From assembly GCA_951406725.2 (NCBI GenBank), contig OX597820.1:102300001-102364000 (forward strand): a DNA stretch of 64,000 nt. Direction: 5' to 3'. This stretch comes from Octopus vulgaris. Lineage: Eukaryota. Within the stretch, counting starts at the first letter, position 1; each line of letters starts with the position of its first letter. This document shows positions 1 through 64,000 of the stretch, one piece after another. The notes under the pieces are model-generated. The model worked only from the letters and a program-made list of their open reading frames with translations, did no database searches and was not told the origin of the DNA. Position numbers and translations under genes: made by a program.

Positions 1-121
1 TCCTTGTTCCCTTCAACCACACAATCCCAATGTGACATTGGGTTGAGCAGAACGATACAGTACAGAATAGTGAAGAATCTTTAGCTTTAAAGGCAGGCCT
101 CTTCCATATAGTGCTGGTCCA

Positions 122-248
122 ATGATGGTGATGATGACAATGACGATGATGATGATGATTATCATCATTTTTGTTGTCATTGTCGTCGTCATTGATGTCA
201 CCATCATTGTCGTCATCATTGTTGTCATCGTCATCATCATCATCAACG

Positions 249-328
<80 letters not shown>

Positions 329-345
329 GTCATCATCATCATCAC
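122..345. repeat. (GAT)n/(CAT)n trinucleotide microsatellite
   Basis: Direct reading; source of the poly-M/I/S ORFs. Confidence 0.95.
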
Positions 346-981
346 CTGTTTTCCATGCTGGAATGGGTTGGATGGTTTGGCAGGAGTTGGTAAACCAGAA
401 AAGATGGACCAGGCTTCACTACCTGTTTTGGCATGATTTTTACGGCTTCATGCCCTTCCTTACACCAACCATCTTACAGAGTCGACAGTGCTTTTTATGT
501 GGCACCAGCACCAGTGAAGTTTGATTTGCCATGGTTTTTTATTTACAGCTGGATGCTCTTCCAAAGATCAATCAACCACTTTACAGTGTGGACTTGATGC
601 CTTTTAACCTGGTTAGAAATCTAACACAGACAAAATAAGATCAAGACAAGTCTTTTTATTTTTATATTCGTCTTGTCAAGGAGAGCAACCTCAGTGTTGT
701 TGCTACCACAAAATCCATGGAATATTCCCTGTAAAGTGCTTGGTAATAGGAGGGCTGTAGAAGCCAATTCAGAAATGAATTTGTGAGTGAAACAGTTTCT
801 CTGAGCTGTCAAGAAGGGTAGCAAGTGTGAATAAGAAGTAATTTGGACAGTGATGATACAACCAGACTATGCCAGCTTGAAAGGCAGTTATAGAATGATG
901 ATGATGCTGTGTGTGTATGTGTGTGTATGTGTGTGTGTATGTGTATGTGTGTGTGTGTGTACAAAGATGTGCATATGTATA

Positions 982-1013
<32 letters not shown>

Positions 1014-1457
1014 AAATAACATAAATATGTATGTATATATGCATGTATATATGGGTACAGGACATTACCAACAGTGCACCTAACATAAAATACATAAATA
1101 ATGAGTTAAATACGTAAACAACGAGAAAAAGAGGGAAAATAGGACGAGTAAACACAGAGAAAGGACCCTTCGTCAGTCGTTGGCTGTCTATCTACTCCTC
1201 ATTTCGAGCATTCAATGACAATTTATGAGTCTTCCAAGACAAGACAGTTGATCCCATAAATTCTAAAATAAAATTTAGGATTTATGGAGGGTCAAAGTTA
1301 TAATACAGGAAGAGAGAGAGAAGGAGAGAGAGAGACAGAGACAGAGAGAGAGAGAGAGAGAGTGGGGAGAGAGAGAGAGAAACTGATGTAAATATATTCA
1401 TATATATGCAAAATTACTTGTACATATATGTAATGTAAATGTGTGTGTATGCACACT

Positions 1458-1690
1458 TATTTCTTTATTGCCCACAAGGGGCTAAACATAGAGGGGACAA
1501 ACAAGGACAGACAAAGGGATTAAGTCGATTACATCGACCCCAGTGCGTAACTGGTACTTAATTTATCTACCCCGAAAGGATGAAAGGCAAATTTGACCTC
1601 GGCGGAATTTGAACTCACAGCGTAACGGCAGATGAAATACGACTACGCATTTCACCCGGCGTGCTAACGTTTCTGCCAGCTCGCCGCCTT
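1458..1690 (-). mobile_element. tRNA-derived SINE, family B (MetaSINE/MESC-like central domain)
   Basis: Minus strand GGCGGCGAGCTGGCAGAA head, GAGTTCAAATTCC B-box, GCCTTTCATCCTTTCGGGGT..ATAAATTAAGTACC domain; TSD atgcacact on both sides; many copies in window. Confidence 0.85.
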
Positions 1691-1792
1691 ATAATGCACA
1701 CTATCATGTATGTGTGTCTGTATGAGTTGCATGCATTTAGCCTCACAAGTCTTATGAATACAAACAAACGATAATATTTACTACATATAATA

Positions 1793-2190
1793 GGCGCAGG
1801 AGTGGCTGTGTGGTAAGTAGCTTGCTAACCAACCACGTGGTTCTGGGTTCAGTCCCACTGCGTGGCATCTTGGGCAAGTGTCTTCTGCTATAGCCCCGTC
1901 TGACCAATGCCTTGTGAGTGGATTTGGTAGACGGAAACTGAAAGAAGCCCGTCGTATATATGTATATATATATATAAGTGTGTGTGTTTGTGTGTCTGTG
2001 TTTGTCCCCCTAGCTTTGCTTGACAACCGATGCTGGTGTGTTTACGTCCCTGTCACTTAGCGGTTAGGCAAAAGAGACCAATAGAATAAGTACTGGGCTT
2101 ACAAAGAATAAGTCCCGGGGTCGATTTGCTCGACTAAAGGCGGTGCTCCAGGATGGCCGCAGTCAAATGACTGAAACAAGTAAAAGAGTA
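1793..2190 (+). mobile_element. tRNA-derived SINE, family A (CORE-like domain, internal TA/TG microsatellite)
   Basis: GGCGCAGGAGTGGCTGTGTGGTAAG head, GGTTCAGTCCC B-box, CTTGGGCAAGTGTCTT, tail GAAACAAGTAAAAGAG; more than 10 copies in window. Confidence 0.85.
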
Positions 2191-3044
2191 TAAAGTATCA
2201 GTACTGTTGTGTGATGCATTTGTTTTGACTGTACACTGTTATAATAATAAAAATTAACTTAAATATCTCTCTCTATCTATATCTTTGGAAAGCCACCAGT
2301 CAGCTGAATACTGAAGTAGTTTCCTGTTATATTTCTTCATTCATCTCACTTGTGAAGCAACAAACATTTGGAATATTTTTTCCTGAAATCTGTTTGTGAT
2401 GTAAGATATATAATAATAATTTTTTTTTTCTTCCCCCGCCCCACCTCCTCTAGGCACACAGCCAGTGAATTTACAGCAAGGGAATAAAGGTAGTTGACTG
2501 AGTCGACTCAAGTAGTATTTCTGGCATTTATTCAATGGGAGCCTCTATGAGATGATGGAGCGGGGTGGGGGACGAGGGTGAGGTGGGTGTCTTGTGGGTG
2601 AGGGATGGGTCAAGTTGATCTTGGTAGTAAAAAGGTTGGAACTCAGAATCTGGAAGGATGAGACAATGCTATAATCACTGTCATTATCATCATCACTGCT
2701 GTGCCACACACACACACACACATACACATGCGTGCATACACATGCGTGCATACACATGCGTGCATACACATGCGTGCATACACACGTGTACACACTCACA
2801 CACACACATGCATCATTATCATCATTTAATGTCCTCTTGGACTAATGGGTCGGATAGTATATATATCCTTTCTTTTACTTGTTTGAGTCATTTGACTTTG
2901 GTCATGCTGGAGCACTGCCTTAAATGGTTATTTTAGCCAAAGAAAATGACCCCAGGATTTATATTTTGCAGTATTTAATCTATTGTCAAGCAATGGTGGA
3001 TGGAGTCACAATCACAAGCACAAAGACACACCCATAAATATATA

Positions 3045-3096
<52 letters not shown>

Positions 3097-3104
3097 TATA
3101 TATA

Positions 3105-3595
3105 TCTCTTATTATAAAAGGCAGATTTTATCTGCCTCCCTTTGGGAGTTATACAAATCTACAATATAGGATTTCTTCAATTACAATTTACCTAGCATTT
3201 TTGAGAGTACAATGCATCGCATCATGCCAGGTCCAGTTTTTAAAATTTAAACTCCAATTAAGCAAAATTTACAGAAAACTCACATTCTGGTGTGTGTGTC
3301 AAATGCTTTTCTTAGTCTGGTTTACAGCACACGCAAACGCACACACACAGTGGGCAACGAATAAAATGAAAGTAATTGACTTACTGTAGTGAGTGATTCT
3401 TTCACTCTGCCTCCCACTTCCTCTTTCAACACATAGACACGCAAATATATAAATAAAATTGTAAGCTAACGTGCGTGTGTGTGAGTGGGTGTGTGTGGGT
3501 GTGCGCATGTGTGTGTGTGTGAGGGTGCGTGTGTGTGTGTGTGTGCGTGTGCGTGAGTGTGTGACAGGAAAGTTTTTTACGACGAATATAACACA
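3105..3595 (+). mobile_element. Possible non-autonomous Helitron 5' portion
   Basis: Starts TCTCTTATTATAAAAG after (TA)n, resembling the 5' end at 4887; no 3' hairpin/CTAG seen. Confidence 0.3.
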
Positions 3596-3613
3596 TATAT
3601 CCAAGTAGCAGAA

Positions 3614-4093
3614 AGATAAGACAGTAAGGTGTGATTTGAGGGAGATTTGGCTGCTATTTCTACCATGTCTAGCTGCCATGTAGAGGTCTCCCTCATAGGC
3701 TCATACATACATATATACATAGATAAGACAGTAAGGTGTGATTTGGGGGAAATTTGGCTGCTATTTCTACCAGGTCTAGCTGCCATGTAGGGGTCTCCCT
3801 CATAGGCTCATACATACATATATACATAGATAAGACAGTAAGGTGTGATTTGGGGGAAATTTGGCTGCTATTTCTACCAGGTCTAGCTGCCATGTAGGGG
3901 TCTCCCTCATAGGCTCATACATACATATATACATAGATAAGACAGTAAGGTGTGATTTGGGGGAAATTTGGCTGCTATTTCTACCAGGTCTAGCTACCAT
4001 GTAGAGGTCCCCCTCATTGGCTCATATATATATACATACATAAGACAGTAAGGTGTGATTTGAGGGAGATTTGGCTGCTGTTTCTACCAGGTC
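3614..4093. repeat. 107-bp tandem repeat, about 4.5 copies
   Basis: AGATAAGACAGTAAGGTGTG starts at 3614, 3721, 3828, 3935 and about 4038. Confidence 0.95.
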
Positions 4094-4412
4094 TGTTAGG
4101 CCTTCTCATGTAAACTCAAGCTTTCTCATGCCTTGAACATAAGACCAAAGCAGAGAATGTATTCTTTTATTCTTCTGCTTTTTCCAGCCATTGGTCTGTG
4201 GCCATGCTGGGGCAATGCCTTGAAGAATTGTAGTTTAATGAATCAACTCGTTTTATTTTTGTAAGCATTGTACTTATTCTATCTGTTTCCTTTGTCAAAC
4301 CACTAGGTGACAGGGATGTAAACAAACCAACATTCGTTGTCAAGCAGTGGTGGAGGACAATCACAAGCACAGACACGCACACACACACACATACATGCAT
4401 ACACATATACAC

Positions 4413-4443
<31 letters not shown>

Positions 4444-4461
4444 TATGTGTGTATATATATA

Positions 4462-4785
4462 TTGCAGCGTGGAAGGTGTTTGTAAGCCATTTAAGAAACA
4501 CACAAAAACCGTTACATTCACTTCAACATTTAAATTTAATTTGCCAAAATATTTTCGTCGCTTTGAGACCGCGACCTGTTCACTGACAAAAATATCGTGC
4601 TAACAGGTCGCGGTCTCAAAGCGATGAAAATATTTTGACAAATTAAATTTAAATGTTGAAGTGAATCTAACGGTTTTTGTGTGTTTCTTAAATGGCTTAT
4701 AAACACCTTCAACGCTGCAACTGTTTTCGTTCCAGCACACGATCTCAGATCAAGTCACTTGCTATGCAAGTACATCTCTGTAACT
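4462..4785 (+). mobile_element. PLE-like fold-back element (arms 4462-4580 and 4602-4720) in (TA)n
   Basis: 119-bp inverted arms with few mismatches; right arm continues to 4785; HHR motif inside. Confidence 0.75.
4540..4590 (-). ncRNA. Minimal type I hammerhead ribozyme, G3-C8 core variant
   Basis: UUUGUCA GUGAACA G GUCGC-loop-GCGAC GAAA AUAU UU UGGCAAA; stems I and II pair; palindromic AAUAUU stem III. Confidence 0.7.
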
Positions 4786-4886
4786 ATATATATATTTATA
4801 TATATATATATATATATGTATATTGGTAAAAACAGTAAGATAACAAAAGAAAGAAAGAGACCTCAATATTATGTAAATAGAGGAAA

Positions 4887-5281
4887 TCTTTATATATAAA
4901 AGTGAGGTTGTGTGTCTGTCTCCTACGATTTAGATTCCTAACTACTCCCACATTTTGCGGTGCAGTTTAACCAAAACCGGGTATCTTATAGTCGTGATTC
5001 ATATCGAGACCGTCTGGGTATTAGCGCGCGTCTACGATGAGTCTACGATTTAAAAAAAAATTTACCATCAATTTTTCCCATTTTTAATCCATTTTTGACA
5101 TATATAAGGGAAGTAACTCTCTAAAATTTATTATTAAATCTCAGAACGTAAAAAGCTACAGTAACACCCCTCCCCCTTTGTGGTTAGCCATATTGAGATG
5201 GCTATTATACTTTACATCTCTAAAAATGCTTATATAATTATTTCCCTTACAAACCCGAGCAACGCCGGGCGATACTGCTAG
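4887..5281 (+). mobile_element. Non-autonomous Helitron
   Basis: 5' TC, subterminal hairpin CCCGAGCAACGCCGGG, 3' CTAG, inserted between A and T, no TSD. Confidence 0.85.
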
Positions 5282-5309
5282 TATATATATATATATATAT
5301 ATGAATATT

Positions 5310-5557
5310 CTTTTATTCTTTTATTGTTTTACTTGTTTCAGTCATTTGACTGTGGTCATGCTGGAGCAACACCTTTAGTTGAATAAATCAGCACCAGGAG
5401 TTACTCTTTGTAAGCCTAGTTCTTATTCTATCAGTCTCTTTTTGCTGAACTACTAATGATGGGGATGTAACCACACTAACATCAGTTGTCAAGTGATGGA
5501 GGAAGGACAAACAGAGACACAAATAAATACATACATACCTATATACATATATATATA

Positions 5558-5598
<41 letters not shown>

Positions 5599-5760
5599 GA
5601 TGAGCTTCTTTCAAGTTCCATCTGCCAAATCCTCTCACAAGGCTTTGGTTGGCCTGAGGCTATAGTAGAAGACACCTGCCCAAGGTTCCACACAGTGGGA
5701 TTGAACCCAGAACCATGTGATTGGAAAGCAAGCTTCTTACCACACAGCAACTCTGGTGCT
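5310..5760 (-). mobile_element. SINE family A
   Basis: Reverse-complement homology to 1793-2190. Confidence 0.8.
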
Positions 5761-5879
5761 TACAGTATATATATGCATATATATATTTATATATGTATAT
5801 ATATGTATATATGAATATACACACACACATGCAAATATATATGTATATATACAGACACACACACACCCACACACACACA

Positions 5880-6119
5880 TATACTTTATTTAAAAGCAGC
5901 AGAAATTCAACAAAACCTGTTATTCGGAGTTTCCCGTTCCTGTTCGTCGGACAGTTTTGTTAAAAAGAAGAAAAAAAACTGTCCGACGAACGGGAAGTGA
6001 AACTCCGAGTAACAGGTTTTGTTGAATTTCTGTTGCTTTTAAATAAAGCATATTACTCTACCCCTGGTATTTGAGTACTCTTTTTTCCACCTTGTTTCAC
6101 ATTTATGTGTTTACTCCGG
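5880..6119 (+). mobile_element. PLE-like fold-back element with C4-variant HHRs (5917-5954 minus, 5979-6015 plus)
   Basis: About 78-bp inverted arms; CUGU CCGACGA..GAAA CUCCGAG UA ACAG; same family as 62636-62866; TA-flanked. Confidence 0.7.
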
Positions 6120-6160
6120 TATATATATATATATATATATACACACACATATATATATAT

Positions 6161-6208
<48 letters not shown>

Positions 6209-7574
6209 CACATGCTCACATAAAAGGTACATACATTCACATACACACAAAAACATACTCATACACACATAGTATATACATTGATGAATATATAGTATAT
6301 ATATTGATGTATTCTTCAAATGGCTTATATATTGGTCTTATAGTTTGTTATTTCAATGCTGGTAATTTGAATTGATAAGCACTGGCTTATGTGATTAATA
6401 TGTCTGGTACACTTTTATGGAGTGGAACAAACACCAAGTCTAGAAAGATAACTTCTGTTGTGATGGCACTAGGACAAAAAACATGAACGTGTTAAATATA
6501 ATTCTACGCGTAGATATTTCAAAAACACTTTGTTCTTTCTGTCACAGTGACCAGTAATAGGAATGGTATCTAGCTGTAATAAAATCTGTAGACGTAGCTC
6601 CATGAAATACAATGGATAATATTAAGATGGCTACAAAGAGTGGTTCCTGATTTAAGCACAAGGCTAATATTTTTGAGGGGACAAGGTTAGTCAATGGACC
6701 TTAGTCTTTGATTGGTACTTTATTTTATTGACTCCAAAAGTGTGAAAGGTACTTTATTGTATTGACTCTAAAGGGGTTAGATTTCAACTCAGTACGTAAA
6801 ACACCAGAATAAATACCGCAAAGCATTTTCCTGAAGTTCTAATGATTTGACCTGCCCATCACTTTGAAATTGTTTCAAAACTTATTTTTTATGTAGACAT
6901 AAATTTGGGGGTTAGGGATTTAGTCGATGCCATTGTCCTCAGCACTTGATTGGTGCTTTTATTTATTGACCCTGAAAGGATAAAAAGCATGGTTGATTTT
7001 TGGAGGGATTTGAACTCAGAATGTAAAAAAAAATGGCACTCATGGTGATGTCTCATAAAAGTATCCCCACAGTGTCATGTAAAAGGACCTGTGTGATGCC
7101 ACACAAAAGCACCAATGTGGTGCCACATAAAAGCACCCATGCAGTGCCATGTAAAACTACACATCACACTCTATAAGGTGATTGGCATTAGAAAGGGCAC
7201 CCAGCCATAGAAACCATGCCAAATCAGACTGGTGTTGGTTATGATGATGAGTGTTCCAGTTGATCCAATCAACAGAACAGCCTGCTCATGAAATTAATGT
7301 GCAAGTAGCAGGGCAATCCACAGATGCTACGAGGGTTAACTACAATTTTCATTCAATTTCCCTTATTTTTTAATGATTTCTTAGTTTTTGCTTATTTTTT
7401 TTTATTTCTTCAAAAATTCTTAGAAAAAATTATACTTCATTAAAATATATGTCAGCGGTAATATTTGAACTCGGGATGTAAAGAGTGAGAACAAATGTAG
7501 CATAGCACTTTTCCCATGAACTAATGGTTCTGCCTGCATCCTGCCACAAGAATGCTATAATAATCATCAATCAG

Positions 7575-7950
7575 CATCATCGTTTAACATCTGTTTTCCA
7601 TTCTAGCTTGGGTTGGACGGTTCGACTGGGATCTGGGAAGCCAAGAGGCAGCACCAGGCCCAGTCTGATCTGCCAGTGATTCTACAGCTGGATGCCCTTC
7701 CTAACACCAACCACTTCGTGAGTGTAGTGGGTGCTTTTTACGTGCCACTGGCACAGGTGCCAGGGGAGGCTGGCAGCGGCCACAGTCGGTTGGTACTTTT
7801 TACGTGCCACCGGCATGGAAGCTAGTCAAAGTGGTGCTGGCATTGGCCACATTCAGATGATGCTTTTTATGTGCCACCGGCAGAGGTATCACAACTACAA
7901 TTTCCATTTGATATTTATTTTGATGTTGATGTACTTGACTCAATAGGTCA
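7575..7950 (-). mobile_element. SINE-like family C (tail GGCGTTAGGAAGGGCATCCAGC, ends in (GAT)n)
   Basis: Homologous to 27215-27570, 32565-32915 and many fragments. Confidence 0.7.
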
Positions 7951-8732
7951 AGCACAATAATGAGTTTCAAATTTTGGCACAAGGCCAGTAATTTCAGGGA
8001 AGGCGCTAAGTCAATTAAACCAACCTCAGTGTCCAACTAATATTTATTTTATCAAACCTGAAAGGATGAATGGCAAAGTCTATCTTGGCAGCATTTGAAC
8101 TCAGAATGTAAAGACAACAAAATACTGCTAAGCATTTTGCCCAGCATACTAACAAGCCCTACAGCTTGCTGTCGTTAAGAATGCTATAATGATGCAAAGT
8201 TAGATTCGTTAATTAATTCATAATAAATTTCTTTATCTACTTATTTATTTGTGCTGATTTATTTAGATTTCTTCTGTAACTTAATGTGAGTTATTTGCCA
8301 TCAGGTGAATAATCCTAAATATCTATACAGATATGTGTAATCTATGTTATCTTGAGGATGAAAGTTGAACGAGACCCTACTAAATAAACACCCTCATATT
8401 TTAATTAGTTGAAGCACATGATGTCCCTAGAGATTTATCCATTGAAGAAGCCTTTACAAGGTTACTCAGCATTCTAGAAATAACAGCAAACTCTGTCTGC
8501 CCTCGAACCCTACAGCCTTGGTTTATTTCGTCTTAGATAAGTCATCACAACTGCCAGCACAGCCTCTAACAGCAGTAGCAGTATCAGCAGCAGTGGCATC
8601 ATCATCATCATCCTCATCATCATTTATTTCAGAGCAGGATGAAATACACACGCACACACACACACACACATACACACACACACACACATGCATACATATA
8701 TATGTACATATATAAATATATACAAGTATGCA

Positions 8733-8767
<35 letters not shown>

Positions 8768-8788
8768 GTATGTAGGTATATATATATG

Positions 8789-8823
<35 letters not shown>

Positions 8824-9719
8824 ATGTATATATATATATATGCATATATCTACGTATGTATATGTATTTATATTTATAGAGAATTAATTAAAGCTAAACA
8901 TTGGAATTTTGCAATCCATGTCACTATGGGAGAGATATACAATCAGTTTTAATGATAGCAGGAATGATATCATTATCATTGCTGCCATGATGATAGTGAT
9001 GGTGGTAATGATGATGATGACAGCAGTGGTGGTGATGATGATGATAGTGGTGGTAGTGGTGATGGTGGATGGTGGAGGTAGTGGTGGTGATAGTGAGGAT
9101 AATGATGATGAGGAGGATGATGATGATGAAGAGCAACGATGACAATGGTGGTGGTGATGGGGACGATGATGATGATGGTTGAGGTATGGTGGTGATGATG
9201 ATTAAAATGATGATGACAACAACAATGATGGCAGCAGTGGTGGTGGTGGTGGCATTGGTGATGCTATCGATGGTGATGATGGTGGTGGTGGTATTGGTGG
9301 TAGAGGCAGTGGTTGGTGGTGATGGTGATGATGATGATGATAATGACAGCAACATTGATTCATGACTGATGCTGATGATGATGGTGAATTCTCTTCACTC
9401 CTCTCCATCCACATCTCCTATTTGTTCTTTTTTTTATATTTCTCGTAATCTCTCAATGCATTTATCATCACTAATCTGCACCGTAGTTAATTGGTCTGCC
9501 AAACTGGAAGACATGAAGGTGCCTGTTTTGTCTTTGAGAACAAATGTTTGAGGAAGAAGACATTGAGATATCAGAGAACTGAACTTAACGACAACAAAGA
9601 AGTGATACACACACACACACACACGCACACTCTCACAAATGTACATGCATACATACATACTCATATTCATGTGTGTGTGTATATATCATCACCATCGTTT
9701 GATGTCTGCTTTCCATGCT

Positions 9720-9724
9720 GGTAT

Positions 9725-9765
<41 letters not shown>

Positions 9766-9903
9766 TATACACTCAAATGCACACACACATATACATATAT
9801 TCATTTATACAATATATATACATATATATGCATATGTATGTGTATATATATAAATGTATATATATATATATATGTATATATATATGTATATACACATATA
9901 TGT

Positions 9904-9946
<43 letters not shown>

Positions 9947-10078
9947 GTATTTATATACACACTCACTCACATATGCATATGAATAGATAGATACATATAT
10001 GTACATACATATATACACATATTTATGTGTATGTATACATATATGTATGTATGTACATATGTATGTATGCATGTATGC

Positions 10079-10136
<58 letters not shown>

Positions 10137-10229
10137 ATATATATATATATATATACATGCACACATGTATATATACATATATCATATAATATATATACAT
10201 ATATATGTAAACGTATATGTATATATGTA

Positions 10230-10279
<50 letters not shown>

Positions 10280-10307
10280 CATATACATATATAAGCATAT
10301 ATATATA

Positions 10308-10339
<32 letters not shown>

Positions 10340-10346
10340 CATATGC

Positions 10347-10414
<68 letters not shown>

Positions 10415-10420
10415 GTATAT
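9720..10420. repeat. Compound (TA)n/(TATG)n microsatellite field
   Basis: Direct reading. Confidence 0.95.
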
Positions 10421-11050
10421 ATTATAATTTAGAACAAACAGTAGTACTTCAAGTTTTGAATGTTGGAGCGAAGTGTTATTACAATACATTTTCATTGGCT
10501 GTTAATGGCAACTGATGCTATGAAGAAACGGTTAAATATAAGGGAAGTAACACTAATAGGTGGAAAAAGAAAAAAGATAAAAAATACACGCAACTATATT
10601 CTCACAATGCATAGACATAAACCTCCTGCGTTCACATCTACATATGTACACACTCACACAAACATGTATACATGCACACACAAACATATATGTATGTATG
10701 TGCTCATACATACACACACATGTGCACACATGCATATATATATGTATATATGCACACAACTTCATCTTCATATACACATAGTTGCTTATATATATACACG
10801 TAACATAATACATATATATCTAGATATCTATATGTGTATTTTTTTATCCTTTTTATGAAACGGTTTTTCATAGCGTTTGTTGCCATTAATAGCTGACAAG
10901 AATGTATCGTAGCTCTTCGCTCCGACATTCGAAACTCTGAGTACTAAAATGACAACTTCTTACTGTTTGTTCTAAATTATAATATATATAAATAATCCTC
11001 TATTTTTCTAATATTGAGGTGTCATTCTTCTGTTGTTACCTTTTACTATT
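10420..11050 (+). mobile_element. Decayed PLE-like fold-back element; HHR at 10890-10946 (+)
   Basis: 10420-10590 is the inverse of 10833-10990; UAG CUGACAA G AAUGU..ACAUU C GAAA CUCUGAG UA CUA. Confidence 0.65.
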
Positions 11051-11083
11051 ATTATATATTATATAATAATAATAATAATAATA

Positions 11084-11148
<65 letters not shown>

Positions 11149-11189
11149 ATTATATATATTTATATATACACATATATACATATATACAC

Positions 11190-11235
<46 letters not shown>

Positions 11236-11353
11236 AAAAGCAATAAAGATTCAAGTTAATTTAAAAGAATTTACTTGAATATGGTACCTAACTTAGATGC
11301 ACCAAAAAAAACTATACTGATTTAACAATACAGTAATGTGGGGTGATTATAAG

Positions 11354-12400
11354 CGAGAATGAAGCAACAAGAATGGATAGGTTTTTAGTACAATCGTTTC
11401 ATACAAGGACAGGTTTTATTAAAAGTTGCAAAAATTACAGCATATAAACGTGTCCCGTACTCATCAGCTAAAATACATGTGAGTTCTCTAGACATCCTAG
11501 TGGTTGAGGCTATACTCATGAAGTAATGTAGATAATTAAGTAACATAAACAGATTTCAAAAGTTCATTCAAGTTCTTTAAAGATGATGTACAGTCTTATC
11601 ACAGAATTTTAAAAAAGTCTTAATAGCATCACAGAGAAGGTGACCCAATCCATAGTGCACATATGCATTTCCAGAGATATGATGAGGGATTACATACTCA
11701 CAGAAGGCAAATTTATCCATTGTTAATTACAACGAGGTGGGTTTCAATTCCTGCTTATTAGAATTACAGAGAGGGTGAATTAATCCTTTGTATAGATGCA
11801 CAATTTCCAATGGTGTAGGTGTAAATTTCAAGGAATTTCATATTCACAGGCGATAAATTTATCAATGGTTGAACACAATGAGGTAGGTATCAATTCTTGC
11901 TATATGATTAGGTATTTGCCACATTAATCACATTACTGCTATTTACAAGAGGCTGTAGCTATTTAACTTTTAAAGGCTGAAGGGCTTACTAGAGCTGTAT
12001 AGAATAGAAAAGGGAAGGGCATAGAAAAAAAGAGAGAAAATAAAAGAGAGAAAATAAAAGAGGAGGGAGTAAAAAGGGGGGAAAGGGGGACTCAAAGAGA
12101 AGAGAAAAGGAAAAAGAGAATAAGAAGAAGAAAAAGAAAAAAGAGAAAGAAATAGGGAAGGAAGGGAAAAAAAGAAAAAGAAGAAAAAAGAAAAAAAGAA
12201 AAAAGAAGAAAGAAGAAAGAAAAAGAAAAAAAAGGGTTCTAGTTATACAGAAGAATTAGTAGACGACAAGTCTGGTTTTAGTTTACAGGCATCTAGGAAT
12301 TAGAGGAGAATATTATTCTTTGACCAGTTAAAACAGTTAATTTATTGCTGTTGAAATCAGCTATGAATTTAAAGAGAATCTAAAGAGATAACACAGTTAG
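11354..12400 (-). repeat. Left arm of 1.05-kb inverted repeat (PLE 3' UTR/pLTR)
   Basis: Reverse complement of 14157-15201, apart from about 1 substitution and a 2-nt length difference seen by eye. Confidence 0.95.
11383..11473 (-). ncRNA. Type I hammerhead ribozyme (canonical core)
   Basis: UUUUAG CUGAUGA G UACGGGACA..UGUCCUUGUA U GAAA CGAUUG UA CUAAAA. Confidence 0.85.
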
Positions 12401-12981
12401 GGGTTTCGGGGGTCAGATGCTAAAATCACCAGAAAATACATTAGGGAAAACTAGGTATAATCTTATCAAAAAGTCATCAAAATTTACTTATTTAATTTAT
12501 TCATTTTATTGTCTTAAGGAGTTGCCGTTATTATTCATACATTGACGGACTACAGGTCAAATCTTAGAAGATCATTTAAGAGGTGTTAGGGGATTGTCTA
12601 TCATAATGAAGATAATCATATTATCACCGAGGGAATAGTCTCATTTATTTAATTTTGAAATAGAATTATGGGTCTATAGTAACCCAATTTAATTAATTAG
12701 AGTTATGCTAATTAAATTAGATTAAGTTAGGAACTAAAATTAAAAATTACAATTAAGATTTAAAATTAAGAATTTAAAAATTTAAAAATTGTGAGTTTGA
12801 AATTAAATAAAGCCTCAATTAAGCAGCGAATAAGTGCTATTCATTTCCCTGTTCTCAAAAAACTGATGCAGATATAGGAAAAAGATAACCGTAGTGTGAG
12901 AACTCTTAGTTATCTACTTAAAGCAGTGCTATACCAGTAGAAATCAGGTTATATCTATCTATCTAGTTACGAATATTCTAA

Positions 12982-13953
12982 TCATTTAAAATATTTTAAA
13001 GTCTTCAATTTAGCGTGGACACAAACTTGACCTAGTTCGATATGGTTATTCAATAGGTTTCTATGTTTTCTATGCTTTAGAATTTCATATGTCTCCATGG
13101 AGCATAGTTGGCAACCAACCCTACTATTTTTATACGGAATTGCTCTCCTAACTATTTCCCAATTAAGGTTATAATTTTTATTATTATTTTTGAGTTCCCA
13201 GATTTTGTTTGAAAGTGTGGTGGTACCAGCTTTATGACGTAATTTAAAAGTCGAGATGTGATTTCTAACTCTAGCTAAAAAATTAATTGTACATCCAATG
13301 TAAAAATATTTGTTATTCTCCGTGGATATGGTACATTTATAGATTACATTATTTTCTCCACATAGACCAGGTGCCGGGCATTTTGATTTTATTCTACACT
13401 TACACACAGGAGGAACACCTTCAGGCTTTGGATTATTCTTGGGTAGATGTTTTAGGTTCCTATTATTTTGATTATCATTTCTATAGTTGGTGCTGATATC
13501 TAAAGTATTGCTATTATTTCTTGATCCTTCTGTTTCATTATTTAGATCTAAAGTCCTACCATGATTTCTTATATTATTGGTAATGTTAATATTATTGCTA
13601 GTCTTTTTATCCGACTTCATATTGTTGTTATAGATATCACTAATATTTTCATTCTCCTTATTTTCTCTATTTTCCCTATTTCTATTATTTCTATTATTAA
13701 CATTATTACTTCTACTAATATCGGCATTGCTATTATTACTATTAATGTTAATGCTATTAGTCATTCTGTGGTTACTAATTTCACCTATGTTTTGATAGTT
13801 ACTATTGCTGTTTTTATTGTTGGTAGTATTATTACAATTGCTATTGGTATTCATGCTGATATTATTATTATTATTATTATTATTATTTATATTTCTATCT
13901 TTCCTGGCTAGTTTAATGTTGTTATTATTAATCTTAGCTATTAAAGTGGACAT
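12982..13953 (-). CDS. GIY-YIG endonuclease domain of PLE polyprotein (C-terminal part) with Asn-rich linker
   Basis: CKCR..CP..G.C..NVIY..YIGCT..F..R..H..F..TTLS..IW.LK..W.I..Y..CQLC..E..I..LN..E..CVH matches the Naiad-type GIY-YIG pattern. Confidence 0.85.
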   Translation of the reverse strand: MSTLIAKINNNNIKLARKDRNINNNNNNNNNISMNTNSNCNNTTNNKNSNSNYQNIGEISNHRMTNSININSNNSNADISRSNNVNNRNNRNRENRENKENENISDIYNNNMKSDKKTSNNINITNNIRNHGRTLDLNNETEGSRNNSNTLDISTNYRNDNQNNRNLKHLPKNNPKPEGVPPVCKCRIKSKCPAPGLCGENNVIYKCTISTENNKYFYIGCTINFLARVRNHISTFKLRHKAGTTTLSNKIWELKNNNKNYNLNWEIVRRAIPYKNSRVGCQLCSMETYEILKHRKHRNLLNNHIELGQVCVHAKLKTLKYFK

Positions 13954-14112
13954 ATTTGGAGGGTTGAATAAGAAATCCTAACTGTTTTCCTAGAAATAAT
14001 TCTATGATATCTATGAGAGATAGGGAAATTTTTTTCCAGAATCACTTTGAATTTGTTCTGTATATCCGATTGTATCGCACAGTTGAAAGGAATATTCAGC
14101 CATAATATATCT
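13954..14112 (-). pseudogene. Frameshifted upstream continuation (post-RT thumb/linker) of the PLE ORF
   Basis: Translates DILWLNIPFNCAIQSDIQNKFKVILEKNFPISHRYHRIISRKTVRISYST and joins PNMSTLIAKIN after a 1-nt shift near 13962; fits the W.NPP..F..FP..H..I...SYS..PNM motif. Confidence 0.8.
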
Positions 14113-14156
14113 TTTTTTTTTTTTTTTTTTTATTAAATTTAGGGTTCGTAGAATTA

Positions 14157-15201
14157 CTAACGGTGTTATCTCTTTAGATTCTCTTTAAATTCATAGCTGA
14201 TTTCAACAGCAATAAATTAACTGTTTTAACTGGTCAAAGAATAATATTCTCCTCTAATTCCTAGATGCCTGTAAACTAAAACCAGACTTGTCGTCTACTA
14301 ATTCTTCTGTATAACTAGAACCCTTTTTTTCTTTTTCTTTCTTCTTTCTTCTTTTTCTTTTTTTCTTTTTTCTTCTTTTTCTTTTTTTCCCTTCCTTCCC
14401 TATTTCTTTCTCTTTTTCTTTTTCTTCTTCTTATTCTCTTTTTCCTTTTCTCTTCTCTTTGAGTCCCCCTTTCCCCCCCTTTTTACTCCCTCCTCTTTTA
14501 TTTTCTCTCTTTTATTTTCTCTCTTTTTTTCTATGCCCTTCCCTTTTCTATTCTATACAGCTCTAGTAAGCCCTTCAGCCTTTAAAAGTTAAATAGCTAC
14601 AGCCTCTTGTAAATAGCAGTAATGTGATTAATGTGGCAAATACCTAATCATATAGCAAGAATTGATACCTACCTCATTGTGTTCAACCATTGATAAATTT
14701 ATCGCCTGTGAATATGAAATTCCTTGAAATTTACACCTACACCATTGGAAATTGTGCATCTATACAAAGGATTAATTCACCCTCTCTGTAATTCTAATAA
14801 GCAGGAATTGAAACCCACCTCGTTGTAATTAACAATGGATAAATTTGCCTTCTGTGAGTATGTAATCCCTCATCATATCTCTGGAAATGCATATGTGCAC
14901 TATGGATTGGGTCACCTTCTCTGTGATGCTATTAAGACTTTTTTAAAATTCTGTGATAAGACTGTACATCATCTTTAAAGAACTTGAATGAACTTTTGAA
15001 ATCTGTTTATGTTACTTAATTATCTACATTACTTCATGAGTATAGCCTCAACCACTAGGATGTCTAGAGAACTCACATGTATTTTAGCTGATGAGTACGG
15101 GACACGTTTATATGCTGTAATTTTTGCAACTTTTAATAAAACCTGTCCTTGTATGAAACGATTGTACTAAAAACCTATCCATTCTTGTTGCTTCATTCTC
15201 G
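14157..15201 (+). repeat. Right arm of 1.05-kb inverted repeat
   Basis: See 11354-12400. Confidence 0.95.
15082..15172 (+). ncRNA. Type I hammerhead ribozyme (canonical core)
   Basis: CTGATGA at 15088, GAAA at 15155, GUA cleavage triplet 15164-15166, stem I TTTTAG/CTAAAA. Confidence 0.85.
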
Positions 15202-15795
15202 TATATATATATATATATATTATGTATTTATGTATTTATATATGTATACACAAATACATACAAACACACACATGTACACACACACACATTTATATATGGG
15301 CAGATAGCTAGATAGAGATAGATAGATAGATAAAGAGGAAGAGAGTCAGACAGACACACAGACAGACAGACAGACAGACAGAGGACTACTGAGAGAAAGG
15401 TTTGTCAAGGTAATTTTCTTCAGCAAATGTAAAAAAGAAAGACTTAGATTTGCTATAGCTATGTTATAGACTGTATAAAATGGCTAAAATGTTGTTCTTG
15501 GCACTTAATGAGACACTGATAAATCATGATAAAATATTTTATGACATTTATTTATTGATCTCTCTTGGTTTTATATTTTTAATTTTTGCTTTTTTTTATA
15601 TGGTTTCAAGACAGGAATGTATATAATGATAAATGGGGTGCGGGTGGGGGTGAGAGGTGAAGTAGAATAAATATTATCAATCTCATGCTTCATTTCAAAA
15701 GTCAATATATATGTATATGTATGTGCATGTATGTATGTATATACATATGTATATACGCATATTTTCATATGTATATATGCATATACATATGTATA

Positions 15796-15840
<45 letters not shown>

Positions 15841-16290
15841 ATGGATGGATGGATGGATGGATGTATATGCATATGTGTGTATATATATGTATATACATAT
15901 GTGTGTGTACATATATGTATGTGTGTATATATATGTATTTATGTATGTATATACATGTATATATATGTGTGTTCGTATGTGTGGGCGTATGTGCACGCAT
16001 GTGTGTTATTGTGTTCTCTTTTCTTGACATTATGCAATATTTTTAAATGATTATCACTGTTACATGAATTCTGTTATTCCAATCTTCTTTGAAAAGAAGC
16101 TTGGACATGGTGAAATAATTGATTGGCTGAATACAAGTCAGTGTTGGCAACAGGAGAAGCATCCAGCCATATAAAACCTGCCTTATTTAACTCTGTCTGA
16201 CCCATGCAAGCATGGAAAAGTGAATGAAAAGAAAACAAAAGCAAAATGAAACCTATGGTGATGTTGTTGTTGTTGGTGGTGGTGATGATT

Positions 16291-16346
<56 letters not shown>

Positions 16347-16560
16347 TAAAATTTGTCGCTTAGCCAAAGAAAGAAAACTTTAGTCAAGCTGTGATTGTAA
16401 GCAAGTCCCCCCCACCCCAAAGAAAAAACATCAAATATGAAACAAAACAAAACAAAAAAAAAGTGAAAATTAATTGTTTTAGGAAATCAGGAATATATTT
16501 CTAAGAAATTTAATTATCGTCTTCAATGAACAATCTGACCATTGTTAGCATTGAAGGTGA

Positions 16561-16603
16561 TAAGTATGCATATATTTCAGTCATAACAGATCTCATCAGC
16601 TAA
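16561..16603 (-). ncRNA. Degenerate minimal hammerhead
   Basis: UUAG CUGAUGA GAUC..GACU GAAA UAUAUGCA UA CUUA; imperfect stems. Confidence 0.4.
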
Positions 16604-16804
16604 GCTTAATCTTCTCAAACCCATTTAATGAATAAATACATAGTTTTGATAAGCAAACAATTGAGTTTTATACAATTACATTTCACACATTGTAACATAA
16701 AAGGCATTCATAATGGATCTCTTGTCACTGAGTAAAAGTGCACCTTGTTATGAAATGCCATGCATTGAAGCACATCAAGCCAAGTTCTGAAAGATGTCAG
16801 TAGA

Positions 16805-16849
16805 CTGCCAGACACATGTTTCAACATAATTAAGCCACCTCAGTGACAG
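16805..16849 (-). ncRNA. Minimal hammerhead (A9 altered)
   Basis: CUGUCA CUGAGGU GGC..GUU GAAA CAUGUG UC UGGCAG; 6-bp stem I, GUC site. Confidence 0.6.
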
Positions 16850-17719
16850 ACATAATTTCAGACATTCATTGCTATGTCAGAACTTCTGTAAATAGCAAAA
16901 CATTTGCTGACATGTGCTGATGCTTTATGAAGCTGTAATTGGTTTATAAAGGTGCACAAAGCAGCAATGCCCAAAGTAATAGTATGTGCCTTTCTTTTAA
17001 CATACTCCTTAAAGGTAGGACATGGAAAACATAAGTTTTGCTCTTTACATATTCTAACAGTGGCTCCAATCAGACTATGAGTGACCCAAACTGTATCAGT
17101 GTCTTTTATTGAGGGGATTTAATCACACAGAAATGCATGTCTTTTGTTTTTTCAACACTCATCTGTTTCCAAGCAACCATACATTCAAGGTAATCATACT
17201 TTCATTCATTCATTTATTCAATCATACATACATATGTACATACATGCATGCATACATACATACATACATAGTTTATATATGAACATACACACACGCATGT
17301 ATATATGTAATGTATATGTTTATATGTGTGTATGTGTGTGTGTGTGTGCATGTATGTTTGTGTGTGTGTGCATGTATGTTTGTGTGTATGCATTGACATA
17401 TTAAAGCATACCAGAGAATTATAGAGAAATTTATATTAAACAGTCTAATGATTTGAAATTTTTTTGAACTGGAGAGATTTGAACAGATTTCTTTTAACAG
17501 ATTTCTTTTGCTTGATGGCTCCTGATTTATGTTTGCATGTATGAACATGTAAGTATGTGTATGTACATATTGTGCACCTATGTATGTTATGTATGTATGT
17601 ATGTATGTATATATGTATGTATGTATGTAGCTGTCTGTCTGTCTATGTCTGTATGCCTGCCTGTCTGTCTGTCTATCTATCTATCTCTTTATCTATTTAT
17701 TTATCTATCTGTCTAACTG

Positions 17720-17796
<77 letters not shown>

Positions 17797-17846
17797 TTAT
17801 CTATCTATATGTGTGTGTATGTCATTGGAGTAATAAGGACTTAACT

Positions 17847-18098
17847 AAAAGCTCTATCTGTGACGATTTCATCTCAATCGAAGGAGAGGGGCTTTCTCCG
17901 TCCGGGTTGTGGATCTGTGGAATAAGCTGCCGGACGAGATAGTGAAGATGCCGACAACCGCTCGGTTCAAAGTCTCTCTTGACCAGAAATGGCCTGAACT
18001 CTTTGCATGAACACCCTCCCTGTACATAACTCCATGTCCCCCTACATGGTCTTGCTTTTTGCTTTTTGAGCCAAAAAATTAACTTAACTTAACTTAAT
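17847..18098 (+). mobile_element. CR1-clade LINE 3' fragment
   Basis: KLYL*RFHLNRRRGAFSVRVVDLWNKLPDEIVKMPTTARFKVSLD (FSxRVVxxWNxLP..FKxxLD motif); (AACTT)n tail. Confidence 0.85.
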
Positions 18099-18846
18099 TA
18101 AACAATCTGAAGATGTACAGTTGCTTCTTAGCCACTAGACAATGGTCTGATAATACAAAAACTACAACTGAATGTTGTGTAACTTATAGAGATACATTTC
18201 GGTACTAGTTTCACACTTAGTATATAAATGTTTGTCATTAATTGTTTCGTATCAATTTACACATGTTGCAGTTGAAAATATAGTTCTTCTTTTAATATCG
18301 ATAACATCAGTGAGAACAGGTGACCTACATGTTCATACATGTATGCTGCTATTTCCCTCTGTCTTGTACCATGGATTCAACATCATTGCCAAATTCCATG
18401 GATTACATATCCTCTGCTAAAAACCAAACTTTCACTCAACTGACTGAGTGTGAAGGCTGCCGGATAAGTTTAAGATTCTTTCTTTTACTACATGGAGAGA
18501 TGTGGATTCAGAGTCATGCAACAAGAAGGACAGTATGAATTAAGCCCAACAGTTTATGAAAAGACCTTTGACTGAAGTGTATGGCTGAGATGTGTGTGGA
18601 CTCTGCATGGTGCAGAGTGCGTGAGTGAGTGAGTGAGTCAGAGAGGGAGAAAAAGAGAGAGATGGAGAGAAGAGGAGAAGGGGAAGAGAGAGAGGAGGAG
18701 GGACAGAAGGGCAGAGGGGAAGTGAGAGAGAGAAACCATATAGAACAGTAGAAACTGAATTAAATGTGAGAGAGAGAGAAGGGGGGACAGAGAGAAAGCA
18801 ATTGAGATAGAGTAGGTGAGAGAGAGAAAGATATATATATATATAT

Positions 18847-18884
<38 letters not shown>

Positions 18885-19775
18885 TCTAGAAGAGTAGAAA
18901 GGAAATTAATTCTGAGACTGTTTACTTCTGAACAATTCCTTGTCTAGTACCTCTAACACAAACAATAAAGAATACTCAATCCACAATACTGTAAAATACT
19001 GTTAAGCATGTGTGTGTGTGTGAGAGTGTGCATGAAATCTAAGTTGCAATAATCTTTTCTACTCTAGGCACAATTCCCGAAATTTTTGGGGAGGGATCCA
19101 GTTGATTAGATTAACCTCAACTTGTACTTAATTTATCAAAGTTGACCTTAGCGGAATTTGAACTCAGAACATAAAGACAGACAAAATACCACTAAACATT
19201 TTGCTGGGCGTGCTAATATTTCTGCTAGCTTGTTGCCCTATCTAAGTTGCATAATATGTTATGACTTACAAAGAGGCAAGCTGGCTGATTCGTTAGCACA
19301 CTGGGCATAATGCCTAGTGGTATTTCATCCGCCTTTACGTACTAAGTTCAAATACCATCATGGTTTATGTTTTTGTTCATCCTTTCGGAGTCGATAAAAA
19401 TAAGTACCTGTTGAGTACTGTGATCAAGGCAATCGACTTACGTCCTCCCCCAACCCCTGGAATTGCTGGCCTTGTGCCAAAATTTGAAACCAATATGTTA
19501 TGACTGACGTAACACACTGTCTTCTTATAAAATAAATACCAGCGATATGCTGTGGATTGATTCAATTGATTAGTTTCTTCTGTTCTATAGACATTGATTT
19601 TAAACTAACTGCTAATAAAGTGAAGAACTGAATGTGAGAAATAGACATTATTGGATGAGAATACGGCACAAAATGAATTTGAGAATGCAATCTTTAAAAA
19701 TCTGATAACATTAAGGTATATGTATATACATACTTATATACATACAAACACACACACACATGTATATACATACAA

Positions 19776-19832
<57 letters not shown>

Positions 19833-20168
19833 CATACATACATATATATGTATGTTGTATATATATTTGTGTGTTCAAGTGTGTATGTATGTGTGTAATT
19901 GTGGGTGTTTGTGTGTGCATGTCTGTATATGTCTAACATAGTACTATTAGGCAAAGTTTTTTATCACTGAAAAGCACCAAGTGAAAAGTACATTAGGGTT
20001 ACTAGGCAACAAAGTGACTAGGTTTTAGTATTGATTAAACCAGTTTCAGTTTTGTATCTTTATTGTTTTGAAGAGTTCTTTGTTTGGTGGTTTGTAGGGA
20101 CTTAATTGTACTCTGCTATTATTGGCAGTGGACACACATATGCACATGTATACACATGCATATTTATA

Positions 20169-20230
<62 letters not shown>

Positions 20231-20501
20231 ATATAGTTGAAATTTACAGAAGAACAAAAGTTGGATACAAGTGTATGAACAACAAGCAGATGTTATTAGT
20301 TTGATGCTCAAGAAAGTGAGAAAGTCTTTTATGTTTCAAGCCTATGCTCTTCAACAGAAAGGTAGATGAGGAAATAAACAGAGAAAGAATAAAAAATCCA
20401 TGTAGATTTAGCGACCAATCATGGCGACAGGGTAGGAAAAAATAGTTAGACAGGAGAGCTAGGAAGAAGGGGAGATAATAATACATATAGCTATCTATCT
20501 A

Positions 20502-20569
<68 letters not shown>

Positions 20570-21464
20570 TATATATTTGTGTGCATGTATATATACTCAC
20601 ACGCACATGCACTCACACACATACACACACATATATATATTCATTAGCATATATGTTCACACATACATATATATGTGTGTTCATGCATACATGTATGTGA
20701 CAGTGTGCTTGTGTATGCACACATACACACATACACACACACACATACACACACGCATACACAAACATACATACATGTTTGTATTTGTAAGTACATTGAT
20801 GTGATACGTCTAGTGCAACAGGGCTTACAAAATAGTTAAATGTACACCCTCCACACATATATATACACACACATATACTCATATACATTCTACACATGCA
20901 TGTACCACATACTCACACACACACGACTAAAAATGTACAGAACTGTAAAAATAAAACCTTATCAATTTCTGATGGACATTTGTGTCAATATGTTTTTGAT
21001 AAGAATTCTCATTTCTCTGTTGAGATAACAGTTGTTAATGCTGGCATATCTGTCCAAATCAACAAGGTATTGGCATCCTGGTTTGGAATTAGAAAAAGGA
21101 AAAGGAAGAAATGCATGCAGGGCTCTAAAAGGACAGTGTTTGATCTCAAAGGGCAATATTTTTATATGAAGCAGATGAGAGCTAATTCTCCATCCAGATT
21201 GTATAACAGCCTAATATAAACAGAAAGTAGGATTCTCAAACCTGTCCCTTATTTCTCATCTCTAAGTCATTATAGACATGCAGAATTAAGGGTACGTTTG
21301 GGCTCATTTATCACTGATCTGTATCCTCAATTGTGAGCCATGTTATACTCATCTTGAATTGAGCTGTGATAAAATGGGTCGGTAATGAGTTAAAGAATCT
21401 CCTTACTCTCAAAAACATGTCCCACTGACTACCTACAAAGTTCAGCTACTCAGAGTACACTTAC

Positions 21465-21552
21465 TATTGCTTATATTTATACGACAATGCTGCAAGGCTT
21501 TGTATTGTGCTCATGGACATAGGACCAGTAAACAGAAGAAATGTAAAGCTAC
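21465..21552 (-). other. Candidate 88-nt exon
   Basis: Pyrimidine-rich ...TCAG acceptor, GTAAGT donor, one open frame GSFTFLLFTGPMSMSTIQSLAALSYKYKQ; no recognised homology. Confidence 0.3.
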
Positions 21553-21978
21553 CTGATTCAAAAAGCAAAACAAATGAGTGTATTCTTTCAAGGAAAAGAC
21601 GGAGATGATTGAGGAAATACATAACAATGGTAGCTTGTCTGCTGTGGATCACAAGTTTGGTGTCAATAAAGGCACCATTGATCCCATTTACAAAGAGTAT
21701 GGAGATGATTTATTCATCACAAATATTTTGGAATCAGTCACCCGCCTTTTATCTTTTACTTGTTACTTATTTCAGTCATTAGACTGTGGCCATGCTGGAG
21801 CACCATCTTGAAGATTTTTAGTTGAATGAATTGATCTAAGTACTTATTTTTTTAATACTTCTTTTATAAGCCTAGTACTTATTCTATCTGTCTCCTTGGC
21901 TGAACTGCTAAGTTATGAGGACATAAGCAGACCAGCGTTTGTTGTCAAGCAGTGGTTGAGGACAAACTCAGTTGGAAA

Positions 21979-22066
<88 letters not shown>

Positions 22067-23284
22067 CAATGAGCTTCCTTCAGTTTCTGTCTACCAAATC
22101 CACTCACAAGGTTTTGGTTGGGCCCAAGGCTATAGTAGAAGACACTTATCCAAAGTGACATGCAATGGGACTCAACATTGAACTGTGTAGTTGGGAAGCA
22201 AGCATTTTACCACATAGCCACAACAATGCGTAACAAAATGTAAAAAATGTCACATGATATTTGAACTCAGCGTCTATGAGTTGGTAGTTCAATATTATAT
22301 CCACTTAGCCATCAGTAACTATTAGAATATTACAGATTCGTCAATTCTGTCACCAGCACCTGACCCAGGACCATTGTCAAGAAAACTTAACAATTAAAGA
22401 CCCAACTGAGTTGGATGTAAATAAATGTTATGTTAAAAGAAGTGTTGTTGTTATTGCTAAAATCTTTACAGGTTCACATCTTATAAGTTTCAAAATTCTG
22501 TGGGAGGCTGGCATCATTTTCAGGGAAATTTTTTGACACATGAAATTCTAGAATCATCTCCCCACTTTGAATCCCCTTCTGTTGGTGGTAGCAGCAAATA
22601 AAACAGAAAAGGTGAGAAACATCTGAAGACAATTTGTAGTCAAATTCAAACATTTTTGTTGTAAGTAATTTTCGTTTCAATTAACTTCATACTATCTCAG
22701 TGTTATAAACTGATAACTTTTCAATACCAGAAAGAAAATTGTATTTTGTTGAAGCCAATGCAAACTGGCCTTGTTGTCATGATAACTTGAAAATTATCAT
22801 CATCATCATCATTGTCATAGTCATCATCATCATCATCATCCTCATCTTTTAACATCCATCTTCCATGTTGGCATGGGTTGAGGGTTTTGGCAATATCTGA
22901 CAGTTCCTAAAGATTACATCATACCCCAATGTCTGCTGTGATGTACTTACTATGGCTGGATGCCCTCCCTACTACCAAACACTCAACAGAATGTACTGAG
23001 TGCTTTTACATGGCACCAACATTAGTGAGGTTATCGGGCTGTTTGCAAGTGTAAGATCCCTTTTAAATGTGCAGTGATACAGTAGAGATGAAGGCAGTTT
23101 TACATTAGGAAAATCAGGGCAGAAGAGAACAGGTTCCTTAAACAAAATAAGACTAAGATTCACCACTTAATATTTTTTTATAACAGACTTGGTTTTGGAA
23201 TTGATTTATCTTGGAGTACTTTTATCATTTTATCTTTTATTTGTATCAGTTATTCTATCAGTTGTCAAGGAATGGTGGGGGCTA

Positions 23285-23335
<51 letters not shown>

Positions 23336-24178
23336 ACACACACGTACACACACACATATGCGATGAACTTATTTTAGTTTCCATCTACCAAATCCACTCA
23401 CAAGACTTTGGTCAGCCTGAGGCTATAGTAAAAGACCCTTGCCCAAAGTGTCACACAGTGGGACCAAACCCCAGAACCATGTGATTAGGAAGCAAGCTTC
23501 TAACCACGCAGCCACGTATATATATATGTACATGTGTGTATGTGTGTTTGTGTGTGTGTATACAATGGCATTCTTTCAGCTTCCATCTACCAAATCCACT
23601 CACAAGATTTGGGTGAGACTAGAGCTATAATAAAAGACATTTGCCCAAGGTGCCATGCAGAGGGACTGAACCTGAAACCATGTGGCTTGGAAGCAAACTT
23701 CACACTACACACTACACAGCTATACCTGCATTTATTAGCTTCTTTTTAAATAAACGATTCAACTGCTCCAAACATTTTGCTCTCTTTCACTTTATTCATA
23801 TCAGGAAGATGAAAAGAAAAGATGGTTAAGGAATGCAATCTTGGATCAAAGAAGTATGAAAGTAAACACTAGAAAATATCTATGTCTCACAAATCATTTC
23901 TATTGTATTGAAACTTATTTTATGTAATGTGTGTACACAGCTTACTAGTTTTAATTTATGTAAGTTATATATATATCTGTAAACCTGCACTTTCATTTAT
24001 ATATTTGTCAGCATGTTTTTTTAATAATTTCCAATGCAAATATCATCATTTTTTTTTCATTCATTTCTGTTTCCTCATTTATTATTGTTAAGAAAGCATA
24101 CATTTTTTTTCTTGTTAGAAATTATCTTCATCTTTATCATCATCATTATCATCAACATCATCAGTTTCACCATCGTTG

Positions 24179-24215
<37 letters not shown>

Positions 24216-24407
24216 TATTGTTATTGTCATTGTTACCATCCTTGTTAGTGACACTGTCATTGCATAACTGGTAATTATTTCATCAACCCCCAAAAAGATG
24301 AAAGGCAAAGTCAACCTCAGCGGAATTTGAGCCCAAAATATAAGGACAGATGAAATGTCACTAAGCATTTTGTCTGGTGTGCTAATAATATTTCTAATTA
24401 ATAATTA

Positions 24408-24815
24408 GGCACAGGAGTGGCTGTGTGGTAAGTAGCTTGCTTACCAACCACATGGTTCCGGGTTCAATCTCACTGTGTGCCACCTTGGGCAAGTGTCTTC
24501 TACTATAGCCTCGGGCCGACCAAAGCCTTGTGAGTGGATTTGGTAGACTGAAACTGAAAGAAGCCCATAGTATATATGTATATATATATGTGTGTGTGTA
24601 TGCATATCTTTGTGTGTCTGTGTTTGTCCCCTCAACATTGCTTGACAACCGATGCTGGTGTGTCCCCGTACCTTAGCAGTTCGGCAAAAGAGACTGATAG
24701 AGTAAGTACTAGGCTTACAAAGAATAAGTCCTGGGGTCGATTTGCTCGACTAATAGGCAGTACTCCAGCATGGCTGCAGTCAAATGACTGAAACAAGTAA
24801 AAGAGTAAAAGAGTA
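24408..24815 (+). mobile_element. SINE family A, full length
   Basis: Homology to 1793-2190. Confidence 0.85.
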
Positions 24816-26331
24816 ATCATTTAACATCCATGTTCCATGCTGGCATAGGTCGGATAGTTTGAAAGAATCTGATAGGCCAAAGGACAGCATCATGCTCCAG
24901 CATCTGCTTTGGCATGGCTTCTATGTCTGGATGTCTTTCCTAATACCAACCACTTTAAAGTGTGTGTCAGATGCATTGTTATACCACTAGCTCTTGTGAA
25001 GCTACCATGGATTGTGCAAAACTTTGAATCGCAAGGCATAAATTTTTTGCCTTGAGATGAGGGGTAAAAGTATGAGAGAAGTGACCAGAACAGAATAGAT
25101 TTCTTGCTGTAGAGGAGCTATGTGCTTATTTACATTTTAGAAGAGAGTATGGGATTAATTGGGTGAAGATGGAAATGCATGAAACTATAAAAGGGATGTC
25201 AGAATGGGCCTTTAAGTTATATTTGCTAAAAATAAGTGAGGCAGAGGGACAACTTTTCTCTACCAAAATCTACTCAGAAGGTATCAATTAATCCGATGTT
25301 ATGGTGCAAGGATTGAACCTGGAATTAAGTGGTAGCACTGCAAAATTACTAACCACACAACTACGCTTGCCTCCATTGATTGATAGTTTCCAAGGGAACT
25401 AACTTCTATGATAAACAACTTGCTCAAATGTTTATTGTTTGACTTCATGATACCTATCTTTTCTCTAGTCCTTTTATCTTCCATTATACTATACAGCATG
25501 GAGGCATGTGGCTTAGTGGTTAGGGTGTTAAACTCATGATTGTAAGGTTATGGTTTCAATTCTTGGACTAGGCTGTGTGTTGTGTTTGTGAGCAAAACGC
25601 TTTATTTCATGTTGCTCCAGTTCACTTAGCTGGCAAAAATGAGTAATTTTTCAAAGGACCAGTGTCCCATCAAGGTGGGGAATATATACTTCATGGAAAC
25701 CAAGAAACTGGCCCTATGAATCTATGATTTGGGAAGGAGCTTTACTTTTTCTAGTAGACTATACAGAACATGTTTCTGAAATAGTCTGGCAATATTGCTA
25801 AAATTGCCACATACAGACATTCCGTTGGACTGGTTACATATAAGCTTCAGAGGCAGAAACAAAAAAATTCCTCATACATCAACTGCTTTTAAGCATATCT
25901 ATTCTTCTTAAGATAATAGTTTTTTTGTAGAGAAGAATGCTACAGTCATTAGTTTAGAAACGATAAGTTAGAATTTAGTGTAGGAAACTGCATATTCAGG
26001 AAGACTGAAGATGGTTAAGAATTTTTTTAAACAAGAAATCATGATGAAATGGAATTACAGTGACTATTTTTACTACCACTATGGTATTTAGTTAATGATA
26101 TCTACAAGTACAAGATAAATATAATGGCATAAGATTCATTGGTGCAGAAATTTGAAATTAAATATTAGTGTACTTTGCATTTCCCAGACTAGTTTGGCAA
26201 TGTTGCCAGATTTGCTCCAGACATGTTATTTTCATGGTTATATTCGAGAAGTTACTAATTTTACACAATATTAAAAGGTTTAGGAGAGAAAAAATAAATG
26301 CTTATGTCAAGCGCATTTAATCATATTTATC

Positions 26332-26378
<47 letters not shown>

Positions 26379-26555
26379 ATATAAAAACTATGTAGTTGAG
26401 AAGTTCACTGTGAAGTTAGAAATTTTTGCTTCCTAACCACATGGTTCAGTCCTACAGTGTGGAATCTTGGGCAAGTGATTTCTGCTAGATCCTCGGAACA
26501 ATGAAAGCTTTTTGGGTGGATTTGGTAGAAGAAACTGAAACTGAAAAAACCTCAT

Positions 26556-26590
<35 letters not shown>

Positions 26591-26596
26591 CCTCAT

Positions 26597-26629
<33 letters not shown>

Positions 26630-26656
26630 CCTCATCGCATATATATATATATATAT

Positions 26657-26719
<63 letters not shown>

Positions 26720-26728
<9 letters not shown>

Positions 26729-27188
26729 ACAATTCAAAGGAAAAATCCAGGGGAATAATTACAAGGTAGCTAAATGTTGCTTAAGTGTCTCAGGATTTAA
26801 ATCCAGGATAGTAAGTCGCATTTAGTAGAAAATAGGAAAATTGAAAAGGAGACAAACTCTCAGGATGTTGTTGAACCATTTATATCTTGAATTCTTCTAC
26901 ATAAGTTTCGGTGGATGTACTCCAAAATGTCTGACAGGATAAATTATGGTCAGTTATACATCAATCTCATCAGGAAGGATATAAATAAAGGACTTTCTAT
27001 TTCTGTTCACATGTTTGTTTGATGAGTTTGTTATTTATATCCTTCCTGATGAGATTGATGCATTGCTCACCATAATTTATCCTGGTGGACATTTTGGAGT
27101 GTATCCACCGAAACATATGTAGAAGAATTCAAGATATAAATGGTTTAACAACATCTCAAGAGTATGTCTCCTTGTTCAAATTTTCCTA
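26720..27188 (-). mobile_element. PLE-like fold-back element (arms 26833-26988 and 27031-27188) with two canonical HHRs
   Basis: Plus 27042-27125 CUUC CUGAUGA G..C GAAA CAUAUG UA GAAG; minus 26894-26977 is the same motif. Confidence 0.75.
27042..27125 (+). ncRNA. Type I hammerhead ribozyme
   Basis: Canonical CUGAUGA/GAAA, palindromic ACAUAUGU stem III, CUUC/GAAG stem I. Confidence 0.75.
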
Positions 27189-27214
27189 TATATATATATT
27201 TATATATATATCAT

Positions 27215-27570
27215 CATGATTGTTTAACATCGGTTTTCTGTGCTAGCATGGGTTGGACAGTTCAACCGGGGTCTGGGAAGCCAGGAGGCTGCACCAGGCT
27301 CCAGTCTGATCTGGCAGTGTTTCTACAGCTGGATGCCCTTCCTAACGCCAACCACTCTGTGAGTGTAGTGGGTGCTTTTTACTTGTCACCGGCATAGAAG
27401 CCAGTCAAGGTGGCACTGGTATCGGCCACATTTGGATGGTGCTTTTTACGTGCCACCTGCACAGGTATCACAACTACAATTTCCATTTGATATTTCTTTT
27501 GATGTTGATGTACTTGACTCAATAGGTCTCTTCAAGCACAGAAGGTCACCCTACGATCCAAGGTATGCAC
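27215..27570 (-). mobile_element. SINE-like family C
   Basis: Homology to 7575-7950. Confidence 0.7.
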
Positions 27571-28237
27571 AGCAGATTGTTCTGCAATCAAAGGTACTTT
27601 GGATGGGCTGGGGCAGTTAATCAAATATGTCCTATGAAAATAAAGTGTACTGGATTTCAGATAAGTGCTCTTGGTATGAGAAATGTCTAAAACCTGAAAG
27701 GTATTTAGAGATTCAATTAGAGTGATTATAATTGAGAGTAAAAGAAGAGATAAGTCCATAATATAAGCAATATTGTATTAATAAATAAATATATCAAATA
27801 TAACTATGATGATTTAAAAAATTTTTAGAGATCTTACGATCATTTCCTGAATATACTACCTTTCAAAATGATATCCAAATTTATACCAATATAGATCTAT
27901 ACGAATAACATTTTTAATGGTATGGTATACTATGGTATCCAGCTGGATAACATATCCCCCTAAACTCACATTAGTTATATACATACATGCATGTGTATGT
28001 GTGTGTTTGAGTGTGTGTGTATGTATGTGTATAAGCTTGAACTTGGCGCTCATTTATTTCATCTGTTATGTATTTTTCAGTATTTGGTGACACATGCTAT
28101 CATACTACAGGTGCAATACATAGATGCACCCCTCATAAGGGTAGATTGCATATGAAAACACCCCCTCAGACAGACAAGTAGGAAATATTAAATGCTGAAG
28201 CATATGTAACAGAGAAAATAAAATAGTATCAAATTCC

Positions 28238-28373
28238 CTTCTTCTTCTTCTTCTTCTTCTTCTTCTTCTTCTTCTTCTTCTTCTTCTTCTTCTTCTTCTT
28301 CTTCTTCTTCTTCTTCTTCTTCTTCTTCTTCTTCTTCTTCTTCTTCTTCTTCTTCTTCTTCTTCTTCTTCTTC
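28238..28373. repeat. Pure (CTT)n/(AAG)n microsatellite
   Basis: Direct reading, about 45 units. Confidence 0.95.
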
Positions 28374-28374
28374 T

Positions 28375-28505
28375 ATGTTTGACTTTTGTACAAGCTAGCT
28401 CCAAGTCTCACCCAGAGACCTCAAGAGACAACAGGTTGGAAGTTCATGTTGTTGTTATGCCTAATGTGCCATATATATATATTTTTTTTTGGTGTTGTAC
28501 TAGTG
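28375..28505 (-). mobile_element. R4/Dong-like LINE 3' UTR fragment
   Basis: Reverse complement of the 3' UTR at 31940-32068. Confidence 0.7.
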
Positions 28506-28535
28506 AATGTCAAAAAAAAAGGCAACCGGTTGGAA

Positions 28536-28592
<57 letters not shown>

Positions 28593-28693
28593 CATTATTA
28601 CTATTACTATTTATTTTCTCATTATTGGTGTACTCTTATTTTATAGCTCACAATATTTACACACATACATACATATATGTATACATACATACA

Positions 28694-28728
<35 letters not shown>

Positions 28729-28873
28729 GCATAAGCAAATATAGTTGAGTCTAAGAACCCCATCTGGCATTTAAATTATCAACTCTTCCCTTTCTCCAGA
28801 CAAATGGATAAAAGATAAAGCTGACCTTGGTCTAACTACTACTTTAATAATAATAATAATAATGATGATGATG

Positions 28874-28922
<49 letters not shown>

Positions 28923-29010
28923 TAACAACAACAACAACAACAACAATAATAATAATAATAAGAAGAAGAAGAAGAAAAAGAAACCATAAATGATAACAAC
29001 AATAATAATA

Positions 29011-29567
29011 AATTGCTCTGATGCAGTACCAGGCACTTGCTCTCATGGCTTCTGATCTTAACTGATTGGAAGTGTTATCATGTACATTGTTTTGTCTTGG
29101 TATAAAAGATGGGCTACAGCAAATATTCTGCTCAATACCACAGATTTGCTTGTTAGTTGTTTGACCTTAACCAGTTGAGCATGTCCCTTAGTGGCTGACG
29201 ATATGTGCATCTCTGATCATGAACAGAAGTAGTGGGGGAGCATCATAGTCATGTGTCGAGAGGGATTATTTGGGGTCTGAATAATTCACCTCTGGAAACA
29301 TGGGTGTTTTATTCAACATCCTTAAACAACCCTTATTCAGGGACCTTTTGAGCAGGATGGGTTACTCAACCTGAAGTAAATTCTAACAGGGCCCCACCTG
29401 CAAGGTCATGTGCTGTTTATCTTGATATGAGATCACCATGTCGCGCACATATGGTTGTGATGCATGTGCCTGGTGTACCTTTATCAGACGGGTAGTCATG
29501 ATGGGTATATTGGGCTTCGTATATTTTACCCCAGTGTCACTTTGATGGCATGAACTGCTCTCTCACT
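29011..29567. mobile_element. Unclassified 0.55-kb insert between (TAA)n tracts
   Basis: Complex sequence sharply bounded by AAT repeats; no ORF; family not recognised. Confidence 0.4.
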
Positions 29568-29568
29568 C

Positions 29569-29596
<28 letters not shown>

Positions 29597-29599
<3 letters not shown>

Positions 29600-29921
29600 G
29601 AAATGGAGAAACTTTCAAAATACAAAGTCCTGGAAATAGAGGTAACCAGAATGTGGAATCTAAAAACAGAAACCATTCCTATCATAGTAGGTGCATTAGG
29701 CATGATAAAAAAATATTCAGATAAATACATAACAAAAACACCAGGACTTACAAACACATATGACATACAGAAAATTGCACTACTAGGCACTGCACACATC
29801 CTACACAGAACACTTTCCATACAATAACCATCAGAGCATCACAACAAATCACAGCACATACCCAAGGCACACAGAGCTGCGCTCGGTAGTGAAGTGAAAG
29901 CACGCTATAAAAATAAAACTA

Positions 29922-29925
<4 letters not shown>
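29597..29925 (+). mobile_element. R4/Dong-clade non-LTR retrotransposon 3' fragment (RLE domain C-terminus)
   Basis: EKLSKY..LEIE..RMW....IPIIVGALG..IQKIALLGTAHILHRTL; embedded in (TAA)n, the known Dong target. Confidence 0.85.
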
Positions 29926-29988
<63 letters not shown>

Positions 29989-30045
29989 TAATAATAATAA
30001 AAATAAAAATAATAATAATAATATAATAACAATAATAATAATAAC

Positions 30046-30086
<41 letters not shown>

Positions 30087-30813
30087 GAAGAAGAAGAAGA
30101 AGAAGAATGATGATGATGATGATGATAACGGAATTGGAAAATGCAATGGAAAATGCTAAAAAGGTGCAAGGGCATATCTTGATGCAAAATACCAAATAGA
30201 AAAGAAAGGGTTCAAAACTTATCAAAACCCTAAAACAACATGTGCAGGCAAAAACATTTAAGATGCAATGCTACACTAATTGCATGTTGCAGTTCCATCA
30301 AAGCTGGTTATTCTCAAATAACCAGAGGCAGTTTTTTAAGAGCTTAAGAGAAGATACATAAGATAATATCATATTGTGATCTTTGTAGTAATAATTATAC
30401 CTTTTAGCATTTTTCAAATCACATAGAACTGTAACAGGTAGTAAAAAAAAAATGTATGCAATAAGAATAAGATTACATAAATCTCGGATTTGTAGGGATC
30501 CTTGATTGGCCTAAATGGTTGTCTTCTTACTGAGGTAACCCAGTTCATTCTTTTTGCATATTATGGCTTTCTATACTTGAATTTTTTCTTTTGTAATTAT
30601 TGATTCTGCATAATCCCCCACCACTCATCATTTTGGTAAATTGTCCTTATAATACTCCTTTGTCTCTCACCTGTGAGACAAATAAAGAACTCAATAACAA
30701 CAACAACAATAATGATTTCAAATTTTGGCACAAGACCAGCTATTTGGGAGACAGGACTAAGCTGATTATATTGAGCCCAATATTCAACTGACACTGAAGG
30801 AATGAAAGGTAAA

Positions 30814-31102
30814 GTTAGTTAGTTAGTTAGTTAATTTGTTGGCTCTAAAAGCAAAAAGCAAGACCATGTAGGGGGACATGGAGTTATGTACAGGGTGGTG
30901 TTCATGTAAAGAGTTCAGGTCACTTGTGGTCAAAGGAGACTTTGAACCGGGCGGTCGTCGGCATCTTCACTATCTCATCCAGCAGCTTATTCCACAGATC
31001 CACAACCCGGACGGAGAAAGCCCCTCTCCTTCGATTGAGATGAAATCGTCGCAGATAGAGCTTTTCGGAGTAACCCCACAGCCGACGCTCTGGAGCAGGA
31101 GT
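30814..31102 (-). mobile_element. CR1-clade LINE 3' fragment
   Basis: Same family as 17847-18098; WGYSEKLYLRRFHLNRRRGAFSVRVVDLWN; (AACT)n tail. Confidence 0.85.
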
Positions 31103-31729
31103 GAAGAGAACTCAGAACATAAACACAGATGAAATGCTGCTAAGCAATTTGCCCAGTGTGCTAATGATTCTGACAGCTTGCCACCTTGTCAACAAAAATA
31201 ATAATCATTTCTGTTATGGTGACAATGGCCCAAAATTTTGGAGGAGGGGGACTAATCGATTACATCAACTGGTACTTGTTTCATCAGTGCTGAAAAAATG
31301 AAAGGCAATGTTGACCTCACAGAATTTGAACTCAGAAAGTAAAGAATCAGAAAAAAAAAAATGCCACTAAGTATTTTGTCTGCGATGGTAAGGATCCTGC
31401 CACCTGGCTGCCTTAATAATAATAATAGTGCTAATAATAATAGTTTTAAATTTTGTCATGGGGCAAGCAATTTTAAGTGTGTATGTGTGTGTGTGTAGTG
31501 GTGGAGGTGTGGTAGCTCGATTAGACTGACTTCAGTACTTTATTGGTACTTTATTTTATTGACCTTGCAAGGATGAAATGCGAAGTTGACCTCAGCAATA
31601 TTTGAATTCAGTATGTAAAGAGCTGGAAGAAATGCTGCAAAACATTTTCTCCCATGTGCTAACGATTCTTCTTGCTGTCTTAATAATAACAAGCTTGCCA
31701 TCTTAACAATGATAATAATAATGATGATC

Positions 31730-31762
<33 letters not shown>

Positions 31763-31764
31763 GT

Positions 31765-32070
31765 AGAAGGGGCTGGTTGCTACCTAACTCAGATACCAGG
31801 AAACCCCAAAATGGCTGAAATTCAAAAGTCAGTGCTGATGGGAACTGCTCATATCCTACGCAAAATACTTTCTATGTAATCTCAAGTTTTAAAACAAACA
31901 TAATTTTCTTATGGCTTCTTAAACATTCTCTAGAACACTATGTACAAAACCAAATATATGGCACCCTAGGCATAATACTAGCATGAACTTCCAACTTGTT
32001 GTCTCATGATGTCTCTGGGTGAGACTTGGAGCCAACTTGTACAAATGTAAAGCAAAAGTCAAACATAAAA
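31765..32070 (+). mobile_element. R4/Dong-like LINE 3' fragment, second family, copy 1
   Basis: YLTQIPGNPKMAEIQKSVLMGTAHILRKILSM* plus 3' UTR, in (TAA)n. Confidence 0.8.
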
Positions 32071-32117
32071 TAATAATAATAATAATAATAATGATAATCA
32101 TAATGATAATAATAATA

Positions 32118-32180
<63 letters not shown>

Positions 32181-32196
32181 TAATAATAATAATAGT

Positions 32197-32510
32197 AGAA
32201 AAAGGGGCTGGTTGCTACCTAGCTCAGATACCAAGAAACCCCAAAATGGCTGAAATTCAAAAGACAGTGCTGATGGGAACTGCTCATATCCTACACAAAA
32301 TACTTTCTATGTAATCTCAAGTTTTAAAACAAACATAATTTTCTTATGGTTTCTTAAACATTCTCTAGAATATATTTGTATGTACAAAACCAAATATATG
32401 GCACCCTAGGCATAACACCAGCATGAACTTCCAACTTGTTGTCTCTTGAGGTCTCTGGGTGAGACTTGGAGCCAACTTGTACAAATGTAAAGCAAAAGTC
32501 AAACAGAAAA
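32197..32510 (+). mobile_element. R4/Dong-like LINE 3' fragment, second family, copy 2
   Basis: Near-duplicate of 31765-32070. Confidence 0.8.
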
Positions 32511-32530
32511 TAATAATAATAATAACAATG

Positions 32531-32562
<32 letters not shown>

Positions 32563-32564
32563 CA

Positions 32565-32915
32565 TCATCATTGTTTAGCATCCGCTTTCCATGCTAGCAT
32601 GGGTTGGACGGTTCAACTGGGGTCTGGGAAGCCAGAAGGCTGCACCAGGCCCAGTCTGATCTGGCAATGTTTCTATGGCTGGATGACCTTCCTAACGCCA
32701 ACCACTCTGTGAGTGTAGTGGGTGCTTTTTATGTGCCATCGGCACAGGTGCCAGACGAGGCTGCCAAATAGCCACGATCGGATAGTGCTTTTTATGTGCC
32801 ACCGGCACGATGCCAGTCGGGCTGGCGCTGGCAATGGCCATGTTCGGATGGTTCTCTTACGTACTACAGGCACTGGTATCACAGCTGCAATTTCCATTGA
32901 TGTTGATCGATTTTG
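32565..32915 (-). mobile_element. SINE-like family C
   Basis: Homology to 7575-7950. Confidence 0.7.
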
Positions 32916-32938
32916 AAATAATAATAATAATAATAATG

Positions 32939-32989
<51 letters not shown>

Positions 32990-34954
32990 TTACAGTAAAT
33001 ATTCAAGGAAATAAACTACCACCAGCTAGCTGAATACCCAATGTATTACACACAACACACAATACAAAACTAATATAACAAAAGACTGTGCCACACCTAA
33101 AAGAAATCACCCCCCCCCCCAAAAAAAAAACCTGACACAATACAATACCAGGAAGAGTTTGCACCCTTCTAACAACAAAATAGAACACACAATGCTGCAC
33201 AGACCCCAGCAACACAGAGGTGTAGCAGGTGATACAGTAGTAATTTGCCTGAAGCTACCAAATGTTGAACAATGATAATAATAATAACTAGCTGGACCCA
33301 GGAAAAATTCACAGAAAATATAGAAAATGTAAGCATCTGTAAATTGTGTGCTGGTACCATGAGAAATGTTTCTATATTGTGACAGTTAAAGGCAATGAGC
33401 TGGCAGAATTGTAAGCATGCAGGGCGAAATGCCTAGCGGTGTTTCATCTAACTTTATGTTCTGAGTTCAAATTCTGCTGAGGTCAACTTTGCCTTTCATT
33501 CTTTCAGGGTTGATAAATTAAGTACCAGTTGTGTACTGGGGTTAATCTAATTGACTGGCCCTCTCCTCACCAAAATTTCAGGACTTGTGCCCATAGTAGA
33601 AAAGTATATTGCGACAGTTACAGAATATAGAAAGATGGGTAAAACCGATGATTATATAATCCAACCAAAATATCTCAGTTACGCAAACATAAACAGAATT
33701 ACTATTTAGCCTTAAAATACATCATACATAATCAGAGAACCCTCTTGATTTAGTGGTATGGAATGTCTTTCTCGTATTCTTTTATTCTTTTTCTTGTTTC
33801 AGTCAGTTGACAGTGGGCATGCTGGAGCACCACCCTTTTGTCTTTAGTTTTGTTGTTCTGTACACCTGTTGGACAGTCCACCCTGGTGCATCCATGGCTG
33901 TAGAATCTATCTCAGTAGCACTGGCAGAGCAGGGATTCCTCAAAGTTATTTATGGTAGTATTGCACTTGTAAGTCCTCCAAAACAGGCCACTTATTTCAT
34001 CTTTGTTGGCTTTTAGAGTTTCTTCAAGAACTTCGTTGGTCTTACCCACCACTAGACTTCTATATATTGTTAACATAGAACTTCACACCAACTGGTAGAG
34101 GGCAGTGTGCACCTGATGGTATTTCAGATACCAGGCACCATTTCAATCTTGGTCTTTTCTTCACCCAAGACAGCAGCTCCACGAAAGAGATGAGCTGTGC
34201 AAAGGCATATTTTACAAACACTAGCTCACTAGCTAGGAAAATAATAATAACAATAACAATGATGATGATGATGATGATAATGATGACGATGCTGATGATG
34301 ATTTCTTTTATTTGTAGGAAGGGACATCTTGTGGGAAGTATTACAAGAATGATTTACAATTAGTGTGAGAATTTACTTAAAATATGAGGGGAAGAAAGAG
34401 AATGGAGTGGGGGAAGAGATAAAAAAAGTTTACTAAATTTGTGAAACCATAGTTGAAGTAGATTTTCCTGATAGAGAACCTCCCTCCCTGACCCAGTTAG
34501 GGCCAATCACAGAGCCCCACTGATCCAAGACCTCTCTGATCAGCAAGGACACAAACTCTTGTCCAGTTGTCGTTCTCCAGTACACAAGCACAAGCCTGGA
34601 GTAGTTCCAGACAAATATATTAAAAAAATCTCAGCAGTTATAAACAAACAGAAAATAGTAGCACTTAGCACTGTCTACATATTACATAAAGTACTGTTAG
34701 TACAATAGCAAAGCAGAACCAGATGATGATGATGATGATGATGATCCTTTCTGTTAAAGGCACAAGGCCTGAAATTTTTGGGGAGGAGACTAGTTGATTA
34801 CATCAACCCCAGTGTTTCACTGGTACTTAATTTATCAACCCTGAAAGGGTGAAAGGCAAAGTTGACCTCAGTTGAATTAGAACTCAGAACGTCAAGACCA
34901 ACGAAATGCTGCTTAACATTTTGTCAGGCGTGCTAACAATTCTACCAACTCACC

Positions 34955-35290
34955 ATGGGAACTGCCCATATCCTTTAAAAATATTGTCTATGTAATCTCC
35001 AAAACATTTTAATCTGTAAACTATATCAAAATACTTTTAAAAGTACATAATAGCAAACACTTTTTACTGTTCTTTTAACAGTACATTATCATCTTATAAT
35101 CAAATTACTTTTAGAACAAACTCCTAATTTTCTTATGTTTCCACAGACATTCTCTAGAACAATAATTTGTGCAAAACCAAAATTATGGTACGCTAGTCAT
35201 AACACCAACTTGAACTAACTTGTTGTCTCTTAAGGTCTCCAGGTGAGACTTGGAGTCAACTTGTACAAACGCAAAGCAAAAGTCAAATGT
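34955..35290 (+). mobile_element. Older R4/Dong-like 3' fragment
   Basis: ATGGGAACTGCCCATATCC..TCTATGTAATCTC and 3' UTR GAGACTTGGAGTCAACTTGTACAAA. Confidence 0.7.
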
Positions 35291-35302
35291 ATGATGACGA
35301 TG

Positions 35303-35347
<45 letters not shown>

Positions 35348-35567
35348 GTAATAACAACAACAACAACGCCAATAATAGTGATAGGACAGTGGGTGTGTCT
35401 CGCCAAGTGACTGTAATAAACATGCAAATTAAAAGTATATAATATATATGTATGTATGTTTGTATGTATGTATGTATGTACGTATGTATGTATGTATGTA
35501 TGTGTATAAATATTGTGAGCTATAAAATAAGAGTACACCAATAATGAGAAAATAAATAATAATAATG

Positions 35568-35604
<37 letters not shown>

Positions 35605-35758
35605 TAATAATAATAATAATGATAATAATAATAATAATAATTATTATATTATTATTATTATCATTATTCATCATCATCATCATCATCATCATCGTAAAAC
35701 GGACGCTAAACGATGATGATGATGAATAATAATAATAATAATGATAATAATAATAATA

Positions 35759-35818
<60 letters not shown>

Positions 35819-35831
35819 TAATAATAATAGC

Positions 35832-35866
<35 letters not shown>

Positions 35867-36664
35867 TGATAATAATAATAATAATAATTATAATAATAAT
35901 AATGGTGATGATGGTGATGACAATAATGGTTTTTCATATTTCCTAAAATAATGCCATCTGGAACTCATTAAAACAATTCTTTTAAGTGTTATGGAAGGGA
36001 AATCCCATCATTGACTCATCAGTGTTTGATGTCCAACAGATGCTATGGAAGTATGTCAGTAACCAGGTCACAAAAGTGCGACAAAACTTTTCAGCTTATA
36101 ATATCAGTTGTACTGTTAAAATGTATGCAAAATGTGAATGCAGCTGTTAATGCATGTTCTTGAACTGTCAAAAATAATGACTTGATAATGATATAAAAGC
36201 AATACCTAATTCCTGATAAATATTTGCATGGAAATAAAGTGGCAAGCTGACAGAATTGTTAGCATACTGGGTGGAACACTTAGTGGAATTTCATCCATCT
36301 TCACGTTCTGAGATCAAATTCTGCTGGAGTTGACTTCACTTTCATTCTTTCAGAGTACCAGTTGAGTACTGGGGTCATTGTAATTGACTTCCCCCACTGC
36401 CCTGAAATAGCTGGCCCTGTGCCAGAATCTAAAAATATTCGCATTGGAATAGAACATGGCAAAGAAAACAAGAAATCTATGAAAAGTAGACCTGTTTCAT
36501 GTTTTTTGTAGTTATTGTAGGTTAATATCAGGTCAAAACATGCCATAGCCATTCTATCTGTTTATAATTATCTAGGAATACACTATCTGATATGTTCACT
36601 TTTGAAAGATGAGGAGTGTGTGATTTGAGAGAGATTGGGCTGCTATTTCCAGCATGTTGAGCAA

Positions 36665-37075
36665 CTTTACTCTTTTACTCTCTTTTACTTGTTTCAGTCA
36701 TTTGACTGTGGCCATGCTGGAGCACCGCCTTTAGTCGAGCAAATCGGCCCCAGGACTTATTCTTTGTAAGCCTACTACTTATTCTATCGGTCTCTTTTGC
36801 CGCACCGCTAAGTTACAGTGACGTAAACACACCAGCATCGGTTGTCAAGCGATGTTGGGGGGACAAACACAGAAAAACAAACATACACACACACACATGT
36901 ATACATATATACGATGGGCTTCTTTCAGTTTCTGTCCACCAAATCCACTCACAAGGCTTTCGTCGACCTGAGGCTATAGTAGAAGACACTTGCCCAAAGT
37001 GCTACGCAGTGGGACTGAACCCGGAACCATGTGGTTGGTAAACAAGCTACTTACCACACAGCTACTCCTACGCCT
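36665..37075 (-). mobile_element. SINE family A, full length
   Basis: Homology to 1793-2190. Confidence 0.85.
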
Positions 37076-37741
37076 ATAACTGTTTCTTATTTTTATTTTA
37101 CGTTTAGTTAAATTTTTCTCAGGTTAAGTTACACCACACTAAAAACAAACAAACAAACAAACCATCTTCCCATCCCACAACAAAAAATCTAATATTTTTG
37201 GAGCTACTTACAATTTTAAAGAATTTCCTTTTTTTTCATTCTCATTTCCAAGAGGTGTACTAGATTTGTCCCTTCCAAAATCTTGGTCCATTGCCATTTT
37301 ACTTCACTGATTTCTTTGTAACTTGTAGTAGAATCACAGTTATAGAGTTCACAGTTTAAGAAGCCATGTGTGTCTTTGACCAAATGTTTATTATGGTGCC
37401 GCTAGATTACAGCCTGATTATAGGTATATTGACGCAAGTAGATATATTTATACATACATACAACCCCCACACATGTGTGAGTGTGTGTGTTTATATATAT
37501 GTATATATATGTGTGTGTGTGTGTGTATAGATATATGTATATGTATATGTGTGTGTGTGAGTGTGTGTGTGTCTATGAATGTATGTATGTATGTATGTAT
37601 GTATATATATATGTGCGTGTATGTGTGTGTGTGTATGTATATGTAAATGTATATGTGTCTGTGTATCTCTTTGTGTAAGTTTATGAAATGTGTTTAAAAG
37701 TGTATAAGTATATAAGTGTACGTGTATATATATGATTGGAG

Positions 37742-37794
<53 letters not shown>

Positions 37795-38847
37795 GGTGTG
37801 TATAGGTATTTGGAATCTGTATGTTTATGACAGTGTATTTGAATTCATGATGATAAATATGTATATAAAGGGCTCTGTACACGAGGGGACATACTTATCC
37901 CTGACACGGTGTGCTTGTATGAATTTCGTTTATATGCATGAATACGGGTATGCAATTTATGTATGAATATACATATGCGTGTATCTATGACTGAGTGTGT
38001 GTATGTGCATGTGTATGTGTGTATATATCTGTGTGTGTGTGGTGTATGTATGTATGTTTCAGTGTGTGTATATATGTATGTATATCTGTGTATGTGTGTG
38101 GGGTGTGAGTGTATGTATGTATGTATGTATGTATGTATGTGTGTATGTATATATGTATACTTGTGTGTGTGTGGGTGTATGTATGTACGTATGTATGTGT
38201 ATACGTACGTATATCTGTGTGTATGTGAAAATGTGTATGTTGTGTGGAAGAATATTGTTTCACTTGTTGCCTAGGTGATACTAGAGGTCAGATGAGATCG
38301 CAGCTGTGTTTGCCTGTGTAGAATCTGTATTTTATGTAATAAGCCAGCAGAAGAAGAAGAAGAGGAAAAAGAAGAAAAGGAAGAAGAAAAAGAAGAAGAA
38401 GATGAAGATGAAGAAGTAGTCTACAGAATTGGTAACTAGGAAGAAGATTTTTTCAGGGGAGAAGGCACTGTAAGAAAGGAAAAGTGTAAGCTGTGATAGC
38501 AGTGGTAGCAGTAGTGGTAGTGTGTAGGATGTGGATAAACAGAGCTGGTGCTGGAATCAAATGAGGCAGAGATAATGGTAAGGAGGAGGAGGAGGAGGAG
38601 GAGGGGGGAATATAGACAAGGGATGAGATAAAATGGTAAAATAAATAAATAAGAAAAGCAAAAATAAAAACTGGAATAAAAAGTTTTATTTTATCTGATC
38701 AACATATTTGGATAGAAAATAATTTTAATTTGTTTTACTTTAAAACATTCTGTCTGACTGTCTGTGTCTGTTGCTGTCTCTATCTTTATGTATCTATTGG
38801 CCTGTCTGTCTACTTGCCGTCTGTCTGTCTGCTTGTCTGCCTTTCTT

Positions 38848-38942
<95 letters not shown>

Positions 38943-39008
38943 GTCTGTCTGTCTGTCTGCCTGTCTATCTATCTATCTATCTATCTATATTTAATATATT
39001 CTAATATA

Positions 39009-39170
39009 CCCTATTTTAACGTGTATAAGGAACCCTTTTTTGTCAAAAATTGGGTTAAAAATGTATAGGAGTTTCTTATATATGGATAGTATTTTAATCC
39101 CTTAGAAAACCTTTTTTCCAAATTTTAAGCCCCCAGAATTAGGGGGTTCCTTATACATGTTAAAATATGG
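39009..39170. mobile_element. Tc1/mariner-superfamily (Tc2/pogo-like) MITE
   Basis: About 27-bp TIRs CCCTATTTTAACGTGTATAAGGAACCC / GGGTTCCTTATACATGTTAAAATATGG with TA flanks. Confidence 0.75.
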
Positions 39171-40204
39171 TAATGTCATCATCATCACCATCATCACCAT
39201 CACCATTATCATTATCATCATCATCGTCATCATCAGACATCTGTTTTTCTAAGCTTGCGTGGCTTGGATTGTTTCATGGGATCCAGCAAGCTGCAGGGTT
39301 GCATGTATCTCCAGTCACATCTTTTGCATTGTCTGTATGGCTGGATGACCTTCCTAATGCCGACCACTTTACTGTGTGTACTAGTTGATTTCCTTGCGCC
39401 ACTGGCATTAGCATAGTCACCAAGAAAGATGCAGACAGGGAAAGAACAGGGAAATGAAAATGTAAAGAAGACATCACTCCATTTAAAGAAGGGCATGCAT
39501 GTGAGCATGAACAGCCTGCAACCTCTTCCCTCGTAGCTCTCTGTTGCATGCACTGGTAACGACATGTTCTCTGTCTCCTGTTAGATCATCCTACCAGGGT
39601 CCTATTCTCATTTGATGCAGCAGCTGTGGGCTGGAAGAGGCCTCGTAGCACACCCCACACCAGATGGTTGGACATGATTGGAAGATGCAGAGGGGCTGGA
39701 ATGGGACTGCCAGTGATGGAGAGCACTGATGAACCTGGTTGGCTCTACTCATGATGATGTCTCTGGGACCACTAACCTGGAATGACCCAGCCCCATCAAG
39801 CAAGGGCTTGAAGCAAGCAAGCAGGTATTCCTTGACTAAGTGGGGATGGCTTTATGCTAGGTATTGAAAGGCAAAAAATATAACAGAGGGCGAAGTGCAA
39901 GGGCCTTGCTACAAAAAGGATCCATAGTTATCCTGCATTATATATGGGTCAGTTTGAAGTAGATAAGATAGTAGTGATGGGGTGCCATAGCAAACCTTCA
40001 AAGTTTAAGAAGATGAGCATTAGAGAAGATACAGATCAAAGGATGGATGGAAGGAGGAGATTGGTAGTTACACAAGGGTGTGAGGGGAGAGTGACAGATG
40101 GTTAGAGATGGGTATAGAGGTGAATGTAGTGAATGAGGAACAAGGGTGGAGGTGAGAGTAAGATGAGAGAAATAGAAGTGGCTCCAGGAGGATAAGATCA
40201 GAGC

Positions 40205-40662
40205 ACAGTTTAAGCTATCTTTTTGCAGAAGAAGGTTTATGTTCCTATAGCCTGTGTTAATTCTGTAATCCTTTAAAATGGAAGATAAGAAAGTTCATTT
40301 TCGGCACTTGATGCTTTGGGAATCAGACAAAAATTGCTGCAGCTCGGCTAGAATGTGTTACCCCAGCCTCCATATTCACCAAATATTGCTCCTTCGGATT
40401 TCCACTTATTCAGGTCTCTACAGAATAGTCTTAACAGTAAAAATTTCAATTCCTTGGATGACATAAAAAGATATCTTGATGAATTCTTTGCCATGAAACC
40501 ACCTCAATTCTGGGAAGAGGGTATTTTAAGTTAAAGGAAAGATGGAGGCGCATTGTGCAACAAAATGGTTCATATTTGGTTGATTAAAAAAGTAATGGCA
40601 AGTATTTATTGACCTTTTTCTTTCCTTTAAAAATCAGCACAAACTATCCGGACAACCCAATA
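40205..40662 (+). mobile_element. Internally deleted mariner transposon
   Basis: MEDKKVHFRHLMLWE start fused to PPYSPNIAPSDFHLFRSLQNSL..ERWRRIVQQNGSY end; 3' TIR ..GACAACCCAATA. Confidence 0.85.
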
Positions 40663-40897
40663 TATATAAATATATATTTGTGTGTCTGTGTTTGTCCCCC
40701 AACCATCACTTGACAGCCGATGTTGGTGTGCTTACAGCCCGGCAAAAAAGACCAATAGAATAAGTACTAGGCTTACAAAGAATAAGTTCTGGGGTCAATT
40801 TATTCAATTAAAGAGCAGTGCTTCAGCATGGCCACAGTCAAATGACTGAAACAAGTAAAAGAATAAAAGTATATACATACATACATACATACATACA

Positions 40898-40933
<36 letters not shown>

Positions 40934-40969
40934 TACACACATACATATTAATGCTTGATTTTACGTTAT

Positions 40970-41152
40970 AATAAAAACGATTTTATATTAAATTGAAGGA
41001 GTACTCAATACCTTTGCTAGAGTACATATTTATTATTGTTTAGCAAGTAGTATTGACAGTGACTTTGAAGTTTCAGCCAGTTAAGCTATGATTGGACAGT
41101 CCAATGATGGTTTAGGTGGGCCAAACGTTGGAGTCACTGTCAATACTTGCTT
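40970..41152 (-). mobile_element. Decayed PLE-like fold-back hairpin centred at 41098; HHR relic 41095-41141 (+)
   Basis: Arms 41042-41097 and 41099-41152; GACAGU CCAAUGA U GG..CC -AAA CGUUGGAG UC ACUGUC. Confidence 0.6.
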
Positions 41153-43780
41153 TGTTAAAGAAGAATACACACACACACACACATGCACACACATCCACTT
41201 ATTCAAATGATTTGTGTTTAGTATCACTATAAAAACAAACTTAAGCATAGCCAACTTCTTGAATGTAACAGATTTAGCTGCTCATTTGTATTAACCTCAC
41301 AGTAAGCCCAGAGAGATGATGGCCTACAATTAACACCGGGGCTTGTCACCTATCCCTTGCTACTTAATTACTAGTTAAGGGAGTAAGCAAAAAGACATTG
41401 AGCCTGTCTTCTCATAAAGATATGTTTTGATAGGGTAGCTCCTATTATAACAATGCCCCTGCAGCAAATGGATTTAAAGAGAATTTCACTTACAACACTC
41501 TCAACAAGGACCAGCCAAAAACAATGCTGATGCACTGTAATTTGGTTCACATCCCCTTTCTCCATTAGTGTGAAGTCCTGCATATTAAAGCTGTCCTTAA
41601 GTTAGTTAATAAGCATTTTCCTTCCAGATACAGGCATAGAAAGCTTTTCAATAGGCACAAACTTCAAATCTTTTGGTTGTTAATTTAAAGGTAATACAGA
41701 AATAAGGAAAAGCATGAATATCACACAATTTCATCTTCCTCTCCAATAAATTGCATCATTACTAATAAAAAAAGAGCCACTAATTTTTCTTATTGTTTAA
41801 CCCAGGTCGACACTGATTAAGCATGCAAAATAAAGGGTGTTTCTTTCATGACCATCTCCCTTTTCTTTCAGCTGTTTTTGTGTCTGGGACAACAATAATG
41901 AATAACATATTTTTAAGATGGTACAGTGATATTTAAGGGACTTGTAGCTGCTATTTCTAGCAGATTGAATGACCATGTATCAGTCAATAATATTTTTCTT
42001 TCTAATTTTGGCACAAGGCCAGCAATTTTGAAAGGAAGGGCAAGTCATTAGAATTTACTCCAGTACTTGAGTGGTACTTTGATTTATCAACCCAGAAAGG
42101 GTGAACAACATAGTTGACCTTGTCAGAATTTGAACTCAGAATATAGTGAATTAGAAGAATTACCACTAAGCCTTTTTGTCAGATATGCTAGCTATTCTTC
42201 CATTTCATCACCTTTAAAGCACCAATAATATTAAGAAGTAGTAAATTTCTGTAATAATGGTTTTCAACGCCACAAAGCTAAAGTCAATAATCATAGGGTC
42301 TAAAATCGGAATGTAGAGGAATGAAACTAAATATTATTGTACAATTAGTCCAGCACTCAACCATTTTTAACTACATACCAGCTTTACAATGAAGAATATT
42401 ATTAGAAGAATTTCAAAAGAAATTGGCAAAGTACAGGTGTGTCAATATGTTATCAGATTACACAGCTCAGACGGAATTATATTAATCTTCAGCCAGGCAT
42501 ATAATGAAACATTATATAATAAGTCAACAGAGTTGGTACATACATACATACATGCATACATACATACATACATACATACATACATACATACATACATGCA
42601 TGCATGCATGCATGCATACATACATACATACATACATACATATACACACACATGCAAACACACATATATACATACAAAAATACATATATGTATATATACA
42701 CATACATATATTCTCTATATACATACACACACACTTACACACATACACATGCACACACACATATATTTATATATATATACATACATATACACATATATAC
42801 ATTCCATGCTAGCATGGAGAACGGACGTTAAACGATGATGATGATGATGATGATATGTATGCATGTATGTATACATGTATGTATACATGTATGTATGTAT
42901 GTATATATGTATGTAGGAAAGTATGTATGTATGTATGCATGTATGTATGTATATGAATATTTGTGTGCATCCGTGTATGTGTGTGCATATGCTAATAGAT
43001 ATATGCATGCTATTATGTTCATGAAGCATGTAATAAATGATAGTACAATTAATGAGATTAGCCAGTATATGTGTGTATGTATATGTATGTATATGTGTTT
43101 GTTTCTATATAGTATGTAGGTGGACATGCAAGCACAATGCATCTATATCTGTGCGTGTATGTATGCTTATGTCTATATATATGTAAATATACACATCTGT
43201 ATGAATGGATGCTGCATAGCCAAATGGTTAAAAAGTTCACTTGCCAATCATGTGATCCGGGGTTCAATTCCACCCTGTGAATTCCAGCTGTTTTACACCC
43301 ATTGGCATACTTGCAAAATCAGAAAACAGCCCAGCATCCATGTCAATCGGAAACACTTTTGCATGCTCAGAATTGCAGATGCATAGACTAAACTACCTGC
43401 ATCAGTTATTAGCTGTCTGCTTAATTGCAAGATTATAAAAGAAAGTATCTTGTTTTGTTCATGAGCCTTTTAATGCTTAGGTACTGCTAACTTTTATTGT
43501 CCCAGATATTGTGATCATTTGTAGTGTAAGAATTAAGGAGTTGCATTCTCGCCACAAGATCTCAAGTTCAGCTATACTTTGATCCAGATGAGTTGGTCTA
43601 TATCTTGCTGCTCCAATAATAATTAGATATGAAGCTGAAAGTGTGTCTCTATGTATGTATGAGTGTATGTTTGTATGCTTGTATATATATATATGTATAT
43701 ATGTATGAATGAATAAATGTATGTATGTATATATGTACATACATACATAAATACATACATGCAAACACACACATATATAC

Positions 43781-43811
<31 letters not shown>

Positions 43812-44255
43812 TGTATGTATGTATGTATGTATATATATTTATATCTCTGCTTGCATGTATATCTATATGGATGTATGCATATGTATATGTGTGCATATAT
43901 GTACATATACATAATTTTTTTGTGTGTCTATGTATATGTGTATGTTTATAAAACAGAAAATTAAAGTTTGCATAATAAGATCATTTCAGAGATCCAGGGA
44001 TACCAGCTCTCTCACCTTAATTATCAACTCCAAAAGATATCGCTGTGTGGGTAAGACGTTTGTTTCTTAATCAGAGCTCAACTGGTACTTATTTTAATGA
44101 CCTTGAAAGGACGAAAGGTAAAGTCTACCTTGGTAGAATTTGTGCTCAGAATGTAAAGATGGACAAAATGCTGCCAAGCAGTGTGCTAATGATTCTGTCA
44201 GCTTGCCGCCTTTCTTTGTGTATATATTAAGACAAGTAATCAAATTACTCTACTC

Positions 44256-44295
<40 letters not shown>

Positions 44296-45043
44296 TATAT
44301 TAAGATAGTTATATGTGCTATAGTAATCTTATACACATGATAAAATAATAAAATATTTCTCATTAGTGATAAGGAGGATTAGCTATAATGATTATAAGGA
44401 TTAGCTATTTATCAGCTGTAATGGAGAATCATTAAAGAATCTTCATTATATCTAATAAAATGATTGCTTTGTGGTCATGAAATGCCAAGTCATCATTGGT
44501 AGAATATAACAGAATATGACTATAATCTAAGGGGCTCCAGCCATGACCTTTCCATCATTTTTCAGACATTATTATTTTTCTTACTTTTAAAATGGTATGG
44601 TGTGTGATTTGAGGTAGATTCAGTTATTATTTCTTGCAGGTCAAGCAAGTACATAGAACCGTCCCTTTTTAGACAGCAACATATTATTTGAAGAAGATGT
44701 AGCTGCTATTTCAAGCAAGCCCACTACTGCAATAGAGACACTCTTATTAATTGTCACTTATTATTGTCGTTGATGGTGTTGTTACTGTTATTTAGCCACA
44801 GGTCAACAATGATTGATGAGACCTAATGATTGATGAGGCCTATGACCAAAAGCATTTCAATTATAGCTATTTCACAGCCTACTTAGCTGGAAATCAATAA
44901 TAACTGACTGTTGGTGCAGCTCACTCTCCTTCCAGTTATCACGTCTTTGATGTTCCATAGGTTCAAATGTGGGATATCCAAGAGGGTGTCTACACCCATG
45001 TTTGTGACTACATAGGGATCTGAAACTAAAACAATTAGCAAAA

Positions 45044-45277
45044 GGCGGTGAGCTGGCAGAAACGTTAGCACGACGGGCGAAATACTTAACGGTATTTCGT
45101 CTGCCGTTAAGTTCTGAGTTCGAATTCCGCCGAGGTTGGCTTTGCCTTTCATCCTTTCGAGGTCGATAAATTAAGTACCAGTTACGCACTGGGGTCGATG
45201 TAATCGACTTAATCCATTTGCCTGTCCTTGTTTGTCCTCTCTGTGTTTAGCCCCTTGTGGGTAGTAAAGAAATAAAA
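45044..45277 (+). mobile_element. SINE family B with TSD
   Basis: Full length; TSD aattagcaaaa. Confidence 0.85.
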
Positions 45278-45710
45278 AATTAGCAAAAGCATGATCCATG
45301 CCATTAAGTCATACCTATTTGTGAGTGACAGCTATGGCCCCTTATCTATATTTTTTCTCTATCTAGATAAGTTACCCCTCCTGGGTTTGGCTTTGTCATT
45401 GTGAGGGGGCTTGCATGTTCCATAGACCGGAGAAAATGTTACTGTTTGGGGCTTTGCTCCTGGTAGAGCTATCCTAGGCTGGTGGCCAATCTCTCAGGGG
45501 GGTTCCAAATGAGCGATGATCCATGGCACATTGACCTGTTGCCAAAATGGCAGCCCCATCATCTGATTATTCTTTGAAAGACCAACAACCTGCCCAGAAG
45601 AACTCTCAACTTGCTATGGCACTGATCAGAAGAAACCAGAGGAAAAATGAGGTAAGATATAGTGAAGGTATATCGTTCAGTGTTAGGGTGTTGGTATATT
45701 GGTAATAAAA

Positions 45711-46027
45711 GGGCAGCGAGCTGGCTAGAGCGGCGAGCTGGCTAGAGCGGCGAGCTGGCTAGAGCGGCGAGCTGGCTAGAGCGGCGAGCTGGTAAGGGTG
45801 GCGAGCTGGCAGAATCGTTAGCACATCGGGTGAAATGCTTAGCAGTATTTCGTCTGCCGCTACGTTCTGAGTTCAAATTCCGCCAAGGTCGACTTTGCCT
45901 TTCATCCTTTCGGGGTCGATAAATTAAGTACCAGTTACGCACTGGGGTTGATATAATCGACTTAATCCGTTTGTCTGTCCTTGTTTGTCCCCTCTGTGTT
46001 TAGCCCCTTGTGGGTAGTAAAGAAATA
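45711..46027 (+). mobile_element. SINE family B with tandemly reiterated 5' head
   Basis: 17-bp unit GCGGCGAGCTGGCTAGA x4+; TSD ggtatattg(g/a)taataaa. Confidence 0.85.
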
Positions 46028-48639
46028 GGTATATTGATAATAAAGCAGTAAATTCAATTTCTGGGCTGAGTGGCACATTGTGTCTTTGTAAAAGACACTT
46101 GAAATTCATGCGGACCCAGTTTTCTTAGCAGAAAATGAGTAACAGCTGACTTACTGGTGCAGCTCTCTCTATCTGTCTATGTCTGATTGAGACTACATTA
46201 CTGTCCATTTTTTCATGCTTGCATGGATTAGATGGAATTTTGATGAGGCAGATTTGTTATAGCTGGATGTCATTTTGGTTGCGAACCCTCATCTGTTTCC
46301 AAGCAAGGTAATATTTCCCCATGATTAGACATATTTTCATGGGAGTTGAATGAAGGACACTGCTTGCATGATGGTGACACCATCACTTATTTTTAAAGCC
46401 TGGTACTTATTCTATTAGTCTTTTTTGCCAAAATGCTAAGTCATGGAAACATACCCAACAAAGACACCAAAGGCACACACACAAATACATACATACACAC
46501 ACACAGACACACACATATATACATATGTACTCACACATGTGCACACATGCACATACACACACACATGCATGCACACATGCACACACAAGGCTTTGGTCAG
46601 CCCAAGGCTGTAATAAAAGACACTTGCCCAAGGCACCATGCAATAGGAATGAACCTGGAACCATGTGGTTGGGAAGAAAACTTCTTACCATACAGCCATG
46701 CCTGCATCAAAACACTTGCCTAAGGTGCCATGCAGTGGAATTGAACCTAGACTTATGTGGTCGGAAAGCAAACTTCTTACCACACAGGTCGACTTTGCCT
46801 TTCATCCTTTCGGGGTCGATAAATTAAGTACCAGTTACGCACTGGGGTTGATGTAATCGACTTAATCCGTTTGTCTGTCCTTGTTTGTCTCCTCTGTGTT
46901 TAGCCCCTCGTGGGTAGTAAAGAAACAGGTATGCCTGCACCTATACCATACCTGTGCTCATACCATGCCTGCATCAATACCACACCTGTACCTATTACCA
47001 CGCCCGCATTATACATTGGTACCCAGTACAATCAACAAATATATGGTATATACTGTGATGTCATACATACTCGCAAACCTTGTCTATGCTTCTTTCCTTT
47101 GCCTATAAGTTATATCTGACACAATATGAAAGTAGGGTAGCATTGTGATGCCAATAATTTCAGAATGGAAGTCATGCTTGGTGATGGATAGAGATGTGTT
47201 AGATTTTGTTGTGATGCAGACAAATCTATCAAGCGTTTTCTATGGAGAGTAAATATCTATTATACTATATTTGGTTTTGTGTCTTGTCAAAAGAAATCAT
47301 TCTTATGTGATTGTATCTTGTATTTGCTTGTTCTATCTTTAATATTTTCCAAAATGGATTATGTGTATAAATCTTCTGTGTTGCTAAAGCAACTATGCTG
47401 GAGATCTGTACTGTACACAATATCACTATCATCATCATCATCACCACCAAAACCAGCAGCATCACCACCACCAGCAGCATCACCACCACCAAAACCACCA
47501 GCACCACCAGCACCACCAGCACCACCACCAGCACCACCACCAGCAACACCACCAGCACCACCAGCACCAGCATCACCACTACCACCAGCACCACCAACAC
47601 CAGCACCAGCACCACCACCAGCACCACCACCACCACACCACGACCACCACCACCATCATCGTCATCGTCATCAGCAGTACAATCATCGTTGTAGTCATCG
47701 CCATTATCAAACCCTAACCATAATCATCATTGTCATCATCATCTTCATCATCATAATTGTAGCTTTTGTCATCATTGTTGACATTTTCACTATCACCACA
47801 ACCACCACCATCACCACTGCCACCACTGTTATCATTATCATTGTCATCATTGTCATCCTCATCATAGTTGTTTTCATCCTTACCATGATCATTAGCATTA
47901 CCATCGTCATACTCATCACCATCGTCATCATCATCATCATCATCATCACCACCATCATCATCATTACCATGATGTTAGCACACATTGTCTAGTACTCGCA
48001 GCAACAGAGGGACTGTTCATCTTTGATGTAGTTTTGTTCATTCTATGGTTTTAGCCATTAAAATGCCCTTCCTGTCACCAACCACTTTAGAGCATGAGCT
48101 GGGTCCATTTTATCATGGAACTAGCTAAACATATGTGCGCGCACACACACACACACACATACACACACACTTATATATCATCATCACCAGCAGCATTACT
48201 TTTATGTCTGTATTTCCATAGAGACATATATGGGTTAGACAAGACAATATGAGGCAGTGCTTATATCGAGAATATTCCCAAAATACATACAGGATGAGCA
48301 AGGTTTAAATACACGATTATAAAAAGTATATACTTTATTTTGATATTGAGAGAAGCCCTAAGGAGAACTTGTCCACTTCACTGGTTTGGAGGATATGTGT
48401 GTGTGTGTGTGTGTGTATAGTTATGGTGTATTAGAATATACTATAACTATGCCGAAGCTACACCTGATTGTCCCCCTTCCATACTCATACACATATGTGT
48501 ATGCCATGACTCATGCACTGTTCTTTTCCTGACGCTTGTACATTACCCTATGTACTATACATACACTTTAGATGAGTTGTAGTGCAGCTGAGCACTGTAC
48601 ACAATGTTTTATTATTATTATCATTATTATAGTAGAATA

Positions 48640-48992
48640 CAATATAAAGCTCATCCACCTTCAGATTTCACCCTGTGCTATCCAGTAGTAGTATTATGTG
48701 TACTTCCAAGTTTGCATTTGGGCTTTTTTCATGTGTGAATAGATAATTGACAAAAATTGGAGTTAACAAGAAGGAGTATGGTTGGACGGAGAGGATGTTC
48801 TTGAAGCCAAAACTTTAGAATTACGGAGACAATATTTACATATTACCCGAGGATACACAACTAGATCTCATAATGGAGGAAAGCGGTTGCATAATCAAGT
48901 ACCTGCATGCCTGGAGAACTACATTGTGTAGAAACAATTGAAAATAGATGTCCAACCGTACTCCTTCTTGTTGACACCAAATATTTTCAATT
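48640..48992 (-). mobile_element. PLE-like fold-back relic; HHR relic 48841-48946 (+)
   Basis: Inverted 31-mers 48757-48787 and 48950-48980; CCGAGGA UACACAA..UUGUGUA GAAA CAAUUG. Confidence 0.55.
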
Positions 48993-49001
48993 CTGTGAGG
49001 C

Positions 49002-49144
49002 AAGTAGCTTGCTTACCAACCACATGGTTTCGGGTTCAGTCCTACTGCGTGGCACCTTGGGCAAGTGTCTTCTACTATAGCCTCGGGCTGACCAAAGCCT
49101 TGTGAGTGGATTTGGTAGATGGAAACTGAAAGAAGCCCGTCGTA

Positions 49145-49184
<40 letters not shown>

Positions 49185-49405
49185 CATGTGTGTTTGTGTG
49201 TCTGTGTCTGTGTTTGTCCCCCTAGCATTGCTTGACAACCGATGCTGGTGTGTTTATGTCCCTGTCACTTAGCGGTTCGGCAAAAGAGACTGATAGAATA
49301 AGTACTGGGCTTACAAAGAATAAGTTCCCGGGTCAAGTTGCTCGACTAAAGGCGGTGCTCCAGCATGGCCACAGTCAAATGACTGAAACAAGTAAAAGAG
49401 TAAGG
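49002..49405 (+). mobile_element. SINE family A (5' clipped)
   Basis: Homology to 1793-2190. Confidence 0.85.
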
Positions 49406-49406
49406 A

Positions 49407-49442
<36 letters not shown>

Positions 49443-50059
49443 TTTTACTAAAGCCTAGAGTTTCACAGTTTTGAGAATTTTGCAGCTTTAATAAAAGCAT
49501 ATTACTCTACTTTTTGTATTTGAGTACTATTTGTTTTCCACCTTGTTTTGTATTTAAGTGATTACTTGTGTGTGTGGATATATATATATACACACACACA
49601 CATGTACATGCATTTATATATGTAGGGTGCAGTGAATAAACTGTCATCTAAATTACACAAAAATTCTTGCCAATAACATCTGTTAGTTGCCCCTCCCTCT
49701 TCCTTTAAATGGAGTCATGTGATTTAGGATTACAAAAAAGATTTTTTAAATGAAAGTAGGAAAAAGTAGTAAATAAAACTTGAAATTTTGTTCCTATAAA
49801 AGAAACTATGGAAACGTGTCATTGATCTTAACTTATTGTTAAATGCTTAGTGTAAAAACACATGTAAAATCTCTATACTCTGAAAGTATTGAGCTAACTG
49901 ATTATCATATCACATAATCTAGATTGTTGTGGCTGTTTACCCCCGAAACAGCACTGACTAAATAGGCATATGATCTTTCCTAGATATAGTTTATCTCAAG
50001 TTTCATTATTTGATTTGTCCTTTTTTATTCTTTTAAGATGCTTAAGCATTCAATCTTCA

Positions 50060-50205
50060 GAAGAAAAAAAGGTGGGTGTAAAAGCCAGACTTTCTGTCTT
50101 CCGTATGGTGTTCATGCCAACCCTTCACTATGGTCAAGAATCTTTGGTAATGACTGAAAAGAATATGATCATGAAAAGTGGCTGAAATGGAGATACTCCA
50201 GAGGA
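50060..50205 (+). mobile_element. RTE-clade LINE RT C-terminal relic
   Basis: KARLSVFRMVFMPTLHYGQESL...AEMEILQR (PxLxYGxE / EMxxLR motifs). Confidence 0.6.
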
Positions 50206-50871
50206 GGAATAAAATATTAGGAATTGCATAGAAATTGTTAAAATATTCTGTGTATTGTAGAAGTGTAACCAACTCAATGCACATAAATTTTAACACTAAA
50301 ATCTAATATAGACCCCTAAGGGTGATATGGACCATGGTTGAGAACCACTGGTCTAAGATAATAATAATGTTCAGGCTTACTATAGTTCATTAGAAAAGGG
50401 TAAAAGAGGAGACAGGAGGTAGCAAGTCAAGTAAAGGTCAGCAATGATAGCCAAGAATGAAAGTAAATACTACACAGAATAAAGCACAAAAAGCTTGGGA
50501 AGTGATTAGCAAAAAAGCCATAATGAGTTAGGGTGCATAAACTTGTCAAGTGTAGTATTGGTGAATTTTATTCCTTTGCTTGTGTCAAAATTTACATAAG
50601 TTTCTCCTAAACATTCTTGTTTGCTTTCACTATTAGTTAACCTCATTTCATATGGTCTAAGTAATATAAAGCTTTCCGCTAATAAGTTGCAAGTTACTCT
50701 GGTAGATGAAAGAAATTGGGAATGCGTATCATATATGATGCATAGACACCAGGGAAATATGTCTCATGTTTAACAGGCAAAGGGTTAATGCATAATGCCA
50801 GTAGTTTATTCTATGCTTCAATAATTCTGATCAATAAAAAGACGTTTAGATGTTCTTACTGTTGTTGATAT

Positions 50872-51240
50872 TATTTATAAAAGGTAAAAAAAGAGGGAAA
50901 ATAGAAAGCTTTTGACACTCCTGAGAAATTTATAAAACCTTTATATTTCAGGTGAAAAAGCCCATCTTCGAAAGAAAACGTCTGGGAAATGTCTAGTTAT
51001 GCAGGTTCCTTTAACCCCTTCAAATCACCTCGCGTTATGTAACAGCAGCACAAGTTAACGGAGCTTGCATAACTGGACATTTCTCAGACTGTTTTACTTC
51101 TGAAGATGGACCTTTGCACCTGAAATATAAAGGCTTTATAAAACTTTGTTCATTGTCAGAAGCTTTCTATTCTCTGTCTTTTTTTACCTTCTTCAATATT
51201 ACAATGCTTCAAGCAAACTACAACACACTTATCATTTATA
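50872..51240 (+). mobile_element. Decayed PLE-like fold-back element; HHR 51097-51132 (+)
   Basis: Arms about 50872-51015 and 51055-51199; CUU CUGAAGA UGG..CCU GAAA UA UA AAG. Confidence 0.55.
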
Positions 51241-51393
51241 GTTTTAGCTGTTACAATTATGGTTGTTCTTACTAAAACTGATGCACTTGTATCTATTGCT
51301 AATCAAACAACTTGTATTTATATCAGCTCTTTTTCAAAACTCACCCAAGTCACTTTTATCATTTATTTTATTGACTCAAGAACCAGAACAATA

Positions 51394-52152
<759 letters not shown>

Positions 52153-52545
52153 TAAAGTACTGGTACTGGGTTCAATAAATTAAAATTGACTAAAATCACC
52201 ACCCCAACCCCTCAAAATTGCTTGCCTTGTACCTATAATAGAAACCACCATGGATCTTTACCTTTAGACTGGCAGATTTAGAAAATAATTTTTTGTAACT
52301 AAACACTTTCAAATTTCGGCACCAGTAGAATGTGTCATAGCGTTTTTGAGAAAAGTTTGCTTATGAAGTTATTTCGTGTTAAAGTAGTCATATTTTGGTA
52401 ATTTCGACCAATCAATGACGTGTATTAAGCTGAATAAAATTACTGTTGCTGTTTGTCAACAACACCTATTGTCGGTGCATATTTCGTTTGTCACTGTTAT
52501 TTATGACATCGTACATGCGTTTGTACTGGTTTTAGCTTTAAGGTT

Positions 52546-52608
52546 TTAGGGTAAGGGTTAGGGTTTTAGGGTTAGGGTTTTAGGGTTAGGGTTAGGGTTA
52601 GGGTTAGG
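52546..52608 (+). repeat. Interstitial telomeric (TTAGGG)n-like repeat
   Basis: About 9 TTAGGG/TTTTAGGG units. Confidence 0.85.
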
Positions 52609-53289
52609 CATTATTAATGAATTGAATGTTATTGTTACTATAGTTGTTTTTTGAGTTCCTAAAACACTCTTGATGAAACAAATCTATGATGAAAAACATT
52701 CCAATTGTGACCATCCTGTCATTCTGTGTATCAGAACTATGTTATCCAACATGTTCTTCCTACTTACATTTGGAAGGAAGTGTGATGTAAAAGATTTGTC
52801 TGCCATTTCTAGCAAATTGAGTGACAAGCATAAGCACTTTTTGTGGATTCTGTAACTGATGATGCTGCTATAGATAAGTGCTGATATTTAGAGTTATGTT
52901 GTTGTTACTGTTGTAACTGATAGAAGTGTTGTTGTTGTTATTGTTGATATCTCACTGTTGCTCTATTTTCCACTCCTTTCTCTTTTCATATCCTTTCATG
53001 TAGGAGGTTTTTCCTGTGAACAGCTTCCTCTTTGGATTGCTATCTCACTCTTTCTTTTTTGTGTGTGTGTGTGAAATATATGTACACACACACACACACA
53101 CATACACACACACACACGCATGCATGCACACATGCACACACACACACACACATATACATGGCACTATATGTGATGTATGAGTGTGTATTTATTTACCTAA
53201 TTACACATGCATACACAGATATACACGCACACATTCACACACGGGCATATTCATAATCATCATTGTCATCATCATCATCGTCGTCACTG

Positions 53290-53337
<48 letters not shown>

Positions 53338-54200
53338 CCAACATCAAGATTGTTTTAACAGCCACTTCTTTTATGCTTGCATGAGTCAGATGGAATTTGT
53401 TTGCAAAGTTTGTGGATATTCTTTTGCTAAAAGATCAAAAGGATCAGCTGCAGTTTGGAAGGTGAAACAGCTTGATGGCTGCACAATGCACAAAGTAATT
53501 CTTTGGCAGTTTGGAATGGGGTCTTGCAGGAATTGCATTACTGGATAAGCAACATAGTCCTGTTTTAGAGAATGCAGGAAGATTTTTGCAGATGTGAGTC
53601 TAAATTTTTTGCCTAAAGACCAGCAACAAAATATGAGCAAACCACTTGGGAGACTTAGTGCATTTGGTCTTTGTTTTGTGTGGGACATATAGGGATTTAT
53701 TCAAAAGGACAGCCAAGCTGTTTCTGGGTGTTACAAGAGGGAAGCACATAAAGCACTAAGTGTAAGTGGCCTACACTTGGTAGAGCTTCAAAGAGTCAGC
53801 TGAGATGAAGTGTCATGGAGTGTTGAAGAAAGGGCAACTTCTCTGTTATGTGGATGTGTTTTGGGTACCACTGATGAGGAGAGTCGTTGGACAACCTCAT
53901 AGGGGTAACGACAGACATAGGTTGGTAGCAATTAGGTTTATCTTTCAGTGTTTATATTTTAGTTGTTTCACTCATTAAACTGTGGCCATGCTGGGGAATT
54001 GAAGAATTTTTGCTGAAAAAATTCACTCCAGCACTTGTTTTTTTTTTGTAAAGCCTGCTACTTGTTCTGTTGGTCTGTTTTGCTGAGCTGCTAAGTTATG
54101 GGGACATAATTACATCAATACTGATTGTCAAGTGGTGATGGAGAGCAAACACTGACAAAGACACATACAGATATATATATAAAAGGCTTCTTTCAGTTTC

Positions 54201-54434
54201 TTATTTCTTTACTGCCCACAAGGGGCTACACACAGAGGGGACAAACAAGGACAGACAAATGGATTAAGTCGATTATATCGACCCCAGTGCATAACTGGTA
54301 CTTATTTAATCGACCCTGAAATGATGAAAGGCAAAATCAACCTCAGCAGAATTTGAACTCAGAAAGTAGCGACAGATGAAATACCAATAAGCATTTACCC
54401 CGGCATGTTAACATTTCTGCCGGCTCACCACCTT
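54201..54434 (-). mobile_element. SINE family B nested in a SINE family A copy (53960-54560)
   Basis: TSD gcttctttcagtttc at 54186-54200 and 54435-54449. Confidence 0.85.
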
Positions 54435-54601
54435 GCTTCTTTCAGTTTCTCTCTACCAAATCCACTCACAAAGCTTTGGTTGGCCCAAGGCATTAGTAGA
54501 AGACATTTTCCCAAGGTGCCATGCAGAGGGACTGAACCCAGCTTCTTACCACTCGGCCATGCTGGGAAATTTAGGGTATTTGGCACATCTATGGTCTAGG
54601 A

Positions 54602-54749
54602 CAGGTATGGGCAACCTTTTTCAAGGAGTGAGCTGCATGAGACATAATTCACCATCAAACAAGCCATTCACTTAAAAAAAAATTCAAGGTAATTTTATAT
54701 TAGGCATGCCATTCAGAAATCCATTTAGGCTGTAGTTTGACTGTGACTG
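54602..54749. mobile_element. hAT (Charlie-like) MITE
   Basis: CAGGTATGGGCAAC..GTAGTTTGACTGTGACTG ends; 8-bp TSD gtctagga/gtttagga. Confidence 0.65.
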
Positions 54750-55885
54750 GTTTAGGATATGTGGGTGGGATAAGATAGTTTAGTGAAGAGAATTGATGAA
54801 TGCAAAAGGCTTGTTTTTCACAGGGTAGCTTAAGTCATCAGATATAATGATTTCTGAGAGGGGTCGGAATGGGTTATATGTTCTCAGAACATGATGAAAT
54901 ATGCTTAAATAGATGCTGGTAGTTCAAGAAATTAGGAGAATGATAAAGGGAGCTGATGTATTTGGAGAAGTACAAGAACTTGAATCATTATTGCTGATAT
55001 TCATATAAGAAAAGTGACCGACAAGGAGCATGGCGAATATGTAAGTATAGACACCACCTTTCATAGTGAAAGTGTAATAGAGAGCATAATGGATTTGGCT
55101 TCACTGCATGGCACCTTGGGCAAGTGTCTTCTACTATAGTCCCCAAGCTGATCACTGGCTTGTAAGTGCATTTGGTAGGCAGAAATTGTGTGTTTGTGTA
55201 TATATGCATGTGCATGCGTTTGTGTGTGTGTGTGTGTGTGTGTGTGCACATGCATGCACATTTGTATTTCTCCCTGCCGTAACTTGACAACCAGTGCTGG
55301 TTTGTTTACACTCCTGTAACTTAGCAGTTTGTCAAAAGAAACCAACAGAATAAGTACCAGACTTAGAAATAAGTAATGAGTGGGTGGGGGTCAATTTGTT
55401 TGACTTAAAACCCTTCAGGGTGGTACCCCATCATGACTGCAGTCCAATGGCTGAAACAAGTAAAAGAGAAAAAGATAGAAGGTAAACTGTGATGCTGCAT
55501 GGTCGTGAGATGTGGGCAGTGAATGCAGATCACAGTTTTAGACCTTCTGGATGTGTAATATTAGTATTCATGAATATAATGGTAAGCTGGCAGAATCTTT
55601 ACCATGCTGGACAAAATGCTTAGTGGCATTTCTTCTGACTTTATGATCAGAGTTCAAATTCCACAGAGGTCAACTTAACCTTTCATCCTTTCAGGGTCAC
55701 TGAAAAAAATACCAGTTGAGGACTAGGGAAGATGTGATCAACTTACCCTCTTCCCTGATATCGCTGTCAACACTTTGGTGTAGCAATAACAGAAGTATAG
55801 AGGTGAAGATTCGTCTGTACAAAACAGCAATACTGCTAACATTATTTACATTTGACGGATATTTGTCCTCATCTTGTTTGTTGTT

Positions 55886-55931
55886 AACACAATGTTTCAG
55901 CTGATTTACCCTCCAGCCTTCATCAGGTGTC
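55886..55931 (-). ncRNA. Minimal type I hammerhead ribozyme
   Basis: GACAC CUGAUGA A GGCUG-loop-CAGCU GAAA CA UU GUGUU. Confidence 0.7.
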
Positions 55932-56009
55932 TTGGGGAAATTTCAAACCTGGGTTGTCATTCCTAAGGTAGTTTTCAATGTTATTATTATTATTATTATT
56001 ATTATTCAG

Positions 56010-56081
56010 GTCACTGCCTGGAATTGAACTCAGAATTTTGGGGTTAGTAGCCCGTGCTCTGAACTACTACACCATATTCCC
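56010..56081 (-). promoter_or_regulatory. tRNA-like Pol III A/B-box module within PLE 3' region
   Basis: TGGTGTAGTAG A-box, GGG-CTACTAA-CCC anticodon-like arm, GAGTTCAATTCC B-box. Confidence 0.6.
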
Positions 56082-56110
56082 GTGGGAAATTACAGAGTGA
56101 ATTTTAGGGC

Positions 56111-56347
56111 TTATAAATCGAATATTTTCATATCCTTCCTTAATACTGGTTCCCATATGCTACTCATATCTGCACTTGGTCTGCTTAGGAGGTTGTATCC
56201 TAACATATGTGCTGCTTCTTTTAGTTTTCGTATTTTCCAGCGGTGTTCTCCATCAATTATTTTAATTTCATCCCACAGGGAGAGGTGGTCTCCATTTTTC
56301 AATACATGATCAGCTATACCCAATTTATCAATATCTTTCTGTGTCAC
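56111..56347 (-). pseudogene. GIY-YIG endonuclease C-terminal fragment of a PLE
   Basis: GIADHV..GDH...WDEIKIID.E..WKIRKLKEA..IWEPVL fits the AxH..H..W...I..E....R...EA..W.P pattern. Confidence 0.75.
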
Positions 56348-56647
56348 AGCTTTGCGATGTTCATATTATTATTACTATTATTATTAAGTGACCTGAATAA
56401 TAATAATAACAACAACAACAACAAGATTGAAAAATACCTTAGGAATGACAACCTAAGTTTGAAATTTCCCCAAGACACCTGACAAAGGCTGGAAGTTATA
56501 TCAGCTGAAATGTGTTAACAACAAACAAGATGAGGACAAACACACATACACACACATACGCATGCATAATCATCATTCTTATCAATGTCGTCATTGTCAT
56601 CATCATCATCATCATCAATATTGTCATCAATATCGTCATCGACACTA

Positions 56648-57060
56648 GGTGCAGGAGTGGCTGTGTGGTAAGTAGCTTGTTTAGCGACCACATGGTTCCG
56701 GGTTCAGTCCCACTGTGTGGCATCTTGGGCAAGTGTCTTCTGCTATAGCCCTGGGCTGACCAATGCCTTGAGAATGGATTTGGTAGACGGAAACTGAAAG
56801 AAGCCTGTCGTATATGTGTATATATATATATATATGTGTGTATGTGTGTGTATATGTTTGTGTATCTGTGTTTGTCCCCCTAGCATTGCTTGACAACCGA
56901 TGCTGGTGTGTTTATGTCCCCGTTACTTAGCGGTTCGGCAAAAGAGACCGATAGAATAAGTACTGGACTTACAAAGAATAAGTCCCGGGGTCGATTTGTT
57001 CGACTAAAGGCGGTGCTCCAGCATGGTCGCAGTCAAATGACTGAAACAAGTAAAAGAAAG
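56648..57060 (+). mobile_element. SINE family A, full length
   Basis: Homology to 1793-2190. Confidence 0.85.
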
Positions 57061-57384
57061 AAAAAAAGAAAGAAACACAGTTGAAAGCGAAAAGCCAAGT
57101 ATCCCCCCCACCAAAAAAAAAACTACATGTATGACAACAGAAACTATAAAAACAGCTTTTTTTATTCTTTTTTCTTTTTTCTCTCTCTTGTCAATGTATT
57201 CTATAAAAACTCAGTATAATTGAACTTTTAGTAATGTAGATTTATTGTATTCTTCATTGAACATTTACTTTGATATTATCTTTCCCTGTCATTTAATTTT
57301 ATGTGAACATTTGATTGCTTAAATATGTTTGATTTCTACGTAATTTTAAACTATGTTAATATCCCATCATTTTGTATACATTTG

Positions 57385-57424
57385 TACCACTGATAAACAA
57401 ACAATTCTTGAAACTAGTTTGGTA
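57385..57424 (+). ncRNA. Solo minimal hammerhead (G8 altered)
   Basis: UACCA CUGAUAA..GAAA CUAG UU UGGUA; palindromic AACUAGUU; AATAAA just downstream. Confidence 0.55.
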
Positions 57425-57494
57425 TGAACGTAAATAAATATATTTAAAAACAACTACAAGTTTTTCAAATTCTAGGGCATCTTCAAAAATAAAT

Positions 57495-57544
<50 letters not shown>

Positions 57545-57564
57545 GATGTTGATGATTTTGATGA

Positions 57565-57599
<35 letters not shown>

Positions 57600-58899
57600 T
57601 CTTCGAAACACAGAGTAGATGAAACAGAGGTGACTGAAGAAGGGGAATTTTCCTTGTGTTGTATGTCCTGTATGGCACTGGTGGCATGGAGAGGGGAGGC
57701 CGGTATGCATGGGTGACTGCTGGTCTTCCATAAACAACCTTGTCCGGACTTGTGTCCGGAGGGTAACTTTCTAGGTGCAATCCCATGGTCAGCAATCCCA
57801 TGGTCAGCATTCAATATCACGATGTGTTATTGGCTTATGAGTCATCACTAAATGTAAACAACACTAAATTTAAGACGATCATTAATTAGAATAAAATGGC
57901 CTAAAGTCAATATACGAAGAAAACTTCACACACATACGACATACATCCACATGACCATTGCAGTGGCACTGGGGAGAAGTTTACACCCCCATTCTCTTTA
58001 TAGTCAATGCAGAACCTCAAGATATTAGTCAATTGTATTGAAACTTGGTCTGCAACCTCTTAAGGATATTATATTTAGTGTTTTGCATCCTGCTATGTAG
58101 AAATATGTATTTGCTATGGCTTATAATCCATGAAATTCAAAATTTGACCAAATTGATTAATCAACTTGGCTACCAGATTGAAAAGATCCCACGTCCCTGA
58201 TATATGTATATATAGATGTACATAGATAATATATAGTGTTACTTACATTTGTGTTGCTCTTTGCTGAATAGATCCATTAATATAGTTCATTTTAAAAAAG
58301 CGACTAATTCTTAAATCCTCAAAAAATTAATACAAATCTTGGATAGCTTGGTTAATTTATTATTCCTTATCAATTCTTTATAAATTTGAAGATTCTGAAA
58401 CTGTATCTCACAGAAACACTTGTTAGTTCAGATGTAAATATGTATATATACCGTATATATATACATGTATATGGTAGAATGTATATGTGTGTTTAAGTTT
58501 TATACATATATGTATATGTGACTGTGTATGTCCGTATTGAAAATACACACTCACACAAACATGTATGTGTATGTACATAAATATTTTTTAAACACACAAA
58601 CATGTAAATACACACACACCCACACATACACATACAAGCACACGCACACTCACACACACGCACACACACTCACGAACATTTAATTTTGTAGGCCTATTAG
58701 TTCCTGGTATGTAAACAAAGTTAGCTTATTAGTGTTTTTAAGTTGGCTGCATAGAATTGTACTTTGCTTAGTATTCCACTAGACTGATATTAAATATCTA
58801 TCTTTCTATTTATCTATCTATCTATTTCTCTATCTGTCTGTCTGTCTGTCTGTCTATTTATCTATATAAATCTGTATATATATCTAATATATATACATA

Positions 58900-59690
58900 C
58901 AGAGTGTGATAGATAAAGTGTCTTCCTTTTATATTTCTAATTTTGCACATGTGCATTGTTTGTTTTGGGGTTTGTCAACTACACAGTATAGTAGGGTCAG
59001 TTGGGCACTGTCTGTGAGAAGAACAGCATTATGGCACAATTCATTCTGCCAGAAATTAGGAAACAACATGATGTACTGCATGATGTACTCATGCCAGAAG
59101 TTCCATTATGAGCATTTCAGAGTGCTTGAATGTCAATCTGAGGACAGTGCAATCTGAAGACATGTACTGAGAATGATAAAATCAAACATCAAGTTAACAT
59201 CATGATGTTTGAAGCGATCACTAGTGATAGCAACACTATGCCTCCATTCATCTTCCCACACGGCCTCAGACTCAACACAGAGGCCTACATCAAGTACCTG
59301 GAGGAGGTAGTGCTGCCCTGGGTCATGAGGGTGGCTGCTGGAAGACCCTATGTCTGGTAAGAGGACTCTGCAGCATGCCACACAAGCAGGAGAGCCCAGT
59401 CATGGTTGTCAGACAATTTCTACAACACATCACCCCTAACATCTGGCAACCTAGCTCCCCAGACTACAACCCTCTTGATTATTATGTGTGGGGCACAGTT
59501 GAGTGAGAGACAAACAAAACTTCTTGTAACACCAAAGATGAACTGAAGGCAAGGGTTATGGTAGCATTCACTAACTTAAACAAGGATACCCTCTAGAAGA
59601 GTTGCAGGAGATTCTGAAGTCTTCTGGAGATCGTGGTCGAAGCCAATGGCAATTTTGTTGAAAAAATTTACTCTTTAGTATTTTGAGATA
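58900..59690 (+). mobile_element. Decayed DD37D (maT-like) Tc1/mariner transposon
   Basis: 59181-59665 translates MPPFIFPHGLRLNTEAY..VW*EDSAACH..WQPSSPDYNPLDYYVW..LEIVVEANG with stops and a frameshift; 37 residues between the catalytic Ds after repair. Confidence 0.85.
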
Positions 59691-61758
59691 CACACCCACA
59701 CACACACACTTACACAGGTGCTGGCATGGTTGTATGGTATGAAGTTTGCTTCCCAAACATGTTTTGAGTTTATTCCCACTGCATGGCACCTTGAACAAGT
59801 GTCCTGTGCCTCAGGCTTACTAAAACTTTGAGAGTGTTTTTGGTAGATGGAAACTGAAAGAAGCCCACTAACTGGTACTGATTTGTTTTTGTACTGATTT
59901 GTTTTTTTAACTTAGTAGTTCAACAAAAAAGAGTGTTAGAATAATACCAGGCCTAAAAAATAAGTAGTGAGGGCCAATTCGTTTGGCTAAACCCCTCAAA
60001 ACAGTGCCTCAGCATGGCCACAGTCAAATGGCTGAAACAAATAAAGGGTAAAAGAAGTTATAGCAGGCATAGCTGTGGGGTTAAGAAGTTTTCTTTCGGA
60101 CCACATGGTTTTGGGTTCAGTCCCACTGTTTGGCCAAGTATCTACCCACCAAATAAACAACACCATCAGTGAATTGCTTCTGTGTCATCTTTAGTGACAT
60201 TTTCTATGTTTCACATCCATACAACTCCAATGGCAAAACTATTGCATTCACATGTCATCAGATCTAAGACGGAACAATTTCTCTATAATCATGACCCAGT
60301 TATCTCTATAATTAGTTTAATAGCTAATTTCTTTGTAACTGTAAGCTGTTAAGTGCAGTAATTACTACAACAGTTTATTTCTCTATGTTAGAAAATTTAG
60401 AACAAATGACATAACTAAATATAGTTATTCATTTTATCTAACTCTCTGCAACCTACAAAAAGCACCAAATATTTAGGTTCAGAATGTTAGCATGCAAAAC
60501 AGATAATGATCATATAAGTATTTATTTCGACATATATACTTTCATTTTATTTTCAAATGTCACTTTGTGTAATCTGTATTAACATATTATTATACCATAT
60601 CACTGTGGAGGCAGGTGGCTAAGTGGTTAGAGTGTTGCCCTCATGGTTGTAAGATTGTGGTTTCAATTCCTGGACCAGGTGATGCATTGTATTCTTGAGC
60701 AAACCACTTTGTTTCACCTTGCTTCAGTTTGCTCAGCTGGCAAAAATGAATAATCCTGTGACAGAATGAATAAACCCATGTGACAGGGTGGGGAATATAT
60801 ATACCTCTGGTCTTATGAGTCTATTGCTTGGGAAGGACCTTTAAGAATTTTTTTTGATATCCTACCACTACATCATATCATTATGACATATCATCATAAG
60901 GCAACAATTGGCAGATTAATTACTGCACTGGACAAAATATTTAAGTGGAATTTCTTCTGATTCTGTATTCTGAGTTCAAATGCCACAGAAGTTTACTTTG
61001 CTTTTCATCCTTCCAGAGTCAATAAAATAGGTGCCAGCTGAGCAGTAGGGTCGATGTAATTCACTACCCTCAGCCCACCAAAATTTCAGGCCTTGTGCTT
61101 ACAGTAGAAAGTATTAGTACGTCATTATATCATATATGAAGGCTGTGAGCTAGCAAAACCATTGGCCCACTGGGCCATATGATTAGCGGCATTTCATCTG
61201 TCTATACATTCTAAGTTCAGAGGTCAACTTTGCCTTTCATTCTTTAGAGGTCAATAAAATAAGTACCCATTGAGCACTGGGGTTGATGTATTTAGCTTAT
61301 CTTCTCCCCACAAAACTTGCTGGCCTTGCACCAAAATTTGACACCATTATATCATATATAAGGCAGATGAATTGGCAGGATCATTTGAGCATGAGTAAAA
61401 TCCCTTGAGTTATTTGTTCCAGCTCTCTATACCTTGAGTTCAAATTAAGCTGAGGTCAAATTTGCCTCGAATCCTTTCAGAGTCAATAAAGTAAAGAACC
61501 ACTGAAGTAGAGTGGCTGATGTAATTGAGTAACTCCAACATTTCAAAACTATTGGCATTCCTCCTATCATCATCATCATTTAGCATCTGCTTTCCATGCT
61601 GGCTTTGGTTGGACAGTTTGACAGTGGTTGGCTAGGCAGAAGACTGCACCATGCTTCACTGTTTGTTTTGGCATGGTTTATATGGCTGGATGCTCTTCCT
61701 AATATCAACCACTCCACAGAGTGGACTGCACAGGAGTGGCTGTGTGGTAAGTAGCTTG

Positions 61759-61966
61759 TAGAACTGAGATAAGAGGTTTAATACCTTGTTTTGTTTTTCG
61801 TTTTGGAAAAAACGAACAATGTTTTAGAGAAGCAGAAGATTGGCGGGCGTCTTTTGCCTTCTCCCATTTATACCATCCTTTTCATCACTCATCTCATTAA
61901 TGTTTTTTGTTCAGCCCACAAGCTACTTCCTCTGTATACGGCCTTCATGGCCAATGAAATGAAATA
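61759..61966 (+). mobile_element. Retroposed 3' fragment inserted in a SINE A head
   Basis: TSD aagtagcttg at 61749-61758 and 61967-61976; ends GGCCTTCATGGCC AATGAAATGAAATA. Confidence 0.65.
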
Positions 61967-62635
61967 AAGTAGCTTGCTTACCCACCACATGGTTCTGGCT
62001 TCAGTCCCACTGTGTGGCACCTTGGGCAAGTTTCTTATACTATAGCCTTGGGCCAACCAAAGCCTTGTGAGTGGATTTGGTTGATGGAAACTAGAAGAAG
62101 CCCATTGTATATATATATATGTGTGTGTGTGCATGTGTGTGTATTTGTGTATGTTTGTATGTTTGTGTGTCTGTGTTTGTCCCTCCAGCATTGCTTGACA
62201 ACCAATGCTGGTGTTTTTACATCCCTGTAACTTAGTTTGGCAAAAGAGACCGATAGAATAAGTACTAGGCTTACAAAGAATAAGTCCTGAGGTCGATTTG
62301 CTTGACTAAGGCGGTGCTCTAGCATGGTCGCAGTCAAATGACTGAAACAAATAAAAGAATATCATATTCTTCCTTTTATTCCTTTATTCTTTTACTTGTT
62401 TCAGTTATTTGACTGCGACCATGTTGGAGCGCCACCTTGAAGGGTTTTAGTAAAACAATTTGACTCCAGGACTTATTTTTTAAGCCTAGTACTTATTATA
62501 TCAGTCTCTTACGCTGAACTACTAAGTTATGCAGATGTAAACACACCATCACAAGTTGTCAAGCAATGATAGGGTGATAAACACAGGCAGAAGGACATGC
62601 ACACACATAGATATATGGATATATATATATATATA

Positions 62636-62866
62636 CCGGAGTAAACACATAAATGTGAAACAAGGTGGAAAAAAGAGTACTCAATACCAGTGGTAGAGTA
62701 ATATGCTTTATTTAAAGCAGCAGAAAATTCAACAAAACCTGTTACTCTGAGTTTCCCGTTCCCATTCATCGGACAGTTTTTTCCAGCAAAAACTGTCCGA
62801 TGAACGGCAACGGGAAACTCAGAGTAACAGGTTTTGTTGAATTTTCTGCTGCTTTAAATAAAGTAT
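62636..62866 (-). mobile_element. PLE-like fold-back element with two C4-variant HHRs (62739-62776 minus, 62793-62830 plus)
   Basis: CUGU CCGAUGA A CG GCAA CG G GAAA CUCAGAG UA ACAG; inserted in the (TA)n of a SINE A. Confidence 0.75.
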
Positions 62867-63315
62867 ATATATATATATAGATATATACAATGGGCTTCTT
62901 TCAGTTTCCGTCTACCAAACTTACTTATGTGGCTTTGGTCAACCTGAAGCTATTGAGAGACTGAACCTGGAGCCATGTGGTTGGGAAGCAAGACTTTTAC
63001 TACACACCCACATACATATATGTATATATATATATATATATATCAATTGATTTGGATCTTAATGATTGTGATTATCAACTCTATAGCCTCTTGTGTAACA
63101 GAGGAATGCTGATAATTATTCCAATTTCATCATCTTGTTAACAGAGTAAATGACATAATCTCTACTTGTTTAATAATGTTAGGTACTCTTCAACTCCAAT
63201 CCCAAGCAAAATTATGTTTGCATATATCTATTCATCGTCATATATGAAAATGAATGGACATGTGCAGCTAATTTTGTTACAGATATTATATATATATATA
63301 TATATATAAATTTAA

Positions 63316-63365
63316 TTTGCCAAAATATTTTCGTCACTTTCAGACTGCAACCTGTTCACTGACAA

Positions 63366-63366
<1 letters not shown>
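63316..63366 (-). ncRNA. Second G3-C8 hammerhead copy
   Basis: UUUGUCA GUGAACA G GUUGC..GUGAC GAAA AUAU UU UGGCAAA. Confidence 0.65.
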
Positions 63367-63438
<72 letters not shown>

Positions 63439-63508
63439 GTGACCACGTGTGTACTGTTGGTGATTTTTTTCCTCCGTCTTCCCTTTTCTGGATCTTTCCT
63501 TTTCCTAT

Positions 63509-63543
63509 GTTTCTGACGAAGAGCTCCGCTCAAAACGTTAAAC
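63509..63543 (+). ncRNA. Minimal hammerhead (G12A) in a TA-flanked insert 63437-63645
   Basis: GUUU CUGACGA A GAGC UCC GCUC aAAA CG UU AAAC; palindromic AACGUU. Confidence 0.65.
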
Positions 63544-64000
63544 CCTCCTTCTTCCCTTCCTTCCTGAGCATCCAATAATACTATATTTGTTCCACGTCCT
63601 CGCGTTGTTGTGTTTTCTCTTTGTGTTTTCATGTTTGGATTAACTATATATATATAAACAGATAGATATAATGTGTGTATACATATATCTTTTATCTTTT
63701 ACTTGTTTCAGTCATTAGACCAGCCATTAGACTGCAGCTATACTGGGGCACTGTCTTGAAGAAGTTTTAGTCAATTGTATTGGCTCCCCAGTACTTATTT
63801 CTTTAAAGCCTGGTACTTACCCCATTGGTCTCTTTTGCCAAACCACTAAGTTATGCGGACATAAACACACCATGGTGTTATATGCCCCAATACTGGATTT
63901 TCTACTCCTAACCTGCATTTCTAATCTTAACCATTAATTCACTGATGCCAGTACTAAAATGAGGTGAGTAGTCTGAAAAATTATAATTTTATCAACAATT

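Follow-up and report, generated by a model that had tools for sequence, protein, structure and literature searches.

Penelope-like elements (PLEs) of the Hydra clade have been defined by a C-terminal endonuclease (EN), a CxCX5C motif, CxxC and CxH motifs, the absence of CCHH, a hammerhead and insertion into (TA)n (Craig et al. 2021, PMC8557442). Naiads differ in having an N-terminal nuclease in which CCHH is present, and canonical hammerheads are absent from them (PMC8557442). Among PLEs, a described layout combines an inverted, 5'-truncated copy with a tail on one side only, and the inversion step itself is still undefined (PMC8557442). For example, Penelope-13_HM, a Hydra-clade element from the cnidarian Hydra magnipapillata, has a 966-nt 5'-truncated inverted copy at its 5' end and one hammerhead per strand. 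A mechanistic model comes from PAc, a Poseidon-clade PLE of the anole Anolis carolinensis: in vitro, both strands of AT-rich DNA are cut, reverse transcription starts at two tail-bounding sites, and the hammerhead is protein-assisted (Frangieh et al. 2024, PMC11167929). Octopuses are already known to host the Hydra clade through Hydra-1_Obim of Octopus bimaculoides, which also targets (TA)n.

The window analysed here, a 64,000-nt stretch of Octopus vulgaris DNA, contains what is very probably a recent insertion, truncated at the 5' end and without RT, of an octopod family within the Hydra clade of Penelope-like retrotransposons. It is an unreported member of an already known kind of element. 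Taken as a whole, this identity and the insertion account given below are strongly favoured as the best explanation of the locus. The features are listed in Table 1.

Table 1. Features of the insertion, in window coordinates.
Feature	Position	Strand	Basis or remark
(TA)n target, left flank	11151..11233		
One-sided 3' tail, 120 nt, two hairpins	11234..11353	-	Missing from right arm
Left arm: distal 3' UTR, sense orientation	11354..12400	-	Arm alignment
Type I hammerhead motif, sense copy	11383..11473	-	Core CUGAUGA at 11467; 60-nt stem II
Predicted cut of sense hammerhead	after GUA at 11389	-	End coordinates mirrored from right copy
71-nt direct repeat in UTR	11685-11755 and 11831-11901		77% identical; mirrored in right arm
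Pyrimidine-rich tract (sense strand)	12028..12234	-	Contains all four arm-to-arm indels
Proximal 3' UTR, single copy in insertion	12401..12981	-	Contig-covered
Hydra-type GIY-YIG endonuclease and stop codon	12982..13404	-	CxCX5C, VIY..YIG, catalytic R/H/E/N, CxxC, CxH
Linker, 185 aa, 36% Asn	13405..13958	-	In frame with nuclease
Frameshift site	13957..13958		One G fewer than contigs of 4/4 runs examined
Post-RT motif (K-rich block, then WFNPP-like to KISY-like stretch)	13959..14129	-	5' end of remaining ORF
T20 run (A20 in sense)	14112..14131	+	Probable second frame break; outside read coverage
Inversion junction	14157..14162	+	CTAAC complementary to GTTAG 12396-12400, then one mismatch
Right arm: inverted, 5'-truncated second 3' UTR copy, tail-less	14157..15201	+	Arm alignment
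Type I hammerhead motif, second copy	15082..15172	+	Core 15088; GAAA 15155; predicted cut after 15166
(TA)n target, right flank	15202..15248		

All six of the features that define the Hydra clade are found in the element. The GIY-YIG nuclease is C-terminal, with the post-RT motif (also shared with the clade) upstream and a stop codon and UTR downstream. The linker motif CxCX5C appears as CKCRIKSKC at 13404. CCHH is absent: a single Cys lies between VIY and YIG, in a column that is Ala in 74 of 85 relatives. A CxxC precedes the catalytic E (C105/C108/E111) and a CxH follows the catalytic N (N126/C135/H137), residues that are conserved in 65-84 of the 85. The remaining two are insertion into (TA)n and a putative type I hammerhead near the 3' end, with a stem II longer than described. 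In the clade, the RT is marked by DKT and RWK and lacks an IFD; DKT- and RWK-type motifs are seen in relatives only, the RT region being missing from this copy. The size habit of the clade (<3 kb, typical but not diagnostic) does not hold, with the truncated sense copy reaching 2.9 kb even without the RT.

The original prediction had called the element Naiad-type, a label contradicted already by its own placement of the nuclease after the post-RT motif. Naiads do share the (TA)n target, an inverted copy and a tail, and they occur in octopus. Nevertheless, their N-terminal nuclease, the CX2-5CxxC and CCHH within it and the lack of a canonical hammerhead are all at odds with this element, in which a C-terminal nuclease with Hydra cysteine motifs is followed by a stop and 3' UTR and a complete hammerhead motif is present; the chance that it is a Naiad is practically nil. 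Neptune, Nematis and Penelope-Poseidon were also set aside, as each needs CCHH with two Cys between GIY and YIG. A non-LTR retrozyme, made of non-coding head-to-tail repeats with one type I hammerhead per unit, does not fit an element that is coding and inverted rather than tandem.

The identification as a PLE with a GIY-YIG nuclease was upheld by the nuclease motifs and the predicted fold. An AF2 model of the nuclease (pLDDT 93) has as its top structural match the catalytic domain of I-TevI (PDB 1ln0; Z 10.9, rmsd 2.3 over 90 residues), a homing endonuclease of the same GIY-YIG fold but with only 14% identity and no Cys/His motifs. Sequence searches see far less: the nuclease scores only sub-threshold against Pfam GIY-YIG (E 0.005), a Pfam search of the whole ORF returned no families, Foldseek gave no match at E <0.001, and a PDB sequence search yielded I-TevI at E 0.46, a single unrelated chain and nothing else. 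Among the top 150 matches, CxCx5C is present in 89, CxxCxxE in 143 and N..CxH in 119, and the CX2-5CxxC that precedes the nuclease in Neptune and Naiad is present in none. RT-length relatives from the P0004 search carry YRDD before CxC in 54 of 75 cases and ADKG in none of the 75; those of at least 670 aa carry DKT or DKS in 34/34 and RW[KR] in 21/34. In an EN tree of 45 sequences (FastTree), which has no non-Hydra outgroup, the window sequence groups with P0001 (Octopus sinensis) and P0008 at support 0.998, and RT-bearing Argonauta proteins form the sister of this group (support 0.959). Among database entries, the nearest relative is titled 'myelin gene regulatory factor-like A', though it consists of the element's linker and nuclease. 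A metagenome scan gave 545 pattern matches, none of them confirmed.

The open reading frame is stop-free for 331 codons (12982-13977, minus strand), or 323 from the first ATG, as had been predicted. Its continuation upstream through one frameshift also stands, in that the upstream frame contains the post-RT motif and aligns with relatives (E about 1e-16 to 1e-14), but the break lies at 13957/13958 and not at 13962. The frame-opening base is carried by contigs of all four runs examined. A second frame break is probable in the T20 run. The last 90 aa of the linker are collinear with the Asn-rich part of P0001. The copy cannot move on its own because it is without RT. This missing RT, the one-sided 120-nt tail and the probable second frame break had all gone unmentioned in the original prediction.

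It is very improbable that the family itself is a non-autonomous, nuclease-only derivative, always RT-less and mobilised by another Hydra element. Such a family would agree with the protein searches, in which none of 71 candidates was a longer RT-fused form (weak evidence), and with a near-length search for an RT tied to this family, which returned only P0001, the nearest relative and itself without RT. Two contigs also stop at about 14100, beside the T run, but these ends coincide with a repeat skipped by the search tool. Moreover, other copies have preserved the reading frame of the post-RT thumb-side motif, the sister clade carries RT and nuclease in one ORF, and 5' truncation is the rule in PLEs (PMC8557442).

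Several parts of this element are unusually large for the clade. The linker has 185 aa versus a median of 31 in relatives, the 3' UTR measures 1.75 kb where the inspected consensus sequences have a few hundred bases, and stem II spans 60 nt versus at most about 24 nt in 26 Hydra rows (File S2); Penelope-13_HM likewise has a short stem II. At full length, the element would clearly exceed the typical 3 kb. By-eye comparison marks Hydra-1_Obim as a different family, with a short linker, a 3' UTR of about 0.2 kb, no pLTR noted and a short-stemmed hammerhead of other sequence.

The copy is young, as had been proposed. One substitution and four 1-nt indels are all that distinguish the arms (1047 and 1045 nt); the sole internal substitution (12395/14162) sits at the inner end, and the indels fall in purine runs, at left-arm positions 12076, 12137, 12199 and 12226. 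TA arrays flank the insertion on both sides as reported, except that the first element base is 11234 rather than 11233. Both arms carry an allele at 14220/12337 that is missing from about 98-100% of summed contig depth, as expected from one donor. Sister copies were found in sequencing runs of six studies, and among the carriers listed none is on record as RNA. For the nuclease, 13 variants are synonymous and 4 non-synonymous (13/17 versus 20-27% expected; p 3e-5 or less), counts that come from variants of which 40 of 54 rows were listed, with subfamilies mixed down to 88% identity. Together with the frame-opening base in contigs, this pattern agrees with the proposal of a possibly active family, though not of an active RT-less copy: judged by its coding sequence, the family shows signs of having been recently functional. 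A-to-I editing was considered as the source of private differences, with G for A (sense) at 4 of 10 hand-picked central sites and at neither arm site, and was unconvincing.

Near-identical arms could also arise if the right arm were an assembly or library fold-back artefact, or if polishing or gene conversion had homogenised the arms of a copy older than it appears. Most contigs disagree with the unique middle at about 10 sites, whereas 0 substitutions are seen over 1041 nt of the arms, homopolymer slips occur (the four between arms, and one base fewer than contigs at 12875 and at 13957), and the 14157 junction in its window form is bridged by no contig among those listed. At the left arm, contigs of 3 of 4 runs pass from unique UTR into arm sequence (joint 12409/14157). 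However, the mirror symmetry does not extend into the flanks, 1.76 kb of element sequence separates the two arms, the right arm ends at an element-defined boundary where it meets (TA)n, and four small fold-backs in the window, with arms 90-96% identical, have the same layout. An artefact or homogenisation is quite improbable.

Insertion probably followed a two-nick, double-primed route. Protein from an intact copy elsewhere would nick both strands of the (TA)n tract, which looks identical on either strand, and each nick would prime cDNA synthesis on the 3' end of the element, with one start at the distal end of the tail (11234) and the other at its proximal end (15201, corresponding to 11354). 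One cDNA would extend for 2.9 kb, ending short of the RT region, and the other for 1.05 kb; their 3' ends would anneal at the 5-nt GTTAG/CTAAC match, with repair closing the gap. The outcome would be two outward-facing 3' ends with a hammerhead on each. PAc is a member of another clade, and its tail of 30-40 nt overlaps the ORF start, in contrast to the 120 nt here, in which no ORF start was seen. Alternatively, the 2.9-kb cDNA could have folded back on its own GTTAG (12396-12400) and copied itself outward until halted by the tail hairpins. The 5-nt complementarity does sit on the cDNA strand itself, rare alleles common to both arms would be expected, and the tail is strongly structured (z = -4.7; 0/200 shuffles as stable). 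This route is nonetheless unlikely: the cDNA would have to halt exactly at the tail boundary and then be joined to (TA)n, two independent small fold-backs with one tail in common have arms ending at the same base, and two tail-bounding RT start sites have been demonstrated in vitro.

The claim of an intact hammerhead in each arm holds for the sequence motif alone, which is complete in both, but the fold lies 2 kcal/mol above the MFE fold, differs from it, is no more stable than shuffles (z = -0.4) and goes unscored by Rfam. Rfam gave no matches at gathering score in the window and, in 11200-15300, seven weak matches at E up to 10, none of them a hammerhead. A hammerhead descriptor matched four times in the 64 kb (two in the element and two in one other fold-back) and not once in each of 10 block shuffles. 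Five short hammerhead-region motifs had no matches in the Craig 2021 supplement, where line wraps can hide matches. The ribozyme probably would cut after GUA, better as a dimer or with protein help because stem III is only 2 bp of self-complementary sequence. Read-through RNA would contain one sense hammerhead only and form a 1-kb double strand.

The element had also been put forward as a large-scale model for the small fold-backs of the window. Its layout recurs in four of nine candidates examined, although none has the element's sequence; a clear arm-tail-microsatellite layout was not seen in the other five (19153, 41031, 50881, 55862 and 62152). Folding of the tails of these small fold-backs gives no significant structure (z -1.2 to -1.5), and the hammerhead regions of the fold-back at 26832 fold no better than shuffles. 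The window has two unrelated families with long stem II hammerhead motifs, of 60 and 57 nt. We tentatively raise the possibility that octopod PLE families employ functional hammerheads whose stem II is about 60 nt long and which escape Rfam and short-spacer descriptors, and that the many short microsatellite-flanked octopus palindromes are double-primed PLE 3' ends and not MITEs. The long-stem-II form may also lie behind the 'half-core' motifs of eight Naiads, whose halves are 35-50 nt apart.

As a single case, the insertion is unremarkable among elements of its kind. What makes it useful is that it captures the inversion step of PLEs cleanly and at a young age, with both 3' ends, the tail and the junction microhomology readable together at one locus. 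It also exposes annotation traps: the ribozyme motif escapes Rfam, the nuclease escapes Pfam, and the closest database relative is misnamed. For octopods, it brings to two the known Hydra lineages, the new one showing signs of recent function and having an oversized linker, UTR, tail and hammerhead arm. If the palindromes are indeed PLE 3' ends, they would form a large collection of natural cases for mapping RT start sites and the inversion step. RNA is heavily edited in the octopus lineage, and the same palindromes would then be a source of long double-stranded RNA within it.

The large element, a Penelope-like element (PLE) with its sense on the minus strand, very probably belongs to the Hydra clade, as a new family member. 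The original prediction had labelled it Naiad-type, and that label is wrong. According to the clade descriptions in PMC8557442, the nuclease of Naiads is N-terminal and bears CX2-5CxxC and CCHH motifs, and these elements lack a canonical hammerhead; Hydra elements have a C-terminal nuclease with CxCX5C, CxxC and CxH, lack CCHH, carry a hammerhead and insert into (TA)n. The window protein shows the Hydra marks: CKCRIKSKC, one Cys between VIY and YIG, CxxC preceding the catalytic E, and CxH following the N. Among its 150 best matches, CxCx5C is found in 89, CxxCxxE in 143 and N..CxH in 119, and the Naiad CX2-5CxxC in none. With the relative P0004 as query, YRDD precedes CxC in 54 of 75 proteins found, and DKT or DKS occurs in all 34 of those of at least 670 aa. 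A nuclease tree of 45 sequences, built without a non-Hydra outgroup, groups the window protein with the relatives P0001 (Octopus sinensis) and P0008 (support 0.998), followed by P0004 and P0162, both from Argonauta hians (0.959). Judging from these relatives, the host of the family is probably an octopod. Hydra-1_Obim, a Hydra element already described in O. bimaculoides, belongs to a different family when compared by eye.

The minus-strand frame at 12982-13977 is stop-free over 331 codons, or over the 323 originally predicted when counted from the first ATG. Pfam matched no family on the whole ORF and, on its last 136 aa, GIY-YIG below threshold (E 0.005); phmmer with the same domain matched 3163 proteins (E up to 0.001). 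An AF2 model of the nuclease (pLDDT 93, input alignment of 86 sequences) has GIY-YIG nucleases as its top structural matches, I-TevI first (Z 10.9, rmsd 2.3, 90 residues). Foldseek also ranked this family, with weak E-values, and the ESM Atlas assigned the nuclease to GIY-YIG clusters (0.94-0.96). The GIY-YIG identity can be upheld. Catalytic R, H, E and N are retained. The expected continuation through a frameshift into the post-RT motif was also found, as a K-rich, WFNPP-like stretch upstream in a different frame, whose counterpart in relatives sits after the RT. Queried by tblastn with the leading 500 aa from each of 34 long relatives, the large element matched at this stretch alone, so this copy lacks an RT.

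The linker is oversized: 185 residues, including 66 Asn, separate the PNM motif from the first Cys. In relatives the median for the equivalent stretch is 31.5 (range 24-142; 42 measurable of 153), and in RT-length relatives it is 31 (range 28-51; 52 of 75). Since the final 90 residues of the linker are collinear with P0001, at an identity inflated by low complexity, the expansion belongs to the lineage. P0001 (XP_029636861.1) is annotated as 'myelin gene regulatory factor-like A', probably a misannotation; what it contains is a Hydra-type nuclease plus a linker rich in Asn. Three further Hydra-type proteins, P0076, P0018 and P0153, also have long linkers (106 aa, 42% Asn; 142 aa, other composition), so expansion has arisen more than once.

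The arms proved as near-identical as predicted, with a single substitution between them, at 12395/14162; the other differences are four 1-nt indels that fall inside one purine-rich tract. The (TA) arrays expected on both flanks are present, and any target-site duplication is illegible within such a target. Only the left arm continues into a 120-nt tail, for which two hairpins are predicted (z = -4.7; none of 200 shuffles equally stable). The 3' UTR is likewise oversized, at 1.75 kb; within it lie a direct repeat of 71 nt and a tract of pyrimidines. An inverted 5'-truncated copy with a one-sided tail is a described PLE layout (PMC8557442), shared by Penelope-13_HM with an inverted copy of 966 nt. 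A PLE from an anole cleaves AT-rich DNA on both strands, and its RT begins at two sites bounding the tail (Frangieh et al. 2024, PMC11167929). In the large element, both ends are element 3' ends abutting (TA)n, one per tail boundary. At the inner junction, CTAAC (14157-14161) is complementary to GTTAG (12396-12400), a match of 5 nt. We infer, with fair confidence, two priming events whose products would have been joined at this match; the main rival, snap-back of a single cDNA, appears unlikely.

The middle 1.76 kb of the element is present in 20 of 24 runs among those listed (6 studies, one organism). Across region 12401-14320, near-identical copies are numerous in the contigs of four runs, each from a separate study (in sequencing run X6, 362 of 751 reach ≥99%). 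With the additional G that all four runs show behind 13957, post-RT motif and nuclease share one reading frame. An unbroken contig path leads from unique UTR into arm in 3 of the 4 runs, and none of the contigs listed spans the 14157 junction as it stands in the window. Among 40 of the 54 variant rows, 13 of 17 nuclease variants are synonymous where 20-27% would be expected (p ≤ 3e-5), and 4 of 4 linker variants are non-synonymous; the mostly synonymous nuclease variants point to selection having acted, among source copies, on the nuclease. The feature is real and, as first claimed, young: 1041 nt of the arms are free of substitutions, an upper 95% bound of 0.29%. Calibrated at JC 0.09 to 25 million years (PMC13282606), the insertion would be younger than about 0.4 million years, provided that the arms were not homogenised. 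For O. vulgaris, the same source gives a count of 31 Penelope-like families with recent activity.

The large element had also been proposed as a model for the small fold-backs in the window. This holds for layout, in that in 4 of 9 candidates one arm sits on a dinucleotide repeat and the opposite side carries a tail of 64-106 nt, but not for sequence, none being found in common. A retrozyme reading was rejected; the preprint 10.64898/2026.07.22.740005, in the text available, treats tandem, non-coding units.

Coordinates of the large element and other repeats in the window
Feature	Position	Details
Large element	11234-15201	minus strand
(TA) arrays	11151-11233; 15202-15248	left; right
Tail	11234-11353	no counterpart at right arm
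Arms	11354-12400; 14157-15201	left; right
Nuclease	12982-13404
Linker	13405-13958
Post-RT motif	13959-14129
Small fold-back	4462-4720 (4462-4784 with tail)	arms 96% identical, 64-nt tail, (TA)n both sides; hairpin then GAAA kept, first half of hammerhead core not clear
Small fold-backs, one family	5879-6053, 62701-62868 (5879-6119, 62636-62868 with tails)	same arm end, 65-66 nt tail; hammerhead-like, CCGANGA core, stem II poor, stems I and III resembling those given for Hydra-2_Amil
Small fold-back	26832-27189 (26727-27189 with tail)	arms 90% identical; 106-nt tail to (GA)n left, (TA)n right; complete type I hammerhead motif in each arm, stem II span 57 nt
Inverted arms	55862-56540	151 nt, 92% identical, 371-nt spacer; left arm with CUGAUGA..GAAA core at 55926 (minus strand), without closing stem I
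Older palindromes	19153-19356, 50881-51190, 62152-62605	arms 76-86% identical, without clear tail; CTGAAGA..GAAA remnant at 51100 in the second
Decayed Hydra-type RT and thumb remnant	41199-41676	plus strand; tblastn E 7e-5 to 0.09
Small fold-back	41031-41167	adjoins RT/thumb remnant
Dispersed repeats	1445-2198, 33374-33615, 36665-37077, 45041-46032, 48993-49443, 53951-54541, 56642-57074 and others	several families, about 230-450 nt, SINE-like size, up to 18 overlapping matches

Each arm of the large element contains a 6-bp stem I, CUGAUGA, a 60-nt stem II that self-folds (-11.3 kcal/mol), GAAA, stem III (2 bp, with a four-base loop), and GUA. Our own hammerhead descriptor gave 4 matches in the 64-kb window, and none in any of 10 shuffles; Rfam matched no hammerhead within the window. 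Of the intact hammerhead predicted for each arm, the complete sequence motif is borne out, but the constrained fold (-10.5) lies above the MFE (-12.5). All eight stem III bases can pair with those of a second copy (-5.8 kcal/mol), which would allow a dimer; axolotl hammerheads with a weak stem III cleave better as dimers (PMC7229834). The anole PLE hammerhead is protein-assisted and dispensable for insertion in vitro (PMC11167929). Stem II spans at most about 24 nt in 26 Hydra rows of File S2, a supplementary table of Craig et al. 2021 (PMC8557442). A long arm is not without precedent, since an EN-minus spike-moss PLE in that supplement reaches about 53 nt. In a literature search that covered few subscription papers, no paper on hammerheads with a long stem in PLEs of cephalopods came up. 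The large element gains slightly in significance from the long-arm hammerheads and from its readable junction.
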